A stretch of DNA of 63,999 bases, filler included, from Jimgerdemannia flammicorona (GCA_003990765.1; 3 parts of 3 records of this genome joined end to end with filler, not necessarily neighbours in it), one strand, 5' to 3'; positions 1 through 63,999 are shown, numbered from the whole stretch's first letter. The notes: generated from the sequence alone by a model not told the origin. Numbers and translations are program-made.

Positions 1-37
<37 letters not shown>

Positions 38-749
38 TCCCTTGGACTGCCCTTTATTATTGATGTCTATAATTCTAATAATACAATGTCACCCCCAACC
101 TCAACCAATGCCCCATGGACCCAACCCTCCCCTCTTGACCTCTCTCTGCCCAAGCACTACCCAATTACCCACTACCTGAATCCTTCCACTACTCTTCTGG
201 AAGATATACTATACCAAACCCCTGCAGTTCCCCCTACCCAGCCCCCAACCTCACCATCAGCTATTCAAAATATCCAATAGCAACTATTCCCAATATACCA
301 CCTTGTCCCTAATCCCAACCTGCTGCCTCTCCTCAAAGACATGAACCCAATGCCCAGCTAACCCAACCTACATGGCCAAAGCCCAACTAAGTATAAGAGG
401 GTTGCTTTTTAGAGTAACCATTACATAGTTCTGGATGGGTTTTCTGGAAGTTCTGGATATTCTGGAAGACTGTTTTCTTATGGTCAAGATCAATTTTGTA
501 TGGAGTACGTCCTCTATACTTATTGATTTCAAGATCGGGTTGACATCTCAACCAAAGTCCTTTTTTTTGGACTAGTTCTGGATGTTCAGGATTTTTTGTA
601 TTTCAGGAAGTTCAAGAAACTAAGACCCGCTTAGTTGAACTGGCATATCACTGCAGACAATACCCAATTAGGAAATTTCATGACAGAGTTAGGAATGAGA
701 CCTAACAGGGAGCAGATTTACTTAAGAGTAGTTTGTGGGTTATTAAATA

Positions 750-1000
750 AGTTTATTTGCTATTCATGATATTGCTATACTAGGAGTAGTTGTGTAAAGG
801 GATATTGTGGGGAAGTATTCAGAAATGTTCGAGTCTGAGATTTTGAGGTCTGGGAGAGTGGGTATTTATATATACTAGTGAGGGGCTATCTGGACTATGC
901 TGAATATGGATGTAGCACTAAGTGTTTTGCTGAGTCGGAATGCAGTCACGTAGTACAAGTGTGATCTGACATGTCAAAAGATCATCTGACTGCTGAGTCA
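750..1000 (-). promoter_or_regulatory. Putative element promoter (TATAAATA) and poly(A) signal (AATAAA) of the family A LTR
   Basis: Minus-strand TATAAATA near 863-870, AATAAA near 752-757, TGAGTCA at 994-1000; repeated in the other LTRs; positions fit a U3/R/U5 layout. Confidence 0.5.
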
Positions 1001-1063
1001 GTTCACAGTCACATCATACAATACTAATCTAAGTATACTATGACTGCTAGACTATTCATGGGT

Positions 1064-2170
1064 TTAGGTGCTATCTGGGTAGTCCTCAATGACATCACCA
1101 TTGATTGCATCATCTCTGATGAAGTAGTCATCTAGGAAAAGTGGTTCGTGGATTACTTCTCCTTGTTCGCTGAGATAGTAATACATTGGGACTTTGTCTC
1201 CATCCCACAGAATAGCATCATCTGTCTCATAGGCTGGATAAGGTATTGGTGGATGAAGGATGGGTATATTGTCTTCACTTTCATTGGATTCACTGTCTAC
1301 ATACCTTCTATAGGTTACAGCACTATGAGTTACAGAATTATAGTAAGCTGGCAGCTGTGGTTTATGTTACTCGTACTCAGGTAGTGGAGTGGTTGGTTCG
1401 ATCTCGAGAGTTGTCTAGAGGTACAGGTTGTGTTCTCTGGTCTCTTCATTGTAGTTGAAGTAATCGGGGGTGAAGGCGGATTGGTATTCATACCAGTGGT
1501 CATTGTCCCAATAAGTCTCATATGTAGTTATGAACTGTTGTAAGTTCATCAGCAAGGTTGGCAGAGTGATCAGGGTTGGCAGAGATCCTTGGCTAGAGGT
1601 CATATCAGCATCAGAGGGATCATTGTCTTCTGCTTCGTCTTCATTGAAGTGGATTATATCATAGATGTCCTTCATGGCATATCCAACTTGAGGCATTTGC
1701 AGGATATGATCATTGGGGTGTGGGAAGGTTTTATCTGTGGTTTCGACATACTTGAGATACTCAAAATACTTGTGGTTAAGTTCTTGTATCATGTTGTCAA
1801 TTTGGCCATAGGACAGAGTAGTAACTATTTCGCTGGTGGTAACTTGGAGGCAGGGAATAATAGTACTATACTTGTAGAAGAGTTCTCGATGTTTGCAGGT
1901 AATGAGCTTCTGGTGTTGAGACATCTCGGTAATGTCTGTATCATGGTGGTGTTCGACCATGTCTTCCAGAAGGTGGCCGATCTGGTAGTAGCTTGAGATT
2001 TGTCCGATTCAGTGGGCCTCGCTAAGCATGTTCAGAGCATTCCAATGGACTTCCACGAAGTAGAGGGGTGTTAGGCTATGGATATTCATGAGGGGTAGAG
2101 GGAGTGTGGCTTGGTTGACAATGGCATTCCAAATGTCAGCACAGATATGGTTGTAGATCTCGGTGGTCAT
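1064..2170 (-). pseudogene. LTR(U3)-encoded ~368-aa accessory protein of family A, copy 1 (unknown function)
   Basis: Hand translation from ATG 2170 (MTTEIYNHICADIW...) to TAA 1064 (...IEDYPDST*): 1107 nt in one frame with three internal stops (TGA, TAG, TAA); includes track ORF 1415..1960. Confidence 0.85.
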
Positions 2171-2240
2171 GTTTGTGTGTTTGGAAGTTTGTAGTTGTTA
2201 TTTGTTTTGGTTCTCTAATTCAATGCGTCTCAGTGCTTGG

Positions 2241-2346
2241 TATATATGCATTTGGTCCTGATTGGTAAGATTCTGTTTGTGTAATTCTTGTGTTCTGTGA
2301 CTTCATATTGACTCAGCTTTGTGCACTGTGACTTCGGTTTGACTCA
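2241..2346 (-). promoter_or_regulatory. Putative promoter of the LTR-encoded ORF: two TGACTCA (AP-1/Gcn4-type) sites, CCAAT box, TATATA
   Basis: TGACTCA at 2309-2315 and 2340-2346; CCAAT (attgg 2261-2265); TATATA near 2241-2247, about 70 nt upstream of the ATG; present in all three LTR copies. Confidence 0.55.
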
Positions 2347-2427
2347 GCTTCGTAATTAAGCAGGTAATTTCCAGATTTGTTTGGAGGTCATGTAAGATTT
2401 CAGTGGTTTGGAGGTTGTGTGCTTACA

Positions 2428-2440
2428 ACTCTCCCCTTCT
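2428..2440 (-). other. Polypurine tract of A1
   Basis: Minus-strand AGAAGGGGAGAGT abuts the TGTAAG of the 3' LTR; identical at 17241-17253. Confidence 0.9.
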
Positions 2441-5400
2441 TAGCTTTTGACATCCTCATCGGGGCCTTCTAATTTTATTCTAGTATTGTTACACCATTTG
2501 GGAGGTCAAAAGTCTGGTAAGGTCCATTTTCTCAGAAAGTGGCATGCTCATAGTACAGTTGCCTAATGCATTGGATTTACATGTTAAAGGGTTGTATGTT
2601 CAATGCCGTGTACTGGAAGTGATTCTGACATTATTCACTGCTGGAGAATTTCTTCCAAGGAATCTTCTTAAATGTCTATGCCTTGTTTCCCACCAGTGGT
2701 ACAGGGAGAATAGGCTTGCTTTCAGTTTTGCTATTTTTTTAGGGGTTCGGTATTCTTGTCTTGTTTTGCTGAGTTCTTGGTTGTGATAATTATAATATTC
2801 AGAAGAATAATATATGGGTAGGTGCAGAGTTTTTTGGTTCTAATTGTTCAAGGAATCATATTCCTGAACTAGATCAGTAGCATTCTGGAGATTGGTCTTG
2901 GGCTCCCAGGTTGCATCATGGATCAGATAACCTTTCCATTTGACAAGGTACTCAGGGTGGCTCTTGTTGCCATGTTTGTTGAGGATGTGTTCAACTTCAT
3001 ACTCTTCTTGGTCATTAATAATGACAGGTACAGGTGGTTTGGTGATCCAGTTTGGAAATAGTTCATCATCATTCTCATTGTATCACTTGAGATGTTGAAT
3101 ATTAAAGACTGGGTGAATCTTAATGGTATCTGGTAGTGCCAATTTGTAAGAGGTTGGAGAAACTTATGCAATGACTTCAAATGGTCCAATAAACTTGCTG
3201 TTCAGTTTTGTCGATAGTCTGTGCTTGAGGTTGTCAACTCGGTATCCTCTGATGTCTAGTAGAACCTTTTCTCCAATATCAAAGGTTTCTTCTTGGCGGT
3301 GTTGGTTAACATACTGTGACTGTTGTTCTTGCACTCGTGATAAATTCTCAATAGCAATCTGGCTTAGATTGTGCATTTGGAGTAGGAATTCTTCAACAGC
3401 TTCAACTGTGGAGAGTTCTTCAGTAGTTCAGATGAGTGTCAAAGGGGTGTTTGGGTTTTGTCCAGTGTTGGCAAAGAATGGGGTCATTCCAAGAGAGGCT
3501 TGCTTGCTATTGTTATAGGTGAACTCGACTGTGGTGAGGTGTTCATGCCAGTCATCTTGTCTGTAGGAAACATAGTTCCTTAGCATTTGTTCCAGAGTTC
3601 AGTTCATTCTCTTAGTTTGGCCATCGGTTTCTGGGTGAAAGGCTGTGGATAGTATAAGTTTTGTTCCAAGGTGTGCATGGAGGGCTTTCCAAAAGTGGCT
3701 GGTAAATTTCGGATCTCGATCGCTAATGATGATCTTTGGAAGACCATGGTAGTGGAAGATATTGTCAAACAAAAGTGTGGCTATGTCTGGTGCTGTTGCG
3801 GTAGTGGCAGTAGATACAAAGTGGGCTTGTTTGCTAAGATAGTCTACAAAGACAACAATTATATCTTTCCCATTCTTGGTTCAGGGTAGTTGTACAATAA
3901 AGTCCATAGAGATTTGTTCCCAATTTGCAGATGGTACTGGGATAGGGTAGAGTAGACCAGGTTTTGCTAGTATTGAGGACTTGTTTCATTGGTAGGCATC
4001 ACAGGAAGTGATGTAGGTTTTGAGCTGATCTGCTATGTGGGGCCAATAGAAGTTTCGGGAGATAACTTTATAACATTTATCAAATCCTAAATGTCCAGCT
4101 ATAGGGGCATCATGACATTTGAATAGAATAGTCCTTCGGAGGTCTTGGTTGTTTGGGACATATAGTCTGTCTTTGTGTAGATAGCATTGTCCTTGAGTTG
4201 GTATTGATTGTACCAGTTATGTTTGTCAGCATCATCACTGTTCAAGATTTCACAGAGTGCTTGAGCTTCTTTATCATCAGCACATGCTGTGATAATTTGT
4301 TCCATGATAGAGTTTGTAACTAAGGTGAGAGTTTGGATAACCTCTTCGATTGGTGGTCTTGAGATTGCATCAGCAACAATATTTTCCTTGCCAGGATGGT
4401 ACTGGATTTCATAGTCAAAGTTGGTGAGGACTTTTATCTATCTGGCTTGCTTTCGAGAAAGGGTAGCCTGAGTCTTGATATTGACTAATGACTTGTGGTC
4501 AGTCAATACAGTAAAGTGTGCTCCTTCTAGATATGGTTGCCATTTGATCAGAGTGTCTACGATGGCTAGCATCTCCTTCTTATGAGTTGCATAGTTGATT
4601 TTGGCATCATTGAACTTGCGGGAGTGATAGGCCACTAGGTATCCTTCTTGCATGAGTACTGCTCCAAGGGCTAGATCAGAGGCATCAGTGGTAACTTCAT
4701 ATGGTAGGGCAGAATTTGCTGCTTAGAGTACTGGAGTGGTTATCAGGGCATCTTTCAGTGCTTGAAAGGTGGTATCTTGCTTGGGTCCCCAAGTTACAAG
4801 ATTGTTGAAGTCTTTCTCTTGTTTCATGGTCCAGGGTTGTTCTTGTTTCTTACTATGCTTGGTCATTTGGGTAAGGGCAGTAGTGATCTTAGCAAAGTTG
4901 GTAACAAATCGCCTATAATAGTTTGCTAATCCCAGGAATGACTGGAGGTCTTTCAGCTTCTTGGGTCTGGGCCAATCCTTGATTGCAGAGATTTTGCTGG
5001 AGTCTACTTTGATTCTATTTGGAGTGACAATGTGTCTAAGGAATTGAATTTCTTTCAGGAGAAATTCGCACTTGCTGAGTTTTGCAAAGAGTCGGTTTTC
5101 TCGGAGTTTCAGTAGTACTAGTTCAAGGTGTTCAAGATGTTCCTCCAGGGTTTTGCTGAAGACTAGGATGTCATTGATGTAGACAATAATGAATTTATCC
5201 AGGTATGGATGCAGAATGGTATTCATCAGTATCTGGAAGGTTGCTGGAGCATTGGTTAAGCCAAAGGGCATAACAAGGAACTCAAAGTGTCCATAGCAAG
5301 TTCGGAAGGCTGTCTTGTAGATGTCTTCTTCTTTCATGGCAATTTGCCAGTAACCATTTTGCAGGTCAAAGGAGCTTATGAATTGTGGGTTGGTAAGTCT

Positions 5401-6504
5401 ATCGAATATTTCATCGATTCTTGATAGTGGGCAACAGTTCTTAATGATCTATTTATTGAGATCGCGGTAGTCAATGCACATTCGCAGGTCTCCTCCTTTC
5501 TTGACAACAAATAGGACTGGTGTACCATAAGGTGATACACTGGGTCTGATGAATCCTTATTCTAAGAGTTCATCAATTTCCTTCTTGAGTGCATCAATTT
5601 CTCTTGGAGACATGTGGTAGATTGACTTGAAGGCTGGTTTGGTATCTGGGATGGTCTTGATAGCATGGTCTACTGCTTGTTTGGGAGGTAGGCCTTTTGG
5701 GAGCTTCTTTGGGAATATGTCTCGAAATTTCTGGAGTAATGGTCTGACACGACTGTCAACTTTGGAAAAATCTTCTTCAGAGTTCTCAGGTTCTCCTTTG
5801 GATGGGCGGATGGAGATGGCGAAGAGAGGGCATTTCTTGGTCAATTTCTTGAGTTGTAGCTTATTGATGTAAGTGATTTTTGGTCCAGGGTCACTAGAGT
5901 GAAGTGGGTCTTTTTCACCTTGTAGTTTGAAGTTGTGGCATCCTTTCTTGATGGTCAGAGAATGGTTTACCCAATCGATCATAGGGTTCTCTTATTTTAA
6001 CCATGGGGTCCCAAGGATGATTTCATTGTCAGGAAGTGGAACAATTTGGAGGATAACATGTACTCGGTAGTTGCCAATTCGGAGGGGTAGATTGCAGACT
6101 TCTTTGCTAATAATATGTGAGGTCTCATTGGCTGTAGCAACTGCTTGAGTTTGCTGTACTGGAGAGGTAAAGACCTTGAGTCTGTTGGCTGTCTCTTCAT
6201 TGATGAAGTTGCCTGAGGCACCACTGTCTATCATAATCTTGACAGGTGCTCGATTGACAAAAGCCTTAAGTGTGAGCAGTTTGTCTGATCCAATGGTGGT
6301 GATTTCGGTTGTAGGAGCCTTCCTTCTGTTGGTTCTTCTTTGAGCCAGTTCATTGACATAAGAGAAGAAATCATCAATCATTCGAGAAGAGTACATTCCA
6401 ATGCCATGGAGACATCGGCCACTTGGTACATATCCATCTTCGATTTTTTTGTAGAATTGTTCTTCTTTGTTCATGGTAGGTTAGGCTGGGGCCTTGTTGG
6501 ATGA

Positions 6505-6905
6505 GCCAAATCCTTTGGATCCTTGGATGGTAGGCAGTAATTCAGGGACTTCCTTGACTATCAGGGTTGACTTGATTTTTTCAAATAGGATCTGGGCGAT
6601 GCAGAAACCTATGGGAATCTTAAACAGTGTCTAACTATGGTTTCGGATGAGAACAATAATTTTGCCTGTGTAATCCTCATCAATGACTCCTCCTTCTACT
6701 GAGAGTCCTTTCAATGCTAGGCTGCTGCAACAGCATATTCTTCCAACATGTCCTTCAGGGATTTGGATACTAATTCCTGTGTAGATTTGTTTGACTTCTC
6801 AGTTGGAAACTATAGCTTCTTCAGCTGCATACAGGTCATATCCAGCTGCTTTTTGACTTCCTTTAGTTGGGGCCTTAGCCATTTGTCTTAACTTGACAAA
6901 GTCTA
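6505..6905 (-). pseudogene. dUTPase domain of A1, between the zinc knuckle and the protease
   Basis: KAPTKGSQKAAGYDLYAAE...TGISIQIPEGHVGRI...SSLALKGLSVEGGVIDEDYTGKI...IAQILF...GSKGFGSS covers the five trimeric dUTPase motifs. Confidence 0.93.
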
Positions 6906-8918
6906 GTGTTCTGGTGGTCAGATTGTTGAGGTGATACAGAGTGGTAACAGTTGCTCTTGTTGCTGTTCGAGGTTTTTGGTTAGGGCAGGCACTGGCCATG
7001 TGTCCTGTCTTCTAGCAATAGAAGCATGCTCCGCTTCTCTGAAGTTCATTCCTTTCACCTTCAGTAAGTTTCTTGAAGGTACTTGGTTGGGTGGGTTCAT
7101 GATTTCTAGGTGTCCAAGAGGTGGATGTGGAGGGAGCTCGGGATGCTTCATGCTTGGGTTCTTCTTTCTTGGTCCAAGTCTTTTCCTTGTTATTGAATTG
7201 TCTTTGGGGCAGAATTGGTCCAGCTGTTAGGATTCGCTTGACCATAGTCTTGATTCTTACCAGACATCATTGTTGGTGGTCACAACCAACTGGGTGGCCT
7301 TGTTCTCGGATTTTTCTAGTAAGCCATTCAGGCAGGGCATCAAATAGATGGTCTGCTCTTGTACTATTTTGTGCTTCATTGTTGGCAATATATCCTAGGC
7401 CAACAGTGTTCAGGAGTAATTCGAGTTTTGTATAGAAGGTTTCGAATTCTTCTTTGCCATGTACATCAAATTTGAGGCTGTGGAGTTTTACTTGAGATTT
7501 GGCAATTATGGTTTCGCTGCAGTATTGAGCAATCATGAGTTGTTTGAGTCCAGGGGCTGTAGGTTGGGCTCCATATCCTGGGGTATTGTTTGCTGCATTC
7601 TGAGCAACTACTGCAGATTGGATATCCCATGTGAGGGGTTTTTCAGGAAGGGTTTGCCACCATTCTTCAGCAGGTCCTCAGAAGAATGTAACAACTTGGT
7701 AGATATAGGCTGTAGTGGTAGCAAAGAGTTGTTCCAGAGTGTGGTCTTGATTGTTGGTTAGAATGTGATCAGCAACTTGCTCATTGGTCCATTGATTGGC
7801 TTCAAAGTTGGTGTCAATTACACTAATGAAGCTTTGGACTTCTTGTGCAGTACCATTGAAGGTAGGTAGACTCAGATTTTTTGTAGGTCAGGTCTGTTCA
7901 GCTAAGGCAGTAATGGTTGCTGCCATTATAGCTACTTGGGCTGTGAGATCAAGAATCTGTTGGTTTGCCATGTTGTTCACTGGAGGTGGTTGGACTGCTG
8001 GTAGTGGTGTTACTGGTACTACTTGAGGTACTGGTGCAGAGTGTGATGGGGTTCTTTGGGTCTGTATAAGTTGCTGGAGTAGTAGTTGTGGATCTGGAGT
8101 AAAGACTTGATAGATAGCTGTTTGTTGTTATGTAGGTGTATTCTGTCCTGATGGGAGTGCGTCTCCTTCTGTGGTGTATCTGGGATCGAATTCAGTGAGA
8201 TACTCCTCCTCTTCTTCGGTTTGGTCCCCCTGTAATTGGGTTTGCTCGGCGTCAAAGTAGACAGAATCGGTTGTATATCTGATTTCGGATGGACTTAATT
8301 CAAAGTCAAGTTCAGGTTTGGTATTGGTTTCAGATTCAGGTAGGGCTGTAGCAGGGCCTGCTTCAGGTTCAGGGTCAGGTAGTTGATGAAGGGTTTCTCT
8401 TGCTTCTTCTTTAAGAATATAGTGGGCCTTGCTGTTCTAAAATCAGTAGTATAATGTGGTCTTGGTCCTGGTATGGTGAAAGTCGGTAGAGTTGAGCCAC
8501 TTGGCTACAGAGGCTTGGGCTTTATAAGGAACTAAGGCTAGAAAGGCTGCTGCTGGTTGTCCTAGGTCGCTCGGATTTGTAGAGCTGACAAAACTCTTGT
8601 TGAGAAGAGTAAAGAAGGCTTCAATAAGACCTTCTTCATCTTGACTTGCTGGATGTAGTGCAAGGAGTTCAGTGAATAGGGTTTTGCCTATTTGCTGGTT
8701 TAACTGGAGTATTTTCTTCTTTGAATGAAGTTTATCCCACTTGTTGCAGGTGTGGAGGTCAAATTGTCCTTGTACATTAGGTTCAATTCTCTCCAGATTG
8801 TCAGATGGTTCAGGATAAATTCCAGTTCAGAGGTTGGGCTTTATACCAACTTGTAGGAATTCTCAGAAGGGTTTATAGCAGGGTGAGGAAGCATCTTGAA
8901 GCGAAATTGGATTGTAAA

Positions 8919-8930
8919 CTGCTGCTACCA
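8919..8930 (-). other. Primer binding site of A1 (TGGTAGCAGCAG; initiator-Met-like, tRNA not verified)
   Basis: Starts with TGG 3 nt inside the 5' LTR boundary; TGGTAGC resembles iMet-type PBSs. Confidence 0.75.
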
Positions 8931-8933
8931 AGT

Positions 8934-10960
8934 TGTAAGAGGGTTGCTTTTTAGGGTAACCGTTACGTAGTTCTGGATGGGTTTTCTGGAAGTTCTGGAT
9001 ATTCTGGAAGACCGTTTTCTTATGGTCAAGATCAATTTTATATGGAGTACATCCTCTATGCTTATTGATTTCAAGATCGGGTTGATGTCTCAACCAAAGT
9101 TCTTTTTTTTGGACTAGTTCTGGATGTTCAGGATTTTCTGTATTTCAGGAAGTTCAAGAAACTAAGACTAGCTTAGTTGAACTGGCATATTGCTGCAGAC
9201 AATACCCAATTAGGAAATTTCATGACAGGGTTAGGAATGGGACCTAACAGGGAGCAGATTTACTTAAGAGTAGTTTGTGGGTTATTAAATAGGTTTATTT
9301 GCTATTCGTGATATTGCTATACTAGGAGTAGTTGTGTAAAGGGATATTGTGGGGAAGTATTCAGGAATGTTCAAGTCTGAGATTCTGAGGTCTGGAAGAG
9401 TGGGTATTTATACTAGTGAGGAGCTATCTAGACTATGCTGAATATGGATATAGTACTAAGTGCTTTGCTGAGTTAGAATACAGTCACGTAGTATAAGTGT
9501 GATCTGATATGTCAAAAGATTGTCTGACTGCTGAGTCAGTTCACAGTCATGTTATACAATGCTAATCTAAGTATATTATGACTACTAGGCTATTTATGGG
9601 TTTAGATACTGTCTGGGTAGTCCTTGATGACATCACCATCAATTGCATTATCTCTGATGAAGTAGTTGTCTAGGAAAAGTGGTTCATGGATTACTTCTCC
9701 TTGTTCGCTGAGATAGTAATATATTGGGACTTTGTCTCCATCCCACAGGATAGCATCATCTGTCTCATAGGCTAGATAAGGTGTTGGTGGATGAAGGATG
9801 GGTGTATCATCTTTGCTTTCATTGGATTCACTGTCTGCGTACCTTCTATAGGTTACAGCACTATAAGTTGCAGGATTGTAGTAAGCTGGCGGCTGTGGTT
9901 CATGTTGCTTGTACTCAGGTGGTGGAGTGGTTGGTTCGATCTCAAGAGTTGTCTGGAGGTACAGGTTGTGTTCTCCGGTCTCTTCATTGTAGTTGAAGTA
10001 ATCGGGGGTGAAGGCGGGTTGGTATTCATGCCAGTGATCATTGTCCCAATAAGTCTCATATGTAGTTATGAACTATTGTAAGTTCATCAGCAAGGTTGGC
10101 ATAGTGATCAGGGTTGGCAGAGATCCTTGGCTAGAGGTCATGTCAGCATCAGAGGGATTGTTGTCTTCTACTTCGTCTTCATCGAAGTGGATTATATCAT
10201 AGATATCCTTTATGGCATATCCAACTTGAGGCATTTGCAGGATATGATCGTTGGGGTGTGGGAAGGTTCTGTCTGTGGTTTCGATGTACTCAAGGTACTT
10301 GTGGTTAAGTTCTTGTATCATGTTGTTAATTTGGTCATAGGACAGAGTAGCAACCATTTCGCTGGTGGTAACTCGGAGGCAGGGAATAATGGTACTGTAC
10401 TCATAGAAGAGTTCTCGATGTTTGCGGGTGATGAGCTTCTGGTGTTGAGACATCTCGGTAATGTCTGTATCATGGTGGTGTTCGACCATGTCTTCCAGAA
10501 GGTGGCTGATCTGATAGTAGCTTGAGATTTGTCTGATTTAGTGGACCTTGCTAAGCATGTTCAGAGCATTCCAATAGGCTTCTATGAAGTAGAGGGGTGC
10601 TAGGCTATAGATATTCATGAGGGGTAGAGGGGGTGTGGCTCGGTTGACAATGGCATTCCAAATGTCAGTGCAGATATGGTTGTAGATCTCAGTGGTCATA
10701 TTTGTATATTTGGAAGTTTATGGTTGTTATTTGTTTTAGTTCTCTGATTCAATGCATCTCGGTGCTTGGTACATATATATGCATTTGGTCCTGATTGGTA
10801 AGATTCCGTTTGTGTAATTCTTGTGTTCTGTGACTTCGTATTGACTCAGCTTTGTACACTGTGACTTCGGTTTGACTCAGCTTTGTGATCAAGCAGGTGA
10901 TTTCCAGATTTGTTCGGAGGTCATGTGAGATTTCAGTGGTTTGGAGGTTGTGTGCTTACA
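8934..10960 (-). repeat. 5' LTR of A1 (2027 bp)
   Basis: TGTAAG...CTTACA termini; followed on the minus strand by ACT and PBS TGGTAGCAGC. Confidence 0.96.
9602..10699 (-). pseudogene. LTR(U3)-encoded accessory protein, copy 2
   Basis: Same start and stop as copy 1; 1098 nt; includes track ORF 10073..10489; retains PPPEY and PPAY. Confidence 0.85.
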
Positions 10961-13900
10961 CTAAGGGTCAGTCATTTGTCCCCAACCCCACCCACTAGTC
11001 ACCGGCGGAGCTCTCCCCATCTCCCCTCTTCCTCTCCCTCCAAGGCACTCAGTCCTACCCAGTCCATAATATATCTCCAAAACTCCTCCAACACCTTGCA
11101 CTTGCCAAGCCAATGTTCAGGTGTTTATACTACTCCTCCCTCCTGACCAATGCCGAAACACTCCTTGCACTCGAATACTCCACCATCCACTAAGTACCCA
11201 GACTGATAGTTCAACATCATATTCTGCCATAGGATACACCACCACACTACCCAGAACTTGGGGGGCAGCCACTGCCTCACCCTTTTGCTCTAAAGCCAGA
11301 GTCCATTCCAATTCTACTCCTTGCCAATTCCAACCCTCTGTCAGGCTTTGGGCCACAGGTCTCCACTCAGGCCCCGCAGATACTCCAGACTCTCGCTAAG
11401 CTGAAAGTTCTCCACCAGAACACCACCTAGTAGAAGCCTGTCCCACTACCACATCTGCAGTCTCTAATCCTCCTCAGCTTCATCACCTTGTCACTGAAGT
11501 CCAATTTTCTTAGTGCTATCTACCACCCTCCACTAGAAGTCTGTAAACTGCATCCTCCTGCTCTCATCCATGGCCACCATCACAAGCAGGTCACCTGAGT
11601 CACCATGTAGAGAGTACCAAACCTCCCACAACCTCTGCATGAGTGGCACCCACTCCTGACCCTGAAGCTCACTCACCCTTCGCAACCACCAAGCTCTCAA
11701 ACATTGAAGCCACTTAGTAAAGTCCACTAAGCCCAGCCCACTCCTTTCCAAGAGCAGTGTGAGTACCTCCCAACCCACCTGGCTTTGCCACCCTCCCCAG
11801 ATCTATGATCTCGCCATCTTCAATAGCCCCTTGACTACCCAGGTTGGGAAATCCAAATGATATCCTACATACCACAGCTTTGGCATCTAATATATATTTA
11901 GCACCATCACCCTTCTGGTTAGAGATATATACTGACCTCTCCATCGCAGCAGAACATTTCCCCACTCCAGAAGTTTTCAGTCCCACTATGCCCAGAGAAG
12001 AAGAGATCTGAACACCGAGAAGTAGATCCCCAAATAATGCACTGGTTTGTTAGCCAGTACCACTGTCCCAATGACATCGCCACCAACAATTCCAGCACCC
12101 AGCACCAGAGTCTCGCATTTGTGCCAGTTTAGTTTAGCACCAGAACTACTCTCATACCATTCCACAGACCTCTGTAACTCCCCCACATCCACCAAGGAGC
12201 CCAGCCCAACCACCATATTATCAGCAAAGGCCCCCATCTTCCAATTAATCTCTAAAATGTCCAAACCCCCAATCAGGTACTGAATTCTGTCCAGTAGAGG
12301 CTCCAAGGAGAGGGTATACAATATGGGTGACAAGGGGTCCCCTTGTGGTGCCCCACATCCTAGGGGAAAGGTCACTCCCCTGTGGTTATTGATGATCAAT
12401 CTGCCCGACTGTCCACCAAGAGGCTGATCAATGATCCTCAGAACCCTGGGGAAATATTAATCCATTTCAGTACTCCCTCCAGCCATATCCTCTACACTCT
12501 ATCATAAGCCTTCTCTTGATCCAGAAACACCAATCTGCCATTCACCCCTGTCATCCAGATATCTTCAATCACTCCATGTACCCAAGCTGTCCCATCTCGA
12601 ATCAACTGGCCACCAACAAACCCACACTGCTCCATACTAAGTACCTGCTGAGCAATTCCTTGCAGCCTCATCACTAAGATCTTTGTCACCAGTTTGTGGT
12701 CTATATTGAGAAGCATGATTGGCTGCCAGTTCTTCTAGTCTTCTCACCTCTCCTTATTCTTATAGAGCAAGGAGACTAGCCCTAAGCACTGTCTCCCAAT
12801 CCAAGCACCAGACTGAAGAACTCCATCACACATAGCAGTCATTTCCTCTAGCACCTCGCCCACCCCAGCTATCTTCTGCCAAAAATCCCAGGGAAGTCCA
12901 TCCTCTCTTAGAGCTATCCCTTTGCTCATCGAGGCCATAACCCTGCAAATTTCCTTGTTACTCACCAGGTCCCCCAATGCCCCAAGGCCCATCGCAGGGT
13001 TTGGGTGCCAATCCCCCAGCTGCCTTTCAATGTCCAGAGCATCCACTCCTCCTTCCTCCTCACTCCATAGATTCTTCCAACTGGTTCTCAATAGGCCTAG
13101 AATCACCAGAGTCCCCACCACCAGCTCACCATTCACATCCAGAACTCTCTCCCACTGCTGCTTTGTTCATTGTGCTTGTAACAACCATGACAAAAACCTA
13201 GTAGGCCTCTCTCTCTCCTCAAGCCCCTGCTACCATAGTTGGGCCACCATTCCCTGCAGCTTCACCTCCTCCTCTCTTCATAACACTCCTTTAAGCTCCT
13301 CTACCTCCTGCCGGATTCTCACAATATACCAATCAGTCACCTCCCCATCTTCCAGTATACCTGCCTATCTCTCCATGAGTGCTGCCAGATGCCATGAGGC
13401 CCACAGCACTTTCCACCTTCACTGGGTACACTTTCCTTTCTCTGCTTCTCTCTAATACCCCTGAGCATTTGCCTTCAGTCTCCTCCAGCAGTCTCCAATC
13501 CTAAGGCCTTGTTCCCACCACCTACCAATATTCCTAACCACCTCTGTTTCCCAACCCTCCCACAACATTTTATTCTTCAACAAGGAAGAATTTAGCCACC
13601 AATGTTTAGGTCTATCCTTACTTCCCCCAAACCTCTCCCCTCCAAGCAGCCCCCAGTGATCAGACCATGGACACCAAACTACTTCTAGCATCAACCAGAC
13701 ATCTGCTCCCCAACACTCCGCTGTCAGAACCCAGTCAATCCTGGAGCCCAGCCCTGCTACCCAGTGGATGTATACCCACTGATCACTCCAAAAATGCCTT
13801 CTCGAGTCCACTAAAGAACTCAACCTCTCTGTCTCCAACCAGTTACCCAATCTACCACTTTTGCCCTGCATGCCTCTCCCTCCATCAGTTCTATCTATCT

Positions 13901-15208
13901 CCTTATTCTGTACCATGTTGAAGTCACCCCCCATACAGTCCAGCCCAACCTCTCCCAATACACCAGCCTCTTTCAACCTGTGAATCCAATCCACCCTCTC
14001 CCCTCTCTCAGCTGGGCAGTAATAAGACCCAACTGTCAACGAGCCCCATCCAGGCCTCTTCCATATTCCCCACACCACTCAAGACCCCTAATGTCCAATG
14101 TCCTCAATGTCCCCTATCTCTTTCCAAATGAGAATACATACTTTTTCCCTCCATACTGCCACACTCCCCCATTCCTTAGTCCAATCCTGTAAGTCCACAT
14201 CTGTCTCATAATGAATATCCTGTAATAAGAAGAGGTCCGCATCCAGTCCTTTAAGTCATCCAAATATATACTTCCTCCTAGCCACCCCCCATAACCCATT
14301 AATATTCAAAGAGAATATCCTGGTTGTACTGTTCATATTGAAAGAATGTTGCAATAGAGACCCCAGCCTAGAATTCCATGCTCATCTCATCCCCAGCCAG
14401 ATCCAAGCACCATTCAGCTTCTAAGTCACCCTCTGCATTAGCCTGAGCATCCAGTGCCTTCAAGATTTCCTGACATTCCACCCCATCCACTACCTCCATC
14501 TCCAACTGATAGTCCAAGCAGACTGCATGCCACTTCTCCAGTCCCTTCCTTGAGTTCCACAAGAATAGTGCCCTGTCACTTGCAATCCTCCTAAGTTTCT
14601 CCTCTCTCTGATCGTTGACTTGATATTCAACTGACTCTAGAGAACAGCCAGGATCTTATTTCTCATCTTCCTCACACCTCCTCCCCCTATAGGATCTCCT
14701 CCCAATGCCTCTCTTCCATCACCCTGAAATCCTCACCCCCCAGCTCTTCAGTTGCTATCCCTTCCAGAGTCTTCCACATCCACTTCTCCTCATCCACTGT
14801 CTCTGCCACACTCTGAGCGATTTGTCCCCCATCTACCTCAGGGTCCACCAGTATGCTCCTCCTTACTGACTCATCCCACTCCTCATCTGGCACATCCAGC
14901 AGCTCCTCCTCTCCCTCAGCTCCACCCAGGACACTATACTGGGGGCATACACCTTTACTCATATCCACATCTGCCTCCATATTGTCTTCCCTCTCCTCCT
15001 CCACTCCCAGCTGAGCCCTACTCCAGGCCCTTTCACCCCCCTTAGCTCAGGCACTCTCCTGCAATCCCACAACCCCCTCCTCTGAGCTTCCACTGGCTCT
15101 ACCTCCACTCAATCTTACCAGCAGCTCCTTCTAGATTTTCCTCTCCTGCATCTTCTCCCAGGCCCTCTTCTCCATCCAGACCCTCTTCCCATCCACCTCC
15201 CCCACCAC

Positions 15209-18200
15209 TGTAAGAGGGTTACTTTTTAGGGTGACTGTTACGTAGTTCTGGAAGGGTTTTCTGGATATTCTAGATGTTCTGGAAGACTGTTTTCTTATGG
15301 TCAAGATCAATTTCGTATGGAGTACATCCTCTACACTTATTGATTTCAAGATTGGGTTGACGTCTCAACCAAAGTCCTTTTTTGGACTAGTTCTGGATAT
15401 TCAGAATTTTCTGTATTTCAGGAAGTTCAAGAAACTAAGACCAGCTTAGTTGAATTGGCATATCGCTGCAGACAATACCCAATTAGGAAATTTCGTGACG
15501 GGGTTAGGAGTGGGACCTAACAGGGAGCGGATTTACTTAAGAGTGGTTTGTGGGTTATAGAATAGGTTTATTTGCTATTCATAATATTGCTATACTAGGA
15601 GTAGTTGTGTGAAGGGATATTGTGGGGAAGTGCTCAGGAGTTGTATTCGGATTGTTCAAGTCTGAGATTCTGAGGTCTGGGAGAGGGGGTATTTATACTA
15701 GTGAGGGGCTATCTGGACTATGCTGAATATAGATGTAGCACTAAGTACCTTGCTGAGTCGGAATGCAGTCACATAGTATAAGTGTGATCTGACATGTCAA
15801 GAGATCATCTGACTGCTGAGTCAGTTCACAGTCATGTCATACAAGGCTAATCTAACTATACTATGACTGCTAGGCTATTTATGGGTTTAGGTGCTGTCTG
15901 GGTAGTCTTCGATGACATCACCATCGATTGCATCATCTCTGATGAAGTAGTCATCTAGGAAGAGTGGTTCGCGGATTACTTCTCCTTGTTGGTTGAGGTA
16001 GTAATACATTGGGACTTCATCTCTATCCCATAGGATAGCATCGTCTGTCTCGTAGGCTGGATAAGGTGTTGGTGGGCGGAGAATGGGTGTGTTGTCTTTA
16101 CTTTTATCAGATTCACTGTCTGTATACCTTCTATAAGTTACAGTACTATGAGTTGTGGGGTTATAGTATGCTGGCAGCTGTTGTTCATGTTGCTCGTACT
16201 CAGGTGGTGGAGTGGTTGGTTCGATCTCGAGGGTTGTCTGAAGGTACAGGTTGTGTTCTCTGGTCTCTTCATTATAATTGAAGTAATCGGGGGTAAATGT
16301 GGGTTGGTATTTGTGCTAGTGGTCATTGTCCCAATAAGTCTCGTATGCAGTTATGAACTATTGTAAGTTCATCGGCAAGGTTGGCAGAGTGATCAGGGTT
16401 GGCAGAGATCCTTGGCTTGAGGTCATATCGGCATCAGAGGGATTATTGTCTTCTGCTTCATCTTCGTCAAAGTGGATTATATCATAGACGTCCTTTATGG
16501 CATATCCGACTTAAGGAATTTGTAGGATATGGTCATCAGGGTGCGGGAAGGTTCTATTTGTGGTTTCAACATACTCGAGGTACTTGTGATTGAGTTCTTG
16601 TATCATGTCATCGATTTGGCTGTAGGATAGGGTAGTAACCATTTCACTGGTAGTGACTCAGAGGCGGGAAATAAAGGTGTTGTACTCATAGAAGAGTTCT
16701 CGATGTTTGCGGGCGATGAGCTTCTGGTGTTGAGACATCTGGGTAATGTCTGTATCGTGGTGGTGTTCAACCATGTCTTCTAAGAGATGGCCAATCTGGT
16801 AGTAGCTTGATATTTGTCCAATCTAGTGGGCCTCATTAAGCATGTTCAGGACATTCCATCGGGCTTCCACGAAGTAGAGGGATGCTAGGCTATGGATATT
16901 CATGAGGGGCAGAGGGAGTATAGCTTGGTTGACAATGGCATTCCAAATGTCAGCACGGATATGGTTATAGATCTCAGTGGTCATGTTTGTATGTTTGGAA
17001 GTTGTAGTTGTTGTTTGTTTTGGTTTTCTGATTCAACGCATCTTGGTGCTCGGTATATATGCATTTGGTCCTGATTGGTAAGGTTCCGTTTGTGTAGATC
17101 TTGTGTTCTGTGACTTCGTATTGACTCAGCTTTGTACACTGTGACTTCGGTTTGACTCAGCTTCGTGATCAAGCAGGTGATTTCCAGATTTGTTCAGAGA
17201 TTGCGTGTAATTTCAGTGGCTTGGAGGTTGTGTGCTTACAACTCTCCCCTTCTTAGCTTTCGACATCCTCATCGGGGCCTTCTAATTTGTTCTATTGTTG
17301 TTACACCATTTGGAAGGTCAAAAGTCTGGTAAGGTCCATTTTCTCAGAAAGTAGCATACTCATAGTACAGTTGCCTAACACGTTGAATTCACACATTAAA
17401 GAGTCATGTGTTCAATGCCATATGCCGGAAGTGATTCTGACATCATTTACTGCTGGAGAATTTCCTCTAAGGAATCTTCTTAAATGTCTATGCCTTGTTT
17501 CCCACCAGTGGTACAGGGAGAATAGGCTTGCTTTCAGTTTTGCTATTTTTCCAGGAGTTCAGTATTCTTGTCTTGTTTTGCTGAGTTCTTGACTTGGTTC
17601 ATGATAGTTATAATGTTCAGGAGAGTAATATGTAGTATATATGGATAGGTACAGAGTATTTGGTTCTAGTTGTTCAAGGAATCATATTCCTGAACTAGAT
17701 CAGTAGCATTCTGGAGATTGGTCTTGGGTTCCCAGGTTGTATCGTGAATCGGGTAACCTTTCCATTTGACAAGGTACTCAGGAAGGTTCTTGTTACCATG
17801 TTTGTTGAGGATTTGTTCAACTTCGTATTCTTCTTGGTCATTAATGATGACAGGTATAGGTGGTTTGGTGGTTTGGTTTGGAAATAGCTTGTCATCATTG
17901 TCATTGTATCACTTGAGACGTTAAACATTAAAGACTGGGTGAATCTTAATGGTGTCTGGTAGCGCCAGTTTGTAGGAGGTTGGAGAGACTCATGTAATGA
18001 CTTCAAATGGTCCAATAAACTTGCTGTTCAGCTTTGTAGATGGTCTGTGCTTGAGGTTGTCAACTTGGTATTCTCTGATATCTAGTAGAACTTTTTCTCC
18101 AATGTCAAAGGTTTCTTCTCAGTGGTGTTGGTTAACATACTGTGACTGTTGTTCTTGAGCTTATGATAAATTCTCAATTGCGATCTGGCTTAGATTGCAC

Positions 18201-21200
18201 ATTTGGAGTAGGAATTCTTCAACAGCTTCGACTGTGGAGGGTTCATCAATAGTTCAGATAAGTGTCAAAGGGGTGTTTGGGTTTTGTCCAGTATTAGCGA
18301 AGAATGGGGTCATTCCAAGAGAGGCTTGCTTGCTATTGTTATAGACAAACTCGACTGCAGTGAGATGTTCATACCAATTATCTTATCTGTAGGAGACATA
18401 GTTCCTTAGCATTTGTTTCAGAGTTCAGCTCATTCTTTCGGTTTGGCCATCAGTTTCAGAGTGAAAGGCTGTAGATAGTGCAAGTTTTGTTCCAAGGTAC
18501 ACATGGAGGGCTTTCCAAAAGTGGCTGGTGAATTTTGGATCTCGGTCACTAACAATGATCCTAGGAAGACTATGATAGCGGAAGATGTTGTCAAACAAGA
18601 GTGTGGCTATGTCTGGTGCTGTTGCAGTAGTGGTAGTAGGCACAAAGTGGGCTTGTTTGCTGAGATAGTCCATAAAGACAACAATTGCATCTTTCCCATT
18701 CTTGGTTTGGAGTAGTTATACAATAAAGTCTATAGAGATTTGTTCCCAATTTGCGGATGGTACTGGAATAGGGTGAAGTAAGCTGGGTTTTGCTAGTGTT
18801 GAGGACTTGTTTCGTTGGCAGGCATCACAGGAAGTGATGTAGGTTTTGAGCTGATCTGCCATGTGGGGCCAATAGAAGTTTCGGGAGATAACTTCGTAAC
18901 ATTTATCAAATCCTAAATGTCCAGCTGTAGGGGCATCATGACATTCGAATAGGATAGTCCTTCGGAGGTCTCAGTTGTTTGGGACATACAATCTGTCCTT
19001 GTAGTAGATAGCATTGTCCTTGAGTTGGTATTAATTGTATCAAGTATGCTTGTTATCATCATCATTGTTCAGGATTTCTCGGAGTGCTTGAGCTTCTTTG
19101 TCATCAACACATGCTGTGATGATTTGTTCCATGATAGTGTTGGTAACCAAGGTCAGAGTTTGGATAACCTCTTCGATTGGTGGTCTGGAGATTGCATCGG
19201 CAACAATATTTTCCTTACCAGGGTGGTACTGGATTTTATAGTCAAAGTTGGTGAGAACTTTCATCCATCTAGCTTGCTTTCAGGAAAGGGTAGCCTGTGT
19301 CTTGATGTTGACTAATGACTTGTGGTCAGTCAATACAGTGAAGTGTGCTCCTTCTAGATATGGTCGCCATTTGATCAGAGTGTCTACAATGGCTAGCATT
19401 TCCTTCTCATGAGTTGCATAGTTGATTTCGGCATCATTGAACTTGCGGGAGTGATAGGCCACAGGGTGTCCTTCTTGCATGAGCACTGCTCCAAGAGCTA
19501 GGTCAAAGGCATTGGTAGTGACTTCATATGGTAGGGTGGGATTTGCCGCTTGAAGTACTGGTGTGGTTATCAGGGCATCTTTCAGTGCTTGAAAGGTGGT
19601 ATCTTGCTCGTGTCCCCAATTTACAAGATTGTTGAAGTCCTTCTCTTGTTTCATGGTCCAGGGTTGTTCTTGTTTCTTATTGTGCTTGGTCATTTGGGTG
19701 AGGGCAGTAGCGATTTTAGCAAAGTTGGCAACAAATCGCCTGTAATAGTTTGCTAATCTCAGGAATGACTGGAGGTCTTTCAGCTTCTTGGGTGTCGGCC
19801 AATCTTTGATTGCAGAGATTTTGCTGGGGTCCACTTTGATTCCATTTGGAGTGACAATGTATCCAAGGAATTGAATTTCTTTCAGGAGAAATTTGCACTT
19901 GCTGAGTTTTGCAAAGAGTCGGTTTTCTTGGAGTTTCAGTAGTACTAGTTCAAGGTATTCAAGATGTTCCTCCAGGGTTTTGCTGAAGACTAGGATGTCA
20001 TCAATATAGACAATAACGAATTTGTCTAGGTATGGGTGCAGAATGGTATTCATCAGTGTCTGGAAGGTTGCTAGAGCATTAGTTAAGCCAAAGGGCATAA
20101 CCAGAAACTCAAAGTGTCCATAGTGAGTTCGGAAAGCTGTCTTGTAGATGTCTTCTTCTTTCATGGCAATTTGCCAGTAACCATTTCGCAGGTCAAAAGA
20201 GCTCATGAATTGTGGGTTGGTAAGTCTATCAAATATTTCATCAATCCTCAGTAGTGGGCAACAGTTCTTGATGGTCTGTTCATTGAGATCGTGGTAGTCA
20301 ATGCACATTTGCAGGTCTCCTCCTTTCTTGACAACAAAGAGGACTGGCACACCATAGGGTGATATGCTGGGTCTGATGAATCCTTGTTCTAGGAGTTCAT
20401 CGATTTCCTTCTTGAGTGCATCAATTTCTCTCGGAGACATGTGGTAGATTGACTTGAAGGCTGGTTTGGCATCTGGGATAGTCTTGATGGCATAATCTAC
20501 TGTTTGTTTGGGCAGTAGGCCTTTCGGGAGCTTCTTTGAGAATATGTCTCGGAATTTCTGGAGTAGTGGTCTGACACGGCTGTCAACTTTAGAAAAATCT
20601 TCTTCAGAGTTCTCAGGTTCTCCTTTGGATGGGCGGATGGAGATGGCGAAGAGAGGGCATTTCTTGGCCAATTTCTTGAGTTGTAGCTTGTTGATGTGAG
20701 TGATCTTTGGTCCAGGGTCGCTAGAATTGAGTGGGTCCTTTTCGCCTTGTAGTTTGAAGTTGTGGCGTCCTTTCTTGATGGTCAGAGAATGGTTTACCCA
20801 ATTAATCATGGGGTTCTCTTGTTTTAACCATGGAGTCCCAAGGATGATTTCATTGTCAGGAAGTGGTACGATTTGGAGGGTAACATGTACTCGGTAGTCA
20901 CCAATTCGGAAGGGTAGATTGCGGACTTCTTTGCTAATAACATGTGAGGTTCTATCAGCTGTAGCAACTGCTTGAGTTTGCTGTACTGGGGAGGTGAAGA
21001 CCTTGAGTCTGTTGGCAGTCTCTTCATTAATGAAGTTGCCTGAGGCACCACTGTCTATCATAATCTTGACAGGTGCTCCGTTGACAAAAGCCTTAAGGGT
21101 GAGCAGTTTGTCTGATCCAATGGTGGTGATTTCAGTTGTAGGAGCCTTTCTTCTGTTGGTTCTTCTTTGAGCCAGTTCGTTGACACAAGAGAAGCAATTA

Positions 21201-21351
21201 TCGATCATTCGGGAAGAGTACATTCCAATACCATGAGGGCATTGGCCACTTGGTACATATCCATCTTCTATCTTCTTGTAGAATTGTTCTTCTTTGCTCA
21301 CAGTAGGTTGGGTTGGGGCCTTGTTTGATGAGCCAAATCCTTTGGATCCTC
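15209..21351 (-). mobile_element. Family A chromovirus copy A2 (3' LTR 15209-17240 plus pol; 5' part lost in the gap)
   Basis: LTR starts TGTAAG at 15209 inside LINE ORF1; PPT; chromodomain, integrase, RH, RT (YIDD) and protease (IDSGAS), including the 673-aa ORF 19280..21301; dUTPase C-terminus at the gap edge. Confidence 0.95.
15887..16984 (-). pseudogene. LTR(U3)-encoded accessory protein, copy 3
   Basis: Same start and stop; 1098 nt; no net frameshift; several internal stops. Confidence 0.8.
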
Positions 21352-21451
21352 NNNNNNNNNNNNNNNNNNNNNNNNNNNNNNNNNNNNNNNNNNNNTTAAT
21401 TAATTAANNNNNNNNNNNNNNNNNNNNNNNNNNNNNNNNNNNNNNNNNNNN
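21352..21451. other. Scaffold gap: 44 N + TTAATTAATTAA + 44 N (assembly spacer)
   Basis: The same 100-nt construct recurs at 42802-42901; TTAATTAATTAA places stops in all six frames. Confidence 0.97.
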
Positions 21452-24400
21452 ATGAAAGACAACTTTGTCATTCACCATCTCTATCTGCCCATCACTCTAT
21501 TCACAGATCTCTTCTACTAGATGGTAATATCACCCACTCTGGAGACTCCAACCAATCCACCACCCAGTCAGCAAATCTCTCATCAACTCCTCCCACCTTA
21601 ATAACTTCTTCTATATACCCCTCTTCAAACAAAGAGCCAATGTCCAGTCAACCCTATCCATACTGCTAAAACCCACCCTACAGTGAGCCAACTATTGCCC
21701 ATACCACTCACTAACCAAGATCTCAAATCCTCCCAGCGATCTCTCTCTCTATCCAACCTCCTCTCCACTCTCAGCTGGTCACCTACTGCTATCCAAAAGT
21801 CCCCCAGAATCTTACACTCTTCTAACCAATGTTCTGGCATCTGTATAAAACCTCCAACTTGTTCTACATTATAATACTCCTCACAATCTAATTGGCCACT
21901 ATCCCCCAGATGCCCAGCATAAAAATTCAACATGATATTCCTCTGTAGCATCTGCCACTATATCACTTAGAACTTAGAAGGAAGCCACCTCCACACCTCA
22001 GCACTCTATGACCAGACTCCTGCCCAGTCCCACTCCTCATCAATCCTTACTACCTACCAACTACTTGGCCAAAGATTCTAGCCAAGACCCCACTGATACT
22101 CTACTCCATCACTAATATCAAACTCAGCAAGTAGAACACTCCCCAGAAGCAGTCTGTCCCATTGCCACATAGCTGGGCCCCACAGCATCCCCCCCCTCAT
22201 TGCTTTGTCAGTGTAGGCCAATTCAGTGTACTCCATCTACCACCCCCCACTAAAAGCCCTTATATCTTAGCTATCAGCTTCCATCCAGACCCACTAGAGA
22301 GAGCAAATCACCTGAGGACCCTTGTGGGGAGAACCTCATCTCTCACATCTTCTGCATCAGTGGCACCCAATCCTGTCTCTGCAAATCAATAGCCCTTTTC
22401 AACCACTATACTTGCAGACAGTGCAGCCTCTTAGGAAAGTCCACTAGGCCTAGCCCTCTCTGAACTACTGGTATTGCCAGAGTGTTCTAACTTATCTAAG
22501 ACTGCCTCCCTGCCCAAATTTAGTCTCTAACTAGCTTCATCAGTCTCTTCACCACCTAAGCTGGAAAGTCCAAATGATATACAACATACTATAGCTTAGG
22601 GAACTAGTAGATATTCAGGATTGAAACCCAGTCTGCTAAAGAGATATAGTGATCTCTCCAACCTTGTAGAGCCTCCCCCCAGATAGCCACCCTCCTTTCC
22701 CACTACAATCATGGCAAGACAGAACTATATACTGAAAGAAAGATGCCCAAATATCTCACTGCCTCTCCTGTAGGGACAATTGTTCCAATGATATCCCCTC
22801 CCACAAGTCTGTTCTCCAGCACCATTATCTCACACTTATGTCAGTTGAGTTTTGCTCCAGAGTGTGTCTCATACCATTCAACCATCTCCTTAAGTATCTC
22901 AATATCTGCTACTGAGCTAAGTCCAACTACCATATCATCTGCAAAAGCCCCCACCTTCTACACTACACCATATATAGAGAGCCCCACTACCTTCTGTCAT
23001 ATCATATCCATCAAAGGTTCTAAAGAAAGAGCATAAAGGATAGGAGACAGTGGATCACCCCTGAGGAACTCCTCTTTCCAAGGGGAATGCCAGACCCCAG
23101 TGGCCATTACACATCAGTACTACCCTACTGCCCACCAACAGATTCAATATAGAAGTTCAAAATTATAGAGGAACACTGATTCTATCCAGCATCTTACCCA
23201 GTCACACCCACCAGACACAGTCATAGACCTTCTTCTGATCCAGAAAGACCAGTCTTCTATCCAATCTACAGGCCCATGCTTCTTCAATAATGCTATGAAC
23301 TCAGGCTGTCCCATCTCTGATAAGTCTGCTACCAACAAAGCCCTGCTGCTCCTTACCCAATACCTATTGGGCAATCTTCTGTAGCCTTGCAACAATCACC
23401 TTGGTTACTATCTTTCTGTCCATATCCAGAAGTATGATCAGTCTCCAGTTCTTCCAGTCCTCCCTCCTCTCCTTATCTTTGTACAACAGGGCCACCAACC
23501 CTAAGTCCTGCTCTTCAACCTACTTACTATTCAGAAGAACATAGTTACAGACACCATCTTCTTCCAAAAGTCCCAAGGTAACCCATCCTCTTCTGGTGCC
23601 ATCCTAAGCTTAGTGGCTACAAGAACTCTTTGGATCTCCTCCTCTTGGACTAGAAGGATCAAGTCACCAAGGCCCTCTACTTGCAGTGGTTCCCATTTCT
23701 CTAGCATTTCTCCAATGGTCTCCTCACCCTCACCCTCTTCCTCCTCACTCCATAGACACCTCTACCTCTCCTTCAGTATCTCCAAGATCTGTTGTGTGCT
23801 ATGCACTATTTTCCTCTCTGTATCCAGGACCCCATCCCATCGATGCCATATCCTCCTGGTCTGGAGGAGCCACAACAAGTACCTAGAAGGCCTCTCCCCC
23901 TCCTCAAGTCCCTGCCACCTCAGCCTGGCTGCTATCTCTTTCATATGGATCTCCTTCTCCTCTCTCAGCACCTGTTGCAGCTCTATCACCTCCAATTTTG
24001 CATGCTCCAACCTCCAATCATCAACCACTCCAGCATTTAACAAATCTGCCCATTCTATCTGCAGTCTAACCAACTGATTAGAAGTATACCTCACCCTTTT
24101 CCTTCTCTGCTTCCCTGCCTCTCTACCAGCCTCTCCCCAGTAAACCTGTGTAGTCTCTTTCAACTTCATCCATTGGACACTTACTGGCAAACCCTCATAT
24201 GTCCAGCTGGCAATCTTCACTTGTATATCCTCTATCCATGGGTCCTACAAAACCTTCTCAGCCAGTAGAGAGGAGTTAAGGCACTAATGTCCAGGTCCAT
24301 CTCCACTCCCCTCAAACTGCCTCTGCCCCAATAGGCCCCAGTGATCAGATCATGGGCACCACTCCATCTCTAGAGTCCTCCAGATATCTACACCCCAGTA

Positions 24401-27122
24401 TTTGGCTGTCAGAATCCAATCTATCCTTATCCCAAGACCATTCATCTAGTATGTATAGATCCTCTTTTCACCCCACCCCATACAGCCCACATTCCCTAAG
24501 GAGCCAAGGTTCTTGACCTCCTCTCAAGCATCCAGCCTACCACTCCTTCCACCTGCACTCCTCCCTCCATCTGTTCTATCCAACTCCAGATTCTACACCA
24601 TATTAAAGTCACCTCTCAGCACATCAATACCATCCTCCAAGAGTATACCCTCCTCCAAAAGCCCCTTAATCTATGCAATCCTCTCACTCCTAGCTGTAAG
24701 ACAGTAGTAAGAGCCAACTTTCACTGGCTCCCACCCAGGTCAATTCTATTCTCCCTATACCAAATGGTCTCCCCAGCTCCTGATACTCTCTAAGTCCCCT
24801 TTACCACTTCACACCAAAATTGCCACCTTATCCATCCATGCTATAGCCCCTCTCTATTCTCTAGTCCATTCCACATAGTCATCCTCATCTTCACAATATA
24901 CATCCTGTAGCAGAAAGAGATCAGCCTCCAATCCTTTAAGCCAAGTGAAAATGTTCTTGTGCCACCCAGATCCCTATAACCTATTCATATTCAGTGAGAA
25001 AATGTTAGTTATATTGTTCATAGAAAATAGTGTTTAGAAGTAAGGTCTTGCTCATCCTCTACAAATCTGCATCCCACCTCTCCTGTGCCAAGTTCAAGTT
25101 ATGCTCCACTGCCAGCCCCTCCTCTTTAGCTTTCTTTGCCTCCAATCTCTCCAGAAGTTCCACTATCTTGCCATTCTTCTTTTCCTCAAATTTCTTGCAA
25201 TACTCCAAGCAGACCTCCTGCCAAAGTTGCAAACTATACCTCTCTGTCCAACAGTAAGCAGCCTGCTCACTGGCAGCAACTGCTAGCTCAGCCTCCCTCT
25301 TCTTATCTACCTCATACTCCTCCTTCTCCAGGAAAATTGCAAGTATCTCTACCTTCAGTACCTCCACCACACCATCCCTCTGCAGAATCTACACCCAGTG
25401 CTCCTCACTCATCACCCTCAGGTCCACTTCCCCCAATTCTTCAGCTGTGAAGTTATTTATCATCTGACATATCTACAATAGATTACCCACTTCTTTTCTC
25501 CTCAGAGTCACCAGCCTTCCTACATCCAGCATCATGGTGTCAGCTCCTACACTCACAGTCTCATTCCATCTCTCCTCTGGTACATTCACCAGCTCATCCT
25601 CACCAACTGCCACTATCTGTCCCCCTTTTGCCAAATCCAGAACTTCAAAGTGGACCTGCTTGGCACCATGCATTGGTACATCCTCCTCTGCCCTGCCCTT
25701 AACAACAGGACCTTGCCTGATCAGAGGGGGAGTATCCTTCATAACAGGCTTCCAGACTTCAAATGTACCATCCTCAAATGGGTCCACCTATGGAATCTTC
25801 TCAGTCTCCTTCAGAACCCTCTCTACCACTTCTCCTCTCTTACTGGCCCAGACACTCACCTCTGTACCCCCAGCCTTCTCAATACCACCATTATTCTTCT
25901 TCACTCTCTCTTCCATACTTACCAATAGCTCTCTCTGTCTCTTATGTTCTTGAGCCCTTTCCCACTGCCTCCTGTCTGTGTGAATATGTTTATCTTCCAT
26001 AATCTCTAAATGTATTGACTCCACATATCTCTTCCAGACCTCTGCTCTCTGCTCAACAGCTCTACTCATCTCTTTCAGAGTCTCCAACAGATCCTCCTCC
26101 TCCTCCTCACTCTCTTTCATCCTTGATACCTGATAGATGAAAGCCCCCCATAGCATCACTGCTGGCCAGTCACTTGTCTTTCCAGTGTCCTCCTTTCCTG
26201 CTAGCCAAATCCTGATGTCAACATCTCCAGTCCTGATGGTGGTCCCCTCCCATATCTGAAAACCAATATCAACTACATCACTATACTCTGCCATCATCTT
26301 CTCAACCCTCCTTCTCATCTCAACTACCATTACTATAGACACCCCCTTCACTAGCAGCTGAACTACTCTGGGGTCCCACCTAAGACAGCATACCATAGAG
26401 ACCACCACTTCCCCAACCACCACTCCAGTCTTCAGAGTCTTGTCCAGTAGACCCGCCTCCTCAAAGCCCACCTCAACTCCCTCTAGACCCTTCAGGAACT
26501 TCACTGAAGTAGTCCCAGCCACCTACTTTGAGATAAGCCCCAGAACTACCCTCACCATCACTACCAAGCCCCAGAAGCACAAGGTAGCTACAAACTCTGA
26601 GATTGATTTCTTGAGTAATGGTGTTACTGCTAGCCTCATCACACTATCTACCAACCATCACATTTTTTTTTTTTTCCTGATTTCCTGTCACATTCCCATC
26701 AGCAGTCTCACTCCCAGTTACAGCACCTCCAGTCCCTATGCTCACATCCCTTGCCTGGGTACTGCTCCCCCTACCAATCCTGGCCTTGTCCTTCCCCTCA
26801 GTAGCACCAGTCCTAGCTTCAACTGGCTATCTACTCTCCTTCACCTTGTCCACAAAGCTAGGGGGACCAGGTCTTCCCTCACTTCTACCTGACACTGGTC
26901 CTTTGCCAGATCTCTCTCCACCCTTCAACCCTCTAAAGGCCCCCATCCCCAGTTCATAACCTCTCTCCACATTCTGCCAGCTGAATGCCCCAGGTCCACC
27001 TGACCCAGCATGTCCATTAGAACTCTTGCTTGATGATATTTTTATAGTACCTTTTCTCTGAGTTGTGTTGAAAACTATTGCTTGAAGTTGGTGTAACATG
27101 AATTGTACAAGAGAAAGGTGGA
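21452..27122 (-). mobile_element. L1/Tx1-like LINE copy L1b (near full-length, 3' end in the gap, degenerate)
   Basis: ORF1 remnants (GAFSWQNV, 25788..26522); ORF2 ATG at 25021 with SLNMNRL...LFLLQD; RT and C-terminal Cys/His region; 5' leader aligns with that of L1c at 28355. Confidence 0.9.
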
Positions 27123-28354
27123 GTCTGGAGGTACTGATCAATTCTCTGAACTATTATATAGAAGTAAATATTTCTTAAGGTAGTTGATATAAACTGGGGT
27201 CCTTAGGATATATTTATCTATACTTTTTATATAAATACTGATTTCTCTGATATTATATATAAGATAAGATCTTTCTCATTTGAGCTCTAATTTGGCAGCA
27301 AAGTTTATTTCAATAATACTTCTCCAGACTAGTACTTAATCTCCAATCTTAATCTTCTGATCCTTCTGCTTCTGGTTATAGTATTTCTTTTATCTTTTCT
27401 AAATTTCAATTATCTGAGCTCAGGCTTAATTATATAATTATTCTGCCTTTTTAAAGAGGTTTCTGAGATCCTTATGATCAGTAGTTCTAGTTTTCTTAGT
27501 AAATATCATCTCAAATAGCTTTTATTTGATAGAGATAATAGGGGTGTTCTAAATTTTCCATAGGATCTCAGATAAGCAGAGGTCTCAGTTGGTAGGATTA
27601 ACTTAGACAAGTTCTTTCTTAATGGTCTAGTTCATTCATTCTATTATATCATTAGTTTGAGAGTAGTATATGTAGTTTGTTTGAGGTGGATCTTATAAAT
27701 TTAGATATTACTTATTATTATATTATTGATGAATTCTATGTCTCAGTCAGAAATAAGTTCTTCTGAAGATCAATATTGAGTGTAAGGTCATAGAAGAGGC
27801 CTATAATGGTCAAAATAGCAGAAATTTTCATTGAGAAAGCTTTGGGCCATTTAGTTAGATATTTTATAAATATTAGAATATATTTGGTTTTTTTTAATAT
27901 AACTAGTAAAGGTCTAATAATATCTACTCTATATCTTTGAAAGATATTGTCTAATAGTGTAATTAGTTATAGTAGTGCTTGGTAGTTCTTCTTTCCTTAG
28001 TACTTTTAGTAGGCATCATATTTTCTGAGTATATCTCTGACTTATATTCTGAGATTAGACTAATATTGATATATTGTTTGTAGCTTTTCTTCTATATTTG
28101 TCTGTTCTTAGTAAGCTTTCTGATATTTCTTTTGAATGAGATCTTCTTATACTTTAATTGTTATAGAAGCTTTCTTTAGAGTATAGTTCTTTGGTACACC
28201 CTTCTTCTAGTATATTAAAGTTGGTAAAAAAGTATATCAATATTATTGTAAGCTTTTTCTACTTTGTAAATAATAGTGATTTTATAATCTTATAAGATAA
28301 GAATCCAGTGAGTATAAATTCTAGTAGATTTCTTACAGTTGAATAGCTATTTGA
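27123..28354 (-). pseudogene. Heavily decayed Gypsy integrase and RH-IN junction (family C-like), host of nested LINEs
   Basis: Minus-strand KVLVWRSIIEINFAAKLELK*ERSYL resembles family C KVLMYRNMVEASWSQKLEPK*EGPYL; IYTHWILIL*DYKITII matches the RH end; continues at 40134. Confidence 0.7.
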
Positions 28355-31300
28355 TAATATTTTCTCTGGTATAATTTATATTATACAAATATCTTTCAAT
28401 ATTTTTTATATAGTTTTTAGAGAAAAGATACTAGTAATATAATAATATACAGAAGTTCTAATAGATATACTGAGTTGGATAAACCTAGGGCCTTTGAGTA
28501 ATAATATGTTAGAAGGGGTTATAATATGAGGATAGGGTTTTTTAGTAGTGAGAGAGAGTAAGATAGATCTTATAAGAGTTGACTATTAGATATAGATAGA
28601 GGAGAGTAGAGGCTGATGAGTTTTGCTGATAAGATGAAGACAGAGAGTTGGTCTAAGAGTACTTAGAGCACTAAGTCTGGAGAGAGAAAAAAGGTAAGTA
28701 CTGAAAAGACTAGTGAGTCAATACTAGTAAAGTAGACATAGAGGCTGATAGGACTACTATAGAGAGCAAGAGTGTGACTACTGATAGAGGTATAATAGAA
28801 AATCTGGAAAAAAATCCAGATATAACTACTGATGAGGGGGCTGAGCAAATGAAATACACTAGAAAGAGAAATCTGATAGATGGTATAATGAGATTAGTAG
28901 TGGCCCTATTACTTAAGAAGTTAATCTCTGAATTTTTTATCACTTTATACTTCTGAGGCTAGCAGTGATGGCCAAGGTGGTCTTGGGCTTAATTATAAAT
29001 CAGATGGCTAATATAGCTTTAGAGAAGTTCTTACAAAGATTAGAGAGGGTTGAGGTAAGTTTTCAGAAGACAGGAGATCTTGAGAACTGAGTTGGTAATT
29101 AGCAAAGTAGTAGTGCTAATAGTTCAGTACTTGAGATAAGATCTAAGAGTAGTTCAGCTTCTAGTAAAAGGAGTACTCACAGTAACAATAGTTAAGATAA
29201 GGAGGAGAGTAGAGGAGGTTATAAAGAAGTTTGATAATATTATAAATATTAGGTTTTGGGTCTAGAAGAAGATCTCATTCTAAACTGAAGATGTGGATAT
29301 CCAGCTCTGACTTACTGGTAAAAGGCTACTGAGAAAACTCAGAACTGATCTTCAGTACTGATGTAGAGTACTTTTGTCTATAAGATAATAAGAGTGAAAA
29401 GTAGTGAAGAAGAGAAGAAAGATCTGCTTGAGATACTAGAGAAACTCAGTGAGGTAGAGCATTAAGTAGTAGCATGAAGAGCTTATATAGCTTTAATATA
29501 TCTAGAGATAGTTAATGAAAAATATATTTATATAGACAAGATGTTATAGAAGAAGACTCAGAAGAGGAAGTAGTAGAGAGATTTACTGATAGGTTTAAAG
29601 GAGAAGATGATGGCTAGAACTAGAAAGAGCTCAGATAGAGTGCAGAACTAAAGTTGGAGCTGAGAGAAAGAAGGAGAATATAGAAGAGAGTAAAGAGATA
29701 AGAGATTAGAGATTTTATGATAATGGTATATTCAAGGTCTGAGAGGAGGAGGAGGAGGACTATATTGTGGAGACTAATGCTCCAGTAAAGAAGGCTAGAG
29801 AGGATGTGGAGATAAGAGATATCTATAGAGTTCATTTTGAGATACCCAATATAGTAATAAGAGGGCAGGTAGTTGTAGTTGAGAAGAATGAGCTATAGGA
29901 TATTTAGGAGGAGGAGTGGGATGAGTCTGTGAGTACTTAAAGCTAATGTTATAATGCTGGAAGAGGGGAGACCTGTGGTCTCTATTGAGAAGAATATCAG
30001 TAACTTGTATTGGATAAGTATAATGATGAACAATTTAGCTATAGAGGAGCTGAGAGAAGTAGACTTGAGAATTATCAGTAAGAGTACTAGATAAGAGTTT
30101 TGTTGAGTAATAGAGTAGTGGAGAAGCTGAAGGCAGAGATATTGGAAGTAGGAAGATTATGAGGTCAATATAGTAAGAGAAGCTGAATTAACAGTAACTA
30201 CTAGGGAATATACTGCCTTCTAATAGAAGTAAAGACATTGATTACAACTTTGATAGAAGGCATGTATAGAGTATAAAGAGGAGATAGAGACTAAAAATGA
30301 TAAGGTAATTGTTGAGATACTAGCTAAATTAAAGGCTAGGAAGGTTGCAGTAGAGGAGACTATTGTAAAATGTGGTTTATACTTGGCTTGAGAGGAGATA
30401 AGTATAGAACTATAAGAGGTTAGAAATGCTATATAACATTATTTTATTATAAATAGTATAACTAACATTTTCTTACTAAATGTGAATAGTCTAAGAGACT
30501 CTGTGAGATATCAAAATATTTTTGCTTAACTGAGGAGATTAGAGGTAGATCTTTTTCTGTTGCAAGATATATACTGTGAGAGAGACTTAAATGGACAGAA
30601 GTGGGCAAAGAAATGAGATAGCATAGTGATTTAGAAGAGTAAGATAGGGATTCTAGTATAGAAAGGAAGAGGAGATCTTTATAAAATTAGAGGTTAAGGA
30701 GACTGTTTGGTTTAGAGAGAGTAGTAGAGGCCTGAGTAGAAGATAGTGATTATTGGCTCTTACTATTACCTAGCAATTAGAAGTGACAAAGTAGAGTAGA
30801 TGAATAGACTTCATAAGTATGATACATTTGCTAAGACTAGTATAGATGTATTTAGTAGAGATTTTAATATAGTGTAAAATATACTATTAGATAAGACTAA
30901 TAGAGAGAGGAGTGCTGGGGGCTATAATAGTAGTCTAGATATCTGAGAGGAAGTAAAATAGCTAAGTTCTTTGGTAGATACTAGCAGAGTGATGTGGGGG
31001 AACAGGAGAGTTTATACTTATTGGATAAATGATTTTAGAATGAGGATTAACTAGATGCTGATTACTGACTACTGAGAGATAGATATCTAAATAGATCTGA
31101 AGGTTGAGTAGTACTTATGGTCAGATCATTAGAGATTATTAGAATATGGTTGGTTTGGAGGAAGTAGGGATAGGCCTGGACATTAGTGTCTCAATTTCTT
31201 CTTACTAGTAGAGAAGAGGTTGTGGGAGGCTTGGATAAAGAACATTGGGTCCAACTAGCTCTAGTACTATTTGGGTTACATAATCTTTAGAAAGCACTTA

Positions 31301-34300
31301 TAACATTATTTTTGGAGAAAAGAGACTAGTAACATGGTAACTAACAGACAATCTGAGGTGCATACTGAGTAGGGTGGCCTGAGCATGTTTGACTGGCAGT
31401 ATGTGGGGAGGGGCCCTAGCCTGGAGAGAGATATGAGGGGGCTGCTGGCAGGAGGACATAGAAGGGAAGGGAATAGCAGTAGAGAACAGGGGTCTGGAAG
31501 AGTGAGATTTGTGGAGATGGTGAAGGAGAGACAGCAAGCATCTGGACTAGAGGAATGGCTGAGAAAAGGCAAGGAGATGGAGAAGGCAGTAATACATGAG
31601 AGAGTAGCCTTTAGCAGTGGGGGCAGTAGAGCTGGGGGTGTAGTGGCTGAGATGAACATAACAGCTAATAGTGATGAGACTGCCAATCTGAAAAAAAAAT
31701 CCAGATGTAACTGCTGATGACAGAGCTGAGTGGTTGGGGCTTAGATGGTAGGGGGATTTGGCAGATAGTATGATGGGATTGGTAGTGGTCCTATTACTCA
31801 AGAAGTTGATCTTGGAGTTTATGGTAATGCTGTGCTTCTAGGGCCTAGTAGTGACAGTGAAAATAGTGCTGGGGCTTATCACTAAGCAGGTGGCTGGAGT
31901 GGTGTCAGTGAAGTTTCTGAAGAGATTGGAGGGGTTAGAGGTGGGCTTTGAGGAGACTGGGCCTTTAGAGGAGGCGCTAAAGGCTAGACTGACTGTTGGA
32001 GAGATATGTATTCCAATGGCACATTGTCTGAGATGGGATCCAAGAATAGTACAACTGCTGGTAAAAGAAGTGTCTATGGTGACAGCAGTGGAGACAAGAA
32101 GGAGAGTCATAGAGATCATAGCTGAGTATAGAGAGGTGGTGGATATCAGATTCAGAGTCTGGGAAGGGATCTCATTCAAGACTGGGGATATTGATATGAG
32201 GATTTGGCTGGCAGAGAAGAAAGCTACCAGGAAGGTAAGAAACTGGCCTTCAGTGATGGTCTGGGGGGCAATCTTGTACAAGGTAACAAGGGTGAAGGAG
32301 AGTGAGGAGGAGAAAGAGGACTTATTGGAAGTGCTGAAAGAGCTGAGTAGTGCTGTAGAGCAGCAGGTGAAGGCTTGGAAGGCTTTTGTAGAGTCAACAC
32401 ACTTGGAGATGATGGATGAGAAGTGGATTCAAGTAGATAAGAGGCAGTGAAAAAGAGCCCAGAGATGTAAGAGGCAGAAGGAGCTACTGGCTAGGCTGGA
32501 GAGTAGACCACAGAGGGATGTAGGTGGAATTGAAGAGGCAAGGAGAGCCAAAGTGAGTGTCTGGGCTAGTGAGAGTGGAGGAATTGTAGAGAAGGGGACA
32601 GGAGAGGACAGAGAGGTGACTGGTAATGACCTATATGCAGATGGTACATTTGAGGTCTGGGAGGAGGTCTGGGAGGACTCACCTATTCCTACCCCTCTTA
32701 TCAGGTGAGGTCTGGCTTCTTGAAGCAGAGTGGTAGAGGATGTACCAATGCAGGGGGCTCAGCAAGTACAATTTGGAGTTCCAGAGGTAGCAAAAGAGAG
32801 ATAAGTGGTGGTAGTTGGAGAGGAGGAACTGGTGGATATCCTAGAGGTATGGGATGAGTCTACAAGTGTGGGGGCTGATACCATGATACTGAATAGAGGG
32901 AGGCCAGTGATGCCTAAAGGGAAGGAGGTGGGGAACCTACTTTGGATGTATAGGATGATGAATAACTTGGCAGCTGAGGAGTTGGGGGAGGTGAACTTTA
33001 GAGTAATGAGCAATGAGTATTAGGTGCAGATCTTGCCAAGGAATGGAGTGGCAGTGGTATTGAAGATAGAAATCCTTGTAGTATACCTAGAGGAGGAAGG
33101 GTATGAGGTGGATAAGGAGTAGGAGGCAGAGCTGGCAGGTGTTATTGGTGAGAGGGCCAACTACTGCTGGACCAAGCATCATGGATTGCAGCTCTGGCAG
33201 AAGGCCTGCCTGGAGTACTGAGAGGAGTTTGAGGAAAAGATATATAGGGAGATGAATGAGCTGTTGGCTGGATTGGAGGCTAAGAGGGTTGAAGAGGAGG
33301 AGGTGGCTGCAGAACACAATCTGGACATGGTACAGAAAGTGATGAATATGGAGCAGTAGAGGATGAACTTAATAATATACTGTATTTCTTTATAAATAGT
33401 ACAATTAATATTTTTTCTTTATGTGAATGGGTGGTGGGGCTCTTCTCAACATAGGAACATTTTTACTTGGCTGAAGGGATTGGATGCTGATCTCTTCTAT
33501 TTGCAGGATATCAGGTATAAGAATGATTTAGATAGGCTGGAATAGACGAAGGAATAGAGAGGTGAGGCAGTTTGGAAGGGCAAGGTTGGGATTCTGGTTT
33601 GGAAAAGCAGAGGGGAGATATATGATATAAGGAGCTAGGGAGATAGACTGGTCTGGAGAGAGTATATATATATAGGTTGAGAGTCAGTTATAGTGGGCTC
33701 TTGTTACTGCCCTGTTGTATGAGGTGAGTATGTGGATTGGATGAAGGGTCTCTAAGAGAGTGGGGTCCTTGCAGAGACCAGGGTGGATATGCTTGATGGA
33801 GACTTCAATATGGTCCAGGATGTGCTGGTGAATAGAACTAACAGAGGACAGGAAGCTAAGGGCAGGAGTGGAGGACTGGTAGCATAGGAGGAAGTGGAAG
33901 ACTGGTAGCATAGGAGGAAGTGGAAAGACTAAGTACTCTAGTAGATGCTGGCAGAGAGTGTTAGGATGATAGGAGAGTATACATACATTGGGCAGGGGGC
34001 CTGGGGATGAGAATTGACTGGATTTTGATAGTAAGCTGCTGGGGTTTGGATGTTTGGAAGTTGTTGGAGATGGAGTGGTATCCATGGTCAGATCATTAGG
34101 GGCTGTTAGGACAGAGACATTTTGGGGGGAGTGGAGATGGGCCTGGACATTAGTACCTCAATTTTTCTTTATTGGATGATAAGGTATTGTGAGATAAGTG
34201 GGCCAAGAACATTCAACTGAGAGTTGAGGGCTGGAGACAAAAAGGTGCTCCAGTTGGTGTCTAGTGGATAAGGATAAAAGAGTTAGCCAGGGTCTACTGG

Positions 34301-37300
34301 AGTGAGATTGGTAAGAAGGCTAGGAAACAGAAGAGGTGGCAGGTGAGATAGGCTTCTGTTAGACTGGCTATACTCTTGGAAGATTGGGCAGGGCTAGTAG
34401 TACTGGAGGAGAGAGAGGATTGGAAATTAATATAGGTGAAAATGGAGGTTGGGGAACTACAACAGATATTGCAGAAAGAGGAGGAGGCAAGGGTGCAGAG
34501 CTTGGCAGCACAGCTTCATTGGTAGGGTTTGGAGGAAGGAGAATGGCCCTCAAAGTATCTCATGAGGGCTCTCCAGGTGAGAAGAGTGAAGCAGTGGTGA
34601 GAGGGAGTACTAAACTCTGATAGTATACTGGTATATGGTATACAAGATATTCTTGGATCATTAAAGGAGTAATAGAGTGAACTATGGAGTGAGGAGGAGG
34701 GTGGGGCTGATGCTACTACCATTGACTAAGTACTGGAGAATTGGTACCCCCCACAGATAGAAGGGCTGGGTGATTTGGTATTGCCAGTCCAAGAGGAGGA
34801 GATATATCAGGTTCTTGCCATGATAATGCTGGATATGATATCTGGGGAGGACGGTCTGCCCTGGGACTTCTGGAAGAAGATGGTGGGAGTCTCAGAGATA
34901 TTGGGTGAGATGACAGCATTGTGTAATTTGATATTACAGTCAGGGAGATAGGTGGGAGAGCAGGATCTGGGGCTGGTGATGCTGCTTTACAAGAATAAGG
35001 GAAGGAGAGAGGACTGGAGAAATTGGCAGTCAATCATGCTGCTGGATATGGACAGAAAGTTGGTAACTAAGATGGTGGTCACAAGGCTACAGAAGGTGGC
35101 CCAGCAAGTATTGGAAGTTAAACAGAGGGGCTTTGTAGGAGGCTGGCTCATTAGGGATAGCACAGCTTGGGTACATGGAGTTATTGAAGAGGTGCAAGCT
35201 TGTGGACTGGATGGGTAACTGGTCTTTCTGGACCAGGAGAAGGTATATGACCAGGTGAGGCAAGTCTGGCTTGCAAAATTTTTGAATAGGACTGGGGTAC
35301 CACATCAGTTCCAGTCAGCAATAGTCAGCCTACTGGAAGGGAGTTGGGCTGCACTTATATATAATGGGCATAGAGGGGTGTCATTTCCCCTAGGTAGGGG
35401 GGTGCTCCAGGGGGACAACCTGTCCTCCATTCTGTATGCTCTTTTTCTAGAACCTCTAATGGATAGAATTAGGTAGAAGATAGTGGGTCTCTCAGTCTTT
35501 GAAATTGGGTGGAAAGTTGGTGCCTTTGTAGATGATATAGTGGTCAGCCTGAGATCCATTGCTGATGTAGAGGAGCTCAAGAAGATGATAGAGTGGTATA
35601 AGGAGAACTCTGGAGCTAAACTCAACTGGCATAAGTACAAAACAATGGTTTTAGGCAATGACCTGATGGGAGGGGATATTATTGGAACAATCATCCCAAC
35701 TGGAGAGGTAGTGCAGTACTTGGGTATCTATTTGTTAGTATATGGGTCAGTTCTACTGAGACTTTGGTGGGAGCAGAGAGTTGTAATCTGGGGAGAGACC
35801 CTGCAGAGTTGGGGAAGTCACCACTTGTCTCTAGTGAGACATGTCTCAATTTTGAACATCTATTGGCTACCAAAGTTGTAGTATCTGGCTTATCATATGG
35901 ACTTCTCAGCCTGAGTAGTGAAGAGACTGATGAAACTGGCCAAGAGGTGGATCTGGGCTAGAAGAAGAAGTCAGATCAGCTGAGAGGTCTTGTCCTTACC
36001 AGTGGCAAGAGGAGGACTTGGATTGGTTGACTTTCTAAAGAGGCTATGCTGCTTGAGAGTATGGTGATTAAAGAGAGCAGTGGAGTTGAGAGGGGGTGGC
36101 TGGGTCCCCCTGTTGCAGAAGGTCTGAGAGATGAGGTCCTCACCAAAAGACTCTACAGGAGATCTACTATCCTTGGTTGGGCTTTGGAACACTGAGCACT
36201 TGAGATACAAAGGCTTCTAGTGGGGGATAGCAGAGAGGGTACACTATATTGGAATATGTTGGCAGGGAAATAAAGGGGAGGTGCCTTGGGAGCCAGTAAT
36301 GTGGAGATGAGACAGAGTATTGCTGGGAGGCATCTTCTTAATTGAGTTCAATATTAGTGATGAGATTGAGTGCCAAAGGGGACCAGGCCAGGATCTGTGG
36401 CCCAGTGGATGGCAGTTAGTAGGTATTAGAGAGGAGTGGAACTAGCATGGAGTCTGGGCCTAGAGTGCTGAGGTGAGAAGATGGATGCTGCCAAAGTACT
36501 GAGTAGTCTGGTGGTACATGCTGTAGAGGAATGTAATGCTCAACTTCTACTTGGGTCACCTTATTAAGAGGGATAGCTTCAACTGTGAGGAGTGCCACAA
36601 TATAGGGCAGGAGGAGGGATATGTGTAGATGCCTGAATATTGGCTAAAAGAGTGTGAGGTACTTAGTGACTTTTAGTGAACTGTTGGGGATCACATAGGG
36701 GTAGTGTGTAGGGGGGATGGTATATGAGATTGGTGAGAGAATTTGAGAGATAGGCTGGTAGGGGGGATGGAGAAGGAGTGGCTTACCTTAGGTTGGATTT
36801 TGGCAATTTGGGTGGGGTTGGCAGGTTACTGGTTATTTGTTTTTGAGGATAGAAGGAAACTGGACTTGGGGGCCCAGCTGTTGAGATGACAAGAGCTTAT
36901 GGAAGATACTTTGATGGGCTGGTGGCTTGGTTGAGGTCTGCAGAGTAGTTGAAGACATCACTTAGTGGAGAAGATCTGTGGGGAGAGTGGGGGGAGAGTT
37001 AGAGTAATGGGTGAGAAAGTGGTCTTTATTCATAAAGATGAGGGGAGAGACTCCCCCATGGAGATTGGGTAGTGGAAGGTAATACTGTAACTATATTAAT
37101 AGACTAGTAATAAATAGCAAAGTCCAAGTGACTATAAAAAAAAAAAAAAAGAAAATTGGGTCAAAAATTGTCAGCTAGAACTACAGAGGGTCTCCTGTGG
37201 GTGTCTGCTGAGAGAAGTTGAAAGAGACTACTAAGATATATTGAGATGAGACTGACAGGTTCAAAGAAATATAGTAGAGATGGAGAGTAAAGTAGACTTT

Positions 37301-40133
37301 CTATAGATTGGAGTAATTATAACTAAACTAGGCTAATATATTGAGTCAGGAGGCTATAGATGATTAGAGACTAGAATGAGTTTAGATAGAGATAGAAGAG
37401 TTAAAGAGAGTATTGAGAGAGGAGGGGGAGATATAGATATAGAGTATAGCAGCTCAGTTATAGTGGCAGAGGCTTGAGAAAGATAAGAGACCTACTAAGT
37501 ATCTGACTAGACTTCTTTAGGTAAAGAAGATGAGACAGTAGTGAAATAGAGTGCTAGATGAGGAGAGTACTCTAATAAATAGAATGTAGTAGATCTTAGG
37601 TTCTTTGAAGAGTTAGTAGAGAGATCTGTAGAGTAAGAAGAAAGAGAGTGCAGATGAGGAGACTATTGGGTATATTCTAGAGAATTGGTATTCTCCACAG
37701 ATTGATGGTCTTGGAAATTTAATTCTACTAGTCCAGAGAGAGGAAATTTTAAGTGTCTTATTAGCTATGAAATTGAATATGGCTCCTGATAAGGATGGGC
37801 TGCTCTGGAACTTTTGAAAGAAGATAGTAGAAGTCCTAGAGATATTGGAGGAGATGACAGTACTTTGTGACTTTGTTCTTATATCTGAGAAGTAGATCAG
37901 AGGGCAGGATCTGAGTCTGATAATACTACTATATAAGAATAAGAGTAGGAGAGAGGATTGGAAGAATTGGTAGCTAATTATACTTCTAGATATAGAGAGG
38001 AAGTTGGTCACTAAAGTGATTATTGTAAGGCTGTAAAAGGTTGCCCAACAGATATTAGGAGCTGAGCAATAGAACTTTATTAGAGGTAAACTAATTAGAG
38101 ATAGGATAGTATAGATATATGGTGTGATTGAAGGGATAAAAACTAGTAGATTAAATAAAAGATTAATCTTTCTGAATCAGGAGAAGGCCTATGATCAGAT
38201 TTGGCAAGTTTGGTTAGAGAAGATGTTAGAGAAGATTGATCTCTCTCACTAGTTCTGAGTATTGATAATTTATCTGTTAGAGGGCAGCAGGGTAGTAATT
38301 TTGTATAATAATCATCACAGTGCTATATTATTATTGAGAAGAGAAGTTTCTTAGAGAGACCCACTGTTTTTTATTTTATATACTTTGTTATTAGAGCTGT
38401 TGATAGATAGAATTCACCATAAGATATCAGAACTTTTGATACTAGAGGTGGTCTGAAAGGTTGGGGCCTTTGCAGATAATATAGTAGTTGAACTCAGCTC
38501 TGTTACTAATATGGATACACTGAGAGAGACTGTGAAATAGTATAAGAAGTACTCAAAGATAAAGCTCAACTAATATAAATGTGAGATAATAGTGCTGAAT
38601 AATAGTTTGATAGATAAGAATATTATTAAAACTATTGTTTCTATAGGGGAGGTTGTGCAATATTTGGACATTTTTCTATTAGTATGTAGATCAGTTCTAC
38701 TTAGAGCTTAGTGAAAAAAAAATAGTGAAATGGGGGAATGTTCTTCAGAGTTAGGGGGGGGAGATACTATATTTCTCTTATCAGATAGGTAGTGATCCTT
38801 AATATCTACTGGTTGCTGAAGTTATAGTATCTGATACATTTCTTGGACTTTTGGCTTGAGTGGTAAAGAGGTTGTTGAAGATAGCTAAGAACTGAATTTG
38901 AACTAGGAGGAGAGACCAGATAAGTTGAGAGATCTTAGTGATTCTAGTGAATAGAGGAGGTATAGGTCTGGTGGACTTCTCAAAGCAGTTTTACTGTCTT
39001 CGGACTTAGTGATTAAAGAGAGCTATCAAGCTGTAGAGCAGAGAATGAGTGTCTTTAATATAGAGAGTCTGGGAGACAAGGTTCTCTTCTTGAGAATTCT
39101 CTGGTAATTTACTATCTATAGTCAGTCTGAGAGATAGTAGATACTTATAGTATAAGAAATTATAGTGAGAGATAATAGAAAGAGGTCACTATATTGGTCT
39201 CCATTGGTGAAGTAATAAGGAGAGACTCAATGGAGTTCTGTAATATAGAGATGAGACAGACTCCTGTTAGACAGTTCTCTATTGATAGACTTTGACATTA
39301 GATTGAAGATAGAGTATCAGTAAGGGGTAGGTCAGGATCTGTAACCTTTGGGCTGATAGATGGCCAGCATTAGTGAGGTTTGAAACTAGACTGAAATATA
39401 GTCTTAGAGTACTGAGATATGGCAGTAGCTTTCTCTGAAGTTCTGAATAGTGTGGTAGTATATCTTGAAAAGGAATATTATATTGAACTTTTTGTTGAAT
39501 TACTTGATAAAAGGTGAAAATTTTGAGTATGAGGAATATTTTAATATAGAGCAGAAGAGAGAAATTATACTGATGTCTGAATATTGGCTAAATAAGTATG
39601 AGATTCTTAGTGACTTCTGGAAGAGAGTTGGAGGCTATCTGAGAGTATAGTAGTATACTGATAGAAAAGAGGATAGATGGGATAACTTGAGAGAGCAGTT
39701 AGTTAGGTGTATTAATAATAAGTAACTCACTGTTGAGTAGGTATTAGCTATATAAGTAGAACTGACTAAATACTGACTATATGAGTTTAAGGATAGAAGG
39801 CAGATGGTCTTAGAGAAAAAGATAGTGAGATAGGAAGAGCTGATAGTGAATATTCTGTCTAGCTGGTGGTGGGGATGGGGCCCTCAGAGTAGTCACTATC
39901 AGTATCTAGTGAAAGGGATATATAAGAGAAGTATTGAGTAGATTACTATAATTAATAATATAGTTATTTTTGAGAGAGTGAGGGTAGAAAGATAGAAGTA
40001 TATTGAGATAGAGTAGAGGGAGTATGAGTTGGGTTGAGGCTACTGGTATAGTATGAGAACTGTGTATTTGTTATAGATTAGTTAATAAATACTAAAGTCT
40101 AAGTAATTATAAAAAAAAAAAAAAAAAAAAAAA
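28355..40133 (+). mobile_element. L1/Tx1-like LINE copy L1c (very decayed; segments 28355-31254 and 37151-40133), split by L1d
   Basis: ORF1/EN remnants (DLFLLQDIYCE near 30550), RT remnants 37900-38700, poly(A) 40111-40133; probable TSD agctatttga (28345-28354) / agttatttga (40133-40142). Confidence 0.85.
31255..37150 (+). mobile_element. Full-length L1/Tx1-like LINE copy L1d nested in L1c
   Basis: ORF1 from about 31334 (includes 31851..32450); ORF2 EN/RT motifs (LQGDNLSSILY, AFVDD); poly(A) 37136-37150; TSD gaacattgggtccaa (31240-31254) / gaaaattgggtcaaa (37151-37165). Confidence 0.9.
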
Positions 40134-40800
40134 GTTATTTGAGAGTAATATGATCAGTTATTAGAGTGAATCTTTTTTTAATAGATAGTACTTAAACAGG
40201 GTAACTGCCTATATAACTGCAAGGTATTCTAGTTTAGTACTACTATAATTGGCTTACTACTAATTGATAGCTTGACTTATATAAGCTATTATATAATACT
40301 GCTGATCAGATTCTTTTTAGGCTAGAACTATTCTAAGACTATCTTTAGAGATATCTGTATACAAGATGAATGACTTCTATAGATTGAGTTATACCAGAAT
40401 TGGTACTGTGGTCATGTGGCTCTTGAGTTCTCTAAAGACTAGTTCTTATAATTCCTTCTATTTATATAGTACTTCTTTCTTAAGAAGGGATCAGATTGGA
40501 GTAACAATTTAGATAAAGTTCTTGATAAATCTTCTATAGTAAAATACTAATATTAAGAATGATAGTATTTCTTTCTGAGTCTTGAGTACTGGCCAGTTGC
40601 TGATATTCTTAATTTTCTTTGAGTCTATATGAGTTCTTTTTTAGAGACTATAAATCAAAGAAATTTGAGTTTTTGTTTTACAAAGTAGTATTTCTTAATA
40701 TTGAGTCTTAGATAGTTCTTATAGATAAGCTGAAAGAATTCTTCTAAGAGTGCAGGTATTCTTCAAAATTTGCTAAATAGATATTGAAATCATTTATATC
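40134..40800 (-). pseudogene. Decayed Gypsy RT C-terminus and RNase H (continuation of 27123-28354)
   Basis: Minus-strand YINDFNIY..., YYRRFIKNF, FILYTD, KLEYLAVI*AV, FTLITDH. Confidence 0.8.
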
Positions 40801-41592
40801 ATAATGAGTTAATAAAAAAACATACCAAGTTACTATCTAAATTAGTCACTATAATTTAGCCATATACTATATCAAGTACATTAGATAACTAAAACTGCTC
40901 TACTATACTAACTTATATAAATAATCCAGATAGCTAAAGAAGAAAATATTATGAGACATAAAGGTCTTCTTAAGATATTGAAGATCTCCTCAAGATATTG
41001 AATATCTCTTTGAGATATTAAAGGTCTTGCTACTTATAAATAGTAATTTATAGTTAGTTATATAGCAACTAAATAGCAACTAACTTATATAAAATACTCT
41101 AGAGACAAGACTGAATAAATTTCAGTTCAAAATATTGAAATATAAACTAAAGTAAAAGTTACTAAAGATTGTGAGCATTGGTTCTCTTTTCTCTACTTCA
41201 GTCTACTTTTTGATATAAATAATAAGTTTAAGAGTATTTACTGTTTAAGTTTAAGTAAAGAACTTTGCCACCATTTGAAGAGAAACCTACCACTTAAGGA
41301 ATAAGCTACTATTTGAGTAAATCTACTGCTCAAGAAAGAGTCACTATTTTCAAGAAGTCTGTCTCTTGTCATAAAGCCAGTTTACTTGATATAACTTTGT
41401 TAAGAGAAGAATTTACTATCTGAGTTATTTTCCAGAGAGTCTATCTGTATTCCAACATAAGATCAGTCTTTTGATACAACTTTGCAATGGAGCCAGTCTA
41501 TTGATATAACTCTACATAAATGAAGTCAGTCTTGATATAACTTTGCTAAGAATCTATATTATCTGAGTTATTAAGTTATATATCAACCTACT

Positions 41593-42801
41593 ATTGGTGG
41601 CGATGTTATGGGGATGGTGGTACCGGTGGGTGAACTGGTGCGCTACTTAGGGATCTACTTCTCAGTGTTCGGCTCTCTTCTTCCCAGGGCATGGTGGGAC
41701 CGTAAACTTCTGGAGTAGGGTAATGTCTTGCTGAGATGGGGAGGCCGGCATATGTCCCTTGCTGGACAGGTGATGGTGTTGAATGTTTACTGGATGCCAA
41801 AGCTGTGGTATGTTGGATATCATTTGGATTTCCCACCCTGGGTGGTTAAGGAGTTGTTGAAGATGGCGAGGTCTTAGATCTGGGGAGGGTGGCGAAGCCA
41901 GGTTGGTTGGGAGGTGCTCACCCTGTCCTTGAAAAGAGGTGGGCTGGGATTAGTGGACTTTACTAAGAGGCTTTGGTGTCTGAGAGCCTGGTGGCTGCGG
42001 AGGGCGAGTGAGCTCAGGGGGCAGGAGTGGGTGCTACTTATGCAGAGGTTGTGGGAGGTCCGGTACTCCCCACATGGCAGCTCTGGGGATCTGCTTGTGA
42101 TGGTGGCCATGGAAGGGAGTAAGAAGATGCAGTTTACAGGCTTTTGGTGGGGAGTGGTAGATGGTGCTAAGAAGATTGGACTTCAGTGGTAAGGTGATGA
42201 AGTTGAGGAGATTTGGGGACTGCGAATGTGGCGGTGGAACAGGCTTTTATTAGGTGGGGTCCTGGTGGAGGACTTTCAGCTTGGCGAAGGCCTGGAGTGT
42301 CTGTGTGGTCTAGGTGGGGACCTGTGGCCGGAAGCCTGGCAGAGGGTTGGAATTGGGGAGGAGTGGGATTGGAATGGACTCTGGCTTTGGAGCAAATGGG
42401 TGTGACAGTGGCTGCTCCCCAAGTTCTAGGTGGTGTGGTGGCGGGTACTATGGCGGAATGTGATGTTGAACTATCGGTCTGGACACTTGGTGGATGGTGG
42501 GGTATTCGAGTGTGAGGATTGTTTCAATGTTGGTCAGGAGGGAGGAGTGATACAAACGCCTGAACATTGGCTTGGTGAATGCGAGGTTTTGGGGGAGTTT
42601 TGGAGGGGCATTATGGACAGGGTAGGGGTGGGTGCAAGGGAGGGGGAGGAAGGAGGGCAATGGGGAGAGCTCTGCCAATGACTGGTGGGGGGAGTGGGGG
42701 ATGAATGGCTGACCCTTAGTTGGGCTTTGGCTATGTAGGTTGGACTGGCTGGACATTGGGTCTATATATTTGAGGAAGGGCGCCGAGTCAGGGTTGGTGA
42801 T
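41593..42801 (+). mobile_element. 5'-truncated L1a-subfamily LINE fragment (relatively young, CpG-retaining), running into the gap
   Basis: Collinear with about 51470-52680; RYLGIY, GGLGLVDF, CEDC...EHWLGEC. Confidence 0.9.
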
Positions 42802-42901
42802 NNNNNNNNNNNNNNNNNNNNNNNNNNNNNNNNNNNNNNNNNNNNTTAATTAATTAANNNNNNNNNNNNNNNNNNNNNNNNNNNNNNNNNNNNNNNNNNN
42901 N
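42802..42901. other. Scaffold gap with TTAATTAATTAA spacer
   Basis: Same construct as 21352-21451. Confidence 0.97.
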
Positions 42902-43017
42902 CGAGAGCCAGACTAGTGTTCTGTGAAAACCAAAGTCACTCACTTGGCTACAACATCAATGGTTCGAATCGAATGTATTTGAACATACACATAAGTGATA
43001 TTTAGAACGTTCAGATT

Positions 43018-43238
43018 CAATTTAGATAACCCTTTATACGGGCTCAGCCAAATGGAGAAATGTGTGACCAATCTAAAAATAATTCAGGTACCGCCGAGTT
43101 GTGACTATCGACGCTTTAGACAACCCCCAATTTAGATAACCCTTTATACGGGCTCAGCCAAATGGAGAAATGTGTGACCAATCTAAAAATAATTCAGGTA
43201 CCGCCGAGTTGTGACTATCGACGCTTTAGACAACCCCC
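43018..43238. repeat. Perfect 110-bp tandem duplication upstream of the methyltransferase
   Basis: caatttagataaccc...gctttagacaacccc occurs twice with period 110 and no mismatches seen. Confidence 0.92.
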
Positions 43239-43373
43239 CTGAAGGACGTGCATGACAGAAATTGCGAAAAAGGAAACCTACCTAAATATGTACACCAATC
43301 ACGTTTGCCATATCACACTCTTCTGAAAGGACATTAAGAACAGGGGAGTTAATAACATAGCCAATTCATTTCA

Positions 43374-44507
43374 ATGGCGGATCAAGACGACATAACGAAT
43401 GCTACGTCCGCCCAACTACCAGAGGGGTTCAAGGTCGTTGGCGGTCGCAAGTTCGCGAACAACATAAAATACTTACTGCCAAACGACGACGACGAGAGGG
43501 ACCGGTTGACCCAGCAGCACTATGTCGTTCGGTGAGTGGGTGCAGTGGCAAGCAAACGTGCTCGCTTTCACTCGTCCCCACCTTTAATTTAATTCCCATA
43601 CTCAGACTTTTTTTTTTCTTTCTCCATCCAGTCAACTCATCCACGGCAACTTCAACGCTCCCGTCGAAGACTTCCTTGAGCAGGGCATCCGTGTCCTCGA
43701 CGCCGGCTGCGGCAACGGTCTCTGGTTGCTAGATATGGCTCAGGACTACCCGCGGTCGATCTTCGTCGGCACAGACGCGTCCGCCGAAGGCTTTCCGACG
43801 TCCGACGTACCCCCAAACTGCACCTTTATCCTAGCCGACACGCTGCAAGGGCTTCCGTTCCAAGACTCCACGTTCGACTACGTATTCCAACGGTTCATGA
43901 ATGGTGCGTTCTCGCCCGCGGATTGGGCCAGTGCTGTCAAGGAGTTCACAAGAGTCGCTAAGTCCGGAGCATATCTCGAGTTGTTCGAGCTCTCATTACA
44001 ATATAAGAGGACGCCGCCCGGGCCTCCGAGGTTGCGGGATGCGAGTAAGTTGAGCGGGAGGGGTTGGGGAGGGGTTGGGGAGGGGTTGGGGAGAGGGGTT
44101 GGAAATTGGCGCGATGGATTGAGTATTTTGATGAAATGAACGCATCACTCACCCTCACTCCCTCGCATGCAGCCATAACGTTCGCCAAATCGCGAGGCAT
44201 CGACCTTAACTTGGCCGACCACCTAGAAGACCTCCTGCGCACGAACGATTTCACAGACATCGAGATCGACTACATCTCCATGCCGCTGGGCTGGGGCGGC
44301 GGGGTGGGCGAGCGGCACGCGCGCAATGTCTACCACGTCTGGACATCGGTAAGGCCCATGCTCGAGTGCACCCTAGGGATCGATACACAAGAGTTTTGGA
44401 AGCTGATGAATGAAACGTTTGAGAATTATAGAGAATGTCGCACGTGGCATAAGGCAAATTATGCATTTGGAAGGAAGCCCTTGGCGAGCGTGAGAGAGGA
44501 CCAATAG
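43374..44507 (+). CDS. Class I SAM-dependent methyltransferase (fungal LaeA/TAM-like), 301 aa, join(43374..43531,43632..44044,44173..44507)
   Basis: Spliced length 906 nt is in frame; introns GTGAGT...CAG and GTAAGT...CAG; motifs GRKF, YLLPNDDDERDRLTQQH, VLDAGCGNGLW, FVGTD, GLPFQDSTFDYVFQR; CpG-rich and free of stops. Confidence 0.92.
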
Positions 44508-44761
44508 AGATCAGGGTATTTGTATAAGGGTCAGGGTCAAGGATTAGGTGGAAGGTCTGTTGTTTGCCACGTATAAAATAAGCTCGGAATTAGATAGATT
44601 AGAACGGAAGTGCATCCTGTTCGAGTGTACTTTCTTTATGCATAGTTCCTCATCAAACTGGAAAATCCAGGTTCTGGATCAATCAGCCATCTTACAGTCC
44701 GCGGATCACATTTTTGGCTTAAATTCAATAAATAGTCTGATGATCGCTGTGTGTTATGTAT

Positions 44762-45300
44762 TGTAACGTAGCGGACGTGTAACTTGGAACGTCGGATTTC
44801 TTTATCTTGTATTCTTGGTCTTTTTTTGACTCTTCAGAGTCCTTAGGGTGCAGGGGTGGGTGAGTTTGAAGTGTATCTGCCCACAGGCTTACTAGTTCTT
44901 TTGCCTTTTTACTTGAACTATTTTGATCTAAGGTTTATTCACTCTAGATATTAGGGATATTTGTACAAATTTACAGTAGCTAAGTTATGAGTTATTTGTC
45001 ACAATCCTCAACTTTATTGATAACATTGTTAGTAATATTGTTAAAGATAACTGCTAACTATAATTTATACTATATTATATTTAGAATCAGATTCAGATAC
45101 TATAATTAAATGTCTATCTTCTGATTCTTGTTTCTAATTCAGATCAACTGTTACAACTTCTTCTTGAATAGATGATCTTCTCTAAAATATCTATTCAAAC
45201 TCTTATGCTTCTATATCTTAAATGATCTTATACTATTCTATCTGGTTTTTTATATTTTCTTAGTACTATTTATTAGTAATTTAAAGTCTATTGAAGTTAT
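44762..45300 (-). mobile_element. Diverged family C-related LTR (44762-45155) with PPT and decayed adjacent internal sequence
   Basis: TGTAACG...TTACA; shares gggtgggtgagtttgaagtgtatctgcc..caggcttactagt and ttgaactattttgatct with the 55150-55625 LTR; followed by acttcttcttgaatagatg as at 55626. Confidence 0.8.
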
Positions 45301-45776
45301 ATCTTAGAGATATAATAAAGCCTGCTTATTATTTTAAAATAGCTTAAAAATATACCATTTAATAGTAATCTAACTACTAAAGATCTAGTATATAATAATC
45401 TAATAATTCTTCTTGATATTTAATTACTATTCAAAAATTTTATAATGATTCATTATAAGCTACTAAAATTTTCAATAAAAATGCTAACAGAAATTCCAAC
45501 AGAATATATAGAAAACTACTTTCTATATATTATTATATATTATATAGTACTAGAATCTATAAGTTAGACATTATTGTTATTAGCTATATTGATATGTTCA
45601 GTAAGTATATTCTTAGTAGTAAAATTGCTTATATATATATATATATCTGAGAGATTTCTTATAAGTGCTAGAACTTTATCTTTATTACTAATATAATCTA
45701 TAGATATATTGAGAAAATTTACTTAATTTACTAAGTTATTAACATAATTAGTATATTTATAGATATACTTCTTAGG

Positions 45777-46200
45777 TAGTGCTCCCAAATAAGTCGAATC
45801 AATTCGAATCAAATCGAATTGAGGGTTAAACGAGTCGAATCGAATTGGGGATTTTTCAATTCAAATCAATTTGAATCAAATCAAAAGTTGAATCGAATTG
45901 AGGGTCTAATTTGAACCCTAATTTTCAAAATGCAATAGCTCAGTGTAAACTCATCCAAATCTAACGTACTTTAGCTTGTTAGAATCACATTAATACGGTG
46001 AATCTAACAAGCTAAAATATGTTAAATTTGGATGAGTTTTCGTTGAGTTATTATATTTTGAAAATTAAGGTTTGAATCGAACTTTGAATTGAATTGGACC
46101 TTTGATTTGATTCGAATTGAATTGAATTGGACCCTTGATTCGATCGAATCAAATCAAGTTTGGGCCAAATTCGATTCAATTCAATTCATTGGAAGCACTA
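45777..46200. mobile_element. Non-autonomous hAT-type DNA transposon (MITE), 424 bp
   Basis: TIRs tagtgctcccaa / ttggaagcacta; perfect 8-bp TSD TTCTTAGG (45769-45776, 46201-46208); subterminal (A)TCGAA pentamer arrays; internal palindrome. Confidence 0.9.
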
Positions 46201-47264
46201 TTCTTAGGTTTTATTTATAAATTAAATAGCTGAGATTTTAGATGAAATTGATTTAATATAGATGCTTATATATAATAATTATGTAGAGCTTCTCATATAT
46301 ATATTATATACTATTATAATATATATATATTACAAGCTTCATTTGTAAGTTAAAAAAGATAAAAATAATCTTCTATAATATCTAGTAATTATTTATAGTA
46401 TCATATTTTTGAATTTATACTTACAGTTTTTTATATTTTACCAAACTACATTTATTAAGATTTATTATATAGAATACTCAAATAGTATAATCTTTCTTAT
46501 TAAAGACTAAAATGAACCTCTTGATCATATTTATAATAATAACTAAAACTATGTTTTTTATATCTATATCTATAGTTATACTTATAGTTATAATGGAAAC
46601 TACTTTTATTATTGCTAAAATGCTTGCAATTAATATATCTATATTATTAAACTGATCTTAGCTTATATTTATACTATGATCTATTATAGAGTTTATAGTA
46701 TATATATATTGTAATATATATTTTAGAGGTATATTGCTATAGTTATTACTACTTAGTACTAGTAGAGCTTATAATCTTTATTATATAATACTTCTTTAAA
46801 ATATGAGAAGAGGTAATTTTATTAATTAAATATTGTGATATATAGTATAAAATAGAAATAAAAATCAAAAGAATAGATATTTGATCATAGTATCTAAATC
46901 CAATTTTCTAATTTATTATAGTATAGAAATTATCTTTACTGTAGATATATACTATATCTAAAATATTATCAGTAAAACTCTTGTTACTTTCATAAATTTC
47001 AGATAGGATTTTACATGAGATTCTATCTGAGATACAGATGGAATTCTGCTAGGAATTTTATATGAAAAGACTTAATACTTAACCACATATTTAGTAGTAG
47101 AATTAGTACATAAATTTGTATAAATAACTCAGTATTTTAGAGTGAATAAAGCTCAGTAGAGTCAGTTTAGCTCAGTTAAAAAAGTCTTCTTTATATACTC
47201 TTCTCTTCAACATTCAGGTGATATAAGACTCAGACAACACTTTTTACTACATTTTCAGTGTCCA

Positions 47265-49192
47265 GTGACTATCAACATAGATGGCAACAATCAAACTGAT
47301 GAGCGTACTAACCAGAGGGGTGACGGCACCTTTGGCTGGCAGCAAGTGGGGAGGAGGGGAGATGGTTTGGGAATGTCAGGGGCCTCATTGGCTAGCCAAG
47401 GTTCTGGTGGTGGTGGGAGGGGCAGGCTAAGACAGAGAGGAGGGGAGAGGTTGACCTTCACTGACAAGGTCAGAATGGGAAAGATGGCCTCAGGCCTTGA
47501 TGGTTGGCTGGGTCTGGGGACGATGTCGACAGCTGCTACTGGGGGACAGAGAGGTGTACCCAGGGGAGTCTCAGGTGGCAGGAGAGGAGCAGGAGTAGGG
47601 GCTGGAGATGTGACTGTTGATGGGGCTGTGACTGGGGATCTGGCAAAAAATCCAGATGTGATAGTGGTTAGCAATTCAGAACTGGGAGTAGGCACGAGGC
47701 CCAGAGACCTGGTAGATGGGGTGATGGGTATGGTGTCGGCCCTATTACTCAAGAAGTCGAGGTCAGAATTTGCAGTCACAATGTGCTTCCGGGGCTTAGT
47801 AGTGACGGTAAGGATGATTTTGGGGCTGGTGGTACAGAAGGCTAAGGGAGCAGCATCAGTGAAGTTTTTAAGAGGAAAGAAAGGGATTGAGGTGGGGTTT
47901 GAGGAGGAAGATGCCTTGTTGGCAGCCATGGAGAAGGGGATGATGGTTGGCGGAGTTGTGGTCCCTATGGCCCGGTGCATGTGCTGGGACCCTCAAGTGG
48001 TGCAGTTGATGGTGTTGGATCTTCCTACCATGTCAAAGGAGAGGACCAGAGAGTTGGTTGTAGAGGCAATCAAGGAGTATAGCGAGATTGTAGATATTAG
48101 GTTCAAGATCTGGGAGGGCACAGAGCTTAGAACTGGCAATGTCGATATCAGGGTGAGGCTGGCTGGGAAGGAGAATACAGAGAAGTCGAGGGACTGGCCA
48201 GTAATACTGAGGTGGGGTCTGGTGGAGTGTAAGGTCACAAGGGTGAAGGGGACCCAGGAGGAGGAGGAGGACCTGTTGGAGGCTCTGGAGGATCTGGAAG
48301 GGGCGGTTGTGAGGAGGAGATTGGCCTGGAGGGAGTTTGAAGCCAGGATGGTGGTGGGGGAGGTGGATGAGAAGAGGGTCCGGATGGAGAAGGGGGCCTG
48401 GGAGAAGATGCAGGAGAGGAGGATCCAGAAGGAGCTGTTGGCGAAGTTGGGTGGGGTAGGGCCAGTGGAAGCTCCGGGGAGGGAGTTGTAGGATTGCAGG
48501 AGAGCACCTGGGCTGAGGGGGGAGAGTTGGCCCAGGGTGGGGCTCGAATTGGAGTGGGGGAGGGGAGGGAGGGTAATTTGGAGGCAGATGCCGAAATGGG
48601 TGAGGGTACATATCCTCAGTATAGTGTTCCGGATGGAGCAGAGGGGGAGGAGGAGCTGATGGATATGCTGGATGAGGAGTGGGATGAGTCAGTGAGGAGG
48701 AGTGTGCTGGTGGACCCTGAGGTGGATGGGGGACAAATTGCTCAGGGGGTGGCAGAGACAGTGGATGAGGAGAAGTGGATGTGGAAGACCCTGGAAGGGG
48801 TAGCAGCTGAAGAGCTGGGGGGTGAGGACTTTAGGGTGATGGAGGAGAAGCATTGAGAGGAGATCCTATGGGAGGAGGAGGTGCCGAGGAAGATGAGGAA
48901 TGAGATTCTGGCTGTCCTCCTGGAGTTGGTTGAATATCAAGTTGATGATTAGCGAGAGGAGAAACTTAGGAGGATTGCGAGCAACAGGGTACTTTTCTTA
49001 TAGAACTTGAGGAAGGGACTGGAGAAGTGGTGCACAGTCTGCTTGGACTACCAGGTGGATATAGAGGAAGTGGATAGGGTGGAATGTTAGGAAATCTTGG
49101 GGGCACTGGATGCTCAGGATAATGCAGAGGGTGACTTGAAAGCTGAGCGGCGCTTGGATCTGGTGGGAGATGAGATGAGCATGGAATTATAG
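47265..49192 (+). pseudogene. LINE ORF1 (~640 codons: Gly-rich N-terminus, RRM-like core, acidic/coiled-coil C-terminus)
   Basis: Track ORFs 47265..48491 and 48494..48856 plus downstream homology to ORF1 of L1b/L1d; one frameshift and stops. Confidence 0.8.
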
Positions 49193-49223
49193 GTTGGGGT
49201 CTCTATTGCAACATTTCTTCAAT

Positions 49224-52200
49224 ATGAACAGTACAACTAGGATATTCTCATTGAACGTTAATGGGTTATAGGGGGTAGCTAGGAGGAAGTATATATTTGG
49301 TTGGCTTAAGGGACTGGATGCAGATCTCTTCTTATTGCAGGATGTTCATTATAAGGCAGATGTAGACTTACAGGATTAGACTAAGGAATGGGGGGGCACA
49401 GCTGTTTGGAGGGAGAAAGTGTGTATTCTTATTCAGAAAGGGATGGGGGACATTGGGGACATTGGACATTGGGGGTCTTGGGTGGTGTGGGGAGTATGGA
49501 AGAGGCCTGGATGAGGCTCACTGATGGTTGGGTCTTGTTACTACTCAGCTGAGAGAGGGGAGAGGGTAGAATGGATTTGCAGATTGAAAGAGGCTGGTGT
49601 ATTGGGAGAAGTTGGGCTAGACTGTATGGGGGGTAACTTCAACATAGTACGGGATAAGGAGATGGACAGAACTGATGGAGGGAGAGGTGTACGAGGTGAA
49701 AGTGGTGGGTTGGGTGACTAGTTGGAGATGGAGAGATTGTGTTCTCTAGTGGACTTGGGAAGACATTTTTGGGCTAATTGGTGGGTGTACACCCACTGGG
49801 CGGCAGGGTTGGGCTCCAGGATTAACTGGGTTCTAACAGCAGAGTATTGGGGAGCCGATGTCTGGTTGGTGCTGAAAGTAGTATGGTGTCTATGGTCTGA
49901 TCACTAGGGGCTGATTAAAGAGGGGAGGTTTGGGGAAAATGAGGATGGGCCTGGACATTGGTGGCTAAATTCTTCCTTATTAGAGGATAGGGTGTTGTGG
50001 AAGGGTTGGGAAATGGAGGTGGTTGGAAATATTGGCAGGTGGCGGGAACAAGGCCTGGAGATTGGGGACCACTGGAGAAGACTAAAGGCGAATGCTCAGG
50101 GATATTAGAGGGAAGCAGGGAAAGGAAAGTGTTCCCAGTGAAGGCGGCGGGTGCTGTGGGCCTCATGGCATCTGGCAGCACTCATGGAGAGATGGGCAGG
50201 TGTGCTGGAGGATGGGGACAGGACTGATTGGCATATTGTGAGAATCCAGCAGGAGGTGGAGGAGCTCAAAGGGGTGCTACGAAGGGAGGAGGAGATGCAG
50301 TTGCAGGGAATGGTGGCCCGATTGTGGTGGCAGGGGCTTGAGGAGGGGGAGAGGCCTACTAGGTTCTTGTCACAGTTGTTATAGGTGCAATGAACGAGGC
50401 AGTGGTGGGAGGGAGTTTTGGACATGAATGGCAAGCTGGTGGTGGGGACTCTGATGATTCTGGGCCTATTGAGAACCTGGTGGGGGAATCTTTGGAGTGA
50501 GGAAGAAGGAGAATTGGATGCTCTGGACGTTGAAAGGCAGCTGGGAGATTGGCACCTGGACTCTGCAATGGGACTTGGGGCATTGGGGGACCCAGTGAGT
50601 GGCGAGGAAATTTGCAGGGTTATGGCCTCAATGAGTAAGGAGACAGCCCCGGGAGAGGATGGACTTCTCTGGGATTTTTGGCAGAAGATGACTGGGGTGG
50701 GTGAGGTGCTAGAGGAAATGACTACTATGTGTGATGGAGTTCTCCAGTCTGGTGCTTGGATTGGGGGACAGTGCTTGGGGCTAGTCTCCTTACTCTATAA
50801 GAACAAGGGGAGGCAAGAGGACTGGAAGAACTGGTGGCCAATTATGCTTCTCGACATGGACCACAAACTGGTGACAAAAATCTTGATGATGAGGCTGTAA
50901 GGAATCGCTCAGCAGGTGCTTGGTGTGGAGCAACATGGGTTTGTCAGTAGTTGGTTGATTCGGGATGGGACAGCCTGGGTTCATGGAGTGATTGAAGGTA
51001 CCCAGGCAACAGGGGTGAATGGCAGATTGGTGTTTCTGGACCAAGAGAAGGCTTATGATAGAGTATGGAGAATATGGCTGGAGGGAGTACTGAAGTAGAT
51101 TGGTATCCCCCCAGGGTTCTGAGGATCATTAATCAGCCTCTTGGGGGACAGTTAGATAGCATTGGTCATCAATGGCCACAGGGGGGTGACCTTTCCCCTG
51201 GAATATGGGATACCACAAGGGGATCCCTTGTCACCTATATTGTATGTCCTTTCCCTGGAGCCACTACTAGATAGAATTCAGTATAAGATTGGAGGTTTGG
51301 ACATTTTAGGGGTTAACTGGAAGGTGGGGGCCTTTGCCGATAATATGGTGGTTGGGCTGGGCTCCTTGGAGAATGTGAGAGAGTTACAGAGGACTGTGGA
51401 ATGGTATGAGCAGGGTTCTGGTGCTAAACTAAACTGGCACAAATGCAAGATACTGGTGCTGGGTGCTGGAATTGTTGGTGGTGATGTTATTGGGATGGTA
51501 GTACCAGCTGGTGAACCAGTGTATTACTTGGGGATCTACTTCTTGGTGTTCAGATCTCTTCTTCCCTGGGCATGGTGGGATAGTAAACTTCTGGAGTAGG
51601 GTAATGTTCTGCTGCAATGGAGAGGCTGACATATGTTCCTTGCTGGAAGGGTGATGGTGTTGAATGTATACTGGATGCTAAAGCTGTGGTATGTTGGATA
51701 TCATTTGGATTTCCCAACCTGGGTGGTCAAGGGATTGTTGAAGAAGGCGAGGTCATGAATCTGGGGAGGGCAGCGAAGCCAGGTTGGTTGGGAGGTGCTC
51801 ACACTGCCCTTGGAAAGAGGGGGGCTGGGCCTAGTGGACTTTACTAAGTGGCTTCTATGTCTGAGGGCCTGATGGCTGTGGAGGGTGAGTGAGCTCAGGG
51901 GTCGGGAGTGGGTACCACTCATGCAGAGATTGTGGGAGGTTTGGTACTCCCCATGTGGTGGCTCCGGTAACTTGCTTGCAATGGTGGCCATGGAAGAGAG
52001 CAGGAGGATGAGGTTTATGGGCTTTTGGTGGGGGGCAGTGGATAGCGCTAAGAAAATTGGACTTCGGTGGTGAGGTGATAAAGCCAAGGAGGTTTGGGGA
52101 CTGTGAATGTGGCAGTGGGACAGGCTTCTGTTGGGTGGTGTTCCGGTGGAGAACTTTCAGCTTGGTGAGAGTCTGGAGTATCTGTGAGGCCTAGGTGGGG

Positions 52201-52920
52201 ATCTGTGGCCTGAAGTCTGGCAGAGGGTTGGAATTGGTGAGGAGTGGGATTGGAATGGACTCTGGCTTTGGAGCAAACAGGTGTGGCAGTGGCTGCCCCC
52301 CAAGTTCTGGGTGGTGTGGTGGCAGGTCCTACAGCGGAATGTGATGTTGAACTATTGGTCTGGATACTTGGTGAATGGTGGAGTTTTCGAGTACAAGGAT
52401 TGTTTCAATATTGGTCAGGAGGGAGAATTGATACAAATGCCTGAACATTGGCTTGGTGAATGTGAGGTTTTGGAGAAGTTTTGGAGATGTATTATGGACC
52501 AGGTAGGGCTGGGTGCCTTGGAGGGAGAGGGTGGGAGAAGATGGGGAGAGATTTGCTGGCAACTGGTGGGTAGGGTTGGAGATGAATGGCTGACCCTTGG
52601 TTGGGCTTTGGCTATATAGGTTGGGTTGGCTGGGCATTGGGTTCATGTCTTTGAGAAAGGACATTGGGTCAGGGTTGGTGACAAGGTGGCCCATTGGGAG
52701 TAGTTGCTGTTGGACATTTTGAATAGCTGGTAGCAAGGTTGGGAGATGGGTGGGGGGAACCGCAGGAGTCTGGTGCAGTGTATCTCTCAGAAGAGTGGTG
52801 GGAGGATTTGGGTAGTGGGTAATTGGGTGGTACTCAGGTAGGGGGAGGTTGAGGGGGGGGGGTTGGGCCCCCGGGGCATTAGTTGAGGGTGGGAGTGACA
52901 TTGTATTGTTAATACTATAG
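49224..52920 (+). pseudogene. LINE ORF2 (APE endonuclease, RT, C-terminal Cys/His motif)
   Basis: MNSTTRIFSLNVNGL...DLFLLQDVH, GGNFN, WSDH, PIMLLDMDHKLV, LDQEKAYDRV, PQGDPLSP, FADN, YYLGIY, GGLGLVD, EHWLGEC; many stops. Confidence 0.92.
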
Positions 52921-52950
52921 ACTTCGGTAATAAAGGACAGTCTAAGAGAC

Positions 52951-52984
<34 letters not shown>

Positions 52985-53129
52985 CTCTTCTCTTCTCCTT
53001 CATATAAAATCTAGAATCTATTATACTTATATAGTTATATATCTACTATATTATAACTTGGTACCTATTGGCTGGTAATTTAAGATAAATCCTTACTTTT
53101 AAGCTAAAAAATAAATAACTACTACTATC

Positions 53130-55130
53130 TAATTTTGAAGATATACAGATTACTATATAGACTATCATATATGGCATTCATCTCTATACTATGTATCTAC
53201 TATTAATTAATTGTTTCAGTTATCAGCCTTGTTTCTATAAACTATTAATATTAAACAATAGATGTCTGGAAAAACACATCATTGAGTTAATAGCCAGGTT
53301 GCTTCTTAGTTGAGAGATAATATTATAAGAATTAATCACTAAATATACTAAACAAACCACTATATAAATAGACCACTGTATGGATATCCAAAGAAAACAA
53401 CATATATATAGACTATTGTATAGACTATTACTACCTAATTTTGAAGAAGATAAATGGACCACTATATGGATACTTAAAGAAAATAATATATAGATTACTA
53501 TATATATATCAAAAGAAAATAACAAATAGACTGCTATATGGACCACTACCTAAAGAAGATAAATAAACCACTATATAGACCATCACTCAATTTTTGAAGA
53601 TATTGTTCATCTCTATATCATCTGCTATTAATTAGTTATTCTGATTATTAGCCTTGTTTCTGTGAACTGTCAGTATTGAATAATAGATACTCTGCAAAGG
53701 ACTATATTATTGAGTTAATAACCAGATTGCTCCTTAGTTTGAAGAACAATATTATAAGAATTAATTGCTGAAAAATGCTGAAAAAACTACTATACAAATA
53801 AACTACTATATAGACCACTATCTAAAGAAGACAAATAAACTACTGTATAGACTATTATACAATTTTTGAAGATATTGTTTATCTCTATACTATCTACTAT
53901 TAATTAGTTATTCTAGTTGTCAGCCTTATTTCTGTAAACCATTAGTATTGAACAATAGATGCTCTGCAAAGGACTGTATTATTGAGTTAATAGCCAGATC
54001 ACTCCTTAGTTCAAGAGACAATATTACAAAATTAATCATCAAAAAAATAAAATGAACCACTATATAAATAGACTGCTATATAGACTATTGCTATCTAACT
54101 TTTGAAGATAAGAATGCTGCCTGTTGTATACCAAACTACTCTACTTTTGACTATAGAATTAAAAGACATCATATATAAACTGTTATAAATAGACTACTAT
54201 GAAGAATAAAAGATACTATCATCTAACTTTTAATGATATATGAACTATCACTCAAGTTAATTATTTGAAGAATACTGTCTATCATATACTGAACTGCTCT
54301 ATTTTTGATTATAGAATTAAAAATATTATATACAAACTACCTGAGATAATATATGAATAGACTGTTATAGAGAATAAAAGATGCTATCATCTAACTTTTG
54401 ATGACATATGAACTATCATCTAAGTTAATTATTTGAAGAATGTCACCCAACTTTTGAAAATAAAAATACTGCTCATCATATACCAAACTGCTCTACTTTT
54501 AACTGTAGAATTAAAAGACATTATATATAAACTATCTGAGATGATATACAAATAAACTACTATGGAGAATTAAAAATATCATATTAAACTATCTGAGACA
54601 ACATACATATGAATAGACTATCATAGAGAATTAAAAACATTATATACAAACTACCCAAGATGTCATATAAATAGACTGTTATAGAAAATTAAAAACATTA
54701 TATATAAACTATCTAAGATAATATACAAATAGACTACTATAGAGAATTAAAAATGTTATATATAAACTGTCTGAGTAAAAAATGCTATCTGACTTTTGAA
54801 GATACTGTCATCTGACTTTTGATAATATATATACAAATAGACTATCATGAAGAATAGAATATATAAACTGTCATCTAACTTTTAATGATATATAAATACC
54901 TTCTGACATATAAATGCTATCCTACTTTTGAAGATACAAACTACTGCCCAATATATAAACAGACCAATGCTATTATCTGACTTTTGAAGATAAACTACTA
55001 TCTGATTTTTGAACTTGATTTTGAAGATATCATCATCTAACTTTTGATGACATATATACTACTACATATCTAAACTAATTATTTGAAGACTTTTTGGGAT
55101 CTCAAAAAATATTCTGACAATTGCTTAGAT
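53130..55130 (+). repeat. Degenerate hierarchical tandem-repeat array (internal region of element D)
   Basis: ~60-bp units (actatctgagatgatatacaaatagactactatagagaattaaaaa...) at 54530-54770; ~260-bp units at 53170-54100; recurrent ctaacttttgaagata motif. Confidence 0.75.
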
Positions 55131-55674
55131 ATATTATAAATATGTCCATTATAACGTAATGGATGCTTACTCTTGAAAGTATGTCAGATTTCTGTATCTT
55201 GAAAACTTGACCATTCTGACTCTCGCAGAGTCTCTTGAAGTTGTAGGGGAGGGTGGGTGAGTTTGAAGTGTATCTGCCTGCAGGCTTACTAGTCCTTTGC
55301 TATCTCTTTGCTTTGAACTATTTTGATCTGAGGTTTATTCACTCAAAGATACTGGGTTATTTATACAAGTTTGCTAGCTATGAGAGGATAGCTGAGTAAT
55401 AAATGAGTCATTTGGACTTTGTCAAAACATTTGAACAATGTCTAAATACTATACTAAATCGGGATATTTGATTTGGATAATGTCTAAAAGTTTAGACAAT
55501 GTCTAAGAATTTAGACAATGTCAAAATCGAGGACTGCTAACTATAAGGCTATACTACTTTGAGACTGAGTACGATCAAGTGTCTATTCTCTATTTCCTTC
55601 TTCCAAATTTGGCTGTACCATCACAACTTCCTCCTGAATAGATGGTCTCATCCCTGAGGCATCTATTTAAACTC

Positions 55675-56124
55675 TCAGGCTTCAACCATCTGTATGGTCT
55701 TGTACTGTGCAATTTGCTGTATGACTGTTTCCTAATGATGTCTTCTCACTTTCTTGAAGTCGGTGGGGGTTACTCCTCTCAGGTGGTCTATTGCTGGTTT
55801 ATCTTCTCAGAATAACTTATGGATCCTTTTGGCAATAGTGATCTGTGAGTGGGAGAGTTGGCACTTGGCAATCCAGTCCTCTTTGGTCTTTGCTGGATCC
55901 TGATTGAGCACCTGTCCAAGCTTGAAGTACTCTTGGAATTCTACCCGATATTGATAGGCTCTAAAGTGCGAGATCTGAGAGAGATGAGTCTGTACAATAC
56001 TCTGAATATCCTCATAGTATGCCTCTATGGTCAGAGGCTCAGTGGTGTGCTATTGTCTTTTGATGGCTCTTTGGGTAGCACTAGTGATCTTGAGTGCCAT
56101 CACAGTACTTTTGTTACTGGCCAT
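55675..56124 (-). pseudogene. Family C extra ORF3 (~150 aa) downstream of integrase, unknown function
   Basis: ATG 56124 overlaps the integrase stop; MASNKSTVMALKITSATQRAIKRQ*HTTEPLTIEAYYEDIQ...EYFKLGQVL...LSHSQITIAKRIHKLF*EDKPAIDHLRGVTPTDF...; three internal stops; end uncertain; aligns with the family A LTR protein. Confidence 0.72.
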
Positions 56125-57307
56125 GATATTTCTTGAGTCAGTTTCGGTGAATGGTGGTGGGGATTATTGTGCCTGAGGGTTTTCGTAGCCAAAAGGTGGT
56201 CTCTTTTATATCTTGTACAAGGTAAGGTCCTTCCTACTTGGGCTCTAGTTTTTGTGACCATGAAGCTTCTACCATATTCCGATACATTAAGACCTTGTCT
56301 CCTATCTTGATAATCTCCAAGGGCTTGTGGGTCTTTTCCACATTCCTCCATTGTAGTGTCTGTGCCTTGGTTATGTAATCCTCAGCCTTCTTTCTGATTT
56401 GGTGTAGTCTCCATATTTCTATGTCCACATGTTTCCATACAGCATCTCCATTGGATAATAGAGTTTCTTGAGAACATTCTTCTTCAAACAGCATTTCTCG
56501 AGGGGTAAAGTGGGTGCTTTGTGATCGGATATCCTGGAGAGCAGATAATGCTATTGGCAGATAGTGATCCCAGTTCTCGTAGTTATCACAGATCTTGACG
56601 ATAATATTCTTGAGGGTTTTGTTGGTCCTTTTTACTTGTCCATTTCCTTGGAGGTGATAGGCTGTGGTCCGAATGTGCTGGATCTTGTACTTCTTGTAGA
56701 GAACCTCAAAGAGCTGGTTCATGAATTCTGTTCCTCTATCTGTAGTTACTTGTATTGGGGTCTTGAACCAGCAGATGATTTCCTTGTGGAAGAAATTGGC
56801 GATTGACTGTGCATTGGCTTCCTTGAGGGGTTCTGCTTCTATCCACTTCATAAAAAGGTCTATGATGACAATAATATATCGGTTACCAGTCAGGGTCAAG
56901 GGTAGAGGGCCAATTACATCTATTGCTATATGGGCAAATGGTACTGGTTCTATGTGTGCTGATTCTGGGGCCTGATTCCATTGGTCTTGTTTCTGTTTCT
57001 GGCATTTGTCACATGTTTTGACAAATTGTCTGATATCTTCCTCCATCCCTGGCCACCATATTGTTCTTCTTGTCTTGTCATATGTATTCATTCCTCCTAG
57101 ATGGCCAAGTTCATGTACTGATTTCATTACTTACTCCTTCTTGTATTCTGGTATGACCAGTAGTTTTCCTTTCTTCAGTATTTCTCCATCAGTTTCGAAT
57201 TATTTCCATGTCCTATTGATAATTATTTGTGTCTATTCTTCCAGATGTTGGGGCATCTTTTGCTGTCCCAGGTATGTAATAATTCCATAGTAGAGCTCCT
57301 TATTCAT
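56114..57307 (-). pseudogene. Family C integrase (HHCC, DDE, GPY), apparently with its own ATG
   Basis: MNKELYYGIITYL... is in frame with track ORF 56234..57127 (HELGHLG...CDKC, IAIDVIGP, TDRGTEF, EGPY); stop at 56114. Confidence 0.88.
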
Positions 57308-60300
57308 AATTGATTTGTTGGTTGGAGGTAGTTTGAGGTGTCTGTGAGAGAGCATCTGCATTGAAATTTGTTCTTCCAGGGTGGTGTACAATGGTTACAT
57401 CATAGGCTTGTAACTTCATTATCTATCTGGTATAGATTCCCTTGGGTTGTTCAGTTGTCAGTAGCCAGGTGAGAGCTGAGTGGTCCATCTGGATGGTGAA
57501 GTATCTTCCAGCCAGATAGTAGTGGAACTTTTCCACAGCCCAGATGACTGCAAGGCATTCCAACTTGTAAGACTTGTATTCTTTTTCAGCCCCTCAGGTT
57601 CCGTGGCTAAGATATGTAATGATATACTCTTTTTTGTCTTCTTTTTGAGCTAGGACTGCTCCTAGTCCTTGTGCACTTACATCTGTCTGAAGGATAAATT
57701 CTTGGGTCCAATTGGGTCATCTGAGAATGGGTGCCTGAGTTAGTCTGATCTTGAGTTCATCAAATGCTTTTTGTTGTCTGCCAGTCCACTGGAACTTGGT
57801 ATCCTTCTTGTTGAGTTCATAGATTGGACCTGTGATGTTGGAGAATCCTCTAATGAATCTGTAATAGTAGGAGGCAAGTCCTATGAAGGCTTGGGCTTCT
57901 GTGACAGTAGTGGGCCTTGGGTATGCTACTACCACTTGTATTTTGAGGGGGTCTGTGTGTGTTCCATCTCAATTGATAATATGGCCAAGATAGGAGATCT
58001 CGATTTCTGCAAACTTGCACTTCTTGGGTTTGATATAAAGGCCATGTTGTCTTAGTCTCTCCATTATCTGCTGTATGTGCTACAGATGTTCCTCAGGTGT
58101 CTTACTGTAGATGATTACATCATTGACATAGACCATCATCCATCTTCCCATATCATAGTGGAAGATTTTGTTCATCATTCGCTGAAAGCTTGCTGGTGCA
58201 TTGCACATTCTGAATGGCATTCATAGGTAGATGTAGGTTCCATCTGGGGTGATGAAGGCTGACTTTTCACTTACCACCTCTGTGAGTCCGATTTGGTGAA
58301 ATCCTGAGTATAAGTCCAAGGTACTGTAGTACTCTGCTTCATCTCCCAGTGTTATAAGAATGTCACTGATGAGCAGCAGTAGTTGGCGATCCTTCTTAGT
58401 AACTGCATTAAGCTTTCTGTAGTCAATACAGAGCTTTGGGGCAAATTCTCCAGATTTGCTTCCTTTTTTTGGGGCTAATACAACTAGTGAAGACCAGGGG
58501 CTACTGGCTTCTTTGATGATGCCGGCTTCTTCCATCTGCTTGATTTCTTCTCTGAGCCATTCTTGGTAAGCTGGCGGGACAGGTCTTGCTTTCTGATAAA
58601 TTGGTTTGGTCTCCAGTATCTACCTCATGATAGTAGTGTGGGGTCTTTTCCTTGATATTCTTGAAATCTGTGGCAAGGACATCCTCAAATTTGTGAAGTA
58701 TTTTCTTGAGTTCCTCCTTGAGTGGAAATTCATCTCCAATGGTGTAACTGTGCTTGCTCATGTTTTCCTCCTTCTTATGCTTGAGTTTGGTGATCTTGGT
58801 GCTAGTGAATACTCCTCTTCCTATGGATCTGAATCCTTTCTTTCCTCTTTTCATTTCCTCCAGATTCTTGACTTCTATGATCCTTGGCTGTATGATTGGG
58901 AAGATCAACATCTGTGCCAATCAGTCCTTCTTCTTGACTGAGAATGGAATTGTAGGATTGTGGTTCCTAGCAATGAGTAGAATTTCTCCAATATAGTCTG
59001 AATCAATGACTCCTCCTTCGATTGTGATTTCACTTCTAGCCAGGCTGCTTCTTGTTTTGAGAATCCTGACATGATCCTTTGGGATAGTCATCTCTAGTCC
59101 AGTTGCGAGTAGAGTGGTTGTCTGAGATTTGAGTACAGTTTCTTCTACTGTAGCGATGTCCATTCTGGCTACATTTTCTGACTTGTATTCTGGCAAGACT
59201 GCATCAGGGTCAATCTTTCGAATCTTGATCTTGATTTCTTCTTCATCATCACTGTCCTCCAGGAGGGCTGGTGGTTCATTGTCTTCCTCCTTCTCTTCTT
59301 CTCTGATCTGTTTTTCGAGAGCTTTCTGCCTTCTTTCCTGGTAGATCTTCTTGGTTCCGATGGTGCACTGGTAGCAATCATTGATATACTCCATACAGTA
59401 CATCTTGATTCTATGAGGACAGACTCCTTGTGGGGCATAGCCTTCTGTGATCTTCTTATACCATTCTTCCTCACTCATCCATCCAACTTTCTTCTTCTTT
59501 GGGGTAGTCACCATATAAGCTTCCTCTTGCTCACTCTCTTCTTCCTCCATATTGGGCAGGACTCCTTTGTTGACATTGATGGGAATTCGTATCTTCTGTC
59601 CCCAGTAGGTGATCTGCATCTTCTGAGCATTGAGATCAATTACCACCTTGGCTTTGTGAAGCCATTGATTGCTGATGAGGATATCATAGTTGGTGGTATT
59701 GGTTACGATTATATCTACTGGGATTGTTGCTCCTCCAATCTTGATGGGAACATCTCGGATCTTTCCCAGAGGTGTGACTCTTGTGCCATCAGCTGTGACA
59801 AATACTAGCTTAGTTGCTTCTTCCACATCCCAACCTAGACAGTCTGCTGCCTTCTTACTGAGGAGACATCCTCCTGCTCCCATATCAATGATGGCTTCAA
59901 AGGTTCTATCTTCGATTTGGTATGTTGCATAAGCAGAGGTTTTGCAATTATCCTCACTTTCTTCTCCTGAGTCCTCTTGAACATTATTGGCCTCAGTTAT
60001 CTTCCATCCTTGTTCCTTGGTTGTTTCGGCAAGTCCAAACCTCATTTGCTGTCTGAATGTTGGGATTTCTGCGAACTGATCAAAGGTTGTATTGACCTTT
60101 TGTTGACTGAGATCCTTGAAGATATCATACTTAAAGGTCTTGGTCTTGCAAAGCTTCTTTTCTTTTTCTCCTTCACTGGCTAGAGTAGTTCCTCAGATGA
60201 TATCTTGAACTGCTTGCTCCAGCTTGATATCTTGGCCCATCTCTTTAGCTTGCAGTTTCCATCCGCTTTTTCACTGGGTTCTTCTTGAGTCTTCCTGGCA

Positions 60301-61279
60301 GTCTCTTGTAGAGTTCTTTGCAAGCATCCTTCTTGGTGGTCTGAGCAGGATAAGCCTTCCATTCCTCTTCATCAGATTCTCTGATTTCTTCAAAGGTGAT
60401 TGTATTGGCCTGCTCCTTGTTTTGTGTGGCATTGCTTGGTTGAGCCTTGCATTTGGTTTCACTCATACATTCATAGGAGTAGTGGTCTTCTTCTCCACAG
60501 CTATAGTAGGTACCTTTCTTCTTGTCTGAGGTGGTGGCAAACTTCTGAACAGGGCAGCGATCTCTTCCTCGGATTTTCTTTACCATATCTCCCAGGTGGG
60601 CAGTCATTTTAGCAAATCTTTTGACGAGTTCCTCCATAGGGTCACTGTTCTTTTGCTGCTCTGTAGCTTTTGGCTGAGGTGTGTTTCAATTAATCATCAT
60701 GGTGGGAATCATACTGGTTGCCTTGAGTGCCTCAATTCTGACTCCTGTAACTCTCTCCATTGTATGGTCTTGTGGGTGTCTGGCTATCCAGTATCGCTGA
60801 GCATAGGTGACCTTCTGTGGCAGATCCAGAATCACTAGTGATGAGCAGATGGCTATGGCTATTTCTGGATGGACTCCTTTCATAAAGGTTGCTTCAGCTA
60901 CTTGATCTCGGATAGCAGCAGCATAATCTGCAAGAATTATCTGATATCGAATTCTGGTATAGAATGTATTTGAATTCTCGCTCATTCCTTGGTATGTTGT
61001 GTTGAGCTAATCCTTCAGGGCTTGCTTGATCTCATCTGTGTAATATGTATTTCAGAGCCAGGTCTTCTGTGCTATCAGTATGGCATCAGCATCATTTCCT
61101 GCATAGGTTGCAGCTATGAATGCTGCTCTGGCAGGGCCTCATAGGCTGAAGGGCATGAGGGCTACTTGCTGTGCTGCTGTCAGAGTCCTTACAGCAGCAT
61201 ACTGCTCGAAATCATCAATGAAGGTAATGATTGATTCATCTGAGGTATATCCATAGAATACTGGCAGTCTCATATCCAT
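57300..61279 (-). pseudogene. Family C gag-ZnK / protease-dUTPase-RT-RNase H
   Basis: YYSCGEEDHYSYEC knuckle, AIIDMGA (DTG decayed), RSSLARSEITIEGGVIDSDYIGE, LCIDYRKLN, YVND, AFIGLASYY, NADALS. Confidence 0.92.
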
Positions 61280-62394
61280 CTTATCTGGATATTAGGGCTT
61301 GGTTTACATATATGTTTGTTCGGATAGTAGTAGTTGTTTATTGTTCAGCTTAAAAGTGAGGAATTCATCTTGAATTACCAGCCAATGGGCACCAAGTTGT
61401 AATGTAGCAGATGCTTACTCTTGAAAGTATGTCAGATTTCTGTATCTTGAAAACTTGACCATTCTGACTCTTGCAGAGTCTCTTGAAGTTGTAGGAGAGG
61501 GTGGGTGAGTTTGAAGTATATCTGCCTACAGGCTTACTAGTTCCTTTACTATCTCTTTGCTTTGAACTATTTTGATCTAAGATTTATTCACTCGAAGATA
61601 CTGGGTTATTTATATAAGTTTGCTAGCTATGAGAGAGTGGCTAAGTAATAAATGAGTCATTTGGACTTTGTCGAAACATTTGGACAATGTCTAAATGCTA
61701 TACTAAATCGGGATGTTTGATTTGGATAATGTCTAAAAGTTTAGACAATGTCTAAGAATTTAGACAATGTTGAAATCGAGAACTGCTAACTATAAGGCTA
61801 TACTACTTTGGGACTAGGTGCGATCAAGTGTCTATTCTCTATTTCCTTCTTCCAAATTTGGCTGTACCATCACACCATATAAGGGAAACAAATATATAAA
61901 CATTACAATGTAAGAATTTGAATAGGTATTTTTGTATCAAAAATAATCTATTCAGAGAGAAGATATGATATATAGTATGAAATAAAAACAAGAATCAGAA
62001 GAATAGATATTTAATTATAGTATCTGAATATGATTTTCTGATTTATTATAGTGTAAAAATTATCTTTACTATAAATACTACATCTAAAACATTATTAGTG
62101 AAACTCTTGTTACTTTTATAAATTTTAGATAGAATTTTATATGAGATTCTACCTGAGATACAGATGGAATTCTGCTGGAAATTTTATATAAAAAGACTTG
62201 ATACTTAGCTATATGTTTAGTAGCAGAATTAGCATATAAATCTATATAAATAACCCAGTATTTTAGAGTAAATAAAGCTCAGTAGAATCAGTTTAACTTA
62301 GTTAAAAAAGTCTTCTTTACATATCTTTCCTCTCTCTTTCACATAAAATCCAGAATCTACTATACATATACAATTACATATCTATTATATTACA

Positions 62395-63240
62395 ATATAT
62401 AGTATGAATTTATATATATATATACTGATCTTACTGATTAGTAATATCTCTTATAGATAATATATATTATACATATTGAGTTATTATAACTTAATATCTT
62501 ATAGTATAGTACTAGAGGAGTTTCTAACTACTAATTAAGACTTATAATTTTTATAGTAATAAACAGAAGAAGTAATTTGTTCAAAAATACATAAGTTACA
62601 TATTTTACATATTACTGATAAATAATATAAAACTGATAGAATAGTATAAATCATATATTGATATATCAAGTTGTTATCTCAATATTAATTTTTAAATTAA
62701 ATATTATTATAGATTAGAATATTAACTATTTTATTAATAGTGAGTTAAAGATAGAGAATAAAACTATTAAACTCTCAAAAGAGTTTTCAGTATTTATAAA
62801 TAATAAGAATATATATATTGGTAATATATATCTGGATTTTAATAATATATAGTTAATCAGATTGTTCAGAATATATTTAATTTATAAATAACTAAGAATA
62901 TATTAATATATATTATAAATCTAATTATATTATTTTAATTTATTATAGTTTTTTAATTTTTATATATAGTATTCTTTAATTTATATACTATATAATCTTG
63001 ATTGATAAGATTTTATAATATTAGTTGTAACTTATTCTTGACTCAGCTTTGTGATATCTTATAATCTATAATTTTAAATCAACTAAGTATTATTATTACT
63101 CAAGTAATATATATATAGTTTACTGTAACTTATAATTTTAAAAGCTTAAAAGTTATATATTTATAATTCTCCTCTTTTTAGCTTTAATATTCTTAATAAT
63201 TTCTCCTTCTCAAAATTATATAGATTAGTTCTAATATTAT
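62395..63240 (-). mobile_element. AT-drained relic, probably a family A-related LTR end plus PPT
   Basis: ttataattctcctctttttagcttt near 63161-63185 matches ttacaactctccccttcttagcttt after C-to-T changes; attgataagatt and ttgactcagctttgtg near 63001-63053 match the family A U3. Confidence 0.5.
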
Positions 63241-63999
63241 CAGGATTAGAAAATAATTTTCATCTAGGTGACTGTCGTGTCAGTAGTATATATTTATTTT
63301 TTATTTTTGTGAGCGTTCCGATTTAGGTAATTTAGCTTTTGGTCTGGTAACGCATGTATACCCCATAGTTATGTACATGCATACATGTAAAGTTCGTGTG
63401 AGGGTGGATACCGGGACGAACCCAGCCCTGCTTGAGCTACGTAGGCGGCGCCGGGATGGATGTGACAAGGGTATTTTAATGGTTATATTAAACATACCAA
63501 TACATGGGTGAATCCGGATTCCTCGAGAAAGTTCGCCTCCCTTTTGATAAGCGCGGCTGATTGTTACGTTGGAACCATGGGTTCATGGTTTTACTTGCTC
63601 CGTTAATGTAAACAAGGAATTAATTACGTAATTAAGACGAATACCCTGCAAGCCCTTGCATTTCATTTAGCCTTACGTCACTGCAAATTTGCTTACTATA
63701 GCAAGGAATATCCTTTATTGGTTTGCTCGAAATTGCAATTATATACACAACACGCCACAACCGAATGTTATTAATTGGCATCCTTCTCTTGTTTCATTAT
63801 CATTTCGTTACGTTATCAAGCATGTTTGTCAACTCAGATCTGCGACCTGCACACCTGACTATGTCCAGGACACCCGAAAGCTAACATACAACTCGTCCAG
63901 ATCGGTTTGTTTTCTACTGGTTTCCGCAGGTATTATATTTGACAAGAGCGGATCAATAGTCCCAATGTGAGTTTTTAAGGGAATGGGAGAGGAACAAAA

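Follow-up and report, generated by a model that had tools for sequence, protein, structure and literature searches.

The window, i.e. the whole stretch of 63,999 nucleotides that was analysed, contains three direct minus-strand repeats of approximately 2.03 kb, alignable from end to end with 88-92 % identity. Two of them bound element A, a heavily decayed Ty3/Gypsy chromovirus (392-10960, minus strand; delimited by the LTR pair, the borders and Pfam matches): LTR1 (392-2427) is its 3' long terminal repeat and LTR2 (8934-10960) its 5' repeat, both placed by alignment and from the sequence. The third repeat, LTR3 (15209-17240, placed by alignment), is the 3' LTR of element B, whose interior (17241-21351, minus strand) meets a gap of Ns at 21352. 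LTR1 and LTR2 share 92.3 % identity, and LTR3 is 88.1 % identical to each of them. The LTRs start with TGTAAGC and end with CTCTTACA, the TG...CA termini being retained in LTR2 and LTR3 and the terminal CA of LTR1 having decayed to TA. The polypurine tract AAGAAGGGGAGAG (2429-2441, minus strand) stands directly upstream of LTR1, and the same tract precedes LTR3. Three nucleotides after LTR2 lies TGGTAGCAGCAG (8919-8930, minus strand), a putative primer-binding site from its presumed tRNA match; its letters are also present in the loose ends of metagenome contigs. A 5-bp target-site duplication, CTTAG, was read directly on both sides of element A (387-391 at its 3' side, with the partner at 10961-10965). 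Because of the TG/CA ends, the polypurine tract, the primer-binding-site-like sequence and the duplication, LTR2, the interior and LTR1 are regarded as one complete element, carrying the LTR ends, priming sites and short target-site duplication that are hallmarks of chromoviruses. Elements A and B are both nested in one copy of a repeat of about 4.6 kb (31-391 plus 10961-15208), the inverted paralogue of which (48351-52956) provides an uninterrupted ('empty') site for the insertion of element A.

The order within element A, on the minus strand, is 5' LTR, gag, a dUTPase-like segment, protease (PR), reverse transcriptase (RT), RNase H (RH), integrase (INT), chromodomain and 3' LTR. Pfam matches to Integrase_H2C2, rve and Chromo were found in that order on the minus strand in both elements (Chromo E 3e-16 and 7e-17), the chromodomain of element A forming the C-terminal end of the integrase (2843-3082, minus strand; PF00385, E 3.3e-16), and a 707-aa frame of element B matched PR, RVT_1 and RNase H. 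An earlier reading of this DNA made without database searches (here the sequence-only reading) had called the element a Gypsy chromovirus, and the pol order PR-RT-RH-INT with a C-terminal chromodomain agrees with this. The nearest Pol clusters in the Atlas were from Basidiomycota, followed with nearly equal scores by Chordata, Streptophyta and Mucoromycota. The dUTPase-like segment of element A is a weak domain start (6802-7011, minus strand; E 0.0012, below the cut-off) right after the gag zinc knuckle.

A second, unrelated Gypsy element is bounded by 478-bp LTRs at 55149-55625 and 61397-61874 and has a dUTPase domain after the protease (58921-60192, minus strand, E 3.9e-13). Gypsy elements bearing dUTPase occur in fungi. 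Four runs of 44 Ns (21352-21395, 21408-21451, 42802-42845 and 42858-42901) form two pairs, with 12 bases between the members of a pair; they represent gaps in the assembly or else stretches that were masked, and the first pair cuts the interior of element B. The window begins with a run of 33 T (1-33). Open frames of 443 aa (47160-48491, plus strand), 212 aa (12817-13455, plus strand) and 208 aa (13452-14078, minus strand) had no Pfam match; they belong to the repeat, richer in GC, into which elements A and B are inserted. No tRNA genes or Rfam families were found in the window.

Each of the three LTRs contains the same ATG-to-TAA frame, with lengths of 1107, 1098 and 1098 nt, as the sequence-only reading had noticed. 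That reading gave no strand; the frame lies on the minus strand, in sense to gag-pol. The ATG, 257 nt into the LTR, has an A at -3 and an in-frame stop 10-17 codons upstream, and the TAA stands 672 nt before the LTR end. Copy 1 (1064-2170, minus strand, in LTR1) has 368 codons plus stop and nonsense codons at 54 (2009-2011), 252 (1415-1417) and 268 (1367-1369). Copies 2 (9602-10699) and 3 (15887-16984), both on the minus strand, have 365 codons plus stop, with nonsense codons at 54 and 209 in copy 2 and at 54, 109, 158, 209 and 223 in copy 3. With 3, 2 and 5 internal stops and no frameshifts, the copies are pseudogenes. The earlier description of the gene as complete has therefore to be given up, as there are 2-5 nonsense codons in every window copy: all three copies are dead, and no complete gene is present in the window. 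The stop at codon 54 had been recognised correctly (TGA, TAA and TAG in the three copies), and the damage was understated, since every copy has further stops.

Alignment of the three LTRs gave a single indel of 9 nt within the frame and indels of 4, 1, 4, 12 and 2 nt in the flanking LTR parts, in line with the pattern that had been reported from reading the sequence. The placement of the gene inside an LTR also stands, as the polypurine tract abuts the TG, the primer-binding-site-like sequence lies near the CA and a 5-bp target duplication is present. Since these features enclose the LTR, the gene is within the terminal repeat of a mobile unit, and since the polypurine tract precedes the gene, it belongs to the LTR itself and is duplicated with it.

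The frame lies between two groups of putative promoter motifs, all on the minus strand. Upstream of the ATG there are two TGAGTCA sites (2309-2315 and 2340-2346), a candidate enhancer in a tandem repeat of about 31 nt kept in the three LTRs, a CCAAT motif (2261-2265) and, approximately 70 nt before the ATG, the TATA-like motif CATATATA (2241-2248). This is the cluster of two TGACTCA sites, CCAAT and TATA to which attention had been drawn, and it is kept in all three LTRs. The putative downstream block consists of a TGACTCA site (994-1000) and the TATAAATA box (863-874; TATAAATA at 863-870), the presumed promoter of the genomic RNA, which is likewise kept in all three LTRs. The box lies 194 nt beyond the stop codon, so that the gene indeed ends upstream of the second TATA, as had been stated. 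Approximately 105 nt further downstream follows the only AATAAA of the LTR (752-757), presumed to be the polyadenylation signal. It is possible that the gene has a promoter of its own in the upstream block, at somewhat below even odds from these motifs. The upstream block was also considered as a duplicate of the downstream block, which was rejected, as the local alignment score was 16 compared to a shuffle mean of 18.6 and only short motifs are shared. TGASTCA was not significantly enriched over the whole window (19 found compared to 13.9 expected; 13 of 100 shuffles reach 19). A TGAGTCA site is also present in the short LTRs of the dUTPase-bearing element (55404-55410 and 61653-61659), and the LTR promoters of this host may commonly contain such sites.

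We tentatively assign the gene to U3 because TATAAATA and the single AATAAA are downstream of it. A real gene could instead lie in a very long R region or 5' leader, if the upstream TATA-like block were the genomic promoter and the frame the first cistron at both ends of the RNA. The upstream block does have the fuller set of motifs (two TGAGTCA, CCAAT and the TATA-like motif, kept in three LTRs), and with AATAAA downstream of both TATA boxes either start is compatible with the replication scheme. Such an R would, however, be about 1.5 kb long, and gag would be placed behind a 366-codon ORF with many AUGs, whereas a conserved consensus TATAAATA placed about 105 nt before AATAAA corresponds to the customary arrangement of U3 and R. 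From these arguments of layout we consider the long R improbable, and U3 is retained as the presumed place of the gene.

Both LTRs were identical when element A inserted, and the differences between LTR1 and LTR2 are thus post-insertion decay; those between elements A and B combine such decay with the divergence of active lineages. Omega was calculated according to Nei-Gojobori, with the two shifted frames of the same stretch as controls. Between LTR1 and LTR2 the differences at the three codon positions were 33/17/31, and omega was 0.44 in the true frame and 0.46 and 0.82 in the control frames. Between the elements differences accumulated at third positions, 41/20/74 for LTR1 and LTR3 and 44/19/83 for LTR2 and LTR3, with omega values of 0.16 (controls 0.86 and 1.18) and 0.15 (controls 0.85 and 1.30), respectively. 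On the A-B branch 63 of 100 changes were at third codon positions; 61 were synonymous and 38 non-synonymous, compared to means of 33.3 and 66.3 when the observed base changes were re-placed randomly on sites with the same base, and none of the 5000 simulation runs reached 61. The changes specific to LTR1 (9 synonymous and 24 non-synonymous; simulated 11.7 and 23.2) and to LTR2 (19 and 27; simulated 14.1 and 31.7) fit neutrality. In terms of nucleotides the ORF shows no better conservation than its surroundings, divergence between the elements being 0.123-0.133 in the ORF compared to 0.083-0.110 in the LTR flanks.

The synonymous excess between the elements together with the neutral changes within element A indicates selection while the family was active and release after insertion. 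The protein was thus under purifying selection during family activity and decayed neutrally after insertion, a result obtained from three copies in two elements of one window. The suggestion of past selection for coding was well founded, omega between the elements being approximately 0.15 compared to 0.85-1.3 in the control frames. The A-B values of 0.15-0.16, obtained by Nei-Gojobori on the three copies of the window, are well below the dN/dS of about 1 named as counting against a gene. The LTR frame is very probably a real, selected gene of the element.

Two relatives of the LTR protein were found outside the window, both of them short fragments from databases of protein calls. P0001, the one relative found in a word-indexed protein search, is a 247-aa sequence without a stop from a 998-bp contig; 154 of 253 residues (61 %; 79 % positives) are identical to the window copies over the C-terminal two thirds, and the end point is shared. 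P0002, from an exhaustive profile search of 1.84 billion representatives, covers 128 aa from Met1 without a stop and is 82-88 % identical. The openness of both is partly ascertainment, because protein databases contain called, mostly open frames. None of 2811 candidates for longer relatives (647-2000 aa) and none of 18 candidates for shorter ones (30-69 aa) scored, which argues weakly against fused and split forms, respectively. A 436-aa repeat protein, P0003 (E 3.5e-7 over 6 stretches), was rejected, as it matched 24 unrelated Pfam families and no single stretch passed. Scans of metagenome contigs, genome contigs and viral contigs gave no related locus.

LTR1 was further compared with contigs of four public runs from three studies, three of the runs being labelled soil metagenome and one organism A; the contigs may mix organisms. 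Thousands of short related contigs matched LTR1 in these four runs. The ORF accounts for 53 % of the stretch but for only 2 of the 12 indel places listed in the contigs (binomial 0.012), namely the 9-nt indel and a rare 1-nt deletion.

The base composition and third-position use of the LTR gene match those of the element's pol, and we therefore assume a long residence in the element instead of recent capture of a host gene. This bears on the possibility that the gene is a passenger in the LTR, transduced from the host or derived from some other mobile element, without a role for the retrotransposon. LTR retrotransposons are known to capture genes, as a rule in sense to gag-pol, according to the accessible part of the review PMC7264820; the protein also has no retroelement-like domain. 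The same part of that source, however, describes transduced genes as being usually in one or few copies, whereas this gene is in both elements and in thousands of short contigs from runs of three studies. Purifying selection on the inter-element branch and the composition shared with pol likewise speak against a passenger, and no cellular relative of the LTR protein was found among the 1.84 billion representatives or in the searches for near, longer and shorter proteins. We regard a passenger as quite improbable and continue with the reading of the frame as the element's own accessory gene.

The stop at codon 54 had been left open as either a decayed CGN codon or a real stop. In P0002 codon 54 is Arg, as are several sites with His, Cys, Gln or a stop in the window copies. 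At place 2011, the first base of the codon, the other letter, which is C on the gene strand, made up 403 of 678, 12.4 of 22.3, 36.9 of 41.9 and 12.2 of 12.2 of the depth in the four runs, in contigs that may come from more than one organism. A decayed CGN codon is thus borne out by the Arg in P0002 and the C in most of the related metagenome contigs, and for the same reasons a real stop at this codon fails. Each of the seven distinct stop positions of the window copies is occupied by Gln, Trp or Arg in one of the other copies or in a relative.

Within the ORF, 80 of the 81 differences between LTR1 and LTR2 are transitions, and polarisation shows most of them to be C>T and G>A, with CpA/TpG as the most frequent context. 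The observed/expected ratio of CpG is 0.34-0.51 in the LTRs and 0.20 over the whole window. The pattern fits cytosine deamination of silenced or methylated repeats, or a RIP-like process. After each insertion, almost pure C>T and G>A transitions produced the 2-5 stops per copy from Arg, Gln and Trp codons. A domestication of the gene by the host, with expression from solo LTRs to the host's own ends, is very improbable, since the three window copies are broken and the post-insertion changes fit neutrality; nothing direct speaks for it, apart from each LTR looking self-contained.

Over the stretch of the frame there are 3-6 stops in sense, terminal stop included, and 15-36 in four of the other five frames. 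The antisense -1 frame opposite the gene (1064-2170, plus strand) has only 6-9 stops, which we read as the usual by-product of a gene on the sense strand, without taking it for a further gene. Shuffles that preserved the composition (2000 in number) contained 17.7 stops on average and at least 7, and 0 of 2000 had 2 or fewer. That the open frame is itself a by-product of an A/C-rich, G-poor sense strand (16 % G) or of a constraint on RNA or DNA, as the rather open antisense -1 frame might suggest, is close to refuted by these shuffles, by the pile-up of substitutions at third positions in the true frame only and by P0001, which is open over 247 codons at 61 % identity and ends where the window copies end.

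The protein is predicted to be helical in its N-terminal part (approximately 140 residues). Its C-terminal part, of approximately 220 residues, is acidic, with a high content of Tyr, Pro, Asp and Glu, and the pI of P0001 is 4.05. The LTR protein shows no membrane-like segment (best 19-residue hydropathy 1.11). With five sequences no Pfam family was matched at E up to 1, and the best E in a sequence profile search of the PDB was 0.16. AlphaFold gave a pLDDT of 31.4 for the full length and, for the N-terminal 128 aa, a pLDDT of 51 with a pTM of 0.44; the ESM Atlas model of P0001 scores 0.39, and the Atlas contained no usable neighbour of the LTR protein. Foldseek with the low-confidence N-terminal model found nothing at E 0.001 or better, the matches being generic helical bundles (best E 0.79). 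The homology and structure searches thus produced two sequence relatives, and neither a Pfam or PDB match nor a confident fold.

Taken together, we consider the LTR frame to be a true accessory protein gene inside the 2.03-kb LTR, all three window copies of which are dead, with a probability of about 0.8. Judged by the layout, the gene would be placed in U3. At reverse transcription it would then pass from the 3' LTR to both LTRs, so that an element would hold two doses and each solo LTR one. Transcription would start from the gene's own upstream block (two TGAGTCA, CCAAT and the TATA-like motif) and be terminated by polyadenylation at the LTR's own signal, each LTR being a self-contained unit of about 1.4 kb. 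In the weakest step of this scheme, the protein would act in trans for the family, by regulating LTR transcription or by countering host silencing. Acidic, aromatic tails are of the kind seen in activation domains, and the guess was made because the C-terminal tail of this protein is acidic and aromatic in the same way. By such analogy the protein could conceivably regulate LTR transcription or antagonise host silencing, an assignment that we consider unlikely. The complete scheme is proposed with considerable doubt: the LTR would be a cassette made up of a promoter, the 366-codon gene and a poly(A) signal, doubled at each retrotransposition and kept in solo LTRs, and the orphan acidic protein would drive the promoters of the family or blunt silencing in trans.

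In LTR retrotransposons the LTRs count as control regions without coding function, and they are masked in annotation pipelines ahead of gene calling. Among the article texts searched, largely from open journals, no LTR-borne protein gene of an LTR retrotransposon was found, and the relevant matches for ORFs in LTRs all concerned MMTV sag. If the gene is as we propose, accessory genes in the terminal repeat (the 'complex' organisation) would not be confined to vertebrate retroviruses, Ty3/Gypsy LTRs could evolve into coding sequence and long LTRs elsewhere may hide genes. Since each solo LTR would retain one potentially expressible dose of the two carried by an element, recombinational loss of elements would not remove the factor. 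An orphan protein family would also be added, possibly one of regulators or counter-defence factors.

The closest parallel is sag in U3 of the LTR of MMTV (mouse mammary tumour virus), which is similarly a whole protein gene in sense inside the LTR and is present in both LTRs. The frame described here lies inside the LTR and in sense, and its putative place in U3 is read from the positions of TATAAATA and AATAAA. There is no sequence relation between the two (no Pfam match at E up to 1), and no relation in fold or sequence to Sag or another known retroviral accessory protein was found with Pfam, a PDB profile or Foldseek on the low-confidence model. Sag is a membrane glycoprotein, whereas the LTR protein has no membrane segment. 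Also the carriers differ, MMTV being a vertebrate retrovirus and the present element a chromodomain Ty3/Gypsy retrotransposon without env.

The tas/bel genes of foamy viruses are 3' accessory genes that reach into U3, have an internal promoter of their own and encode a product with an acidic C-terminus. If the upstream block is indeed a promoter, the LTR gene would resemble them in having one apart from the genomic promoter, as well as in its acidic C-terminus; no homology was detected, however, and the foamy-virus genes only overlap the LTR. Cassandra TRIM elements contain a 5S rRNA gene in each LTR, and by analogy they would share with the present element a gene with its own promoter in both LTRs. 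There the element is non-autonomous and the gene encodes a pol III RNA, whereas here it is a protein gene in an autonomous chromovirus.

Among LTR retrotransposons the comparison is with the additional ORFs (aORFs) of Athila and Bagy2 (env-like), Grande, RIRE2, Retand and PvRetro13 and the antisense ORFs of Botrytis Boty, which the accessible part of PMC7264820 assigns to the internal region and, for the most part, to the stretch from pol to the 3' LTR. Like the aORFs as described there, the LTR gene is an extra ORF with no assigned function and no relatives outside the element, is family-wide (3 of 3 window LTRs) and is conserved like the element's proteins (omega of about 0.15 between elements). 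In contrast to them, it lies beyond the polypurine tract and inside the repeat, and thus outside the internal region to which that part of the source assigns aORFs. The gene, seen in the window as pseudogenes only, brings together two known kinds, namely extra ORFs in LTR retrotransposons and retroviral genes borne in the LTR. If true, the cassette would be a retrotransposon counterpart, in what is probably a fungal soil organism, of the transactivator or superantigen strategy of retroviruses.

Follow-up and report, generated by a model that had tools for sequence, protein, structure and literature searches.

The third open reading frame (ORF3) of family C, a Ty3/Gypsy retrotransposon in a 63,999-nt stretch of Jimgerdemannia flammicorona DNA (hereafter the window; three parts of GCA_003990765.1 joined with filler), is a defunct copy of an accessory gene conserved in Ty3/Gypsy retrotransposons that bear a dUTPase. 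The product of this gene has approximately 150-170 residues and falls into none of the named families. In a second group of elements in the window, family A, the first ~135 residues of an ORF in the long terminal repeats (LTRs) very probably represent a true, distant homologue of C ORF3. As judged from sequence comparison, the kinship between the A and C proteins is real yet distant, and is visible only through intermediate relatives. The explanation put forward here, consisting of a dead accessory gene, its A homologue, a boundary shift that brought the latter into the LTR and a product that may act as a regulator in trans, lies as a whole slightly on the probable side.

The window consists of nested transposable elements, and the features under discussion all lie on its minus strand (Table 1).

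Table 1. Features of the family A and family C elements in the window
Feature	Position	Strand	Basis or remark
A1 3' LTR, 2034 nt	394-2427	-	Preceded by polypurine tract AGAAGGGGAGAG at 2428-2446
A1 3' LTR ORF, 369 codons, 3 internal stops; domain (first ~135 codons) at 1766-2170	1064-2170	-	24.1 bits
Family A dUTPase-like segment, upstream of protease (5923-6366)	6499-6894	-	tblastn with L001 pol
A1 5' LTR, 2025 nt	8936-10960	-	LINE halves and 5-bp duplication CTTAG as flanks
A1 5' LTR ORF, 366 codons, 2 internal stops; domain at 10295-10699	9602-10699	-	19.3 bits
A2 3' LTR, 2030 nt	15211-17240	-	LTR comparison
A2 3' LTR ORF, 366 codons, 5 internal stops; domain at 16580-16984	15887-16984	-	23.7 bits
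Chromodomain ending family A pol	17669-17854	-	Pfam Chromo, E 3.4e-17
Possible fourth ORF3 remnant, C-like element, heavily decayed	45253-45411	-	Profile matches
Family C 3' LTR	55149-55625	-	LTR pair 93.7% identical over 478 nt
Family C ORF3, decayed accessory gene, 153 codons and natural stop	55663-56124	-	Likeness to P0004
Family C integrase, GPY/F-type end	56114-57307	-	Pfam Integrase_H2C2 and rve; 45% identity to L001 integrase
Family C gag (zinc knuckle), followed by protease, then dUTPase, then RT and RNase H	57504-61267	-	Pfam; tblastn with L001 gag and pol
Family C 5' LTR	61397-61874	-	Partner of 55149-55625

In family C, ORF3 begins with an ATG at 56124 and reaches its natural stop at 55663-55665. 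The original prediction had bounded the feature at 55675-56124, which was right at the ATG end and about 12 nt short of the stop at the lower end. The ATG lies 8-10 nt upstream of the integrase stop (the pol stop, 56114-56116) in a different frame, giving an overlap of 11 nt, and no chromodomain follows the GPY/F-type module with which pol ends. Compared with P0004, an intact protein of 153 residues, C ORF3 shows 74% identity over all 153 residues. A purine run, GGAGGAAG at ~55626-55640, immediately precedes the 3' LTR, and both LTR copies contain a TATA-like motif at 259-261 and AATAAA at 287. The possible fourth remnant lies just upstream of an LTR-like piece (44761-44982) that is 77-79% identical to the C LTR; it was matched at E 2.7e-4 by a 6-sequence profile, at 0.011 by a C-only profile and at 0.07 by a 17-sequence profile.

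When its stops were read as X, C ORF3 had six close relatives in the public protein collection, including P0004. When 1.84 billion representatives were searched exhaustively with a profile, six proteins came out at E<=0.001, namely two of the close relatives, the distant relatives P0012 and P0013, and two tandem-repeat proteins, P0010 (22 matched stretches) and P0011 (6 stretches), which were judged spurious. A seeded search yielded 26 proteins at E<=0.01 among 639 candidates, and these 26 relatives form three subfamilies of 150-170 residues, the P0004, P0022 and P0013 groups. P0003, a relative found with the A ORF, covers the acidic C-terminal half of that ORF only and not the domain. Scans of IMG/VR with P0022-type and C-type alignments gave 22 and 37 pattern matches, respectively, and no relatives. 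In the ESM Atlas, the only matches to P0004 were clusters without a name from bacteria, archaea or phages (0.92-0.95), to be taken as leads at most, and P0022 had no usable match.

A metagenome scan revealed three loci bearing the gene. The first, L001, is a contig of 7944 nt with a 99-nt terminal repeat, in which gag, CCHC-PR-dUTPase-RT-RNase H, integrase and ORF3 follow one another and ORF3 begins 56 nt before the integrase stop. The second, L002, contains the end of an integrase with the GPY/F module and then ORF3, and the third, L003, begins within ORF3. Linkage to Gypsy integrases, which had been suggested as a check, was found at both of the loci that could be tested (L001 and L002). In family C, L001 and L002, ORF3 directly follows or overlaps the integrase of a dUTPase-bearing Ty3/Gypsy element; the A ORF is positioned otherwise. 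All three pairs among L001-L003 showed pS of 0.71-0.85 against pN of 0.23-0.31, with synonymous differences saturated, and dN/dS was 0.18 for the single pair for which it could be computed. There is thus little doubt in our view that ORF3 is a conserved accessory gene under selection. Separately, parts of the window itself occur in sequencing runs (5 rows from 3 studies, share at most 0.20) of soil or root metagenomes and of an organism given by a code, none of the listed runs being of RNA.

All copies of ORF3 and of the A ORF in the window are dead. In C ORF3 there are four internal stops, at codons 25 (TAG), 106 (TGA), 131 (TAG) and 150 (TGA), which stand opposite W, R, W and W of P0004, and the internal stops of the window copies are all one or two transitions away from W, Q or R codons. 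At codon 54 of the A ORF the three copies read TGA, TAA and TAG, which requires a TGG ancestor and independent G-to-A changes. Differences between paired LTRs are transitions in 140 of 142 cases in A1 and in 29 of 29 in C, and the commonest context of these transitions is C/T before A. This RIP-like signature also speaks for a fungal host. C ORF3 was, by this pattern, evidently killed by RIP-like C-to-T and G-to-A transitions, and the ORFs of the window were probably intact on insertion. Dating of the insertions by LTR divergence was dropped, since such a near-exclusive excess of transitions speaks for hypermutation and not for clock-like decay.

The protein family is absent from the reference libraries searched. 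None of the 21 family members, nor the C ORF or the A ORF, matched a Pfam family at a meaningful E, the best scores being TBK1_ULD at 0.016 (in 6 of the 21) and RAMP at 0.14; the full-length A ORF and P0003 likewise gave nothing meaningful in Pfam. A search of PHROGs with the 21 members had a best E of 0.0083, in 3 of 21, to an unnamed family. Foldseek returned no matches at E<=0.001 in the PDB (both models) or BFVD, and a sequence profile search of the PDB had a best E of 0.17. Two entries at E 0.19 and 0.24 in the latter search, 2q5z and 2q73, are both titled simply 'Hypothetical protein', and we take them to be MazG-type proteins (all-alpha NTP pyrophosphohydrolases); the family has R, L and F in columns where the aligned 2q5z and 2q73 have E and D. 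DUF3102 proteins came up in the BFVD fold search (probability 0.57-0.66, E 1.3-2.0), and no Pfam match was obtained to a helix-turn-helix of the ParB/SopB/VirB type or the DUF3102 type.

The original prediction had also stated that the protein is not Env-like. This was upheld, as the maximum Kyte-Doolittle mean over 19 residues was 0.17-1.14 in the five proteins scanned (all at or below 1.14), and the absence of a membrane segment means that the protein is not Env; the proteins have 153-167 residues and are modelled as all-helical. AlphaFold gave a pLDDT of 59 with seven close sequences. With 21 sequences, the best AF2 model reached a pLDDT of 86.1 and a pTM of 0.78 (the other four models were of low confidence, 55-72) and is composed entirely of helices: an N-terminal helix, a long helix at 40-75, a helix pair at 81-88/92-105, short helices and a C-terminal helix. 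The most conserved motif of the family, IA-x-R-x-Y/H-x-L-F with its invariant Arg, sits on the helix pair, which in the model appears helix-turn-helix-like.

Modelling of the protein as a homodimer gave a score of 0.47 (runs of 0.47, 0.46 and 0.48) vs 0.23 for the best of three controls. In the homodimer model the long helices lie antiparallel; at least 67% of contacts are common to the runs, and the pLDDT of the partner is at least 65. In the calibration of this score, the mark was reached by 21 of 30 solved microbial homodimers and 17 of 29 solved eukaryotic homodimers, and by none of the solved single chains (0 of 23 and 0 of 30, respectively). The modelling supports pairing of the protein as an antiparallel homodimer through its long helix. 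An acidic, aromatic tail ends the proteins of all three subfamilies as well as the A ORF. It is the most variable part of the protein, its length being 10-25 residues in C-type proteins, 34 in P0022-type proteins and ~230 in A; the tail of P0022 (EGEYPPFIDFG...ELDEWDL, residues 134-167) has a net charge of -13, and residues 136-365 of the A ORF have one of -36. LC3-interacting and PDZ-type C-terminal motifs were considered for the tail and rejected, as its pattern does not conform to either.

With its helix-turn-helix-like pair and its acidic, aromatic tail, such a dimer resembles a trans-acting regulator most closely, and on the modelled structure the likeliest role of the protein would be to regulate the element's own expression in trans, as a dimer. 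Among such roles, the first choice would be an LTR transactivator made up of a nucleic-acid-binding dimer and an acidic, activation-like tail; a role of the transactivator type is tentative and, as a specific claim, rather unlikely. The charge of the core domain is near neutral, which is atypical for strong nucleic-acid binders. In foamy viruses, the element's own promoters are driven by Tas/Bel1, a protein that binds DNA and has an acidic activation domain. The most far-reaching form of the proposal, a new family of dimeric transactivator-like regulators in soil-fungal Ty3/Gypsy elements with U3 relocation in A, is in our estimate improbable.

The modelled dimer or multimer would also suit a cofactor that handles RNA in the manner of CERV or Rev. 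In the nucleus it would bind the unspliced RNA of the element and favour the export or packaging of that RNA, instead of activating transcription. Further, ORF3 overlaps pol in another frame, by 11 nt in C and by 56 nt in L001, which suggests expression from a separate, probably spliced, mRNA, as for cerv. However, no arginine-rich or zinc-finger RNA-binding motif was seen in the protein, its core is near neutral and its acidic, aromatic tail is not, to our knowledge, a feature of export adaptors, so that we hold an RNA-handling role to be doubtful at best. The precedent for such a role is CERV of the Cer1 element in Caenorhabditis elegans, which, in the passages of the report drawn on here, is needed for export of the genomic RNA (PMC10309623). 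The same passages describe CERV as a lineage-restricted, nuclear protein acting on the element's own RNA; it has 517 residues, including a Cys-rich loop and a G-protein-like domain, and comes from a spliced mRNA of five exons that has exons in common with gag. Both CERV and C ORF3 are non-Env proteins in the env position of Ty3/Gypsy elements, and compared by that description alone they have no apparent motif in common (PMC10309623). Among the elements covered by the sources used here, CERV is the only non-Env ORF in the env position of Ty3/Gypsy to have been studied functionally, and by analogy it may serve as the best functional precedent for an env-position regulator (PMC10309623).

As improbable as the RNA-handling role is a chromatin or host-factor adaptor, the tail of which would tether the pre-integration complex to its target or counter host silencing. 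High variability of the tail is expected of a host-interaction surface, and family C, being without the chromodomain of A, could need another targeting device. Against this, family A carries the chromodomain and the ORF together, so the ORF is no simple substitute for a chromodomain, and no recognised peptide motif was found in the tail.

In family A the gene lies inside the LTR. Element A1 (394-10960) is inserted into a LINE copy, the two halves of which (31-391 and 10960-15208) match adjoining parts of a LINE at 48351-52956. These flanks, together with the CTTAG duplication, fix the LTR ends. As had been described, the A ORF sits within the LTR and C ORF3 in the env position. The families had been said to differ in the size of the target duplication, 5 bp in A and 4 bp in C; the CTTAG of A was confirmed and the 4 bp of C were not. 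Two further differences between the families were found as described: the Pfam Chromo match marks family A as a chromovirus, a domain that C does not have, and the dUTPase precedes the protease in A and follows it in C. The dUTPase-like segment of family A is 35.6% identical to residues 708-838 of the L001 pol (tblastn, E 5e-15).

The start of the A ORF lies 257-262 nt within each LTR, ~685 nt past the pol stop and 76 nt after a TATA-like motif, and the ORF occupies positions 257-1364 of LTRs of 2025-2034 nt, so that an ORF of 1.1 kb fills about half of a 2-kb repeat. A purine tract directly adjoins the LTR. Downstream of the ORF, TATAAATA at ~1544-1554 and AATAAA at ~1662-1671 are kept in all three A LTR copies, which at the level of motifs places the ORF in U3. 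The assignments of promoter, poly(A) signal and polypurine tract are putative and follow from such motifs. The A ORF, upstream of the promoter and poly(A) motifs, would fit the positional class of U3-embedded accessory ORFs. In mouse mammary tumour virus and human immunodeficiency virus, sag and nef, respectively, are ORFs that lie within or overlap U3 and are hence duplicated in both LTRs. Like sag of the former, the A ORF would be a 3' accessory gene in U3, although the analogy is with vertebrate retroviruses.

Both genes would follow pol and precede R on the genomic RNA, and on these motif assignments the sole difference between A and C is whether the polypurine tract stands before the ORF (AGAAGGGGAGAG, in A) or after it (GGAGGAAG, in C). 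The 'relocation' between 3' untranslated region and LTR named in the original prediction is most simply seen, then, as a shift of the polypurine tract. Plus-strand synthesis would have come to be primed at a new site upstream of the gene, shifting the U3 boundary; the shift would have made the gene part of U3, and so of the LTR, in one step; and reverse transcription would then have copied the U3-borne gene into both LTRs. We regard such a shift of the U3 boundary as a fairly probable route into the A LTR.

The divergence of the gene follows that of the elements that carry it. Identity between C and L001 is 41% in RT, 45% in integrase and 25% in ORF3; that between A and L001 is 35% in RT and 28% in integrase; and that between A and C is 33% in RT, 26% in integrase and 16% in the domain (hhalign alignment). 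As the divergence of ORF3 tracks that of pol, vertical descent is favoured by these sequences over a swap, and the earlier suggestion that the domain was exchanged across lineages is not. In a lateral swap, a 3' module would have passed between unrelated Gypsy lineages through co-packaged RNAs, in place of descent from a common ORF3-bearing ancestor. A and C are indeed unlike in chromodomain, LTR size and the side of the protease on which the dUTPase stands, the last of which implies that module shuffling has occurred in these lineages. In the passages on bdelloid rotifer elements available to us, moreover, the same type of ORF3 recurs in different retroelement lineages, including unrelated LTR lineages (Rodriguez, Kenefick and Arkhipova, 2017; PMC5408684). 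However, a recent swap would have left ORF3 more alike than pol, and the A and C lineages also have a dUTPase and a Cys-rich motif in common. A swap is accordingly quite improbable, and vertical descent from an ORF3-bearing ancestor is the reading followed here.

The case for a common domain began with likenesses seen by eye. The motifs quoted for A and C are present on the minus strand with the spacings claimed (x14 in A and x16 in C after the first motif, x15 in both before the last). All three A copies have YYQI at codon 61, MSQHQK at codon 83 and IQEL at codon 128; C ORF3 has YFKLGQVL at codon 66, the core LSHSQITIAKRIHKLF*EDKPAIDHLRGVT at codons 90-119 and IQQI at codon 135. The 11 identities reported over the 30-residue core are true of a composite A sequence, and the real A copies have 8, 10 and 10. 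Smith-Waterman scores of the A copies against C were 42, 54 and 55 (shuffle mean 32, sd 5.3, z 1.9-4.3), and were matched or beaten by 110, 5 and 7 of 2000 shuffles. Pairwise alignment with shuffling, the check first suggested, is therefore only marginal and too weak alone; by itself it would leave the homology undecided, and it is the relatives that settle it.

Six-frame profile searches covered the window in 858 overlapping tiles, with stops read as X. A 17-sequence profile built without A scored the three A copies at 24.1, 23.7 and 19.3 bits (E 1.3e-6 to 4e-5), matching A over positions 1-144, and C ORF3 at 157 bits; the maxima among its controls were 7.0 bits for 8580 shuffled tiles and 3.1 bits for 858 reversed tiles. 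A 14-sequence profile containing neither A-type nor C-type sequences scored the A copies at 24.7, 24.0 and 22.1 bits (E 8e-7 to 5e-6) and C ORF3 at 52.1 bits, and in the six frames only overlapping tiles, beyond C ORF3 and the three A ORFs, surpassed E 0.04. A profile of C-type sequences alone did not reach A (E 0.21), which shows that the A-C link requires the intermediate relatives. In addition, hhalign joined the three A copies to the 21-sequence family at E 8.5e-5 over 129 columns (probability 60%), and YYQIG is identical between A and P0022-type proteins. With these profile matches and the empty Pfam results, the proposal of a domain common to both ORFs and named in no library holds. A chance likeness of two helical, low-information ORFs, leaving the A LTR ORF unrelated to the ORF3 family, would be in keeping with the weak pairwise statistics, the failure of the C-only profile to reach A, an hhalign probability of merely 60% and the non-independence of the three A copies as tests, but is very improbable given that A scores 22-25 bits against a profile containing neither A nor C, over the full domain length and with the order of motifs kept, that the shuffled and reversed decoys stay at or below 7.0 and 3.1 bits, and that A and the P0022-type proteins have YYQIG in common.

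The literature searched yielded no description of this protein family. Its wider context includes expansions of dUTPase-rich Ty3 elements in Entomophthorales and the Gypsy clades of truffles; the Tmt1 element is reportedly the subject of work by Riccioni and colleagues from 2008. In fungal Gypsy elements, including PosPlaTy3, the dUTPase occupies varying positions, among them the gap between PR and RT, and some of these elements bear an 'add. ORF' for which a function is not given and, in the main-text passages concerned, no family or sequence is named (Novikova, Smyshlyaev and Blinov, 2010; PMC2864245). Closer in layout are the bdelloid rotifer elements Juno, Vesta and TelKA, which, as far as the passages describing them go, have the order PR-dUTPase-RT, a GPY/F module and no chromodomain, like C and L001, as well as a post-pol third ORF that is not an envelope gene, like C (Rodriguez, Kenefick and Arkhipova, 2017; PMC5408684). 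The rotifer ORF3s are described there as a GDSL esterase, a DEDDy exonuclease or fusion glycoproteins, whereas the present protein is small and helical, with no enzyme motif or Pfam match. Unlike the rotifer cases in those passages, one carrier here is a chromovirus, with the ORF inside its LTR (PMC5408684).

The finding is of a new accessory-protein family of a known general type, the non-Env ORF3, with an unusual LTR-embedded variant. It is accessory genes that set complex retroviruses apart from simple LTR retrotransposons, and a role is known for very few non-Env ORF3s. The family is useful in this respect, being under purifying selection, present in two deeply diverged Gypsy lineages and absent from Pfam and structure libraries, and the small size of the protein permits direct tests of dimerisation, DNA or RNA binding and activation of an LTR reporter. 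Family A provides a concrete, testable case of how a shifted polypurine tract could pull a gene into an LTR. If this is what happened, each family A LTR, even a solo one, would be a self-contained copy of the gene, dispersed LTRs could provide the factor in trans to defective relatives, and an LTR retrotransposon would have turned its terminal repeat into a mobile gene. Should the factor drive or protect the expression of the element, it would bear on the inflation of fungal genomes by Gypsy elements.

The LTRs of family A, the chromovirus whose 2.03-kb LTRs carry an ORF, contain a second TATA-like motif at LTR offset 182 (window positions about 2246, 10779 and 17059). This motif is kept in three of three copies and lies 75-80 nt 5' of the ATG of the LTR ORF, so that the LTR gene could have a promoter of its own there. 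Family A also has a short Cys-rich motif in common with family C, a Ty3/Gypsy family with a small accessory gene (ORF3) after its integrase, with 53% identity over 36 residues. The motif adjoins the protease in both families, and its side relative to the dUTPase differs between them. Possibly this is a small module that binds zinc and moves together with the dUTPase.

The flanks of element C (55130-55165 and 61860-61895) read TTATATGG on the 5' side and TTATAATGG on the 3' side, and the clean 4-bp target duplication of the original prediction could not be confirmed from them. The LTR termini of the element also differ, with CG at the end of the 3' LTR versus CA in the 5' LTR. Elsewhere in the window, an LTR-like piece and an ORF3-like stretch appear to be what is left of another C-like element. 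A further 367-nt repeat matches sequence beyond the C 5' LTR, which suggests a repeated context around C.

Other mobile elements in the window include two copies of a LINE-like element, one of which is interrupted by the insertion of A1 (a family A element) and abutted by a second family A copy, A2. Decayed Gypsy fragments also occur in low-GC stretches; a profile search of all six frames of the window found no ORF3-like signal beside them. Four runs of exactly 44 N each form two pairs, with 12 nt between the members of a pair. One pair lies in A2 pol and the other at the end of a LINE fragment, and the runs have the appearance of masked sequence, not of gaps in the assembly.

Coordinates of features in the window
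Feature	Position	Strand	Remark
Cys-rich motif, A2	within 19280-21349		pol residues 20-55
Cys-rich motif, C			between protease and dUTPase
LTR-like piece	44761-44982		77-79% identity to C LTR
ORF3-like stretch	45253-45411		very AT-rich; just upstream of LTR-like piece
367-nt repeat	46836-47202		87% identity to 61966-62327
LINE-like copy, interrupted	31-391 + 10960-15208
LINE-like copy	48351-52956
Third LINE fragment	41594-42800		matches 51475-52681
Gypsy integrase + RNase H fragments	27168-27927, 40185-40628	minus	decayed
N runs	21352-21395, 21408-21451, 42802-42845, 42858-42901

The LTR pair of A1 (394-2427 and 8936-10960) diverges by 7.0% and that of C (55149-55625 and 61397-61874) by 6.1%. 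Transitions account for 140 of the 142 differences in A1 and for all 29 in C, and the most frequent context is C/T before A. These near-exclusive transitions are a RIP-like hypermutation signature, and LTR divergence is therefore unusable for dating the A1 and C insertions. Single in-frame stops are also present in the ORF3 copies of two metagenome loci, at the K/I position after KGI in L001 (6397-6897) and at the tryptophan (W) of the DEWDV terminus in L002 (132-635). Copies of ORF3 outside the window have thus decayed through changes of the same type as those within it.
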